A stretch of 63,745 bases of DNA, counting the filler, from Hausera hauseri (Eukaryota): the NCBI GenBank assembly GCA_046269625.1. It is 12 parts of 12 records of this genome, joined end to end, with 100 filler letters (N's around TTAATTAATTAA, not from the genome) between each part and the next. Parts side by side here need not be neighbours in the genome. Positions count along the whole stretch, not along the records: positions 9,895 to 14,326 come from JBJURY010584556.1; 11 more parts are not named here. The stretch is one strand, 5' to 3'. Shown here piece after piece: positions 1 through 63,745 of this stretch (position 1 is the first letter of the stretch; each line of letters opens with the position of its first letter). The notes beneath the pieces are model-generated. The model was given only the letters and a program-made list of their open reading frames with translations, ran no database searches and was not told where the DNA came from. Position numbers and translations under genes: made by a program.

Positions 1-330
1 TGGGATGTATGTGAAAGCAAGTGTGGCTTGAGAAAGACGGTAGGGTTCCGGTGAGAGGTATTATAGCGCCGTTATGGGTGAGATAAAAGTCGGAAGAGTT
101 AAGTAGGAAAGAAATGAATGTACGAAGAGTTGCAGTATGTAATGTGGTGTAGTGGTTGTGCAAATGTGGGTATTATTGAGAAGGAAAATAGAGAGGGAAA
201 GTAGTATGCCTGGGGGCGTGGTGTGCGGCTGACGCGAGCGGCGCCGTCTGACCGACCGGCGCAGGGTTGACGGACGGGACCTCCGCCCCGGCGGGGCGGG
301 CACCAAATTGCAGGGTGGCCGATGATCCCT
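1..330 (-). mobile_element. 5' GC-rich block and leader of CsRN1-like Gypsy family (related to 15161-15430)
   Basis: Reverse complement (..catcggccaccctgcaatttgg..caccacgcccccaggcatactac..acccacatttgcacaacc) resembles 15161-15360 (..ctcggtcaccccgaattttgg..gacacgcccctggccatacg..aacacatttacacaac). Confidence 0.6.
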
Positions 331-529
331 CTGGCTGTTCATCGTAGCTGCAGTTCTAAGGGTAAGTTGCTGGGCTTCGCCAGACGTGTTTGCGAATGAC
401 TGCAACAATGGAGAATAAATTAAATAATCTCTGTAGGCAAATGTCATCAAAGCCTCCATATACCATTTAATATATATTGCAATAATTATTGGATTACTTT
501 TCTGTCAGTTGGAACTGGGAAAGAAAGGC

Positions 530-1215
530 ATCGTTATCGCGGATATTGCGCAAGAAGATGCACCAGTTGCGCATGAATAAATTCAAATGGGAAGCAATAT
601 CACCGGATGAGACAAAACCTAATCGACCAATGGTAATTGCGGTGTTCTTTTGAAAGGTTTTAGGTGTTACATGCGTATTGATCATGTTTATGAGATTTTT
701 GACGAATAGCGGCGCGAAAGGAGTTTGAAGAATGTTGAATAAATATGGCACCAATTCTTTAAACGCATCCTCTTTCCATGTTGCAAACGCCGAACATGCG
801 GCTTCCTGAACTCGTTTGTTTGAATCCAGAGTCATTTTCAACAATTCTTCCATCAAAGGTTTAAAGTACAATTCATGGGGCTGATTTACAATCCAATGCA
901 GGTATCGACTAAGTGCCCAACAAGTAATACTTCGAACTAACGGTTTGGTGTCACTTAAACACCGAATAAGGAATAGACAAAGTTCTGCTAAGTAGTGGAG
1001 CATTCCATTCGTGCAACCTTCTACAACAGCTCCAAGAACTGGGGTACCGGATTCTTTTATGAACCAATCATTGGAGTTCAGAGTATCATTAATTATGGAG
1101 AGTAGAACCTGCAACAAATCATTATGAAAGACACTTGTTAAGACATAAAGAGCAGCTGCGGAACATTTTCTTGATGTCCAATTGGAAAGATAGTCGTCAT
1201 CTTTACCGTCATCAT
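530..1215 (-). pseudogene. TNPO1: Transportin-1 (importin beta-2) fragment with large internal deletion
   Basis: [47 protein letters not shown], then a jump straight to C-terminal [29 protein letters not shown]. Confidence 0.9.
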
Positions 1216-1687
1216 CGGAATAAACATAACACGGACATTGTCGACGTTTCCATCGGATACTTTTGAAAAAAATAGTTCCGAAATAGACTGAGATGTTGAC
1301 AGGGAACTTCGATCCGAATGATCGACCGATGGTAATGAATTAGAATCGTGTTGATTGGCGTCTTTTTTGATTTCCGACATTTGTCGTTGTTTTCCGGTTC
1401 TCGAATTACCACAGATGTTTTATTCAGTTGTTCTAATTCTTCCTCGTTCACTAAGTTGCTAATGTCTCGCATAAGCGAATAAAATATAGACTTTGTATTT
1501 GCATGGAAAAAATGAGCATATTTTTACGATTCAAGACGGCAATGTTTTTCAAACTGCTCCTCGATGACGGAATGATTTTAGAACTTTTATCGGATGATAT
1601 TTTCAATCTTGGATGTAATTTGAAAATGATTTTCAAAACCAACGGACAAGCGAAATAGCACTGATCGAACTTTTTAGAAAAATCCGA

Positions 1688-3060
1688 AAATTCGTCAATG
1701 CAACAAACACCACCATCTGCCAATACCAAAGAACCGCCTTCCAAAGTCATTTCTCCACTCAAAGGATCTTTCATAACTGCTGCAGTCAAACCAACACCAC
1801 TGCTATCTTCACCAGTCGTATATTGACTTCTGGGACTAAGACGGTTAATAAAGCGTAACAACTGGGATTTGGCAACATCTGGATCACCCATCAAACAAAT
1901 ATTCAAATTTCCTCGAATTTTCCTCGAATTTGAGTTTCGTTCCACCAACAAGCATTATTAACAAAGTTTTCTTTATGTCATAATGACCGAATATTTCTGG
2001 AGCAATACTTCGAGCCATTAGAGAAAACATTTCACGATCGCGTAACCGCGCTATTTCTTACTCGGTAAATTCAATTGTACTATATGATTCGTCATCTTCA
2101 TCCCCTTTTGAAACCAAGGTTATACGTTGAGCATGAAGATAGGTATCCATAGTCAAACTCTGTTGCATAGATTTGAAACCAGTTCGAATACAAGGCAAGA
2201 ATATTCCACTTATGTAAATATGGTCACCCGGTTGAGCGACTCTCGTGTTTTCTCCAATGCAATGTACAGTCATGCCACGGGGAATATTTCCAATTGGAAC
2301 TTGTTCAGACACTTCCTGAATCCGGAGTTCTTGTACTTTGACACATTTGCTTCCTCTATTTTGCAAATGTAAAACTCCGGCACCTTCTCGCTTACAAACC
2401 TCACTCACACAATTGTGGATAGGTAGGAAAGAGGCATTAATGATTTCCTAAATAACAAAATATATGCAATAAATAAAAATTCCATCGAACTATGTTAAAA
2501 TAAATTGAATTAATGAATATCTTAAATCACCTGATAGGTTTCAGCCCCGCACTTGTCACAAGTGTAAGTGGCTACTTTCATCAAAGGTTTAACTTGAGTA
2601 GCCCGAGTAACAACAGCTCTAATTTTAATAAGGTGACCAATTTTATCAGATAAAACATTGCGAATTGCAACAGTTGGTACAGACTTTCTAGCAATAAAAT
2701 AAGCTTCGTATCTTCTCAATAATTCCGCTGGAAATTTATTTCTGATATCTTCATATGTTAATGGCTCTTGGGCATTATTTGCTGCAGCTGCTCGATGAAT
2801 TTGAATACGATGATCAATGAATGTATCAAAGGCATCGATGACAGTGTACGGGCCTTTCTCAAAAATTAATTCATCAATGACTTCATAAAATAATTTCTGA
2901 TATCGAAGGGCATTGTTTTCGATAAGATAGACTAAATCACTATCATGCTCGTAGACGTGATCCAAGTTAATGTAGATAGCCGGTTTAAGTCGTTTACTTA
3001 ACTCAGTAACTACATTATCGTATACATAATTTTTTCCATTTGGCGTATCTCTGATTCCAA
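1688..3060 (-). pseudogene. MCM7: MCM7 fragment (N-terminus to Walker B) with one intron 2448-2530, stop at 2058-2060 and a frameshift near 1955
   Basis: [85 protein letters not shown]; 83-bp GT..AG intron restores TYQ|EII. Confidence 0.93.
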
Positions 3061-3069
3061 ATATCTAAA

Positions 3070-4231
3070 TTATTCTTGCTCTTATCCAGAGACTTTAATA
3101 TCAGTGAATGGATCTGGGATGGTAAAAGGTGAATGAATTTTCGGAGACTGTGTAAACGTGCCATCATCTTGATCAGATTGATCTCCGATTTACTTTTATT
3201 TCATCTCAGACTTTGATTAAATTTAATGTACGGTTTTAACATAGACCGCCGAGATGGTCGATCACTAAACGTATGATTTTGATTCAGTTTCAACACTTGC
3301 TTAGAGGTCCTTAATTTCGTTCTACAAACTGTTTCCCATTCACCTTTCACTTTATCAATTTTGTATATTTTCGTTTCGGTCATGTTTGACTTAAAATTGG
3401 TATAATTAATATAGTTTAACTTCGATTGATTTTTCGAGGGCAGACGATTAGAACTATGTCGTTCTTTCACAGCATTAGATTTTTCTTGAGCTTTAGTATT
3501 GTAAGCTTTCTTTTCAGATGCAGGAACGGACAATTTAACTTTGTCAGCTCACGTACAGTTGGAAGATTCACAACTATTTTGAGAAATTTTATCACAATTT
3601 TCCTTCATTAAACTTTCTGTACACATTTGAGCATCCTTAGTCGGCTTAACTGGCACATCGGTTTGGGACATTGTTGATGATGATTGGCCAGAATACGAAT
3701 GCGTTCTACGGCTTTTTTTTCAAGTACCTGTTTCATAATTGGTTTACCAGGAGATATTTTACGTTCATCCCAAGCAATGAATAGTTGTCTATTTTCATTC
3801 TTCGACTTTTCGATTTCTTTAAACAAATTCATTTTTTCCATCAAGGAATGAAAGTCTTTTTTACTATGCTCTGGCATCATAATAACTTCTTTACACTCCA
3901 CTTCACTTTCATCTGCTTCAAAAGCAGAATAGATCTCATCAATAGTTCTTTTCAACGCATCCATTATTTGACCCCAATACCGAGCTCTGTAATCGCTTGT
4001 TTTGTTATTAATTTTCGAAACATTTAAATTCTCTGTAGATATGGTCAACGGTATTTGGAAGTTATCCGTTGGGACAACGTCACCACATTCCTGTGGTAAA
4101 CTTGGTGTAGTTTCAGCTTCACCCATTTTGGGATTTTCACAATTAACCTTATTTTCGACGATTACTTGACACTTTTTTGCTATGTAACGGAACATTGAAT
4201 TTAAATAAATTCCTTGCCTGGATTCCTTCAT
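3070..4231 (-). pseudogene. SCAPER: SCAPER N-terminal fragment
   Basis: DYRARYWGQIMDALKRTIDEIYSAFEADESEVECKEVIMM..IAWDERKISPGK, later T*ADKVK (W to stop) and GEWETV; frameshifted. Confidence 0.85.
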
Positions 4232-4534
4232 CTTCCAGTTTGTCTTTAATAGATAATGTACTAGTTTCTGATGGTTCAGTTATCATGCAATTATAAAACA
4301 ATAGTTTTGTAAGGACCGTTTGACAGTTTTCGGCCATAGTTATTCCCGTTTTCTCAGTCTTCCGAACCCTGCCAGGGATCATTCACACTCATTATTTTAC
4401 ATACTCTATTTTTGTAACACGCANNNNNNNNNNNNNNNNNNNNNNNNNNNNNNNNNNNNNNNNNNNNTTAATTAATTAANNNNNNNNNNNNNNNNNNNNN
4501 NNNNNNNNNNNNNNNNNNNNNNNCATTTAGAAAT

Positions 4535-6760
4535 GTGATACGACAGTACACGATGTCCATTAGTAGATCATTGACGTTCGGTGTTATGGCACAATGTTAT
4601 GATTATTTAATGAGACATGAAAAGAAAATTGGGTACAGAGATGTCATTTTTTATAAATTTTGTGTCAATTTTTTACAGGAATGTGGTAATTTATTAATTG
4701 ATATAAAATATTTGAAAATTAGAATTGATCTTAATGATGCAGATGGTTTGTTGGATGAATTTGCTGGATATTCTGAACTGTCAAACATCAATCCCAAATT
4801 ATGGCAGGACATCTCCCAATCAAAAAATGTCGATGAATTCAGAAATTTCACATCCAAATATTATGAAATATTCAAAAGCAAACCCGAATTATTTCTCCAA
4901 CATTGTATCAATGAACAACGAGACAATACCGTCAACTTTATCTGTGCACATTTAAAATTATGCAACTGTGACTATTCTGATGACAAACGAATTCTATCGA
5001 AGATTCCACGATTTTAAATTGACCCGAGTCAGAAACACATCGGTCATTATTCGACAGTTGACAAAGTAACGAGTTGTGTATTACATGAATGTGGTAAATT
5101 GACCATCATGGGATTTGAGAATGGTTTGATCCAGTCCACTTGTATGAGTAATTTGAAGGTGTTGAACTATTTCCGAAAACACACTGTCCATCATTTCGTT
5201 ATTATTTCCCGAGTCCGATGAATGTCTCATCAGTACTGGAACAGATGGAAGGGCAATTGTATGGAATTTATCAGAGGATACTGTGAAATCAGAATTAATT
5301 GGTCATCGTGATGTTGTTCTGCATGTGGGTATTCAATAAAAGCAAATGTTTTGTGTATGAGTAGTTTCGATGGGCAATGTATTCTGTGGTCACGAGATCG
5401 ATTTCAGTCTGATCATGTGTTTCGCTATAAATCACCAATCAACTATATGACCCTTCATCCTATCAACAATGCCAAACTCATTCTAGGACTATGGAATGGG
5501 CCTATGATTGTATACAACATCATAGATCTAAAACGAATAGCTGTATTTCACCATTCCCATTCCATCTACAACATTTCATGTCATCCACAATACAATTTAT
5601 TTCTTGTATGTTATATCACTGATTATTTTTCCTTGTGGAATTCATTCACAGGTATCAAAGTCAAAGATACCTCCACAGTTTATAGACCGAATCCATCTTC
5701 TGTATGTTATTCTCATGATGAATTAGTGAATTTTGAATATTCAAATAAACAATTTACGATTTCTGTTTGGTGTCTGTCAATAAGTTACACCGCTAATCAT
5801 CATCATCATCATCATCAATGCCGTTAAATGATGTTAGTTGTATTGACTTATTTGTTCAATTGGCTAATTTGGTATCGAATTATTTCTGTAATCGAAAACT
5901 GACTGCATTGCCCATATTCGATGGTAATTTTGTTATAGTAGAAAATCGTGGCCATTTGTCCATTTCTGCTTTCGACTCGACTGAAATTCGACTTCTACAA
6001 ACAATCAAAAATGTCCATTCTAGGCTGACTAACGTTCTCCTACTCAACAACGATCATCTCATAACGGGTAGCGATGCTTATTCATCTATCATCCTTAGAC
6101 CGCTTAACATCGGTATGTTCAAATTGTTCGCCGAAATTTCCAGTGTATTCACGAATTCGGTACCGGCAACGGATACCTGTTATAATTCGTTATTCATTGG
6201 TTCTAAGGATGAGTTTTTGTCTATTCGATGTGACAGAGTGAAGTTGTATTTCATCAACATTCGGGTCATTATGATTGGGTAAATGCAGTTTATTTTATAT
6301 GACTGTACGAGTTGATCACGAGATCGTCTGATCAATCTATAAAATGTTGGTCCATTGAAATGATTGATATTCGACTATTGTTCACAGTTCGTGATCGTTT
6401 GGGATTCATTACATGCATCCATTCACGGGATGGCGATTGTTTTGCATATGGCTCTGTTGATGGTTCGATGAAATTATGGAACTCTGATGGAACGTTGTTG
6501 GATTATATCGAATTGAATTGGAAATTGGAAAGGAATTATTGCAAATGGATGAAATTCGACTCAAATAGTGGTGTGTTACGATGTGTCGATAAAGATAACA
6601 ATTTGTGTTCACTGGATTTTGATTATAGTACATGAATCGGGAACATGAAGTCTTATACAGATAGTGTAATGTGTATTGATAATACGAGTAAATTACTCGT
6701 CAGTTGTTCATTGGACAAGTCCGTGAAGTTGTGGGATTATACGGAATTTCTCAATGGTAG
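4535..6760 (+). pseudogene. TEP1/NWD-like protein fragment: post-NACHT helical region plus WD40 repeats, broken by stops and frameshifts
   Basis: EFRNFTSKYYEIFKSKPELFLQHCINEQ; WD signatures SSFDGQCILW, SSDQSIKCW, GSVDGSMKLW, SCSLDKSVKLWD spread over several short ORFs. Confidence 0.65.
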
Positions 6761-6849
6761 TAACACAAATGTAGATGACATCTTAACGAATGACGGCAAA
6801 CGGGGATCCGGTAAATCATTTCTATCAGCTGTCTTAATAGAAAGGTTAC

Positions 6850-9225
6850 ATGAAAAATCATCGAACAAATCATCGAGTAAATCATCAACTGGTGAATTGT
6901 ATCAGAGCAACTAATGAGACAGCCGATATATTAATCAAACAAGCATCAGATGCTCACGATCGGATTTTAGCAAAAAAACAATGCCAAGAAGAATTAATGT
7001 CTTTCGATGAATTGAACCAAATGACCAAAAACAGACCTCGAAGTCGCCTTATGATGTGTATAGCAGCCGAAAATAAACAGCTCGAATTGCTTCAACAAGA
7101 AAATAAAATTCTCCGAACTTCCTTAACAGAATATCAAACGACATTTGAGATGATAATGCGGAAATTTCGAAAACATAAAAGTATATTCAAACGCCTCGAT
7201 GAATTGGAAAAAGGAGATATAAATTCGAAATCGATCAACAGCAACAGTTCCGATAAAGATGCATCGAGAAATCGCATTATGGCGTTATGTGCAAAAATAT
7301 CTCAGTCAAAAAAAGATATTGAAAAAGCTCTCATCGTTGATAATAAAGTAACAGAGGATTTAACCGAAATTGAAACGAAATTATTGCTGGAAAACCAGGA
7401 ATTACGTCGTCTCGTTGAAATCAATGAAGAATTTCGCGACGATTTTAATACAAATCATGTAAATGACGTTGGGAATAGTAATCAAGGAAACCATTATGTT
7501 AACAATAAAATTCAATACAAACCTCAAATTGATCATTCGGATAATAACAAGATTCTAATGAATGGAATTCCAAAAGATCGTACTGAAATCAATTCTACAT
7601 CTTCCAGTAATAATAAGCACAATTCAAAATTTCCATTGAAAATTGTCAATAATCATTCGTTCAGCAAAACCAGTCATAAAAGAGACAGTAACAATAAACC
7701 ATTTAATTCGGTTGTATTGAACTTCACAGACCGACTTTCGGATGACGAAGAAGAGGAAGAAAAGACAAAAAATGACAATTGTTTGGATAAATCGAAACCC
7801 ATACCAACAGTGGATCAAATAATGCAGCACAATTCTGACAACTACCTACGATTCTTTCAAAGTACCGAATGCCAAGTAAAAATTGAAAACTCTCAACATC
7901 AATGTGCTGAAACAAATACAGACAATTTCTATTTATTGACTGTTTTAAAAAATGAACCTGATTCTGATTCAAATTTTTCTAATGTTAACAATGAACCGGA
8001 AAATGTCTCCTTAAATCATTCACTTATCAGCTTTCTCGAATCATTTAATTCGAACGAAAATCAATTGGTAAAGTTAGAAAAGGCAATCATAACCACTTCG
8101 ATGTTGACAAATAAATTTGTAACTGCCACAGAAGACCGTTATAGAACCCGTTTGTACCAAAATATTAACAATGATTTCGAACAGATAGACTCCAGCAAAT
8201 CTTTCGAAATTGGATCTAACTTGGACAATAAAGCAGTCACATTGGACGCCACGTCACAAATATTCAAATTTAATGAAATATTTTCACTTACGAAAGATAT
8301 GACAAACAATAAATCAGGTAAAATAGACTCATTTGAAGATAAAACATTTACCCATAGCAAAAATCAAATTAAAACATCACAAGAAAATGACGTTAATGAA
8401 TTTGGATATCGTGTAAAGTTTCGCATGTTCAAAATAAATATATTAATAAATTATATAATAATGAGACGCAATCCAAAGGAATACAGCGTTGATTTTAATG
8501 AAAAGGATAGAAAGACGGAAGCCCATTTAAGGATTTTAATTTATACTGCAGAGCTTTATTCTACAGAATTGAGTCGAATTGCATCACATTATTATTGTAC
8601 TACAGAAACAATGGAAACTCTAAAATTGTATTTAACAAAATCAATGAGCGATATTGTAGTATTTAAAGTACTTACAAAATGTTCCAAATTTAAACATTTA
8701 ATCGTTTGTAAAGAATTTCAACATGAAACCAATAAATTACTCGAAAATGTTTCAATAACAATTAATGAAAATGAAAAATATGCCCATGCAAAAATCAATT
8801 GTCTCCAAGCATACATATCACAATTTAAATTGGAGAAATTTACTTTATCTACATATACTGTATTTATTTCTAAATCGTCTTACCGACTTATGAGAGCCAT
8901 GTTTGAAGTTAATCTATCGCGACGATGGGCTCAGTTATTAAATACAATTTTAAAATGTTGTAAAGAAGTAGAACAACGTATTTGGACATGTTCGTGTCCA
9001 TTAAGACAATTCAAAAAAGTTCCATCAGAGTTGAACATAATATCCGGCGCCAATAGCGCACCTGAATTGGGTGCTGTTGAGGAGTGGAATCAATATCACG
9101 GATGCGTTAAAATGCCCGTTTTTTTATTTTGGCCGAGACTTCTGAACACACTGCGACATCGGTATGCAATGCACATACATTGCTACATGTCTATGCTACA
9201 AAAGAAACATTTGGTCGACGACTAA
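6850..9225 (+). CDS. Chimeric 791-aa ORF: SIKE/FGFR1OP2 coiled coil + N/S-rich region + Brr2 (SNRNP200) Sec63 fragment + repeat-derived tail
   Basis: ELNQMTKNRPRSRLMMCIAAENKQLELLQQENKILRTSLTEYQTTFEMIMRKFR (SIKE family); TELSRIASHYY..AKINCLQAYISQFKLE..RLMRAMFEVNLSRRWAQL..CPLRQFKKVP (Brr2 Sec63, ~8450-9030). Confidence 0.8.
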   Translation: MKNHRTNHRVNHQLVNCIRATNETADILIKQASDAHDRILAKKQCQEELMSFDELNQMTKNRPRSRLMMCIAAENKQLELLQQENKILRTSLTEYQTTFEMIMRKFRKHKSIFKRLDELEKGDINSKSINSNSSDKDASRNRIMALCAKISQSKKDIEKALIVDNKVTEDLTEIETKLLLENQELRRLVEINEEFRDDFNTNHVNDVGNSNQGNHYVNNKIQYKPQIDHSDNNKILMNGIPKDRTEINSTSSSNNKHNSKFPLKIVNNHSFSKTSHKRDSNNKPFNSVVLNFTDRLSDDEEEEEKTKNDNCLDKSKPIPTVDQIMQHNSDNYLRFFQSTECQVKIENSQHQCAETNTDNFYLLTVLKNEPDSDSNFSNVNNEPENVSLNHSLISFLESFNSNENQLVKLEKAIITTSMLTNKFVTATEDRYRTRLYQNINNDFEQIDSSKSFEIGSNLDNKAVTLDATSQIFKFNEIFSLTKDMTNNKSGKIDSFEDKTFTHSKNQIKTSQENDVNEFGYRVKFRMFKINILINYIIMRRNPKEYSVDFNEKDRKTEAHLRILIYTAELYSTELSRIASHYYCTTETMETLKLYLTKSMSDIVVFKVLTKCSKFKHLIVCKEFQHETNKLLENVSITINENEKYAHAKINCLQAYISQFKLEKFTLSTYTVFISKSSYRLMRAMFEVNLSRRWAQLLNTILKCCKEVEQRIWTCSCPLRQFKKVPSELNIISGANSAPELGAVEEWNQYHGCVKMPVFLFWPRLLNTLRHRYAMHIHCYMSMLQKKHLVDD

Positions 9226-9419
9226 ATGTCCTGAGAGACAGATTTTCTGAATTTCCATTCTTACCATCATCTAAATCCATAACTAAAGAGACATCTCTTT
9301 GTCATTTCTACATTTTTTTAAATCCGAATGAATTCAGCCCAAAGAATTTTTTGTAGCTAATAATGATTCCACGAGCAAAACAATGTCTTCCATAATCAAA
9401 GAATTCGAAAGATCAAATC

Positions 9420-9794
9420 CAACCGTGCCCCCGGTGATGCACTATTCTCCTGAAATGACACACACTTTCATCTCTATTTCTTTTCTCCTCCAAAATCAAC
9501 ATGTCTTTTCCTCTACCTATCTTTTCTTTCAAAACAAACATATACACACACACCGCACACATACTAAAAGAACAGTATCAGATTTTCTTATAAATTCGGC
9601 CCTTCGCATCAACTTTGGCTACTCATTGATCATAAACAGATACCATCTTCACTATCCTTACCTAAAATCATCCTTCCTATCCCCATTTCCATCATTATCA
9701 GTAACTTCACGTCTACGCCTATTCATTGGTTCCGACACCAAATCCCAATTAAATGACTCTCAATCAATTAATCTGTCATATTTCTTTTATACAT
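9420..9794 (+). mobile_element. Probable diverged leader of the CsRN1-like Gypsy family
   Basis: accgtgcccccggtgatgcactattc followed by pyrimidine- and CA-rich leader like 15270-15430 and the reverse complement of 100-225. Confidence 0.35.
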
Positions 9795-9894
9795 NNNNNN
9801 NNNNNNNNNNNNNNNNNNNNNNNNNNNNNNNNNNNNNNTTAATTAATTAANNNNNNNNNNNNNNNNNNNNNNNNNNNNNNNNNNNNNNNNNNNN

Positions 9895-10760
9895 TTCACT
9901 TGTTAATATTTTCTTCATTTCGTCGAAAGCTTTCTGTTCGACGTCTGTCCATTTCCATTTAATTCCTTTTTTACGTAGACGATATAAGGGTGTATTTTCG
10001 AGTTGACCGGCACATAAGTGACATAATATCCAGAGATTTAACCAATGCCTTAACTCTTTCTGATTTTGTGGCTCCATGCATTCTGGTATCTTGTTCAATA
10101 ATGATTTATCTGGTTTTGATTCTCCTTCTCCAACTATATGGCTAAGGTAGGATACTGCGTTTTGAGCCCATTTACATTTCTTCGGATTTAATTTTAATCC
10201 GGCCTATTCCAGTCGCATCAGCGTGTGTTCAATATCCTTTAAGTGTTCCTCTTCTGTCTTTGACGCTATAATTACGTCATCTAAATATGCAAAAGTGTGG
10301 TCTTGTCCCATTAACATTTTGTTCAGCATTCTTGTAAAAATAGCTGGTCCTGTAGTAATACCGAAGGGCATGACATTAAATTCATAGACGCCATCATGTG
10401 TGTTGAATGCTGTTTTATATCGATCTTCGTCCTCGATTTCTACATGCCAATATCCGGATTGCAAATCCAGAGTGACAAACCATTTTGCTCCTGATAGTCT
10501 GTCTAGAGCTCCTTTTACTGATGGCAATGGAAGAGAATTTTTCATCATAAGGTTATTTAATGCTCTGTAGTCAATACAGAATCAATGTTTTGTAGTGTGT
10601 TTCTTTTTAACCATGAGGATTGGTGAATACCAAGATCTGTACTGGGCCTAATTATATCGGCCTTAATCATCCGTTCAACCTCCTTTGTTATCTCAGATCT
10701 AAGTGAATGAGTTGGAGGGTACTATTTCGGCATCTTCTGATCCTCAAGATCTATTTCTTC
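9895..10760 (-). mobile_element. Ty3/Gypsy reverse transcriptase (frameshifted)
   Basis: FCIDYRALN, LDLQSGYWHVEIEDEDRYKTAF, YEFNVMPFGITTGPAIF, AYLDDVII, KWKWTDVEQKAFDEMK. Confidence 0.95.
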
Positions 10761-10874
10761 ATTTGAACCAGGCTTTTCTTAAACGGAATAGTCAATTTTA
10801 AAGCTTTTGCCCTACCAATATCTTCGTCGTCCGTAGCAATAATCGACTTAGCCACATAATAATTCATAGAATTG

Positions 10875-13800
10875 TCAATACGGTTCGGAGGAAAACTTGG
10901 TTTCAACATGAGATGGGAATTCGGAATACTTGTAAGGCTTTTCTTCAATAGTTATAGATGACACTCTATACGTATCTCCTAAAGTAGTGTTAAGCATGAA
11001 GCTTGACGGGGTCGGTGCGTTATTTGCTATTCTGATCGGTACACGACCGGAGTGTACTCTTGTCAGTATGTTACTGAGTATTATATTCGGGTTTAATGTC
11101 TCCTTTGGTTCGAAATACACCGGTTGATCGTAATCTTGTTGAATTTGCGCGTAAATTATTATCTCTGTTCTCTGTGGAATATTTTCATCTACTGGTATCC
11201 ACACTTCTCTAAATCTTCTATCTTTAGCGTTTTTTACGCCTTTATTTGGTCTCACTTCTATTAATCTTCCTGTCTGCACGTCAATTGCTATATTTAGCAG
11301 TCTTTTCAGTAGATCACACCTTAAAACTACGTCGTCAGTTAATTGTTCCATAACGGAAAATTCGTGACGAAAAAACTGTCCAACTATTTGAACTTCTTGG
11401 TTCCATTTGAACATCAGTTTCGACATTTGTCCAAAAGCTCCTGTACTTTCCGGATCCTTTGTAGATGGTGGATATAATTGTCCTCTTAGCGTTTGAGGTA
11501 TCGAATCATTTTTAATGTAAGACATCTCAGAACCTGTATCGATGAATGCATAAACTTCCCAGTCTCCAATAATGATTTTGGTGAATGGTCTTCCTTCTAT
11601 TACTGTTCCGAAGCAATTGGATGCAGCTTTAGGGCGCTTAATCGCCCATATTTTATGTCCGTTGATTCGGAATTCTGGGATGGATACTATATTTTCCGAT
11701 AACAGCCTTATTTCTCCATTTGGATGTAATTTATTATTTTCGATGTTCAATTCTTCCGTTTCATGAGTACTGATTAATGGTTCTCGATTGTTAGTATGGG
11801 GTTCTATATTCCGAAAGGTTTGTAACCCTTTATTTTCCCGTACAGGCGGCCTAGTCAATATATTCCGAGGTTCTCTTGGGGAATACAATATTCTGGGGTC
11901 GTCCACGTGCTGTCGATAACACATTTTCCGTAGGACTCCATAGCGTTTCGTTCCTTCGTAGGAATCTTCTAAACTAGTTGTCCTTTTATAGATCTCTGTC
12001 TGGTATGAGCTCATTGATCGTTTATCGCAGTCTTCATAGACTGGAGCAGTAGGGGGTAGCATAGGTAATGGTGCTTTAATGATGGAATACGTCTCATGTC
12101 TGTCTTTTCTAGAAAGTACTTCTCCCTTTGGCTCGTCATCGTATGAATTATTTCTTCGCGTATTAGGTTTTGCGGATTTCCGCTTGTAAAAGAACATAGT
12201 TCGTTTACGATTATAATAACCGACATGTCGTTCTACGTCCGACATCCATTTATTCTCTTTGTATCCTTTCAAGAACTTTCCGAAAGGCGTTATGATCGCA
12301 GTCAGTATTTTACATGAAAATCCGGTTAATCTAAGTATTTCACACCCATTTATTACTGCATGGATTACGGCCTTAATCATTTGTATTAGGAAATATATCG
12401 CGAAGAATCCAGAAGCAGCTTGCCCAAAAATTAAAAATCTTCCCCAAATTTTGTAGAGTATTTCTGTGATTACTCGTTGATAATGGTTTACACCATGCAG
12501 GGATTCCCATTTAGCTTGATATCGAATATCATCTACTACGGAGGCCATGGCTCGATTTAATTCGTGTGTCCGCTGTCGCGGAAAAGCGAGAAATTGCCTG
12601 AAAGCTTCAACCTCCTTCGGTCTATATATGCCCTTTGACGAGGTATCTTGAAATTTATCGTCGGTAATCCCTTTTGCGAGATTTGTTCCTGTTAAATTAT
12701 TTGGAGCGCCAGTAATACCTCCATTAGGCAAACTAACCCAATCCGTTTCGCTACGCCTAAACATGGGTTCTCCTAAACTTGCTTTACAATCTTTAAGGAC
12801 CGTTGTTTCAGTTGCATTGTTTCATAATACCGTAGTAAGCGTTGTGGCTAACCTTGGAGTATTTTGGTAAATAACGGGAAGTTTCTGTATGCAACGTTTT
12901 TCTTCTACATTGATCGGTACGTCACTTTTCTCTCATTCATACGTCAATAAGACTTCACTGGTAACTCGACCGAAAATTCCTTTTCTCAGGAATTATTGGA
13001 GAGGCTAACTCGAGGTTAGCATAGATAAGAGCCAGTTTCGTCCTCATGATTTCCATATCCAATTTACAATCATTCGTTATCACTTTGTGATATAATTTGG
13101 TTATTCCTACTTGATCTGTGTAAGAAAAATAATCGTCTCGGTTTTTCAGGTAATCTTCAATCCGAATGTCCTGCGTTTCTATCTTATAAGTTTTCACATT
13201 TATTTCAATTGCCGCAACGAAAAGTGCTTCATAATTAGTAGCAAACGTCACCACTTCGCAACGAGAGATCATTTCTTTCTTAATAAACTTTTGTCCGTGT
13301 TGGTTGGAGATCAATATAGTAGGTGTAGGGTGTTCTGCTACATCCTCGTGTGCCCTTGAGTTACTATCGGATTTATCTACATACCGTTTTCCGGTGGTTT
13401 TGTAAAATTTCAGTTCCATGATTTTGGTAAAATTATAGCTTCTTCCAGAGGGCTGTTCCCATATTATAACCGAACTTCTGAAGGCACAGGTTCCGTCTTG
13501 TAAATGGCATTTTTGATTCTCAGTATATAATTTGGCGACGCTATGGAGCATTACCTTCTGTACCCGCATCTCCGATTCATAGAAATCTACGACCACTACA
13601 TTCGATTCTAATCCTTTTCCAGTGTCGTATTCTGCTCCATTACAATGTCCATTATGTATGTCTAGCCTTCAAACTACTACTTTATATGCTCTAGTTATCT
13701 TTCCTGGTTGCACCTCTAGTTCCATACTATCCCATTTTAATCTTCCGGTTTCTCTGGCCTGCTTACAATTCTGGCCTTTCAAATTCATCGGAATTATAGG

Positions 13801-13905
13801 AGTCGTTGGTTTGATGATTGAAGAATGTCCATGCATTAATCCACAGTGAAAAGTGAGGCAAAGTCGGCGGATCGAAATCCTGAATCTCACTTGGTTTCTT
13901 GTCGC
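10875..13905 (-). CDS. env: Chuvirus-like (class III) envelope glycoprotein fused in frame to Gypsy aspartic protease; N-terminal env part degraded
   Basis: RISIRRLCLTFHCGLMHGHSS, CHLQDGTCAFRSSVIIW, CIQKLPVIY, SKGIYRPKEVEAFRQFLAFPRQR, TM WGRFLIFGQAASGFFAIYFLIQMIKAVIHAVING; the same ORF (10875-12764) continues to protease YAFIDTGSEMSYI. Confidence 0.82.
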
Positions 13906-14326
13906 ACATAATTCAAATTAAAGTCTAGAGTTTTTAAAAAGTATTTATTTTTTATCTAATATTTAAACAAATTAAAAATAAATAATAATTTTGCTTATTA
14001 TTTTGCTGCTCCATTACTTTCCCCTCTTCTTTATGATTCTTGCTCACACTTTTCAATCATTCCACTCTTCTAGGAATCATTCTACCCTCTTCCATGTTTT
14101 TCAGCTTCTACTGATGCTGCGAAATTTGTTGAATTATTTGATACGGTCCTTCGAACTGATAAGCATCTTTTCTTCTTTTCTAGGGATCTACTTTCACGAA
14201 CACTTTCTGTCCAATTTCAAAATTTCGTTTCCCTCTCTTCTCCCCCTCCAAATTTTCCATTCGGTTAGCTGCTTCTGTAGTATGTCGTGTAATACTTTGT
14301 GTCAGTTTGCCGTTATCGATCTCTCT
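13905..14326 (-). mobile_element. Nested second Gypsy: integrase C-terminus, PPT and short LTR-like repeat starting AGTAATGG
   Basis: FEIGQKVFVK..QFEGPYQIIQ (GPY/F module), purine tract AAGAAGAGGGGAA, then a repeat from 14018 shared with 42163-42239. Confidence 0.7.
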
Positions 14327-14519
14327 NNNNNNNNNNNNNNNNNNNNNNNNNNNNNNNNNNNNNNNNNNNNTTAATTAATTAANNNNNNNNNNNNNNNNNN
14401 NNNNNNNNNNNNNNNNNNNNNNNNNNTATCATGCTTTAGCAAAAAGTCAATATATAATACAAAATTATGAAATATATTCAGAACCACTTAATTTTTGTTC
14501 GAATAGAAAATTAATTTTT

Positions 14520-15155
14520 TATGCTATGACAACGACGTATGAAATTCTTATTTCAGACCTTTTCCTTTTTTCTAAATTTCTACGGACTGCTGCCATTATC
14601 GATGGCGCACGTCATTTCAAAAATAAGCCAGGCAAAACTTTTGAAGGATTGAAAACGTCCGATTTAAGACTCCTAGTTCTACTCAAAGGCACACCACCTT
14701 ACAATAATGCACAAGAATTATCTAATCTGTCAAATTTGTTGGAACCCTCGAAGTTTTTCTCAAAATCAGATTTTTTAATGCCATGCGGAGATTTAAGAAA
14801 TGAAGAGCAAGTTGCCAGTCTGAAGTTACCGTTGAAACCCATGCTGTTGTCTCGTTCGGAAAATTTTGAGAAGCATTTGGCTCCAAAATAAGAAATCATT
14901 GTCGTAGTAGCACTAACCGATAAGCAGAAAACATATCACCGAGCAATACTCGAGAGAAACTTTTCATTTTTGCCCAAAGGAACTTCCGGTAACAATGTGC
15001 CAACTTTAACGAACATGACGCTAGAATTAAAAAAATGTAATAATCTTTTTCTTATGAAAGACGCCGAAGAAGCAATTCTGCATAATCTGAGAAAGAGTTC
15101 TGATAAGGGCAATATCACAAAATACTTGCAAAACAAAAATACTGATGAAGAAAAA
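14520..15155 (-). pseudogene. Possible degraded GPCR-like (TM5-loop-TM6) fragment
   Basis: Hydrophobic YCSVICFLLISATTTMISYF, long loop, then KRKRSEIRISYVVVIA; many stops. Confidence 0.25.
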
Positions 15156-15160
15156 TAGCA

Positions 15161-18100
15161 TGCGGGGAACTCGGTCACCCCGAATTTTGGGATTCGCCGC
15201 GGCGAGGCTGAAGTCTTGGCCGCCCACCCTATATCACTGGGTCGGATGGCACCGTTCGCTGACGCCCCACGACACGCCCCTGGCCATACGATTACTTCGT
15301 TTTTTTTCGTCTTTTTTTTTAAACAACCAACACATTTACACAACTTCATCAACATACGCAAACATCACAGATTTCTATAACGTCATATCCACTTTTTTCA
15401 CTCATCTGACTTTTATCTTACACACACAATGGCTCTACAGTACCTATCACCGGAACCTACAATCTTCTTCAACTTATGTCTACCTTCATATACATTTCCG
15501 CATCCGTGATGGCATGACTTCATCACTCACCATAGACACCACGGACAATCCCATCAAACCATCGATTTCAACCACTTACTTCCTCAAACAAAGTGCTTCA
15601 AACACTCCGTCACAGAAAACACTTTCCACTTATTCACCCTGCACAGAATACTTCCTCGACACACAAAATTCTACCCAAACATGGTTAAAACTGCATAAAT
15701 TCGGGCGCCAATCACAAAGCGTCGTCGACCCCTTATCCAAAGCCAACAACCTGTTTTTTCATTTACCTACTTCTATCAAAACCAAAATTACGAGCATCAT
15801 TGACATCCTTCACCACAACATATCCATATGTTCAACTTTACAATGCTGTTCTTAAGCTCACTGAACCGTCAATCGATTCTATCATTCAAAGGTTCTTTAA
15901 TGACAACGCAATGGGCCTTCAGAAACCTTTTGAGTTCTTGCACACATCCTTATTCCATCTCAATACCCTTGGAGTAACATCTGAGCATAGTCCAGGACTT
16001 CTTCGTCGCTACGTTTTAAACGCATTGTCCCTTCAATTAAGAGCTTTGCTCACTATGGTCGAAGACTCCACGGCACTGGAAAAGTTAGCCGACCTGGCGA
16101 ATAAAGCCTATGAAGTGCTGCACTCATACACAGCACCAACTGTCTCTGCGGCATTAACAACAAACCACCAACAACAAAATGTAATGCTGCAGCAACAAAT
16201 TTCGCAATTAGGCACAGACAACGAAATGTTGCAAAAACAATTAGTAATATAAATGAGAAATTAAATGAATTAACGCAGCCTCGACGAGGTTTTTCTAGGG
16301 CTGCTTCCCCTGATGTATTTCGTTAAGCACAAAGACTGTCGCCTTCGACCGCGAGGTCGTCTATCTGCTATTATCATAGCAAATTTGGTAACAAAGCTCA
16401 GAAATGTTGCATTGGTTGCAAATTTTACACACCCGATTTTAATACAGGTAATACCATTTGCATCTAACACGCAAAATTTGGAACAAAAGCACAAAATGCC
16501 AACCCAGCTATAACTACAAAACGCACAATAAAATCAACACTATTAAACTCACACAAAATAGTAGGCCAAACTTAACAGCTACAAAAACTGATTTCGTCGC
16601 TAGGACACACAACAAGTTCTAGCAAAGGCTACAATCTACAAAAAGCCGGCCGACACATTTCTTTTGCTGTAATCGCGTTGGAAGCGGCAGTCTTCACTCC
16701 AACAAAGCAAAACATTAATTTTCTCATAGATACCGGCGCAGCAATCTCATAACTACCACCAACACAGTACATCCAAAATATTTTTGCTTCAAAAACCAAC
16801 TGTTCACTGCATCCGATGAACCTTTACAAACTTTTGGAATTACTAAATTAACTTTTACCCTACCAAATTTCCCAAACATATTGGCCCGGAAATTCACAGT
16901 AACCAATGTAGGCACACCCATAGTGGACTCAGACTTTTTGTCCCACTATAATTTACTTGTAGACTGCAAACGATATTCCTTAAAGAGCGGGAATAACATT
17001 AATCAATTTAGCAGAATTTCGGTGACCACCCGGGCGACCGTTGCCAGGAAGTCAATACTAAAGAAAACGACTTCCGATTTGAATTATTTTTATACTCATT
17101 CATTATACAGAAATTTTTATTACGGTAACAAATACGATATTGCCAACTGCATGGCACCCATTACTGATAGTACAAATGCTAACACTATCTTCAACACGAA
17201 CATCCTGCACCTAATAGCACCCTGTCACAACACCTCGTCTACAGATCATACCTCAACTGCATCCAGCAATTTTATTACAGCAATATATTTCATCTTCCAG
17301 CACGCGTCTGTTGCAAAAGGACAAATTATTCGTACCACCTAAATCCACCTTCCATCACATAGTAACAGAACATCAAAGACCAATACGTCAAAAGGTCCGC
17401 CCGCTATCGCCTCGCCGCAGACAGGCAGTGGAGGCTGAGTTTCTCGAACTGGAAAAATCAGGAATAATCAGAAGATCCAAATCTCCTTGTCTTCACCACT
17501 ATATGTGGTTCCAAAAAAGATGGTACCTTTCGCTTATGCGGTGGTTACCCCCAACTCAACACTATAACAATAATGGATGCCTACCCTCTGCCATTAATTA
17601 ACGACATCCTTCACAGGCTCCATCGTTTCACCATTTTTTCTTGCATTGATTTGCACAAGGAATACCGCCAAATTCCGGTGGCCCCAGCAGACATTCCGAA
17701 AAAGGCTGTCGTTACACCTTTCGGCCTTTTCGAATACCTTTTCTTGCCTTTTAGACTCCGTAGCGCTTCCCAGACCTTCCAACGGCATATTGATACAGTC
17801 CTCTTAGGTTTAAACTTTGCTATATAGATAATATCCTAATTGTATCATCTTCTTCAAAACAACACACCGAACACTTACGTTCAATCTTTCAGCCTTTGCA
17901 ACAAAACAATATGCAAATTAATTTCTCCAAATGCTCCTTTTTTCGACATAAGGTCAACTTCCTAGGACATGTTATTAGCTCATCCGGACATCCACCTCAG
18001 CCAGAGCGCATCACAAAGCTCAAAAACATACAACTACCACGTACATAAACATAGATGCGTTCCTTCCTCGGAACCTTGCATTTTATTCACAAGTATATTC

Positions 18101-20785
18101 CACACTGCTCAACTCTAGGCGCTCCATTTGCGTCACTAAGCTCTGACGAGGAAAAACAGCCTATTCGATGGACAACCAAACTAGTCAATGCTTTCAATCA
18201 CCTCAAAGACAATCTAAAAACCGTGGAAATCCTGGCCTATCCCGACTCGCATGCAGAACTCTTCTTAACCACGGATGTATCTACAACAGCTGCAGGTGCT
18301 GTCCTCCATCAAGTTAAAAATGGATCCCATGAGCCATTAGAATTCTTTTCTCAAAACTTCACGGCACAAGAGCAAAAATATTCTACCTTTGATAGAGAGC
18401 TGCTTTCAATGGTCCTTGTAGTAAAACACTTTAAACATCTGCTAACTGTACGAACTTTGACAATACAAACGGACCACAAGCCCTTGCTTCAAATTCTCAC
18501 CATGAAATCGCCTTCTCCACGTCAGGAGAGGCAAATATTGTATTTGTCCACATTCAATTTTGAAATTAAGCATTTAAACGGACTCGACAATTTGGTAGCT
18601 GACTTTTTGTCCCGATCGGTCAGCTTGATTAATTTTACGCCAATTTTCCCTCAATCCACACTTCAATAAAACCAGCCACCTCCTGACATCCTTAAATCTT
18701 TTAAATCGTGCAAAGCCATCACCGGTGTGGTTTCTGACACCTTCAAACCTAGTAATACTAATATCATCCTTTCCAAATCTCTTCAAAAAGAAGCATTTAA
18801 CAACATCCATTCCTTGCATCATCCCGGTGCGAATGCCACCTTTCGACTCTTACAACTCCAGTAGTATGGCCGTCGATGCGCTATGACGTACAGGCATGGG
18901 TTAGGCAGTGTGTGGCATGCCAAAAATACAAATTTACTAAGCATTTAAAGCCACAATTATATCATTTTCCTTGCACATCTCATTTTCAATCTGTTTGAAT
19001 TGACCTTCTAGGCCCAATACCCTTAGACAACGGTCATCAGTTTATCCTCACTATGATGGACCGTGCCTCGCAATGGTCAGAGGCTGTCTCGCTTTGGAAT
19101 ACCAACACAGAAACAATCGCAGACGTTTTCATCCGCACTTGGATCAGCAGGCTTGGATCACCTCGCCATATCATCTCGGACCAAGGCCCACAGTTTGAAT
19201 CCAACTTGCTCAAAGCTCTTGTCAATCGATTGGGAATTAATCACATTCACACGTAACCCTATCATCCTCAATCGAATGGCCTTTTTGAACGCTTCCACCG
19301 AACGATGAAAACGTCTCTTAAAATCCTTTCTCAGTCCGATCGCACTTGGACCACACTACTTGCGTACGTTCTGCTTGGCTGGCGGAACACACTATCTACT
19401 TCTACAGGCTGTTCACCAGCAGAAGAATTATTTGGTACTTCTATCAGACCATTATTCGAGCTGGCTGAGCTGGATAATATTCCTACAGACGAAACCATAC
19501 AAGCAGCCCAGACATACTTTGTTGCGATGAGCAAAGACTCGTTTTGTAGACTGTTACAAGGCAATAAACCCTACATACCCGATGATTTATATAATGCTAA
19601 GTTTGTGTGGCTAAAGAATCAGACACCGTGTGGTTTTCAACCTCAGTATGTTGGCCCTTACAAAGTAATTCGTTTACACTCCCACAACGTCATCATCTTC
19701 AAGGTCGACAAAAAGTGACAGTCCACATCAACAATGCTAAGCCGGCCTTCTCCATTGACGATACGTCCCCCATTGAGACCATTTCTCCACCAACATCTCT
19801 ACGCGACGTGCAGCAATCCAAAAATTCACTCGTATTTCTGTTCAATCCTTTAATCCACTTTCTCCTACTTTTCTCTCAATCCTTCTACTTCAATTTTTCC
19901 TGACAGTTCATCCCCTTTTTCCCCATCCGATTCTGCACTTTCAAGCCTCTTAACACCTCCTTCATCCACTGGTTACAACCTGCTTTCCTCACCTACGAGA
20001 CTTTCTCCGTTAATCACCACTTCTACTTCACCAATCTCTCCACCTACACCTTTCATCATTCCAACCTCTTGTATGTCACCTTCCAACTCCTGTGCTTCAC
20101 CTTCTTTATCTTCTTACTCTCTTCCGTCTTGCCCCTCTTTCTCTCCCTCTTTCTCCTTCCACATCTTTGACATCTCCGGCGCCCTCTTTCTTCCTTCTTC
20201 CTAACAAACCATCTTCTACTCCTCTCATTTTTACTTCGCAACTTCCGCCTCTCTTAAACTCTAGTCCTTCTTATCCTTTGTCTCATCCTTCTTTGACAAC
20301 TTTTACTTCTTTACTTCAAACTTCACCCAACACAATCCCAAAACCAACATCGGTTTTACAGCAGATTCATCTGCAAAGAAACAAACCACGTATACGAGCA
20401 AACAAAACCGTAATATTCAACAAATATTGCAGAGTAAAATACCAACAATTAACTGAATGCCTTGAAACAATCCACTTTTAAATATACCTTCACCCTTTAG
20501 CGCTGCTGTTTCTCCTTTTGTCGTGCTTTACAGTTCTTCAACTCGGCCACGGGGAAGGGTGATGTGGTGCTTATATGATTTTCCCCCTGGCCGGACGGGA
20601 TCGGGGGTTTATTGTTCCCCGGGCGGCGCGCAAGTCCGGGACCGAACGCCTCCCTTTTTCCCGGGTTTTGTTTTGCGGCCGTGGGGTGGTGAAAAGTGCT
20701 ATATGAAGAACAAGCAGGATCTCGGACTCTTTGACAGCAGTGGTTCCTCTGGCAAAACTTGTTCTAATCACGTGTAAAACCGACA
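15161..20785 (+). mobile_element. CsRN1/Kabuki-clade-like Ty3/Gypsy element, nearly full internal region, decayed; no matching 5' LTR seen
   Basis: gag MGLQKPFEFL..LEKLADLANK with CHCC knuckle CYYHSKFGNKAQKCCIGC (16366); protease FLIDTGAAIS (~16720); RT DAYPLPLINDIL..TPFGLFEY; RNase H YSTFDRELL, TDHKPL; integrase ISDQGPQFES, YVGPYKV; PPT GGGGAAGGGTGA then TGTGGTGC at 20563. Confidence 0.92.
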
Positions 20786-21066
20786 CTATTCATGTCTATT
20801 CTTTTGAGTTTTGCACGAGAAAGGGCAGGGCAACACACGTGGCAGTCGGTGTGCATGCATTGTGAGCGCTTGTTGTACATGTGCATATATAAATGTACTA
20901 TATTTTTTTCATTTTTTTTGTTGAAACTCAATTTTTGTTTTACTGTACGAATGGGTTTGAAATTTTGGTGGACAATAATTAATCTTTAGTGCCGAAATTC
21001 AAAATGGAGTTTTCTTTTTGTTATACTATTTGAAGATTCTTTTTATCTAACGTTAAGACGTTTAAT

Positions 21067-21845
21067 ATGTCTTCAATCACAGAATTGTTTGATCTGAATA
21101 GTTTGTTTGATGGGAATAACTTTTCTGAATGGGCAAATCAAGCTTTTGCTAATTCCGAATTTTCAAGTAATTTGGATAAATTTGTTTCCACCAACTATGG
21201 AGATAGTTTGAAAGAAATTCACAGTCAGGATTTTGAAGTAAACAAAATGAGATATGCGATGAAATTATTCTAAAGTATGATATTGACGAATCAATTATAC
21301 AGGATATTAGTAACAGTGGTTTCTATCAATTCCACATTGAGTTAAATGCGTTGGAAATGAATATTACAAAAATTAGACTCCATAGTTTGTCATATTTTGA
21401 CAAACATGACTCGATATTAAGTGGCTGCTGGTAAAAGTGTTTGACCTTTGACAAGAGCTATCCAGTCAGAACTCGAGTTGTCTCAATATATGCTGATGAT
21501 GGTAGCAACGTTGTTTACTTACCCGGTATCGTTGCTGAACCACCAAACAGTCGTAATAGTCATCGGTACTTGGTGTTCTTCGATGACGGTTACGTGCAGT
21601 ACTCTTTCCAAGACGAAGTCTATTTTGTGTTTCAGCAAAATCTTGACAATTTGGAAAGCATGAATGCCGAATCCCAGGAATTCGCCAAAGGATATCTGGA
21701 CAGTTATCTCAAACGACCAGTGGTGAGAATGAAAGTCGGCCAGATCATCAAAGTTGAATACAATTCCGAGTGGTGTCCGATGAAAGTTGAAATAGTCGAC
21801 GCCAGTCTTGTATACGTTTGCTTTGAATCGACGCATTGAGAATAC
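21067..21845 (+). pseudogene. SETDB1: SETDB1/eggless Tudor-domain fragment
   Basis: RTRVVSIY..LPGIVAEPPNSRNSHRYLVFFDDGYVQY..YLKRPVVRMKVGQIIKVEYNSEW..VEIVDASLV; truncated, with stops. Confidence 0.85.
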
Positions 21846-23233
21846 AATTTGGAACTACAGTTGTAAATTATAGTTATACTTGAAATTCTATTGGTAAAAT
21901 CCAATCATTCCAGGTAATATAAAATTAATACTAAAAACGTATTTTTATTAAAGTTTGCAGAAAGTAACCACTGCAGCTGCATCAACTGATTCATTTTTGG
22001 AGAAAATGCCATTTATTGTGGTCACCACATTAACACTTGGCTAACAGGAAAATGGCCAAAATTCATCAAACTTTACAGATGCAGAACTTAGATTTGGCGT
22101 GGTAGTAGATGAGGGCCATTCCCAACACAAGTTTTGAGAACTAACTGATCAAAGGGAAAAGGATCTGTTTTTAAATATTGACATCTTGAGTGTGTTAATT
22201 CTGCTTGATAGTAAAAAGATTCGATCAAATGCAATCTAAAAGGAATTTAATCATTAGGTGTACATTTAAAACTGAATACATTATGGTGTCAACTCACTTC
22301 AAGATGAGTGTCAAAACCAATAGACCATAAGAAAACAAAAAAATCCCTTTAGCCCATTTTACTGACATGCAAACTTGGTGCAGGTAGTAGCTGTGCATGA
22401 TCATGATGTACAAAGTACTCACAATGCTACATATTGTGCAATATTTTTGCTATTAAGGGTGCAGGGAGGTCTAAGAAAATTGTGGACTAGCGTGAAAATT
22501 TCAACAAGCACAGGTCCCTCCCCTTGGTCTCTGCTGTACAACAGCTCTCCCTCCACAGCTCCTCCCCCTGCCGTGAACGTGCAGGCTGAACAGCAGGGCC
22601 ACCGAGGACGACGGACACCAGCAACTTTGAGTATGAATGAGGGTACACGCTGTGCGGGGGGAAAGGGCTGGAGCAATGTGCTGGAAGATAGATTAGTGCT
22701 TTTGAGGGCCATAATTGATAAATGCCCCGCAGAAATATTGGTTGAGGGTGGCACCTTGCATCTCCCTCAGAAATAGCAGCTTGGCAATTAGAGGTAAACA
22801 AAAGCTGAAGCTGTGAAAAGTGACTCCCCTGCCTCCTGGCCCAGTCCCCACTCCCCTCCCTTCCATCGCTAAGCCAAACAACACAACATGTTGTTTGCAC
22901 CATTTTTTATCAGCCATCAGCATCAGTGGAATTAGATAAATTAAGTGAAGGAAATTTCCCGGCAATTACTCCCCCTCCCCTCCATTCTCTTAAAATATTA
23001 ACCCTTCTGCTGCATACATTAAATGAAAATTTTTTCATATATGTTCAAACAATTATTTCATGCCTTATAAAATAAACACTTCTTTTTATGTTTCTGCAGT
23101 CGATGCTGTGACAAGAAAAGCTGTGGAAACAGGNNNNNNNNNNNNNNNNNNNNNNNNNNNNNNNNNNNNNNNNNNNNTTAATTAATTAANNNNNNNNNNN
23201 NNNNNNNNNNNNNNNNNNNNNNNNNNNNNNNNN

Positions 23234-26200
23234 TCAGGTTTAGCCCGTAAGATTTTAGCCTATTTCTTTATCAAAAGTTTTGGCACATCGCTATAAATTT
23301 TGTTGTCACTCGATAATTTAGTTAGAGGAGGAATATGTTGTCTTAGTCTATTTTCAGTAATATTTACGTTAATTAGTTCAACGAAATCCTTCTCAGCTAG
23401 CGCTAAATCAAGAAGCATCTCCACATTGAATCTCCGACTCTGTATGTACATTTTCCGGGTACATTTCGGGTTTTCGGAAACTATTACATCGAATTACGCA
23501 TCCCATTTGGGTTCATTCTGGTTTTCGGGAAGTCCATAGTCAATGGGAATGTCTGGTGGTTGGATTCGATTGGCATTTTGTACCATTTCTCTTATTTCAC
23601 ATAATTTCTGTTGCACCTCGACCATTCATGATATTCGAAAGCAGAACCCATTACCGGAATTCTGATATAGCAAGGTTCTTTAATAAATCCTCTTTGTTGA
23701 TAATTGGTTAGCTCAGAAGTTATTTCTCGTTGCTATCTCTGCACGAATTCTGATTCATTAGCTATTTCTGTTATTGTCAGCGCATATTTGTTTCTGTACG
23801 GATCTCTAGTTAGTTCCTCTATTTCGGTTTTTCTTTGGTTAAAACCAGTTTAGGTTTTATGAGCGTGATTCTGAAATTATCTCAATTTCCCGTCGTCAAT
23901 TTCGGCTATTTCTACTAACAACAACGTGAACTTACTCATCTTTAAAATTTTATAGTCTGGATCAATTTCGTCAATCAGTCTTTTCACGAACCCGGTTTCC
24001 TCAGAAGTGAGTTGGTGATGTTCCATTATTCATATTAGCTCGGTATGCCATTTTTAGTCTGACCCACGCATCCATTCATTTGGGTCACGTATGAATTTCA
24101 AAACTCCTTCTATTGTCAGTTTGTAATCAGGACAAATATCGAATAATTTTATTTCCTAAAATGAAATGCCCTTCACGGGTTTTGCAGCTACTTGTTGAAT
24201 TCTTTTTAACCGAACATTTCTTAATTCTCGAGAGAGATTACAAGTCATATCCCGTTTTGTAAGGAAATCAGTTCCTTCGATCATTCTATACACTTCGTTC
24301 ATCAATGTCATTTCTTTATTCTTATCCATACATTGGAGTTGTCCGGATATCCGTTTCTACTCTCATGGTATCTAAATTTCGCGAAAATTCTTCAAATTGG
24401 TATTTTATTATTGGTTCGTTTTCGGATTACTCTTTTAATTGGTCTTTTACTAATTGATTCAGTCTCAGTATTAATTTCGACCATTCTTTCAATTGGTTGG
24501 CTATATCAGGCTTTGTCAATATCGCTTTGTCTAATATTTTATAAGCATCCTTTAATTTGTCATCTGGGCCTCTTATAAAGCTCACAATGTTGTATAGGTA
24601 GCCAAATTCATCTTTGTACTTGTTGAATTCTAAAATACAAGATTCGTCATTGTTTGTAAACAGTATTCGGTTTCTTAAACTATAGAAATGCAATCGTTTT
24701 TCGTTCCCAGTTTAAACACGTGTTTCCAGGTTTTCGTAGAAGCAATTTTAATCATTTCCATTAGGGAGGAATATTTATCTAGTCTACCCAATATTTCTAA
24801 TTCGTTTTAATCTCGTTCACAAATCGGCTTTCTACTTAGTCGATCAGATCTAATTCTGTCCATTGCTTGCTCTAAATTACGTTTTACACTTTTAACTTCG
24901 AATTTGCTTCTAGCATCGCTAGCAATTTCTGGGCTTTCGCCACCTTTACATCGACGCTGTCTACATTTTTACCCCATGTTCCTGAAAATTCGACTCCACT
25001 TTTTAACCATGTTTCTAATTCATGTTCCCATCTAGCTAACAATTGTACAGGTACTTCTTAAAGTTGATCTAAGTCGACTGTTTTGCCAAGTTTTCCTTCA
25101 CTGCTTAATTTCAAACTCGTACAGTTTTTTAGCAAACTGCTCTTCCTTACCGGTAATATCTATTTGTTCAGTAATTCGTTTAAGTTTCTCTAAATTTTGC
25201 TGCGATACCTCCGGGTCATGACAGTGAATGTCTATTTTCTTTATTTCCTTAGCCTTTTTCCATAATCGTCTAATCTTCCACTTTTTTCGGTCGATTTCCT
25301 TATTTCGTTCTGTTTCCTCTTCATCAGTAAGCAGCAGACATATATCATTTATTTTATTCATCGATTCTGGTGATTCCCTTTTACAAATTGGTGTGATTTG
25401 ACCGAATTCTGATGTATTTAAACTAAGTTCTACCTCACTTCCTGCGGCGATTTCCGTTTCTTTCGTTTTCTCTGTTTTCTCCTTAGTCGTTTGAGATCGT
25501 GAACGGTTTCCGCGTTTTCGTTTAAATGAAGGACTTCGTCCTCTTTTTTCGTTATTTTGAGTATTGGCAGTTCCATGAATTCTTTTTCCTCTATATCAGC
25601 TTCTGAAATTTTGTTCACTTTCTCGACCGAATATTCGGATTCTGCGTCTAAATCAATGTCTGTTGAGGTTCACGGTCTATCCAGTAATATATTGGTGGGA
25701 CATTTCCCCTCCGCATCATACATGTTTGTTTTGGTGCTATTTCATATTCATATTCTGTTTGTGGCTCTCCTAATCCATGGTACACTTCTATTAATCGTAA
25801 TTTATTTTCATATTTATTTCGAGCCTTTAAAACCTGTGGATTATTTGTCTCGCCTTGACTTTTTATATATCTTCGTAAATCTTGCTCTCGATGACCATAG
25901 TTATAATACCTCGAGTACCATAAATCGCTTCTAAATTCTTGTTAGTCTTGATTATACTGGTTTTGTTAGGCTCAGTGAATGCATGACCTTGCAATGTGTC
26001 CTTCCTTATCACATGTAAAGCGAAATATATTGCCGTTTCTGACTACTCTTTGTCGATATTCTTTATTTATTGGCGATTTTGATCTACTTATATTTCTATT
26101 ATTCTGATTTGATGGACCTTGTCTGTTATCTCCATATTGTTGACCATCATTATATCAATTTCCGTTATTGAAGCTTTTGTAACTATCTTGGTTTCTGTTC

Positions 26201-27663
26201 GTAGCAAAATTTGACGTATTTGTTGAATTAATCCCGCTTCGGTCATTACCATAATTTCCATTGCTACTTCGGTTATTTTTATAATCATTCTGATTTCTGT
26301 TCTCATAAGTACTATTGAATCGTCTATTGTTCCTACCGGGATTATCATTCCGCTTTCTATCATTACGATCGTTTCGATCATTATTCCTTTTATGTCTATC
26401 GTTTTGTCTAGCATATTTATCTAATGCCATTTCGTAATCTTGAGCCAACTGCAAAATTTTCTCGAAATTTTCTGGTGGAGCCAGGATTAATTGCTTCNNN
26501 NNNNNNNGCTTCATTGAATCATTAGGCCAGATGCCGTTTATTAATTGCATCGTCATCATGACGTCTAAATCTGGCGAACTTGCCTTTTCTGCGGCGTCGC
26601 ATTCTGCATGTGTTTTAATCTTAGCTACGTTGGCTATTCTTAATGTACTTACATAAATATTAGCAACTTTCTTTAATGCAAAAGCAAATTGGGTTACCGA
26701 TTCACCCTTCTGTTGCATTCTATTTTAAAATTCCACGAGTTTTTGCTAAGGTGTTACCGTCGGTGGTAATTTACGATTCAAAGCTCCGACTGTGCAGGAC
26801 CACGATTTCCTTTCATCATTAGTAAGCTCATTATAAGCATCAGCAGCTAAATTTTTTAAGTATAAAGACAGACGTTTGATCATCACCTAGCACCTCCTGC
26901 GTGCAACTCGTAAGTTCTTAGGAATTTGTCCATTCCGTCCGGGTAATAATCATACGCCGGAAAATTCAGAGAGTCATAGGTAGAAATGTCTATCTTCTGC
27001 GCTACTGCTTGGTATTCTGCTGCCATATTATTATTTATGTTAATTACTTTATCTAATTTAGACTTATTTATCTTATGAGGTTCTCAACAACAGTTAAATC
27101 TTTTTCAACAGTTGGGCTACAAGTTAGTTAAATTCGGTTCAGATAATGCACGTTTATCGTAATTTATATCTCTCTGGTAGACCTTATTTCGTGTCTGGCA
27201 TAAAGTTTCGTTTTCAACATCGTATAATTTACCGTTCATGTTTTCGTCAGATTTATTTTTCTCAATACTCATTCGCTTGATACTTTTGTCCTTAGGTCAC
27301 TGGAATTTTCTTATTCCAAATTTAAAATTCAATCGATACTATAGTTCGATTATTTAATGTGATATACGCTGATCGCCGGTGTGTCGTTAATTATCTCTGT
27401 GAGCATATAGTCGAGAACTGAAATTCTAAATTTAAATTAGAAACATTTTTAAATTTTAAAAATTCAATCAGGAGTATTTACAAACTATCAAATTCTGATT
27501 CAGCAGACATACCTGGGGGGCGGGGATTTTCCAACTCTATCCAAGCTGGGCAACGATGTGGACGGCGTGGATGCGGCCGCAGCATACAATCTCTAAAAGT
27601 CGTCCTGCTAAAGTCGCCAAATGTTATAGTGTAGGTGAGTCCTATTGGACACCCGCTATAACA
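23234..27663 (-). mobile_element. 5' part of a large Gypsy-type element: LTR end (27622-27663), PBS, gag with CCHC, and >2.5 kb of decayed downstream coding sequence with no recognisable pol
   Basis: ..CTATAACA-TT-TGGCGACTTTAGCAGGA (tRNA-Arg-like PBS); gag QQKGESVTQFAFALKK; knuckle FTCDKEGHIARSC near 25980-26020. Confidence 0.8.
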
Positions 27664-27877
27664 NNNNNNNNNNNNNNNNNNNNNNNNNNNNNNNNNNNNN
27701 NNNNNNNTTAATTAATTAANNNNNNNNNNNNNNNNNNNNNNNNNNNNNNNNNNNNNNNNNNNNAGGTAATGTTCCTCAATGTATTATTTAACAGTTGTTA
27801 AATTAGTTGCTCTAGACATTCACAACTGTTTGAAAGTTTGTGCACAAAAACATAAAGAAGATAGAAATAAACCTTAC

Positions 27878-30800
27878 CTTCCTCTTCTCCACTCATTATC
27901 TCAATACCACTGGGATCAGGCAGGTAGAATGGAGTTGTTGCCAACAGCTCTCTCACCTGAAACATTATCAGGAATTTCTCTAAGTATAGTTCTGGTTTTT
28001 TATGTCACCGTTAGAATAAAAAAAATTTCGGCATAAACAAGCCAAAAAATGAACTTAAATAATGAAACAAGATGATTGCAAGCCAAGGTATAACACAATG
28101 TTAAGTCATCTATTTTCATTAACATAAATAAAAATTAAACCGTGTGGCAATTTTCCCTCAGATCTGACAGGTGGCTTGGACTCTGAGGAAAAACCTGCTA
28201 ATCTGGCACAAATTTAATCCAAACATGAATACAAATGGATTAAAAATTTGCCAAATAAAAATAAAAACAAACAATCAAACTCTCTGAAACACCACACACA
28301 TCTGTTTCCCTTGGTCTGGTGGAAGTACCACATACACCTGTTCCCCTTGGTCTGGTGGAAGTACCACACACATCTATTCCCCTTGGTCTGGTGGAAGTAC
28401 CACATACATCTGTTCCCCTTGGTCTGGTGGAAGTACCACACACATCTGTTCCCCTTGGTCAGGTGGAAGTACCACACACATCTAATCCCCTTGGTCTGGT
28501 GGAAGTACCTCACACATCTGTTCCCCTTGGTCAAGTGGAAGTACCACACACATCTGTTCCCCTTGGTCAGGTGGAAGTACCACACACATCTGTTCCCTTT
28601 GGTCAGGTGGAAGCACCACACACATCTGTTCCCCTTGGTCTGGGTTTGACATCAAAAACCAACATTGACCTGCTTTATCTGTAGCAACCACAATTTCATT
28701 TTCTATAAAACCACACACAAAATTTAAAAAAAAAAGGGTGTGCATTACAGAGGCTGCTGCTAATCTGAACATGAAAATACAGATGACATATCCATGTGAC
28801 TGGCTTAAAGTAAGTAACTGAAACTACCAAGAGAATGCAGATGTGGTGGTGTAGGAGGTAGTGTACTCATTAGTAAATCACATGGTTGTGGGTTCAATCC
28901 CAGCATTGATGGGTTGATTTTTTTTTGTTTTTACGAGACTGGCTCCAGGGTTTCTCTGGAAATTAAAAATAACCTGGCATTATGCTAACAACATGACTCA
29001 ATAGTGCGTCAGCAGTCTAGGAAAAATGTGGATCCTAGCTCTATATTCTGCATGAATGGGAACCTTTACAAAATACTGCTACAGGCATCTTGCATTTGTG
29101 TATTAAACAAAACAAGTGGGATTAGGAAGGCGTAAAAAGAAACACTTTGTCAGAAACATTATGTGAATCTTGGCACTATTTGAAAACCCAATTGGAATAA
29201 GGTAAAACGCATTTATAAGGAGCTGCTCACCACTTTTATGATCTGATCAGCTTTTGCCCTAGGCAACAAACGAAGTCCTGCAGTTGCTTTAAAAGTAAGT
29301 AGTGTCAGTGGCCGGTATAATTTAGGAACACTTTCTATGGCCTTCTGAAGTAAAGGCAGAAGAGCTTGTTGTGCCTAAAAATACACCACAATAAGAATAT
29401 TTGTAGAACTTTAAACAGTGTAATTTACTATTATACATACATCTGTCTGCTTCTTGCCTTTGTTCTGACACACAAAATTGCAGAGGAAATTAGAAGTAAA
29501 ATTAAAAGGACAAGTGTAATGACATCTGAAAATGACTGATACATGGTACACCACAAGTGAGTCAGCAGTTTTTCATAAAACTAATTAAATACTGAGGAAT
29601 CATCACTCAGATCCAAGAATTCATTTTGTACTTCACCAGAAATGCTGGCTAGAGGCAGGGAAGCAGGCAATATGCTTCAAACCAGCACAATTTCCTTGAC
29701 AGTAAGGTCAGCAAAGTACTGCTGTTCAGTAATCCTCTCCCACCAGATTCTCATACAATGCACCATCTGACTTCTCTACCACAGTGCAGAGAATTTCAAA
29801 AAACGGCAATGTTTCAAAGACTTACTTTTTTGCCACCTTATTTGTAGATAAGGTGACGTCAACAAAACAGATGGGGTAATCTTAAAAGAGAGCACCATAT
29901 GGGAACTGCAAAGACTGTCTATATTCAAAACTCCTTTATCAATGATTTGCTTTTCATTTATTAGAAGCGGTGTTATAACAATTTGTAGAATACTGTAGTG
30001 TAGTCATTTTGAAATAAACAAATAAATATTGTAAACCTTTCTGTTGAAACGTCCAATAAAAATAACAAATAAATTATAATAACCACAGCAACCAACTGAA
30101 AGCACTTGGTGGGAAGGGGGATTTCACAACCCAAAGGTTGGGCCCTACTGGTTTGAAGCCTAGATTTTCAGCAAGTAGAAACAAACTGACAAAGTGATCT
30201 TATATTGTATCTACAACATTATTTGAATAATGTCACAATTATTTTGATATTCTTCTATTTCTCAGTCAGGGCCAGGATTCAAACACTGTTCAAGAATTCT
30301 CAACATTTCCTTGTAGTGCATTCTGGTAAAAGAAGATGTAACCTCCTGCATGGTGATGACACTGCAATCCAGTCAACATTTTTCCAAAGGGTGTAACAGA
30401 AGCAGCCGCGGTGGTGTTGTTGTTAGTGTGCTCATCTGCCGATTATGTGGTCATGGGTTCAATCCCAGCTGTGGGCACTAATTTTTATTAAATTAAAATG
30501 GCTCTAGGGGCCCACCAGTCTAAAAAATTTGTACTGGAGAAATTCTCTGGGAAAGTAAAGGCAACCTAGCGTTATGATGACAACATAACCCAATTATGTA
30601 CCGATGTCAAAGAAAAAATGTGGACACTGACTCCACATTTACCTTTACATCTGCTTAGGCGTGTAAAGGAACTTTATGGAAGAGAAGCTCTGCTGACACC
30701 CAAAACAGTGGGGCATGCTCAAAAAAAGTTTAGGCATGCATCAAAGCCATGAGTTAGTTGACAAGTGATCACCACTGCATATGGAGGAAGTCCATAAGTG

Positions 30801-31743
30801 CTCTGACCTCTTCCCCACTAGGTTCAGCAGCACACAACAATCAATAATTCCAGTTCTGTGTTGCCTAATTATACTTCTACTGCTTTTAGGCTGTCACCCA
30901 TATCTGGTCACATCTTGCTGCCTTTCATGCTGTCTGGAGAGGGAGCTTACTGACTTCAGGACAAGATTTGTATCACAAAACAAAAATCCAGAAATGGCTG
31001 CAAGGCCAGCCTAGCCCTTGGATATAAGCAGTTTTTTTCTTCTTTCATTCATTATTTGATACATGCTGGCTGTGAGATCAGGAAAAGTCCTATACTGAGA
31101 CCTTTTTGTCGTAGTGAAATATTTAGTCTGTTTATTTTGCCAGCTTCCTTTTTTTGAATAAATATTTATGTTTAAAAGCTGCTTTCATCTTATGATTAGT
31201 CACAGGTTAATGAAGTCAGAACAAAGACACATACAATTATTATTGTCATGTTTTGTCCACCTATATGAAGCTAATCATTAGCCCCATCTTTCTCATGTAA
31301 ATTTTGATTCACCAATGTACTTATGCATGACAAGGTTATCAGCATCACAACACTGATGATACTTTTGAATCTACTGTGTTTTATATTCCATCAGCTGCCA
31401 TCTTGCATGTCATAGTAAAGCACATTTTGTAAAAAAAAAAAAAAAAATCTTACTCTTCTCAACAAGGACACATCTTCTTCCATTTCCCCACATACGCACA
31501 GCTTTATTGTTCTTCCTGTTTGTACATACTTTAGGAATTCCTTCTTTTGACCAATTATTAATGAGCAAATAATCCATGGTATTAATTGTTACTGATTATA
31601 TCTATTTACACTTCTTTCTTAACTGAATTGGTTCAGACAAAAAACGTGCTTTGAACTCACCTCTGAAGGACTGTCAGCATAAAACGAAATTCCTGGCTCA
31701 ACAGACTGATAAACCTCTTCCTCTAAAACAACCCCCGATATAT
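27878..31743 (-). CDS. Three internal exons of an ENTPD5/6-type NTPDase (31661-31743, 29231-29374, 27878-27956)
   Basis: Canonical AG/GT sites; spliced ISGVVLEEEVYQSVEPGISFYADSPSE|AQQALLPLLQKAIESVP..FKATAGLRLLPRAKADQIIKV|VRELLATTPFYLPDPSGIEIMSGEEE (apyrase conserved regions 2 and 3). Confidence 0.88.
28291..28642. repeat. 36-bp minisatellite, ~10 copies, intronic
   Basis: Unit CACACACATCTGTTCCCCTTGGTCTGGTGGAAGTAC repeated head to tail with few substitutions. Confidence 0.95.
28842..29090 (+). mobile_element. tRNA-derived SINE, degraded copy
   Basis: A-box/B-box head (GGGTTCAATCCC) and body similar to the 30404 and 53575 copies. Confidence 0.6.
30404..30676 (+). mobile_element. tRNA-derived SINE (body resembles arthropod Talua-type SINEs)
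   Basis: GGGTTCAATCCCAGCTGTGGGCA head; GGGGCCCACCAGTCTAAAAAATTTGTACTGG..GGGAAAGTAAAGGCAACC..GCGTTATGATGACAAC. Confidence 0.75.
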
Positions 31744-31914
31744 CTGTAAACAGAAATTTTCAGCTATAATTGTATGTAGATAATTCATTTACATATCTGC
31801 AAATTAATTACTTGTATACAATGGAAGCAGTGGTTCATACAAATATCTATATTATGCTGTTAATATTTCAATTACAAATGTTATTGCATAAGAAGGCTTC
31901 ATTTTAAGTGTCTC

Positions 31915-32600
31915 ACCTTGTAGCATGTCCTTTGCAGAACATTGCTCTCACTGCAGCCCACCTAAAAGACTTGATCTCTCACCATCCTCCTTCAATTTCA
32001 CGTTCAAAGTCTCTTTGATATCTTGTGTCTAACATCATCTTGGTGGATCATTTGCCTTGTGTGCTATAAACCACACGTTCCATTACTGTTCTTTCCGGAC
32101 CATCATGGTGTTTAATGTGGCAAAAGTAATTCAGTTTTCAAGATATGATACTTTTCATGAGCCAATTGTCATTGATGTTCATTTTTTGGAGCATGTCTTT
32201 GTTTTTTTCTCTTTTATTGTCTTTGTTTTTTTTTCTCTTTTTAGTCAATAATTTTCTAAGGAATTTTCTGCAGCACTTTGTTTTAAGGGAATATGTTATT
32301 TTCAGTACTGCTTCTGTAATTGTGGATAGAATCCAAGGGTCACCACTGGGAAGATACATGCTCTTAGTAGTTTTACTTTGAGTTACTGGTGTCATGACAT
32401 AGATTCTCTGTACTGGTTGAACTCTGCATTGCTAGAACTAGCAATCCTTCTCACTTCTTTTAAGCAATCCCCCTTGTTATATGTTATGGAGTCGAGATAT
32501 TCAAATTTTGACACTGTCAATTTCTTCACTGTTAATGGTAATTCCGAGTTGATGCCTAGATTTGTCAGTTATCATTATCTTTGATTTGTTTATATCCAAG
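31915..32600 (-). mobile_element. RTE-clade LINE 3' fragment
   Basis: INSEEID..KFEYL, KVKLLRACIFPVVT, KCCRKFLR, KLNYFCHIKHHDGPERTVME: RTE C-terminal motifs with frameshifts. Confidence 0.7.
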
Positions 32601-32780
32601 AAAAGGTAATGTTCCTCAATGTATTATTTAACAGTTGTTAAATTAGTTGCTCTAGACATTCACAACTGTTTGAAAGTTTGNNNNNNNNNNNNNNNNNNNN
32701 NNNNNNNNNNNNNNNNNNNNNNNNTTAATTAATTAANNNNNNNNNNNNNNNNNNNNNNNNNNNNNNNNNNNNNNNNNNNN

Positions 32781-35700
32781 AAAGGTCATAGCGCACGAGT
32801 CAACTCTAACGTCAACTTCGATAACACCAAACTGACAAACGGTGCTTTAAATTTTCTACGCAAATTTCTCCTGATTTATAACTTTCCTACTTCTACGTTC
32901 TCAACTCTGAAATTCTCCTCCAGATCTGAAATAATAATATTCTTAACTAACCTCTCAAGAGCAATCTTACCCTCAGCAGAACAAAAAATTATAAATCTGA
33001 TGAATAATTATAATATCATTACTTATGAGAACTCTGAGATTCCTCATAAATACCAATCCAAAAAATAAGCACACCCAGTACTCTAACATATGACCACCCA
33101 TTAATCTGACCCTCAACTCCTGCTATAACTCAACAATTTATAACTACTCAACCTACATCAACACTAACCATTACTGAAATACTTAACACATGTACTAAAG
33201 AACTAACCGATAGTACTACCCGAACGTCTATAGAATGCTACCTGAAATCCCCACTTAATACCAAAAATGATACACCACAAATAGAAACTAAAAATTCTGA
33301 AATCACAATTAAACCAACTGACTTTTCTTTGACTGAGACCATCTCTACAAGTGAAAATCACACTTACCCCAATACTAATTTTCCCTCTCATGCAGACCAA
33401 CTCAGTTCACCTACACAGCTTGTTTCCTTTATCTCTTCTTCTTCCACTTCTTCCTCCAACAAATCTTATTCCGATATCCTTAAAACTCCTAAACCTACAA
33501 ACGTAGCAGTTACTTTCAACCATCTGGACACTCCTCTTATTAATATTGGTAAAGATTTCAACAATTCAGTAAAACGCAAACTCAGAAAATGCAAACTTGA
33601 GACATGGTTCTTGACGGATGAAATTGATTATTAGGGCTACCAAATTTTCCTCAGACATAAAGCCTTATATATCTCATGGAATCTATTTCAAATTGCCTTT
33701 CCAAATACTACTGATGTCTTCACGCACCTTCACCTATCAACAAAAGATGCTAAACTAATACACTCCACTACTCACACATTCGTCTCACTCTGGCACAACC
33801 ACCACTGGTTACTTGCTTATATAAACAGAAATACCAGTTCTCTATATCTAATTGATCCCTTCTAATCCTCCGAATACACCAAAATCCCCAGGCAACTGTT
33901 ATATGCACGCCTTGATGTCTTCAAAGCTGTATTCAACATCCCCGAGTTAACGTTAAGAGGTAAATATGAACATAAAGACCACCAACCTCTCTCAAACTCT
34001 AATGACTGTGGTCCCTATGTCTGTGGCTACATGCCTCAACTAGCTGCAGATGCCACATATCTTAAAGTGGATGTAGAGTCTATACGAGCCTCCACCAATC
34101 TCTCTCCGGAATCTCGTCTATCAACCAATACTCCTGCCAAACCCTCATACACCGCTGGAGCTCCAAACTCCACCTCTGATGACTCCTCCAACTAACCAAC
34201 TAGTACTACAATGCAACCTAGGTCGTTGTTCCTTCCAATCGACATTCATACATAACACCTCTAAATTCCAACACGGAACCTTTCAACACTTAAAACTAAA
34301 AATTCACACCTCAGTCCCACACGACTCAGCCTTCTATTGCCTACTCTGTAAAGCCCAATTATCACTAACATCAGCCACCCGCCATTGCCGTGATACCCAC
34401 CGAGACGAACACAGTCAGGAAAACCCTACCTCTAACAACCTTCTAAAATTCCATAAATTTAACAATATAGATATCCCAATACAATCCTCGGATATTGACA
34501 GTGCATGGCTAAGTGACTGGACGATCGAACTCTACATCCTGGTGAAATGCGCTGATTATCCTGGTGTTCTGTTTGTGAATCCTATGTTGGCGTCTGCACT
34601 GCTAAAATCTGATGAAAGATCTCTATTCCAACATTTTCCCTTTAATTATTTTGCCAACTGGCAAATTATTCTGTGGCCCATATGCGTACGAGCCTCTCAC
34701 TGGTTACTCTTTGTCGCTGAACGCCCTAAGCACTGCTGCTTCCTAATCGATCCTGCCACCAATGGACCCACCCAAGAGCACACCGACAACCGCCAAACTT
34801 ACTGAACTACTATACCACTTCTTATACATCTCGACAGAGGAAGGCTTGGACAACTCTTTCCTTCATGACTACCCGTTACAACAAAAATGCGAGGATAGTG
34901 GTCACTTCGTGCTCCAATATTCTGTCCATTATGGCCAATACAGAAATCCTTTCTTTCCAAACTGCGACCCTAAAAAATGATAAAAGATGTAGCACAACTC
35001 GTACTTGAGTACCTGGACTTCCAAAAACTCAAGAAATAAAGAAGATAAAACCACCCATCCCTTTATTGAGAAAGCCCTATTATATATAAACACATCAGGC
35101 CTAGGGTCCACATACTTTCTCAAGGAAGCATCAAGAGCCAAAGAAGAACTCTTCCCAACACCTGAAAAAAATACCAGACACACAATCACAAACACTCGCC
35201 AAACGGAACAATCGTATCTCCTCCTTAAACTGGAATATAAAAGAGCTCTAAAATTGTCTACAATAAAATATTACATTCGTATATCAACATCTCACCCCCC
35301 TCGAGACAAACGGTGATTAGCCACAATACTCAAACCTCTCCAAACATTCCGGACATCAACTATACTTTCTATAATGCTCCCTTTTCCAAAGACGCCTTCA
35401 CTAACTCACCAATCTCCACTGACGATATCAAAAAAACTTTGAAGAAATGCAAAAAAGCATCCCTGGCGAAAATGACATCAAATACTCACACTGGAAAACC
35501 TTAGACCACAATTTTACTGCTCTGGAAACGTTATTCAACTATGTCCTCCTAAACTTGGACATCCCCGCAAAATGGAAATCATTCAGAACTACCTTGATAC
35601 CCAAACCAGGTCAAGAAGACTATTCATGCCTAATATCCTCATGGCGTCCAATTGCAGTCCTGGACACCTCTTACCGTATCTTTACCAAAATCATAAATAG

Positions 35701-36929
35701 CCGCCTTATGGAATAGATAGCCTTTGGAGACCTTTTACACTCCTATTAAAAAGCCATCGGAGCCTCCAATTCATACTCAAAACACAATTTCTTGTTGATA
35801 GCGCTCAAAGAGCATGTAGTTCCATAACCTAAAGAACATTTACATATGTGCTTCGTTGATATTAAGGAAGCATTCCCTTCAATCCCACACCACTTCATCA
35901 ATCACGACTTAGAAAAAATGGGTCTAAACCCACATACAAGACTTCTCATTCAAAAACTCTACAAAAATTGTCAATCCAGCTACACCTACGGTAACCTCCA
36001 TATACCTGCTCTAGGCATCAAACGTAGTGTTAGACAAGGTTGGCCCTTATCCATGACACTCTTCTCGCTCGTCATCAACTTCCTCTTAACCTAAGCTGGA
36101 CAAACAATCACCGATCCAGTAACACTAATCGACAAACCATTACACTCTTTGGCCTGCGCAGACGATGTACTTTACCTTGCAAAATCTCACGCTGACCTTC
36201 AAAACTCCTCAATAAAATAGCAGACTTAGCATCTAAGGTCAACCTCACATTTAATCCTAGCAAATGAGGCTACTTTAGAATGAATAAAAAAGATGATATG
36301 CCCGACCTACTTATCAACAGATAAATAGTACATACAATAATAGGTGATGACTATTATAAATACCTCGGCGTTCCCTTCGGCCACCAAAATAGACAACAAC
36401 TCGATGATCTACTACATCACAACCTCGAACTCTGGAACACCATTGCCAACTCTGCTCTCCACCCAGCCCAAAATATCCACGCATACAAAACATTTATCTT
36501 CTCCACCACACAATTCCACCTCCGCAACAAAGTAATTAATTGGACATCACTTGGACGTAACACCACTCATAAATCGGGAAATCTCACCTACCTAAACTTT
36601 GACGCCAAATTCATGCGCATTCTCAAAGACAAAATCCTAAAACCCCCACCAACGACGCTGGTACAGACTTCCCCTTTGTGGGCTCTGGCCAAGGCAGACT
36701 AAGCCCATGGAGGGTGAATATGCGATCGAAAGCATTGCCCAAGCTCACCAACCCCTTAATAGCGAAGACCACAACATTAGATACTTTGCCAAATGCCACC
36801 TCCTGCAAGTCACTCGTAACCGATTCCACAACATTCTGGAACTCTCTGAATCTTTGAGATGGATAAGCGCCGCCTCAACCGAAATAAAACATGCTTCAAG
36901 CATTACTTGGTGGAAAAAAATTCGACACT
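32781..36929 (+). mobile_element. NeSL-like non-LTR retrotransposon with two Ulp1/C48-like protease domains, a C2H2 finger and RT; truncated by a Polinton end
   Basis: HHWLLAYIN..YLIDPF..NSNDCGPYVC (~33600-34030); CLLCKAQLSLTSATRHCRDTH; AWLSDWTI..SHWLLFV..FLIDP..QQKCEDSG; RT SSWRPIAVLDTSYRIF, FVDIKEAFPSIPH, VRQGWPLS, LACADD, YKYLGVPFG. Confidence 0.85.
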
Positions 36930-37062
36930 AATAGTTAGATGTGAGTCCACTTAACCAAAGCCCCCCGGGGAAGAAAAAATGCATCAGAGCGCAGAAGTTG
37001 ACCAATCAGAGAGCAGGAAAAAAATTTGAGATTGACCAATCAGAGTGAAGGAAAACTGACCA
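36930..37062 (+). mobile_element. Polinton/Maverick-type terminal inverted repeat end
   Basis: AATAGTTAGATGTG..CCCCCCGGGGAAG aligns with the 46022 terminus AGTAGGTAGATATG..CCCCCCTGGGAAG; repeated TTGACCAATCAGA also seen in the 46200 spacer. Confidence 0.6.
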
Positions 37063-37454
37063 NNNNNNNNNNNNNNNNNNNNNNNNNNNNNNNNNNNNNN
37101 NNNNNNTTAATTAATTAANNNNNNNNNNNNNNNNNNNNNNNNNNNNNNNNNNNNNNNNNNNNCAGTGTTTGATGTTTCATTACTTGGATTATACTGGTAA
37201 TATTTCACGCGCTATTTAAAGTTGAAGGGAATGTTTTTTTCCGAAATTTACAAATAGGTTGAGTTAGCACTGTAAACATTGATTTACTTTTTGTAAGTAT
37301 ACCTTTTTAGCTTTATTCCTTTCGTTCATGCAAGTAGTTCGTTTTTATACTTTTTCAAGAAATGAAAAGCTCAACGTAAGGCAATAATTTGATAAGATAA
37401 ATAAATGATAAATACTTAAGGCCCCGACATGCATCGGTTGATATTCAGCAAGGA

Positions 37455-38585
37455 ATGGAAGGAAAACACATCCAGAAAGATTGCTTCAAGGGTAATGAAA
37501 TTGGAGTTTTAACAAGCGGCGGTGACTCACAGGGGATGAACTCCGCACTTCGAGCGGTTGTTCGAATGGGATTATATTGTGGTAGCAGAGTTTATTTCAT
37601 TAGAGAAGGATATCAAGGCATGGTCGACGGTGGGAGTAACATCGTAGAAGCGACGTGGGCATCTGTGTCAGGAATAATGCAATTGGTAAGTTGGATAATG
37701 AAATTGATTCGTTTATATTATTGGTTTGTAGGGTGGGACAGTGATTGGATCGGCTCGTTGTGCAGATTTTCGATCTCGTTCAGGTCGATTGACAGCGGCG
37801 AAAAATCTTGTTCTCCTAGGAATTACAAATCTTGTTGTAATTGGAGGAGATGGTTCTTTGACTGGAGCAAATTTATTTCGAACGGAATGGAATGATTTGC
37901 TGAAAGAATTGCTGGAATCAGGTTGAATATTTTCGTTTTTATTTTCTGCAATTTTTTATTATGACGAAGAAACGTGACACAAATAAATTAATACGTTTTT
38001 GTTCAAGACTTTAATGATATGGTTAATATTTTAAAAATATGATCAAAAACAAATTGTTGACATTAGTTTGTATCAAGAGTGTTTTTTATTAATCTGATTG
38101 TCCAGTAATTCGATTAAACAAATATGTGCCGTACATAGTACACATTGACTTTGTGCCTCTTTAACGTATCTGTCTATTGAACAAGGCAGTCATTGTCGTG
38201 AACTGGCTCTTAATTGTTAAGATATTTACAGTAAGTATGCTTGAGATTTTTCGACGTGTATGCTTCTATTACACTGAACTGTTCATGTTACTAATAATAT
38301 TGCACTTAATGGGCATATGATTCCCCGTTACGGTGTTTTTCATCCAACCTTATACTGGCAGTCAATCATAGCCTCTTCATTTGTAAATGTGCGTTGTTCT
38401 TTGTATTGTTGTAAACAATTTTGTCAGTTTTATCAATTCCAATAATTATTATTATTATTTAGCAGAAATCAGTTCTGGTCAACATGATAAATGTGCTAGA
38501 CTTAATATTGTTGGAATCGTTTGAAGTATTTATAACGATTTTAGCGGTACAGACATAACAGTTGGAACCGACTCGGCTTTACATC
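37455..38585 (+). pseudogene. PFK: 6-phosphofructokinase 5' part (exons 37455-37685, 37732-37921, 38463-38585); stop in exon 3, cut by an LTR
   Basis: [70 protein letters not shown] (TGA 38522-38524); 46-bp first intron. Confidence 0.92.
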
Positions 38586-41500
38586 TGTTATATATTGGGG
38601 TGGCCCTATTCTTCTCCCACTATATAACAGTTATTTCACTTGAAATTTAAGATTTCTATGCAGGTCGGCCTTCCCTTATCTAGAAAGCTGACTGTACCTT
38701 AATGATTTTAGAACTCTGTGCTGGTATAAACGTGCGTGCAGTTTATGCTTTAAGGTTACAAAAATCTCTCCTCTTATCTGTTTAAATTACACTGGATTTT
38801 ACCCTTATTGACGTCTATTCACCCTTAAGGGGCGAAGGAAACTATAGCGGAGTTTAAAACAAAAATAGAATTACCAAAATTTATTTTCTAGACACTACAA
38901 TGTTTTCAGAACAATCGATTCTAAGATTTCAACGTGATCAGCAATAATTCAAGTCAATTTTTCTTGCAGTCGCAGTTCCTCAAACTTCTCGTCAGCTCAA
39001 CTTCAACATCTGACTTGCTTGATTTTACGTTCAGCTTATATACTCTTTATTGTTTATCGATTTCTTTTTGTATTCTCTTTTTATTCTGTTTCAGACCATT
39101 GTTCTTAATACATAATCATATCTTTTGAATTTTCAGATTTTCCATCAGATTTCTATTATTTACAGATCATTAGGCAGACTATAATTATATATTTCTATTC
39201 TACAAATCGTCTATGTAATTATAATAACTATTTATTCTACAAGATATTCACATCGGCTGCAATCTGTTTTCAACCTATTTACCGTTATTACAACATTTCT
39301 CCTCCCTGGACGGCATCCTCGGATGTGCCTATTGCGTCAGGAGAGGTGCCGCGACGACGTGGGTCTCTTAACAGTTCCATTCGTCTTCTTAGACTAGAAT
39401 CTGAGCTTGTACTTGGCTGGTCTTCTCTAGAATGTCCCTCAAGCTCATAGCTGTGATAAGGTTTGGTCCTGACTATTCGGGTGTAGTTGCCATTGGAGTA
39501 GTATTTTAGATCGGCAGCTTTTGCGCGGCATACTGGACATGTAGTTTTTCCATTCTCTAATGTCTATTTTTCTAAACAGAACCTACAATATTTGTGTCTA
39601 CAATCAGATTAGCTTCGCAAACGGGGCATTCGTTTTCCTCCTTTTCCCATTTTTCATCGTCTAAATCTACTCTCAGCATAATTTCTATGGGTTCTAGGAT
39701 TAATCCATCTTCGTCTTAGTATAGATAAGCTGCAATTCTTTTTTGTTTGGGATTTATCGAGCTCTTTTTCGGATCACATCCTACAGGTATTAGGGTCCAA
39801 TGGCTGATAGTATCTCGATCTAAATCGGGAACTTCACCAGTCGACTGGTATTTCTGGTATTGCTTCTTTAACATCGTCCTTACTGATTTGTCTGCAGGCA
39901 CCAAGAGTTTACCATTTCTTCTTGATTGAAATATCGGGGCAACATATTTTCCTATCTTGGGATTCTGCCAGACGTAGGTGTTTTCGTAAACTTGCGTGCT
40001 GGCATCGCTTTTACAAAGAACATTGCCTCTTTGATTTTCTGTTTACTATAGTATTCTGTAGCTATTAGCATTCGGGGATGATCTGCTGTAGTAGCGTAAT
40101 GTACATTTTCCGTGGACGTCTTTTTCCGTAAGACGTTTATTTCGGTTATTTGTTCTTTTTTGTTGTCCAGTTTCCTCGTTGGTTTATTGACGTATATTTG
40201 TGTGTCTGGTTTTGAGTTTTCTTTCGTTTGGTTTTCTCGTTTACGTGTCTGTGTGGGTTCTGAACGTTTTTCCGATTTTTGTTTTTCCTCTAATCTCCTA
40301 TCTTCTTCCTTGCTTCTTTTCTTAAATAAATAATCAAAGAAGGATGTCTTCCTTTTAGTCGTTTTGCCACTTTCGGTTTCTGGGCTCTTATTGTTTTTTA
40401 AATATTTCTGAGGGACTTCGGGTATTCTAAAGGAATAATCCTTTGTATCGTAACTCGTACTGGGTCTTTCTTGGATTGACTTTTGATTTTCTGTTTTTGA
40501 TCCTTGTATGGTTATCTGATAGTTCCATTTTGGCGTAATCTCGACACTTCTGGGTGGAGAATATGGACGAAAATGTCTACGATAACGTATATTGAAACCT
40601 TTGTTTCCTGGAAAATTTAATAGGTTCTGTGCAGGGTTATTTGGAGCCCACTCGTGTTCCCATTTTAGTCCAGCGTTGATATCCCGTAGGTACTGGGATC
40701 TTTGACCAGCGGTTAATACTCTACTGATTTTAATATTTCCTCCGGCCATGGCCTCTATCATTAGCTTAAACCGGCCTTCTGGGGTTAGTAAAATATGGCC
40801 TTTCCTTTCTTTGTCTTTGGTCTGCATTTGTTTCACCACGGTTGGATGAGATTCTATTTCTCTTATTCCAGCTAAATATTCTAGCGGTATGTCTAATTTC
40901 CTCATCAGTCTTTCTACTTGATACCCCACTAAGACGTATTCGTAGAAACATTGTGCCACTTCTCGTTGTACTAATTTGAGGTCCCTTCCTTGACTTAGTT
41001 GGTCTCTTCTAATCCCAGTGACTTCTGCGTGAGTTTCCAGTATTTTCTTCCTTGGGGTAATGATCCTCGAATAAATTTCGACTCCATTTTCTTCCCGGAT
41101 GGATATTTCGATTGGAATATAGTCTTCTTCTCCTTCCCCTTAATTTACCGCTATAATTCTGATGTTTCGGTCATCTGCTACTAGCCTGAAGGAATGTAGA
41201 TGATTTTCTTGTTCTAGTTCTGTAGGCCTTTGTCTAAATTTTATAGGGGGTAGTATGGTACGTATTGGCTCTTCTTCGGTTGTTTCGATCATCATTTTGA
41301 CTGGTAGGGCAGCTACGCGAAATTCCAGTTCATTATCCTTGAAGTCCTTGCTATTGAATACGAACGTGCTGAACCGACTTTGCCTTCCTTGAAAAGGATC
41401 CCATTTTTGTTCTTTCAGCCGATAATATATTTCTCCGTCGGCTAGGTGTACGTATATTTTCTGTTGCTCGCCCGTTCGGTATTGAGCGATTTGCTTAAAG

Positions 41501-42062
41501 GGATAGGCCTTGGCATCCTTATCTTCCCTCCATGCGTACAAATATACTGTCCGGTTTTCTTCGGTCATTCCTTTTAGACCGTTTGGGATTTCACTAACTC
41601 TACCATATTGGGCAATATTCTTTCCTTGTAATTCATTATTGATTTGTCTATATATAGCTTTTGAATTGGGAATTCGCACGATTACGTTTTCCTGTAAAAA
41701 TTCGTCAATACTAAGTTGACTTTTAGCATTTTGGGTATCGTTTCTAATTTGACCCGCATTTTCTCCCGCGTCGATCCTAAGTCGGCTAGAATCCATTTGC
41801 GTCTGGTTACTTACCAATCTGAAGAAAAAAATATAAAGGTTAATTCTAAAACAAAGGTTGGCTTTGAATCAAAACCAATTCCTTGTTTGATGACAGAATA
41901 ACCTGCTCTGTAATTGTCAGGTTATTCTATCATACGGATCTACATGGTTTTCCAGCTCCCTTAGTTCCCACTCTGAATTTTCATGGCGCTTAAAATAACA
42001 GTTTTTGGTGGCTAATCAAAAAATCGCAACTAATATAATGAGAACAACTGTTGAGAGTACCG
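38586..42062 (-). mobile_element. 3' part of a large LTR element: accessory ORFs (41140-41817, 39952-40959, 39716-39904), decayed RING finger, PPT and 710-bp LTR (38586-39295)
   Basis: PPT AGGGAGGAGAAA then TGTTGTAAT..TATATAACA; RING C-terminal half DCRHKYCRFCLEK*TLENGKTTCPVCR near 39525-39610. Confidence 0.75.
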
Positions 42063-42162
42063 NNNNNNNNNNNNNNNNNNNNNNNNNNNNNNNNNNNNNN
42101 NNNNNNTTAATTAATTAANNNNNNNNNNNNNNNNNNNNNNNNNNNNNNNNNNNNNNNNNNNN

Positions 42163-42239
42163 TATTTATTTATCCAATATTTAAACAAATTAAAATAAAT
42201 AATAATTTGCTTATTATTTATTTTTGCTGCTCCATTACT
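42163..42239 (-). repeat. Start of AGT-type LTR-like repeat inserted in pPolB
   Basis: Near-identical to ~13942-14018, with a shared boundary TTGCTGCTCCATTACT. Confidence 0.7.
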
Positions 42240-42948
42240 GCAATTATGCCAAAAAACTTGTTACTTACACGAGTAAGGTATATTTTAAGGAAAGTATCAT
42301 TACAATCGATGACCTTGTTGTTGTTCTCCTCGATAAGGATATATTTACTTTAGACAGACCCTCATACATCAGTCAAGCGGTACTTGATCTGTCAAAGTTA
42401 AGGATGTATGAGTTGAATTATGTCGAGTTGGAGAATTACAGGCAACAGTTTAATTGAGAAATTAATGTAATTGCTGGTGACACGGATAGTTTTTTCTCGA
42501 GTGCCGTGGTGTCAATTTGCGTAACCAACTATTACCAGCAATGATAGTTAATGAGCAGCTTGATACTTCCAAATATGATATTAACGACCCACTTTACTCT
42601 TCACGTTTCGCAGCAGTGATGGGAAAATTCAAAGATGAGAGTAAGGGGTCAGTAGAATATAAAGAGGGTATTTTCCTAAGACCAAAGTCTTATGCCCTAA
42701 AAACACAGTTAAAATCAATTATGAAATGTAAAGGTGTAAATCTGAAGCATACAGATTTACAGTATGAGAACTACATTAAGGCATATGAAACCGGATGTGG
42801 GACAATGGTTAACCGGGGGAGAATAGGAACAAAGAATCATCAGTTGATGACTATACAGTCAAAGAAAAAAGCGCTGGACCCATTTGACGATAAACATTAT
42901 TGGACACAAAGGAATACCAGTGTAGCCTACGGGCATTACAGCTTGTAA
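42240..42948 (+). pseudogene. Polinton/Maverick protein-primed DNA polymerase B, C-terminal part
   Basis: LDRPSYISQAVLDLSKLRMY, AGDTDSF, MGKFKDE, FLRPKSYA, KCKGV, KKALDPFDDKHY, AYGHY; one stop and one frameshift. Confidence 0.9.
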
Positions 42949-43017
42949 ATTTTTCTCTTCTCTGATTGGCTACAATCTTGTATATAAGCATGTACATATA
43001 TACTGTTTTCATTCATT

Positions 43018-43472
43018 ATGAATACCTACATTTTCGAATGACCTAACTTCACTGAAAAAATCAAGGACATAATTACCAGTAAGACTTTCAGTATCTGTAG
43101 GTACCAGTTCTGTATTAGAGTCTATCCAGATGGTGATGGTATTGGAAGATACACACATTTATCAGTATTTTTTCCTTTGGTGAAAGATGAAGATGATGAA
43201 AAGTTGGAATTGCCTTTTCGTGGAATAATACAAATGTCTCTACTTAATGAAAAAGGTGATGTTATATGCTCAGACTAAATAAGAATAGATAGCAGATCAG
43301 TTTGTTACATAAAACATGAAAGTGAACGCAACATTGCAAGTGGTTTTCCGAAATTTTATCCGTTACGAAACTTACAATCAATTTTATCAAATGATACGTT
43401 ACGGATCAAATTTGAAATGATTCCGGTAGAAAAACCATTGGAAAAGCTAAACTTAAAACGGGAAGAAAATTG
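43018..43472 (+). pseudogene. Intronless stand-alone TRAF-type MATH domain gene (Polinton cargo)
   Basis: YQFCIRVYPDGDGIGRYTHLSVFFPLVKDEDDEKLELPFRG..ERNIASGFPKF..NDTLRIK; CCAAT (reverse) and TATA just upstream; internal stops. Confidence 0.85.
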
Positions 43473-43665
43473 ACATCTAATGTATTTGTTACAGGAATTG
43501 TCTTCAACTGCGACAAAACTGAATCAGATTATTTCTACAATCACTGATTTGATAAAAAAGATTTGTAAATGTTATGTAAATAAATATTTCGTGTTATTCT
43601 TCATGTTTTATTTGACAATTGGGTTCTATTCATACTGTTTTGTTTACATTCAAGGTTAACATTTA

Positions 43666-43917
43666 TTAACGAACAAATCCAGATAAAAATATTACAAATG
43701 CACCAGTAAGAATACTACACACAAGTAAAACATTTCTCTGCCTTTTTCTAAACTCTTCTTTAATGTTTATCATTAGTATCGATCGAACAACAAGTTCTAC
43801 ATAGTCTTCCTTTGACAGAAAGTATTGTCGCTCCAATTCATTAAGAAATTGGACACTATCAATTTTCCCACTGCATATTTCATTTGTGAGCCGTTTAATT
43901 TCAGCTTCTAGATCCAT
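43666..43917 (-). CDS. Small tail-anchored membrane protein, probable Polinton cargo
   Basis: Intact 83-aa ATG ORF ending in basic RKRQR plus hydrophobic NVLLVCSILTGAFVIFLSGFV; lies between MATH and the TIR. Confidence 0.45.
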   Translation of the reverse strand: MDLEAEIKRLTNEICSGKIDSVQFLNELERQYFLSKEDYVELVVRSILMINIKEEFRKRQRNVLLVCSILTGAFVIFLSGFVR

Positions 43918-44032
43918 TTTGTAATTCTAAGTTATATATAATTTTGAGAAATAGAATTAAAAACATACCATTTGTTGAAACAACGCCATGCTATTTGCAC
44001 ACCTATATTTATATAAAAATTTAAACAAATGG

Positions 44033-44135
44033 AGTGGGAATAGTCAAACCACGATCAGGCCAGATATTCCTTTGTTCACTACCGAAATTAAAACAAATTT
44101 TTCGCGCGAAATTCAAAATTTTCCTTACCGCCCGA
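44033..44135 (+). repeat. Inner part of Polinton right TIR
   Basis: Matches 46230-46331 (GTGGGAATAGT..AAATTAAAACAAATTTTTCGCGCGAAATTCAAA..CCTTACCGCCCGA). Confidence 0.8.
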
Positions 44136-44260
44136 ATCCATGCAGTACACGTGCTTGTGTGTATCCACTTTGTGACTGTCTCTTATCTCACCCATATTAA
44201 CCGCATATGTGTGTATCGTTAATTGGGAATTCACAAAAGAAACGCACAGAAAGTGAAGTA

Positions 44261-45611
44261 CATACGTGGTCAAATTATTACAATAATCAGACAAAATGTA
44301 AAAATAATTAAGTTCATTGTCTATTAACATTTAGCGGCAACCGATGCATCATTTATGTTTAAATTAATCATCTGTATTATTCTCAAATTGATTTCAGTTG
44401 AAATTCCGAGAATTTTCACGCTTTAATCATTAATTGCAGTTGTTTTAGAATTTCCAATTTTGTGCCATTATTCATCAATTTTTTTGCAGAAATGGCGAGA
44501 TCTAAGGACTTATCAACATCAGTAATTGATCAAGTGAAGGTTTTGTTGCAACATACCCAAAATGTCTATGTGAAATTGCTAAGTTGTTTACAATTAGTCA
44601 GTTTCTCGCCGTTTCAAAAGTGAAAAAATGTTTGGACGAAGGAATTTTTCTGAATCCAAAAAGAGTTGGCAAGTGTGCAAGAAAATTCCTATCAACCCAT
44701 GTGATGATCGTGTTTTTCAAGAATTAGTAAATATAATCGGAGGTTGATGTCGACTGAAATAAGAAAAAAATTAGAGGGGCATAATAATTATTTGAGCAGG
44801 ATAAGTGTTAAAGACAACTGGTGGAAGTGGGTTTACATAATAGGTGACCTCGAATAAAAGTCAAGCTCACCCCAGCAATGATGAAAAGGAGACTTGCTTG
44901 GTCCAAACAGCATGCTTCTTGGTCATCAGATGGTTGGGTGAATGTATGCTTCACTGACGAGTCAATGATTGAATTGCATGATGAGCAATCTCAGTACATT
45001 AGAAGAAGCTGTGGTGAAACTTTCAACCAACAGTGCTTTGTGCAGAGTGTGAAACATCAAACAAATGTCATGATCTGGGAAATATTTTCTGCCAACGGGT
45101 GTGGAAGAATCGCAATTATTGAAGGTACGATAAATAGTGATTATTATGTAACAGTTTTTTAAGGACAGACTAATTCCACATTTTAAGGATTGGTATGAAT
45201 AAGAGAATTACAAGGACACTATTTTGATGCATGATTCTGCACCTTGCCACGTCTCATGTCAGGTTAAAAATTTCTTAACTCACCAGGGGTTTCATGTTCT
45301 GGACAGGCCAGGAACAGTCCAGACAAGAATCCCAACTGAAAACATTTGGAACATGTTGAAACACAAACTTCACGCTGATCATATTACCACTAAGACGAAA
45401 TTTCTAGTCAAGATCGTCAATTTATGGTTCCGTGACGATGATATTAATTAAACGGTATGTCTGACAGGGCTAAAGCCTTAATTTGTGCAAAAAGAGGGTT
45501 TACAAAATATTAAAGGTGACAAGCATATGCGTATGAATAGAATGTTCATAAAATAAAATTTGTTTGAAATTATAGTTTTTCCAAATCATTCTAATAATTT
45601 GGCCAAGTATG
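44261..45611 (+). mobile_element. Tc1-like DNA transposon, full length, decayed transposase
   Basis: TIRs CATACGTGGTCAAATTATTACAATAAT / ATCATTCTAATAATTTGGCCAAGTATG; TA on the left; RRLAWSKQH, VCFTDES, MHDSAPCH, PTENIW. Confidence 0.92.
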
Positions 45612-46021
45612 CACTAATACAAAATATTTTTAGACTTCCGTGTTATATATGTATCGTTGGCATTGTGCAGTTTATGTACACGTCGCAGTCCATCTGAAAG
45701 TTTTTCTATGACCTTACAAACAAAATTTATGACAAAATACAAAACATTTTAAGGATTACAAATTGTACACGATTATACATTTTTATCAATTACATAATCA
45801 ATACAAACACGTCCAATATTACATCATTGTTACATCAAAGAGATAAATAACGCGGACATTAAAATAAAACAAACATTATCAAGTATATTTATAAACCAAT
45901 AACACTTGGACAAAAATAAAATCGGACTTATTAATAAAAACAGCCTGAAAATAAAGAATATGATATTTACGATTTGAAAACTTGGCCAGAATTAAGATAA
46001 CAGAAGCAACTTGTCTTCAAT

Positions 46022-46406
46022 AGTAGGTAGATATGGCATCCCTGCACCACACCCCCCTGGGAAGGAAGGAAGCCAATGAGAGGAGAACACGTCATCGGGC
46101 GGTAAGGAAAAATTTGAATTTCGCGCGAAAAATTTGTTTTAATTTGTGTAGTAAACAAAGGGATTTATGGCGCAGATTGGGTTTTACTATTCCCAGTGAA
46201 AATTGACCAATCAGATTACACCAAGTGGGGTGGGAATAGTTAAACCCAATCTGCACCATAAATCCCTTTGTTTACTACAGAAATTAAAACAAATTTTTCG
46301 CGCGAAATTCAAATTTTCCCTTACCGCCCGATGACGTGTTCTCCTCTCATTGGCTTCCTTCCTTCCCGGGGGGCGGTGTGGCGCAGAGGTGGCACATATA
46401 CCTACC
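46022..46406. mobile_element. 385-bp non-autonomous fold-back mini-Polinton (two ~175-bp TIRs, ~35-bp spacer)
   Basis: Termini AGTAGGTAGAT..ATATACCTACC; exact 6-bp flanking duplication TTCAAT (46016-46021, 46407-46412); arms are reverse complements. Confidence 0.85.
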
Positions 46407-48319
46407 TTCAATTCCACTTCCGATAGTTAGACGGTAGATGATATACCTCTTGGTAATATTCCCAAGGCAAAATTTCACTAACTCCCGGCACATTTGTAAA
46501 GTTTTCACTAAATTGTTTCTTCGTTATTCTTTCACAAATTAAGAAATTCGCATAGAATTCGGTTGTGTTTAGTTATTCGTCTGAAAAATGTTTCAAATGA
46601 GTGACAACACACTATCGACTGAATATTAAGTGAAAATCTTTCAGTTCGATGGAACATCGACTAGGAACTTTATAGGTAAAATTTATCATTGAAAAGATGT
46701 ATGGAAACCTTAGAAAGTGAACAAATGTCACTTCGCGCATTGCAGAATTGGAGGTATATTAAAGAAGTAACAAGAGAGGTATCATGTACCAGCTAAGTGC
46801 CCCAATGACAATAGAAAATTTACTTATCATCGTTTGATAAAATGGGTTCAACGTAACCGGTAAAATCATATTTTCAGATATTTTTCACACTGTACATTAT
46901 ATGGCTTGCTTTGACAACTATTGCTGCACAAGTTGTTATTGAATGTGAGGAAAGCCTTTTGAATAGACCCTTAGATGAATTATATCTAATGGTCTTGTAG
47001 CACAAACTTTTCATTCATGACATAGTATGGGTCATAATTGGGAGTAGAAACGTTGGCACTGAATGGAGGCCATTCTATAGATCTTAGTCTACTAATGAGT
47101 CTACATTATGACGAAAACAAGACAGGGCTCCAAATTAGATGCGTCAAATAACAGTGAAATTAGACCCATTGTATTTCGAACAATGGATTTGCATATGAGC
47201 TCCTATAAAACATATTCAGCCCAATCCCAACCCCTCTACTCTGCACTAAACCATTAAAAGATAGTTTGTCATTAGATTGCAAAATATATCGTTCATCTAA
47301 AAGAACTAATTAAAATCGCTTTCTCTGTCTTAACCAACAATCATCGCAACAAAATTTGCAATAAATACAAACAGAATGAGTAAATTGTTATGAACCAAAG
47401 AAAAAACCCATGATTTGAAGTAATAAAATATTTGCAAAGGATTATTTATTAATCAATAATTTATGAATCGTTACTTTGGTGAACGTTGTATATAAGCCAA
47501 CAATTTACAATATATTCATGATTTTCAATAATGCTTTACCATAAATAAATTCAAAGGAAATTTACAATACGGAAAATATTCATGACATTACGTCCAATAG
47601 TTTGTTTTCAGTATTAAACATATTGCATAAAACAAAATCTTCCCAAATTCAAACAAAAATACTACATGACAATCCATTTACCAATATCAGACTTTCAAAA
47701 CGTCATTTACCGACAACTTACAATATAATGACAAATAAAGTGCAATTAGACAAGGTTAAGCATGCGTTCGAAATTTTCAAACACGTCATTTAACATACAC
47801 ACACAGAAACCGAACTGCACAGCGATTTCAGAACAAATCGAGACATTTGAAAAAATATCTGCGTGTCTGTGAAAATATACGTTGTGATATTCATCGTAAC
47901 TACAGATTACGAATTTCAAATGAAAATGATTAATTTGAAAAATCAATGAATTCAAGCAATCATTTAAAATCTCATGTTATAACTATAATTGACATAAATG
48001 ACGTTTAGAGAATCTTAGAACATTAAATTCACAAGAGAAGGGTTTTTTGTCTTTAAATCAGTATTTTATTAATGAAAATTAGTTATACACGTACAGAATT
48101 TTATACTAATTAGTAATATGAAAAATGTTTTTTACGAAGAAAACCAAAATATCAAATTTGGATATTTTATTTCGTACTTGTTCATTTATCTCCGCAAACT
48201 AAATTGTTGCAAATTATTCGACTAAAATCCCGCTAATTTACGATTTATTGTGTATTTTTGATAAACTAAATACTATTGTGCACAAAACTCGATGAGAAAT
48301 ATTTTATTCATCCAAATTT

Positions 48320-48625
48320 TTTGTATCTCCTTCAAAATAATCCCTCTGAAACTTGAGTACATTTATTCCAAAGTTTTTTTCCAGTTTTTGAAACTGTTAT
48401 TATACACAGCTTCCGGTATAGCTTGCAAAGAGGCCAGCGAATTCTCTTGGATGGCTTCTATTGACTCAAATCGATGTCCACGAAGTGGTCATTTCAATCG
48501 AGGAAAGAAAAAAATCACATGGAGCCATATTTGGTAAATACGGCGCTTGTGGTACGCCATACACTCGATTTTTGATGAAATACTGACGAATAATTAATTT
48601 CGTAACGTAAAATGAGTCGAAGAAG
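48320..48625 (-). mobile_element. Mariner transposase C-terminal fragment
   Basis: QAPYLPNMAPCDFFL, LRGHRFESIEAIQENS, DYFEGD. Confidence 0.85.
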
Positions 48626-49419
48626 ATAAATCCAACGATAATAANNNNNNNNNNNNNNNNNNNNNNNNNNNNNNNNNNNNNNNNNNNNTTAATTAATTAA
48701 NNNNNNNNNNNNNNNNNNNNNNNNNNNNNNNNNNNNNNNNNNNNGACAATGCAAAATTAAATAGGCTTCACGTTGAACAGAAAAAAGTCATTTATAAACA
48801 TTTGAACAAGAGACTGAAAATGATGTAGATTTAATAACAGAACATGTTTAGTATCACTGCGTTTTTTGTCTTTGAAACGCATCTTTCCTCTTGGGACGTT
48901 ATCAAGCTTGCTATTTCTACTAACAGTATTGTTCTCTTTTGAACATATTGACGCAGCCGGTGTAAGCGCAGGAGCTGTTATTTCAACAGGCTTTGTTTCG
49001 TTGTTGGAAGGGATTGTATCCAGTGTCATGTCTTTCTTTAGTCTGAAACTGTTTTTATTGCGTGTATCGATTGTGAGAAAACAGAAATTATGTGATAAGT
49101 TATCGCTCATGCCTGTAATTGGTGTTAATAAATCTGGTGACTCAGACAACCGACTTCCAATATCGCTGTGATATTTTGCCATGGCAGAGTCGATAGGCGA
49201 ACATTTCTCGCGTCCCTTATGACCCATAATAAATGCGGATATAGATTCTTTTGGCATTTGGTTATCCTTTAACTGAAACACAATTTTACATCTGAATTAT
49301 AACATAATATACGTTGTGGACGATGTACAAACAACTCGAATACATCACACTTATTACACACTGCATATATGCATGCGAGATGTTTGTATGCACAAAAGTC
49401 GTCAATAAACCCTGCTTAT

Positions 49420-51025
49420 TCACTTGTCAAAATAGCTAGGTTTAAATTCCAAGCATGCTTTTGCTTTTAACAATTCTTCGTCATCTGTACCGCAAGTATA
49501 ATGAGTATAGTTTAACTTAGGATCCTGCAATTTTGCAAATTCCTTTGCATCTAGATCAGACATTGGCAAGACCATTAAAAGCTGCAGATTTTGTGATATG
49601 TTCATTTTTATTGGTAATTTATCATTTGGAGTTCTGCAATTACTAGCGGTATGTAAAATTTCTCTGACATCTATAACATTTTATAACTTTTCAGCTCTAC
49701 TTATATCTTCTATTCCGTCATTTTGGTAGCTATTGCCTCTATAAGGTGATTTATTGCCATATACGTTTCTATTTTGATTACTGTTTTGATTCTCATTCCG
49801 ATTGCTCGACGGATTTAGTCCAATTTCTTCTTCTGACGCATTTTGCAATGAGTTAGCAGTAGATGCTTGATGACTATTTTCTCTAATCGTCTTAGAAAGT
49901 CTAAAAGCCTCAAAATTCTGTGCAATTTTCAAGGCATTAGCAAATGTATTTGGACTTCCGGCCAAAACCTTATACCTTAAATCTGGTACTAAACCTCGCA
50001 TGAACTGTGTAGACAACAAAATATCAGTATCAATATTGATCTCTTCGACATCATTATTACCATTTTGTCTCATTTTGGACAATTTAATGGCTTCAACATA
50101 ATTTGAAATCAATTGTCTTAAAGAGTATGCAAATTGAGTGAATGATTCATTTTTTTGAAACCTATTTTGAAAAATTATTAACTGTTGCTGAGGGGTCATG
50201 ATCGGTAAAAATCTATCTATCATTGCTATGCTTATTGTATTCCAATTTTTGCGTTCAGCTTCATTTAAATTATTATAAGCATATATAGCTATATCAGTTA
50301 AATATAAAGGCAAACGTCTAATTTGATCCTTTTCACTTACTTCTAAAGCAGTACTTTGTGATTTATATGCTTTTAAGAACGGTAACAGTTTATCAGGTGG
50401 TCCATTAAATTTTTCTACATTGATTTTAAAGTTTCTGAAGTCATAGACATTTAAATTATTGTCATCTTTATTTCTTTCAGCCATGTTTTTATTAATTTCG
50501 AGATTTTCTACAAGAACTGTAGGCAATTTATCGTCAGATCTGACTAAACTTACTTCTAAGATTTCGATGAATGGTTGGCTCTGGTTACTTTACTAAATAT
50601 GTAAACCCTTTGTAGATTTTATTAATTATTATTTAAGTGTAGTAAGGATTTTATACTGTACAATCACTTGACTGTCAGAGTAAGAGATCTAAACTTGGCA
50701 AAAAATGATTTTAATGTTTACTTTGTGTATTTGTTAACTCTTTTCTTTACTGTACTTTTCTCCCACCCTTAAAAGTTAGTGAGAGTTTAAAACAAAGATG
50801 AGTTAATCGTGAGTAGAACTACGTTCGATAATAACGACTTTTGTGATAAGAACAATACTGCCTGTGGAAGAACAGGAATCAATAAAGGCTCTAAAAGCTG
50901 AGCAATTAGAAAAATATATACGAGAACCGTGAACTTTTTGCACAAAAAAACAGAAGGATTTGGATCGCTTTTGAAAAAATGCAAGATACGCTGAAACATA
51001 AAAAGATTTATGTTTGGGCTCCAAA
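49420..51025 (-). mobile_element. PBS and gag (49681-50526) of a Gypsy-type element related to that at 23234-27663
   Basis: PBS TGGAGCCCAAAC (tRNA-Lys-like) 2 nt after LTR CA; EKFNG..RRLPLYLTDIAIYAYNNL..FQKNESFTQFAYSLR..QFMRGL..PNTFANALKIAQNFE. Confidence 0.82.
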
Positions 51026-51765
51026 TGTTAGATTGTGGTGGCTATATCTATAGTCGTCACAATCCTATCTGAGGGTTACACTCTTTCTTCTTTAATTGAT
51101 TGAGTTGTTCACGTCTTATTGACTTTCTGGTAAAGTAGAATTCAAGCCTTTCTTCAATACAGAATTTGATATATGAAAAAGCAATTGAAATATATTCAAA
51201 ATATTCCTTAACTTTTATAAACAGCAAATATCAAATGAAGTTTACTAACTGTGTTATTTACCTACTAGATCTAATTAGCCAAACAAAAATGTATCTCTTC
51301 AAATATGTTACAAGTTATCAAGTAAATAGGATAATTAAGGTTTATTTGTATGATGTTTAGTATCTGATGCGGAAAATGATTTGGAAGATGATTATTTATC
51401 TACAGCCTTCTGCTGGCTGTGATTCAAATATATTAGTTTGAACAAATAAATAACCCGAAAAAATGAATATATATTGTGAATACAAAATAACACTTACTAC
51501 AAATTTTCAATAACTCATCAACATTCAAAGATATAGTTTCACCAAATTTATTATGACTTTACTGAGAAATAGTTGTTGTTCAATTCAAAATTAAACTCAG
51601 TATTTATACAAAAATTTTCAAACTAAATCGCTAACCCACTTATTTGGTTAGAAAAATACAGTTACAAATTTGGTTAGAGATTTTCAGATGTTCATAAGCA
51701 TGCAATCACAATATCACATTCAGATGTTCATAAGCATGCAGTCACAATATCACACTACTACAACA
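51026..51765 (-). repeat. 740-bp LTR with a PPT upstream and a PBS downstream; contains a ~35-bp tandem duplication (51682-51755)
   Basis: AAGGGTCGGGGAA-TGTTGTAG..CAATCTAACA-TT-TGG. Confidence 0.8.
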
Positions 51766-52221
51766 TTCCCCGACCCTTAAAGGAGGGCGACGGGCACCCA
51801 ATCAAAAAAACGCAATATTTACAGCGTATAAAGGTGTGATAAAAACAAAAGTATCTAATAAGTAAATACAATATACAAGATATAGCAAGGGATGAATCAC
51901 AAAGAATGAATTGTTTATGATCAAGTGTCATTAAATGTCCATATTATTGTCAATCGTCCAGATCGACATTTTCTTCATCAATTCAGGTTTTTAGAAGATC
52001 TTCTGCATCTGGTATCTTTCCTGCTGGAATTCTTTCGATCGGGATTAAAATTGGTTTTGTATTTTTGATAAGCCACACGTATTTTAGTTGGGATTGTTGC
52101 AAGGATGGTTGCATGAATGTAAATGTTCTGTTCTTGCACAATTTGACATACAATTTAATACTAAATTTTGCTCCAAAATTTATGGGCGATTATATTACTG
52201 CTTTAATATTGAGATATGGGA

Positions 52222-53357
52222 TCAAAAATGCTTATTTTCCAAGTTTTGATGGATACAACCAATAATTACATTTTTATCTGTGTTCCACATGCCAAGATGT
52301 TTAGCCAAAATATCTTTATTCATATAGTAGGGTCTTTGTATTTCATGGATTGGGATTGGTAATTTCAGGTATCCACTTTTTATTATAACCCCAAAGTGGA
52401 ATGTAATCGTTTCCGTATTAAACAATGAATGTTCTATTCCCAACGCCAATCGTTCAAAATCTGAATCTGATATTTGTGTTTGCATATCTACTTGACATTT
52501 TCTATCCCATTTATCATAAACTAATTGTTCATCAATTTTTTCATTGGGTGCCATTAACTCAAGTATATTTTGATTGTCTATTATATCTGGTTCAGCCTCT
52601 TCTTCATTGGAAATTTCGGGTGTGCAAATGTCCATGTCATCTACAATTGGGTCATCCAATATTGGTTGAGCAGGTTGTATAACTGTAGCGTCCACATTAT
52701 AAACCCAAGCAAGGTCCTTTAAATATTTCTCACGATTATAAATTAATTCGCCCACATCAATTACATTTGTCATCAATTGTTCAGGGGACCAGTTCACCTG
52801 CCTTATTTCTCCAATAGTTTCCGGAATATCCATGGTGAGTTCTAATTTGCCTAACGTATCTTGCTCATATCCATTTCCTTTTTTATACTTTAGTAGTGCT
52901 AACTCTGGCGACATTTATTAGGTCAATATTGTGGAAAGATCTGTTCGTGACTTCTGGATGATGTAATAGATCTATAACTCCAGCGAAATAATTCATCGGT
53001 ATATCGAACATAGCTATCGATTTATGAGTTTCAACGCCTATTATGATTGTACCGAATAACCATTGAATCAGGTCTTTTGTAACTTCATAGATGTCAATGC
53101 CGCTTGTTTGTAAAGTGTGGAAATCAATTCCATGTCTAATTGAGTTAAAATTGTGTATATTAACTCTATTAGCTATCAATGCTTTACATAAGGTTTTGCC
53201 TTTAAAATCTGTTACTAGAACTTCTATTGGCACGGGAGATTTGTCTATCTGAAATCCCAAAGACACTGTTAATATTCGATAGGTATTCGTCTGCCCAGTT
53301 AACATGTAATTCATTCTTTCTCTGGTAATCAATTTTGGGGGCGTTTGAACGAACACC
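52222..53357 (-). pseudogene. LTR-element 3' accessory ORF with REX4/ISG20-like DEDDh exonuclease fold (frameshifted, catalytic residues not evident)
   Basis: EVLVTDFKGKTLCKALI..IHNFNSIRHGIDFHTLQ..EVTKDLIQWLFGTIIIGVETHKSI parallels the REX4 pattern RVSIVN.YG..YD.YV.P..DYRT.VSGI..L..V...V..ML.GRILVGHAL. Confidence 0.5.
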
Positions 53358-53474
53358 AGTAGTATGATAGGAGCACACTGCGCCAATACCCCCCCGGGGA
53401 AAAAAATTGATGCGTTTAAACAAAAGTAGAATTGATGAACCGGTACTTATATGTTATCCCCCGAAATTTTTTAT
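53358..53474 (+). mobile_element. Polinton/Maverick-type terminus
   Basis: AGTAGTATGATAGG..CTGCGCCAATACCCCCCCGGGGAAAA; canonical AGTAGT end, similar to 46022 and 36930. Confidence 0.7.
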
Positions 53475-53574
53475 NNNNNNNNNNNNNNNNNNNNNNNNNN
53501 NNNNNNNNNNNNNNNNNNTTAATTAATTAANNNNNNNNNNNNNNNNNNNNNNNNNNNNNNNNNNNNNNNNNNNN

Positions 53575-53822
53575 TGCGGTTAGTGCGCTCGTCTGCCGAT
53601 CGTGTGGTTACGGGTTCAATACCAGCTGTGGGCATTGAATTTTTATTAAATTAAAACGGCTCCAGGGGCCCACCCAGCCTCAAAAATGGGTACTGGAAAA
53701 ATTCTCTGGGAAAGTAAAGGCAGCCTGGCGTTAAGTTGACAACATAATCCAATCATGTGCCGGTGACAATGACACTCTACTTTTCCCTATATGCCTGTAT
53801 GTAGGCATAAAATGGACTTTAT
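53575..53822 (+). mobile_element. tRNA-derived SINE (same family as 30404)
   Basis: GGGTTCAATACCAGCTGTGGGCA..GGGGCCCACCCAGCCTCAAAAATGGGTACTGG. Confidence 0.78.
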
Positions 53823-54459
53823 ATTTCACCAGAAATAGGCTTTAATACATTTTAATATTTATGCCCAAAGTGTTCAGTTTATACATTAAAAACAAAAATT
53901 CTAATACATTAAAAAATAAATAAAATGTTTCGATTACACTGATTTAAAAAATATTGTTTTGTTTCCCTTTTCATAAGGAAAAAACAAACAAACAAACAAA
54001 AGAACAAAGCCAAATCCATACAATTTGGAATCATAAACATCAATGACAAAATCAGAGAAGATGGAAATGGCTAGGTCATACTATCAATACTGAAAAAATA
54101 GATATCCCAACAGATTTCAAATGTAACTCTGGGAGACAGACCATCAAGGCTACGAACAAAAAAAATGGAGGTGAGCAGTTTAATTTTTAAAAAATGAAAA
54201 ATTTGAGGAATGACTTACATTGCCTTGTACAGGACAGATTAAGGCTGACACCTTACACCTTCAAAGGAACTAAAGAGACCAAGAAAAACAAATCTAAATA
54301 AAGTTTGTGCTTGTCCATGTTTTTTCTTCCAAGTAAATCTTTGTTTCACACATCAATATCGTCTCATTTTTTTTCCATGTTAGATCTGACATGATCTGTG
54401 TTAATGTGCCCTAGTAACAACCTAGTAAAACTTCCCTTACGCCTCCCCCAACCACTTAC

Positions 54460-54497
54460 CTGAATATATGGACCATATTCTCCTCCCTTACAAGGCC
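54460..54497 (-). CDS. EARS2: 38-bp exon of probable mitochondrial glutamyl-tRNA synthetase
   Basis: tttcag|GGCCT..ATTCAG|gtaagt encoding GPCKGGEYGPYIQ (GluRS GG.YGPY.QS motif). Confidence 0.55.
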
Positions 54498-54919
54498 CTG
54501 AAAGTAACAACAACTTTTTAAAATGATATATATTTAAATTTAGCTGCACATTGGCATAGTGCATCATGTGTTCTTCCGATTGCAACCAGTGCCGTGCCCC
54601 AATAATCAATATTTGGAATATCGGAAATCCGATATTATTGATTTTTGCACACTTGCACATGTGCTGCACACATGCACAATGCACCAATCGATGCGCACTG
54701 ATGTGCGCTATCGATTATCACTTTGTTCCGATCGATTCGATCAATACTGCACTGTGCAACGATCGATTTGTGAAATGTGCAAAAATATGCTTAGCAACGG
54801 TGCCTAGCGGCATCGTCGCCTAGCATACTACCGATCGGTAGTTCTTTGTGTGCACTATCCATTAGCACATATGCACTATCGATTTATCGATGCGCACAGA
54901 CTTCCCATTTTCCCCTTAC

Positions 54920-55476
54920 TAAAATGGTATGTCCGTTTGTTATTCCACATTATTTTACAAACGATTATGGTCAACGCATGGCGACTTTATCAAAGTAGTG
55001 GGGGTAAATTACGAATAAATGACTTCAAAAAAATGTTTTTGTTGCTTTATTATCTGATGAATCAACAGCTATCACTCCGACAAAAAGACTTAATTTAGAA
55101 CTTGCTGGACCTGCCCAAAGTCGTAAAAAGTTCCACGGCTGTTATTCGACAATATCAGTCCGAGAAACTGTTGATGAAACAAGAAAAATCAGAGTTAATA
55201 CAATGTGTTCTAAGTGCCAAACACTATAGTTTAGATTGTTTCAATGTTAAATATAATAGATGTTAAATAAATTGTATTTTAGACTTAAAATTGTTCTTAT
55301 ACTAAATTGAAGATAAAATTATTAATTTTTGATATTTTCGTAGTCCATCATTGTCGCAGCTTCTTGGGAACTAAGGCATTGAATTTCAAAAATAGGAAAA
55401 ATCCACAAAATTGATAAGGCCGATGCGGAGGAAATTTGAACAGTGGCGCCGCCACACAGTCGCCAAACAATGTTAA
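54920..55476 (+). mobile_element. piggyBac-like transposase C-terminus and right end
   Basis: KWYVRLLFHIILQTIMVNAWRLY, Cys-rich tail (CSKC..LDCF), GC-rich end followed by TTAA at 55473-55476. Confidence 0.65.
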
Positions 55477-55715
55477 TGATTGATGTGAGGGACTGGCGAC
55501 AGACATTTTGAGTTGTTTATTTGAGTGAACAATATAAATAGTCGATGATATATTAGAAACTGACAGAATAATAATAAAAATTTAAAAATTTTTCTACAGA
55601 GTTCAGTTTTAAATGAGTGAGCCTTTTTCTTATTTTGTGTTTTTGTTTTTGGTTGCCAAATTTGAATAATTACAATTATATTATTTGACAGTCGGGCCTA
55701 TCTTAAATTCTGACA

Positions 55716-55860
55716 ATAAAGGTTTTGTCTTATTGGCATTACCTGCCAATATTTGAAATAAACTTTCGTGATAAAGGTTTTGTCCTAGTGGCATTACCTG
55801 CCTACCTTTGAAATAAAATTCTACGAGAAAGGTTTTGCTCTGGTAACACCACCTGCCAAA
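55716..55860. repeat. 55-bp tandem repeat (~2.5 copies), possibly inside a solo LTR (~55484-56302)
   Basis: ATAAAGGTTTTGTCyTAkTGGCATTACCTGCC at 55716 and 55771, degenerate at 55826. Confidence 0.6.
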
Positions 55861-56941
55861 TTCTGATTCTCAATCGGGTTTTTAGCTCATAAAGTTGAAT
55901 AGCCCCCACTGTCAAATTACGTTTAAAAATTTGAATAAATAAAATTTTTAGAACTCAGGCCTTATCCTGGTGATATTACCTGAAGACGGGTTGTCAAGTC
56001 GATTCCTGACGACTCACTAAAATCATTGACCCCAAGTAACTTCGTGAATAATAGAAACGAGAGATATAATTTGTGTTTCGCACCCGTATCGCTTTCTCGA
56101 TACTAGTGACACATAGATAGATCGATTCTCGATAATAATCTCGCTGACTCTTATATACGAAACAGTAACTTTGATATTGAACTCACTATAAGGCTGAGAC
56201 TAGCCCGACCTTCCAACTGTTGAACTACCAATAAAGTTCATAATTTAACATAATTGTTAAACAAAATGACAACAGCAGACGATAATAATAAACTGTCACA
56301 CAAATTGATTTATTGAATTAATTTCTTTGCATCATTTACGCTTTGTGTCAGGATAAGATCAAAGTCAAATAACGGATATTTTGTGATATATAATGGATTT
56401 AAATGAGCAAATAATCACAACGTTTTGAAGGAATATCAATTTCACATTTGTAAGTCTAATAAAATACTGCAATCTAAAACTTGTAAAAATATTCGAAACT
56501 GTTTAAATACCATTTAAGATACTTTCGTTGAAGTTATAAGAAAACTACACAGGATGAAACTACAAATTCTTTTAAATTAATGAATACTTCATAGAAATGA
56601 ACAGTCGATCAATGATGCTATACAAACCATTTTCTGGAATTTGAAATTATGCCGACCTCTAGACTGTCTTCTACATTTTAAAAAATTTCATTCATTTTCT
56701 TCATTTACCTTCTATTTTGCTTGGGGAAATGTGGGCACCACACATGGGTACCGATTTCGAATGCGGAACGGCTACGAAAGATGGTGAGGAATTATTTTCA
56801 AACACTGGATAATAGGCACTCGGCGGTGGACTGGTTTTACGTTGAGATTGAAAACGCAACTTTTTACTGTTTGCTACGTTGATATTCGATTCGTAAACAC
56901 CGAATGTACTACTACGTCTACAGATAAAATTCGAACATGAA

Positions 56942-59575
56942 TGTCGGGCCATTTTGTCATAATTTTTTGAATTCTTTAGAGGCGGAAGATCGGGGCCCAC
57001 CTATGGGCCCGACGCGGCGGCTGCGAAAGCCCGGCCGTGTCCGACCAAATGGACCAAAGGGCACCGGCCGCTGTGGGCACCACATCACCCCCCGTGGCAA
57101 AGTGAAAACTATAAAGATTAAAATAAACGGAAAGAAAATCGCTAAACAAAAAGTATGTGTCAATTGGTCTTAGTGTAAACAAGACGTTGAGTGCCTTCTA
57201 CTGCTTTTTCCCTGCTATACTTACTAAATGTGACTCTGCGTGTTTTGTCTTTATGCAGTGTGATTGCTTGCAGAGGCTGAAGTTGGGGAAAAATTGTCGG
57301 ATTTTGTTGTGAGTGTTGTGTCGTGCGAAGACGAATCAGAATGAAGAGAAGAAGGTGAAGGAGGAAGAGCGTTTGTTGAAGACGGATGATTAAAGGTATT
57401 CAAGAGAGTGTTAGAAGACGAAGAAATGATAAAAGGTTATTGGCGGATGAAGGAAAAGCGATGAATGTTGGAGTAAATGTTGGAATTGTATTAGGCGAAA
57501 AAGTAGAAGTAGAAAATGAAACAGAGGGAGTCGTAGAGATAGGAAGAGAGATAGGGATAGAAATAGAGATAGGTGGAAGTTGCGAAGCGGAAATGAAAGA
57601 GGTAAAAGATAATGTGTGACGAGGAAGGGAAAAAGAAAGCTCCGAAGATGAGAAAGGTGTGGAAGGAGAAAGAGAGAGAGAAGACGGCGAAAAGGGACAA
57701 AGCGAAAAAGAGCAAGAAGATGTAGAAGGCGAAAGAAAGTGGTTGGAAGGTGGTATGCAAGAGGTTAGAGTGATGAAAGGGGTAGATGGAGGGATTGGTG
57801 AAATCGAAGTGGTGTTTGGCAGAGGCGGTCTTGTAAAAGGAGAAAGCAAGTTGTCACCAGTGAATGGAGGAGGCGTTAGAAGACTTGAACGTGCAAAATC
57901 GGATGGGGAAAAAGAGGCTGAACTGTCAGAAGAAATTGAAGTAGAAATCTTGGAAGAAAACTTAGAGGAAAGTGGGTTAAAGAATTGAGCAGAGATGGAA
58001 GGTGAGTTATTGGATTGCTGCGTGTCGTGTAAAGATGATGGTGGAGAAGTGGTTTCGATTGAAGACGTATCGTCAATAAAGAAAGCCGGCTTAGCGATGT
58101 TGATGTGGTCTGTTACTTTGTCGTCCTTGAGAATGATGATGTTGTGAGAGTGTAAACGAATTACTTTGTAAGGGCCAACATACTGAGTCTGAAAACCACA
58201 CAGGGCCTGATTCTTTAGCCAAACGAACTTTTCAGTATATAAATCGTCAGGTTTTCCGTGTAATAATCTACAAAATGAGTCTTTACTAATCTCAACGAAG
58301 TGTCTCTGGGCCGCTTGTATAGTTTCGTCTGTAGGAATATTGTCCAGCTCAACCAGCTCCAATAATGATCTGATACAAGTACCAAATAATGCTTCTGCAG
58401 GTAAGCAGCCTGTGGAAGTAGATGGTGTGTTCCGCCAGCCAAGCAGAACGTTCGGAAGGAGTGTAATCCAACTGCGATTGGACTCATCAAGGAATTTGAG
58501 AGACGTTTTCATCGTGAAAGCGTTCGAGAAGGCCATTCGATTGAGGATGATATGGTGACGTGTGAATGAAGTTAATTCCCAATCGATTGACAAGTGCGGA
58601 TGAAAATGCCTGCAATTTTTTCTGTGTTGGTACTCTGAAGCGGGACAGCCTCTGACCATTGCGAGGAACGGTCCATCGTTGTGAGGATGAACTGATGGCC
58701 CTTGTCTAATGGCAGTTGGCCTACAAGGTCAATGTGAACAGATTGAAAACAAAACGTGCAGGGAAAATGATATAGTGGTGGCTTTAAGTGCTCAGTAGCT
58801 TTGTATTTTTGGCATGCCACACATTGCCTAACCGATGCCTGCACGTCAGAGCGCATCGACGGCCATACTACTTGGCGTTGTAAGGGTCGAAAAGTGGCCT
58901 TGGCACCGGGATGATGCAACAAATGGATGCTGTTAAATGCTTCTTTTTGAAGCGATTCAGAAAGTATGACTTTAGCATTATTAGATTTGGAGGTGTCAAA
59001 GACCACACCGTCGATGGTTTTGCACCACTTGAAAGATTTAAGGATGTCAGGAGGTGGCTCGTTTTGCTAAAGTTTGGATTGACGAAATATTGATTTAAAA
59101 TCAATCGACTGATCGATGGGAACAAAAAGTCAGCTAGTAAATTGTTGACTCCGTTTAGATGCTTAATTTCAAAATGAAATGTGGACAAATACGATATTTG
59201 CCGCCCCTGACTTGGAGAAGGCCATTTCATGGTGAGAATTTGAAGCAAGAGCTTGTGATCCGTTTGTATTTTAAAGGTTCGTGCGGTTAGCAGATGCTTA
59301 AAGTGTTTTACGACACGACCACTGCAAGCAACTCTGTCAAAAGTGGTATATCTTTGCTCTTTTGCTGTGAATTTTCGACAGAAGAATTCTAATGGCTCAT
59401 GGGATCCATTATTGATTTGATGGAGGACAGCACCTGCAGCTGTTGTGGATGCATTCGTGGTTAAGAAGAGTTGTGCATGGGAGTCGGGATAGGCCAAGAT
59501 TTCCACGGTTTTTAGATTATCTTTGAGGTGATCGAAAGCGTTGACTAGCTTGGCGGTCCATTGAATAGGCTGTTT
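56942..59575 (-). mobile_element. Second copy of CsRN1-like Gypsy family: RNase H, integrase, 3' UTR, PPT and terminal block
   Basis: Collinear with 18160-20570; PPT GGGGGGTGA then TGTGGTGC at 57084, ending CCCGACA at 56942. Confidence 0.92.
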
Positions 59576-59675
59576 NNNNNNNNNNNNNNNNNNNNNNNNN
59601 NNNNNNNNNNNNNNNNNNNTTAATTAATTAANNNNNNNNNNNNNNNNNNNNNNNNNNNNNNNNNNNNNNNNNNNN

Positions 59676-62457
59676 ATTTATGATCCACGGTTGTATCCTT
59701 TTGTTCTGAATATCTGCTCGTAGCATCGCCTTCAGTGGCTTATGATCGGTCTTGACTGCGAATTTGCTGTTATGTACATAGAAATTCAATTTCCTGCTGT
59801 GCAGAATTAATGGCATATGCCTCTTTTTTGACTATGGACCATTTCCTTTGGGTCTTGAGACAGGAAGTATATGGGTTTTTCTTTCTTGACTCGCTTGCCT
59901 AATCTGACTTCCTCCCCATCTTCCTGAGTGAGAACCGCACCAATGGCATAATTTAAAGCATCTGTCTATAGAATATATTCCTTGTTGGTATCAGGATATA
60001 CAAGTATTGGAACTACCGTTAAACTTTCTTTCAAATAATCAAAGGACTGTGGACACTTTTCGTCCCACCTGAACCTTGAAAATTTCCTAGTTAGCTCAAC
60101 CAGTATTTCTACTATCCTTGATAAAGTTTGGAATGAACCTGCAAAGTATCCGCATGTACCTATGAAACCTTGAACTTCTTTGATTGTTTGTGGTGCCGGC
60201 ATTTCTCTGATAGCTTGGACTTTCTCTTCATCTGGCATGACACCATCTCTAGATATCACAAAGCCGAGATATTTGATCTCCATGTTGAGGAACTCGCATT
60301 TGCTCAGCCTTAACATTACCTTGTGTTGCCACATCTGGTCAAACACTTTCTCTACGTGCTGTAGATGATCTTCTACATTTTTTGTGAGCATTAATAATGT
60401 CGTCGATGTATGTCTATGCAAAACTTTGCATTCCCTCTAGCATCTGGTTCATTAATGACATATAAGTGGCTGGGGATCCTTTCAACCCGAAAAGCGTCAC
60501 ATTCCAGGCATACAATCTTGTATGGATGCAGAAAGCTGTCTTCTCCTGTATACATCGGGATACACCAGAATCCGGAATGTGCACATAGAGTGGTAAAATA
60601 CATTGTGCCATTCAGAGTGCCTAGAATGTTGTAAATTCTTGGCATAGGATAACTGATATTAGTCATTAATGAATTCAGTGCACGGTAGTCGACACAAAAG
60701 CGATGAGTACCGTCTTTCATAGTTACAATAACCAACAGAAACGACCACTGTGACTTTGTTCTTTCAATGATACCTGCTTGCAGCATTTCCTCAACTGCCT
60801 TTTCCACTATTTATCGATTTCTGAGTGGAGTATGATATGGTCGGAGACTGATAGGTGTGCAACTGCTGGTATCAGACTGCATTGTCATCATATTCGTTCA
60901 ACCCAACTCCATGTTGGAGAGAGCAAACACATCTGCACGTTTCCATATAAACTGACTTATCCTCTGGCGATATGTATCTTCTACCTTCAGCGTTTCGAGT
61001 AACTTTTGAGTTCTTACTTCACTCTGTGTAACTTCTGCTATCTCTTGGCTTCGTTTCTTACATCATACTCCTTGACGAATTTATTCTAAAACTTTCTTTC
61101 TGTGATCTCTCAACTGTGAAAATCAACCTTTTTACCGTATCGTGTATTACTTTCTTTTACCGTGTCAGACATAAATTCATCTTTTCGTTCAGCTTTTGCG
61201 ATTACACACCCTTTCTTTAGCGTAATAGTTTTTCCTGTGTGATTCACAATCATGATGGGACGATCTTGCTTCTTATTTAATTTGGTTATACCACAAATGA
61301 GCTGTAATCCCGGCTCTTCTATAGTATCTGTTGTTTGTAACATAGCAATGGTCGCTGTATCTCCTTCTTGCCAGTATTCCTTCTGTTTCAGTTTGCCAAT
61401 AACTATATTTTCTGAATTTGGTTTCATTGTAACTTTCTTAAGAACTCATCCTATGGAGGAAATGTGTGCGTCATCTTCCAGCTCAACATACGTATAGTTA
61501 ATATTAATCTTTCTGAGATCAAAGTATATTCTGACTCTGTTTTTCTTTTAAAAAAAATCGTTACCTAGTATGGCACTCCTGTTCATATTCTTAACCACAA
61601 AAAATGTGTTTCATAATTTCCGTCCCAATCTTGAATTCTATCTTTGCACTTCCGATTACTTCTAACATGTTTCCTGAGACAGACTATGTCTATGTTTTGC
61701 TTCATTAGCATACCTTGGTGTTTCAACATCGTGAACACCTTTTCATTGATAATGCTAACTTGGGCCGAGGTATCAATTAAGCATCTGATTCGGGTCTTGC
61801 TTGCGTATATCAAGCACGAGCTTGGGTCGTCTGTATAGTTTATTTGGTATACTTTCTTGTGTTTCATTTTCACTTTATTGTTGCCCTGAACTGGTATTTT
61901 TCTGTCATTCACCTTCTCTCTGATACTTTCTTGCATTCTTAGTTTGCTTATCAACTGTTTCTGAGTACTCTTTCTTGAAAACTCTTGAATTGTATGATCA
62001 CTTTGCTGCTCCACGACTTTCTTGTTACTGGACCGTCTTGAATAATTCTTGCAACATGGTTTCTTCGTTGCATTTGGCAGCAACCTCTCTAAGGACTGTT
62101 TCTGATTCATGCGGAACTTGTTATCTGGTCTAATTTCTTTCTTCTCTTCGGATGAATTCTTCTTTGTGGCCCTACTCCACTTCCCGCACTGTAAAGGACC
62201 GATCACAGGGCAGGTTTTCCGTTTCTCTGGTATGTCTTCGGTAGCTTATAATTTTTTGCAATGTGACCAAACTTGTCCCAATTATAGTACTTTCTTGTAT
62301 TCTGTGTGTCGCCTGGTCTTGTACTTGTTCTTTGTGAGTTGTTTCTGCAGTCTCTTTCTATGTGACCTAATCTTCCACAATTGTAGCATTTCATGTGAGG
62401 TCTCTGTACTTCATATACTCTGCTGGTTCTGCTTTATTTTGCATCTGACTGTCTGGA

Positions 62458-62499
<42 letters not shown>

Positions 62500-63745
62500 A
62501 TATTGACCTATCTCCATTGGTTCATAGGCTGGTTGCTCTTGTCTTTGTCTGCCTAGTGTCAGTGTTACTCTTTTGTTAAAGTTTTCTTCATCAACCGCTA
62601 CTTGAACAGCATCTAGTATTGTTTTTGGTTCATCCTTCAAGATCTCGATTCGGATTCTTGTGATGCGCAACCCATCTGTATAAACTGGAACTAGGATTTT
62701 ACCCATTTCTTCCGTCGTTAAATTCTGTTCTGGATATGCGTCTTCAGCTATGTTCAATATTCTGTCCGCTATAGCTTGTGCTGATTCATCTGCCTGTTGC
62801 TTAATTTCACGTAAACTAGCTATAGATTGCTGGGAATCTGTGATTTCAGAGCATCCGTTGATTAAGATCTTTATAAACTCTTCCAACTGTTCTTCTGCGT
62901 GTGTTTGGAATCTTCTTCTTATAAAATCGTTTGCTAAATCATCAGACAACGTGTAGGAAAGTTCTTTTTTCTCTTCAGTTGTGGTTTTGACAAATTGGGC
63001 ATACTTATCTAACTGCATCAACCATGTCTTGAAATGTTTGGTATTCTTGCCGTTGAATGGTTGCACACATTTTCTTTTGATGTTTACTATTCAAGTCCAT
63101 CTTGGAGATTATGATTTCTATTTTGTCTAATGCTTTGCTCACTGTCCCCTCTTTCTTTGTGCTAAGTTTCTTTTCTTCTGTACTCGAATTTTGTTGTTGC
63201 AGCATTTCAATTCTACTGCACCTATCTTAATAAGCTATTTTCATTGCTGTATTCTTTGCCTATAGAGACTCGATGTGTGCTTGTGTAAGTGTAACTGCTT
63301 TTGCTTCTCCTTCTGCCATTTTCTTCTTCAACTGTGTTTTCTTTCGCTGTACTATTACTATATTTCAATATATTCTAACTTACAATACCAGTATCTCTTT
63401 CTACACATCTCTCCACTCTCAGATTTCGTTTCGCTTTCACTTAGTCGTGTGTTCTAGCACGGTCGTATCTCCTTTACGATTCAAGGACTGGTGCATGGCC
63501 ACCATTAAATAATAACGACGTTGTGTTGTTTATTGACTTGCTTTATCGAGCAGGTCTGATATTGACTTTACTTGTCTGTGTCACCGACACCTTGAATTAT
63601 TATTAAGATCTTGTTTTTTCATAACCAACTCGGCCGGACAACTCTAGGTTTATCACTTGCAGCACTGGACAACTAGTCCTATCTTTAAACAGTAAGATAC
63701 CGGTCTAACTCCACTATAACTACATGTTCACTCCCCGACAAGATC
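59676..63745 (-). mobile_element. Ty3/Gypsy element: gag, two CCHC knuckles, protease, RT, RNase H (decayed)
   Basis: QPFNGKNTKHFKTWL, PAYEPMEIG, CYNCGRLGHIERDC, CLIDTSAQVSII, HRFCVDYRALN, IKYLGFVIS, KTDHKPLK; possible PBS TGGTGGCC near 63500. Confidence 0.92.
62461..62495. repeat. (CT)n microsatellite inside gag
   Basis: Perfect TC dinucleotide run. Confidence 0.95.

Follow-up and report, generated by a model that had tools for sequence, protein, structure and literature searches.

Is an envelope gene (env) that reads in frame into a protease (PR), with a Ty3/Gypsy reverse transcriptase (RT) behind it, the layout of a family of retroelements, or the product of two decayed elements joined by chance? 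The question is raised by a single contig of 4432 bases (4.4 kb), positions 9895–14326, read on the minus strand, in a window of 63,745 nucleotides from Hausera hauseri. The window, the whole stretch of DNA that was analysed, consists of separate contigs chained by N-linkers, and the contig carrying the finding stops inside the RT connection region. Animal genes (SCAPER, SIKE, a SETDB1-type Tudor gene, transportin and MCM7) are found on neighbouring contigs. Several further Gypsy pieces are located on neighbouring contigs as well.

We are highly confident that this stretch represents a Burro-like LTR retroelement of the Ty3/Gypsy group, in a copy that is decayed and truncated at its 5' end, with env and protease in one frame, and that intact relatives encode gag, env, PR, RT, RNase H and integrase (IN) as one polyprotein. 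This polyprotein probably passes through the ER membrane and would be cut by signal peptidase and by its own protease.

Organisation of the copy and its 5' boundary

The features of the contig are given below in their order along the minus strand.

14021–14326, minus strand: integrase C-terminal (GPY/F-like) tail, likely from a second LTR element (phmmer to IN tails)
13946–14032, minus strand: polypurine run (14032–14019), then the start of a repeat (14018–13946), likely where the second element's 3' LTR begins
12988–13872, minus strand: env ectodomain, N-terminal part (domains I-II region), with an in-frame stop at 13671 (PF24664; tblastn to P0001 207–513)
12264–12989, minus strand: env ectodomain, C-terminal part, beyond a frameshift near 12989, with stops at 12935 and 12824 (PF24664; homology to relatives)
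10875–12821, minus strand: 648-codon open frame, stop to stop (10875–12764 from the first ATG), with the env C-terminal ectodomain, anchor, linker, protease and PR-RT spacer
12363–12437, minus strand: predicted transmembrane anchor of env (hydropathy; conserved in relatives)
12270–12320, minus strand: second, weaker hydrophobic stretch (hydropathy; conserved in relatives)
11595–12269, minus strand: hydrophilic env tail or linker of 225 codons, stop-free, with a PTAP motif at 12053–12042 (frame and shuffle test)
11301–11594, minus strand: retropepsin-type aspartic protease, DTGS at 11540–11529 (PF00077)
10641–11300, minus strand: conserved PR-RT spacer, broken by the stop at 10875 (tblastn to P0105 1241–1558)
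9898–10632, minus strand: Ty3/Gypsy RT and start of the connection region, cut by the contig end (PF00078, E 9e-25)

Env thus lies in frame and 5' of the protease. A separate env ORF 3' of integrase, the canonical gag-pol-env layout of errantiviruses and Anakin, was not found here; env runs into PR. In the 648-aa frame Pfam recognises Monjiviricetes_fusion (PF24664) at aa 55–186 (E 1.3e-18) and RVP (PF00077) at aa 410–507 (E 1e-4), and PF24664 is matched by three window pieces overall. The initial annotation had described one ORF holding the C-terminal ectodomain of a glycoprotein, a transmembrane region, a hydrophilic tail and the protease, and this description is borne out. It had placed the rest of env upstream on the same strand, where PF24664 profile positions 81–123 and 149–354 are indeed matched, but this part is incomplete from 13872, carries stops and a frameshift and lacks the signal peptide. 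A Gypsy RT was said to follow the protease immediately. The RT is of Ty3/Gypsy type and located after PR, but it is separated from PR by a spacer of ~230 codons, the stop at 10875 and a change of frame. The spacer aligns with relatives and has no Pfam match, dUTPase included.

The copy is dead because of its in-frame stops (13671, 12935, 12824, 10875, and 10584 and 10206 inside the RT, 10632–9898) and its frameshifts, one near 12989, one near 10640 and one within the connection region. The second conserved motif of its protease is altered. Env homology begins at 13872, which corresponds roughly to mature residue 55 in P0001. Neither gag nor the signal peptide nor the first ~55 mature residues are present, and the contig has no LTR pair or IN belonging to the env-PR-RT element. 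The stop-free linker, on the other hand, was reproduced in 0 of 100,000 base shuffles, and the other two frames contain 11 and 22 stops. This openness is beyond chance, and the linker was therefore under coding constraint.

The assignment of env to the chuvirus-type fusion glycoproteins, also made in the initial annotation, is upheld by PF24664 and by a structural model of the env of a relative, P0007. In Foldseek this model aligned with herpes gB (E 2.3e-11) and chuvirus-type G (E 1.4e-28) at TM-scores of 0.15–0.23; it is of low confidence (mean pLDDT 47.5, with residues ~200–340 mostly >85) and represents the relative, not the window. The comparison supports a predicted class III (chuvirus G or herpes gB-like) env fold at the level of local structure only. 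An env profile run against PDB sequences returned proteases only and no env relative.

The stretch is also covered by contigs of run X1, which comes from one study, possibly close to the source of the window, and in which depth does not equal copy number. At ≥85% identity 17,018 of its contigs fall on the stretch, and all 30 bins are covered, the linker included, with linker depth at the lower end (1,540–1,820 in 11671–12114). Among the eight contig pieces listed from this run, none bridges the anchor and the protease.

Upstream of env, the frame 14326–14021 resembles the IN tails of P0078 (phmmer E 2e-4) and P0103 (E 9e-3) among the stored proteins, and has no Pfam match. The repeat starting at 14018 recurs, next to another flank, at 42163–42239 (89% over 79 nt). 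Run X1 depth steps up across this boundary, from 15,581 to 107,857–294,522, a 3- to 10-fold or higher increase. We infer from the sequence that env is truncated here by another LTR element of higher abundance, whose 3' end takes the place of gag and the signal peptide.

The same boundary could be read as the trace of a canonical pol-env element, with the IN tail (14326–14021) followed by its env, which a deletion then fused in frame to the PR-RT of a neighbour. An integrase tail directly 5' of env is what this would leave, and one run X1 contig (side 32) joins 13888 to 13943. Between the integrase tail and env, however, lie the polypurine run and the LTR-like repeat start, env is without its N-terminus there, and the boundary is marked by the depth step. 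The chance junction also has to account for the order of domains in intact relatives, to which we now turn.

Relatives with the same layout

A word-based search for longer relatives, with the env part as query, found none among 534 candidates. An exhaustive search gave 97 proteins. Twenty of these, picked for rank or length, were scanned by domain: 12 have env and then PR in one chain (three of them with RT as well), seven have env only and one has pol only. Among the 13 matches at E≤1e-10, of which two were unscanned, env followed by PR in one protein was found in 10 of the 11 best matches scanned. Comparing the env of P0002 with long proteins yielded seven matches, six of them with env, PR, RT, RNase H and IN. 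Nine single chains read env-PR-RT-RNase H-IN (P0001, P0002, P0098, P0101, P0102, P0103, P0105, P0110 and L002). P0102 and P0105 start with gag, and gag, env and pol follow without stop or frameshift in P0102, P0105 and L002, the last of which forms at the DNA level one frame of 2693 codons from gag to beyond IN. In L001 one in-frame stop is located between gag and the env signal; being a single case, it may reflect decay. The relatives measure up to 4844 aa, and some carry additional domains: a Bcl-2-like domain before env in P0007 (E 1e-3), ankyrin in P0098 and P0125, and a ubiquitin-like domain in L001 (E 5e-3).

Further loci were sought in contig collections. A scan of metagenome contigs with a single protein gave 49 stretches, none of them related. 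With alignment A2, two loci were obtained from 593 metagenome-contig stretches, none from 42 genome-contig stretches and none from 100 viral-contig stretches.

The window copy is colinear with the relatives over env, PR, spacer and RT, with 23–30% identity in env and 42–45% in the RT region of these Gypsy env-pol proteins. The relatives' envs are only about 25–45% identical to each other and keep the whole ectodomain and its cysteines.

Do the env and the RT of the window belong to one family? Among 132 stored RTs, the five best bit scores against the window RT come from env-pol proteins (201–181), with the next at 178, a small margin. The spacer before YxDD could be parsed in 121 of 133 rows (12 were not parsed): it has 26 residues in 95 rows and 24 residues in 17, the latter being 11 env-pol rows, P0125, the window and four others. 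The 24-residue spacer together with LMxxxH, a signature defined after inspecting the sequences, occurs in the window, 10 of the 11 env-pol rows and P0125 only, and in none of the 95 rows with 26 residues; P0099, which lacks an env of its own, is counted as env-pol on account of its cluster.

The trees place the window less firmly. In a quick RT tree of 60 of the 133 rows, the window falls in an unstarred group of 23 (SH-aLRT 84) that comprises all 11 env-pol rows and 11 others, and in the env tree it is long-branched, with the env-PR group on one side and other glycoproteins on the other. A pairing of the window RT with P0211 in FastTree was put down to long-branch attraction, P0211 being long-branched and without either RT signature. 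On sequence, the window copy is a divergent member of the family, placed by its RT signature more than by tree.

The remaining point for the fusion of two unrelated elements is that the window env and RT are not firmly assigned to a single clade by the trees. The env-PR junction is, however, not unique to this copy, since many intact relatives have the same order, and the linker is stop-free beyond chance. Because nine intact relatives read env-PR-RT-RNase H-IN and the window RT has their shortened-spacer signature, we regard a chance junction as highly improbable and take env, PR and RT as parts of one element.

Predicted topology and proposed fate of the single chain

A signal-like hydrophobic stretch immediately precedes the env start in every one of the 17 relatives in which that start is intact. 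By hydropathy, the anchor and the weaker second stretch are common to all relatives examined, and the second stretch is below the 1.6 hydropathy threshold in all but one of 21 proteins. On hydropathy, the second stretch is likely membrane-adjacent and not spanning.

The linker, 51–311 aa across relatives, carries short motifs. [LIMHV]YP occurs in 14 of 19 tails (shuffles: mean 1.3, maximum 6), in counts that are not independent since the tails are related by descent. The window tail has no LYP motif and has PTAP instead. We take these tail motifs (PTAP in the window, LYP-type in relatives) to resemble ESCRT late domains.

A possible route from one chain to a particle can be proposed. Synthesis would begin with Gag in the cytosol. 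An internal signal would then direct the env ectodomain into the ER lumen and be cleaved by signal peptidase, and the anchor would bring the chain back to the cytosol, so that the env tail, as hydropathy suggests, would initially keep PR-RT-IN tethered. Protease monomers, brought close together by env trimers, could form dimers and free Pol at budding or later, while the late-domain-like tail motifs (PTAP, LYP-type) would recruit ESCRT. A membrane-tethered Pol freed by its own protease, as the initial annotation had suggested, is consistent with this predicted anatomy. Were the second hydrophobic stretch to span the membrane, the protease would be lumenal and the model broken; hydropathy speaks against spanning. 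The window copy itself is incapable of the proposed steps, having stops and frameshifts, and gag and the signal peptide replaced.

Members of this family might instead never hold env and Pol in one tethered chain. Splicing, control by readthrough or early cleavage would then give separate or unequal products, and the fusion would be a coding arrangement only. Equal (1:1:1) amounts of Gag, Env and Pol are unusual among retroelements, the linker is variable in length, and L001 has a stop between gag and the env signal. This stop is a single case, possibly decay, and P0102, P0105 and L002 read through gag, env and pol uninterrupted, which makes separate products unlikely in our view.

It may also be asked whether env still serves extracellular spread, or has become a membrane scaffold for intracellular particles or for direct cell-to-cell passage. 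Infectivity data are absent from the literature covered, and the entry mechanism of gB-carrying elements is given as unknown in PMC13524379. The whole ectodomain with its cysteines, the signal and the anchor are nevertheless kept across relatives as divergent as these, and we consider such a loss of function quite unlikely.

Known elements and a second, predicted membrane protein

The env-PR-RT layout itself is already published, and the window copy is a divergent, decayed Burro-like GAG-ENV-POL Gypsy element. Nematode endogenous retroviruses (NERVs), too, reportedly have one continuous gag-env-pro-pol ORF. The suggestion that the architecture might be undescribed falls: in planarian Burro, according to Arkhipova and Yushenova 2019 (PMC6431247), a single ORF holds env in frame between gag and PR, env matches mononegavirus fusion glycoproteins, and a dUTPase-like conserved domain lies between PR and RT. 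The same text lists as hallmarks of Burro and GYPSM1 a giant size, Bcl-2, ubiquitin-like, BIR and ankyrin domains and a high copy number (citing Grohme 2018 and Jurka 2007). The relatives share with Burro an env in frame ahead of PR, a conserved stretch separating PR from RT, ankyrin, Bcl-2-like and ubiquitin-like domains, and a length of up to 4844 aa. High copy number is a shared trait as well. The window copy, in contrast, is a decayed fragment with one protease before RT, likened to Burro by layout and by published description. In planarians, Burro transcript levels go up when PIWI is lost (PMC8532177).

Chary and Hayashi (eLife 2026, PMC13524379) describe, in the parts covered here, GAG-ENV-POL Gypsy elements with a gB-type env in Nematoda, Bryozoa and Platyhelminthes. 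The window copy and its relatives are like these errantiviruses in having a Ty3/Gypsy pol with a gB/chuvirus-like env 5' of it. Among ~229 env rows in the supplement of that study, the motif pair YQE and TNY of the relatives' env occurs together only in Smed_errantivirus_1-6, by comparison of motifs and not by alignment; the window env keeps the TNY-region motif. The nematode rows of the supplement do not have the pair, unlike the relatives, and the nematode and bryozoan envs apparently represent other subtypes. The main text gives the ORF order and makes no mention of fused, single ORF, polyprotein, fibronectin or late domain. It cites NERVs (Sacco et al. 2022) as a metavirus with flipped env-pol order and an RNA-virus glycoprotein.

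The capture of chuviral glycoproteins had been presented as a matter of BEL/Pao elements. This is too narrow, as chuvirus-like glycoproteins are also reported beside gypsy pol in PMC13524379. Anakin (Dezordi 2020; PMC10084718) has a glycoprotein of the same superfamily as the window env but is BEL/Pao, not Gypsy, and its env is, in the text consulted of PMC10084718, apparently not in frame before the protease, unlike that of the window. The same text reports no clear Gypsy capture in arthropods. With the layout already in print, the chief contribution of the window copy is a divergent lineage of high copy number.

The relatives contain a further protein region beyond integrase. In seven of the nine complete env-pol chains, and in P0125, a post-integrase hydrophobic stretch is followed by an ectodomain of 127–395 aa with cysteines and sequons and by a C-terminal anchor; this signal-ectodomain-anchor protein is absent from P0103 and P0110. 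A C..L...T.Y motif was found in 6 of the 10 relative rows compared for this region. The P0102 ectodomain model (mean pLDDT 51; residues 185–250 at 76–89) matched FN3 domains, with a Foldseek E of 3.7e-5 to contactin FN1-3 and a VIA Z of 8.9 to fibronectin (rmsd 2.6 over 81 residues), other Ig-like sandwiches being tied within 1 Z. The P0102 ectodomain shows no apparent relationship to those of L002 and P0105. Atlas matches for the post-integrase ectodomains were all <0.9 and serve as leads only (FN3-type for P0125, viral glycoproteins for L002), and a PDB sequence search with alignment A4 gave at best the IL-22 receptor, at E 0.35. No mention of an FN3-type post-integrase protein was found in the literature search or in the main text of PMC13524379. 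This second, predicted FN3-type membrane protein may be new; it is known from the relatives, the window contig ending before integrase.

Tentatively, and with more doubt than confidence, Burro-like elements could be seen as two-glycoprotein enveloped retroelements with polyproteins resembling those of flaviviruses or alphaviruses. A gB-like fusogen before the protease would be combined with a terminal FN3 signal-ectodomain-anchor protein acting as attachment partner or host-receptor mimic, and the env tail would supply the ESCRT late domains. The window element would then represent a divergent lineage, perhaps one from a host phylum that has not been reported so far.

For the family as a whole, the layout raises the question of how capsid, envelope and enzymes can be obtained from one chain in suitable quantities. 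It also raises that of how a gB-like fusogen enters cells without the gH/gL partners of herpesviruses. The post-integrase FN3-type protein, present in seven of nine complete relatives, is a concrete candidate partner for the gB-like fusogen, and one that is testable in planarians.

Additional domains in the related polyproteins

A second membrane protein, consisting of a signal, an ectodomain and an anchor, lies 3' of the integrase and within the same polyprotein in the env-PR-RT-RNaseH-IN relatives P0001, P0002, P0098, P0101, P0102 and P0105, in the related pol protein P0125 and in L002, a relative read at the DNA level, where it has the following position.

L002:7700-8518, second signal-ectodomain-anchor segment, after the integrase and within the polyprotein

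For the second ectodomain of P0102 an FN3-like fold is predicted by modelling. Several aspartic protease domains per chain were found in P0098, P0101–P0103 and another relative, P0008, some of them located past the integrase, and P0098 (4844 aa) has seven Pfam stretches of aspartic protease. Ankyrin repeats and C2H2 fingers are also present among these multi-protease chains.

Fusions, an in-frame stop and a database label

In the DNA-level relative L001 (L001:61-4266) the order is gag, a ubiquitin-like domain and a lone in-frame stop (3058-3060), with the env signal directly after it; the stop could reflect either decay or readthrough control. P0070 (1000 aa) holds a complete chuvirus-type glycoprotein with three Ig domains fused ahead of it. 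In the 705-aa chain P0031, RT and RNase H are joined immediately, without an intervening integrase, to a chuvirus-type env of which the C-terminal half is present. P0002 (HBK71150.1) carries the database label of a Flavobacteriaceae MAG. Since its content is nevertheless an animal-type env-pol retroelement polyprotein, it was likely mis-binned.

Other elements, repeats and host gene pieces in the window

A second decayed Gypsy pol occurs in two copies, 77–89% alike and both without env. These, further gag and pol pieces and some repeats are:

16719-19718 (+), decayed Gypsy pol
57674-59575 (-), decayed Gypsy pol
59867-63090, gag-PR-RT
49681-50589, gag
28214-28715, 36-nt tandem array
46048-46378, inverted repeat of 148 nt, loop of 35 nt
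28857/30422/53579, short dispersed repeat, three copies

Two neighbouring in-frame ORFs of 395 and 242 aa (39952-41868) had no match in the Pfam scan.

Host gene pieces are also present:

494-4279, transportin, MCM7 and SCAPER pieces
6841-9225, SIKE domain and Sec63 Brl domain
14427-14888, 21435-21836, 34077-34805, 37401-37892, partial sequences of SNF2 helicase, Tudor domains of the SETDB1 type, Ulp1 protease (weak) and phosphofructokinase

The SIKE and Sec63 Brl domains share a single stop-free frame of 794 codons, with WD40 fragments upstream. The transportin, MCM7 and SCAPER pieces are crowded into 4.4 kb, and because their frames are broken and the P-loop motifs of MCM7 altered, they look, from their sequence, like decayed gene copies.
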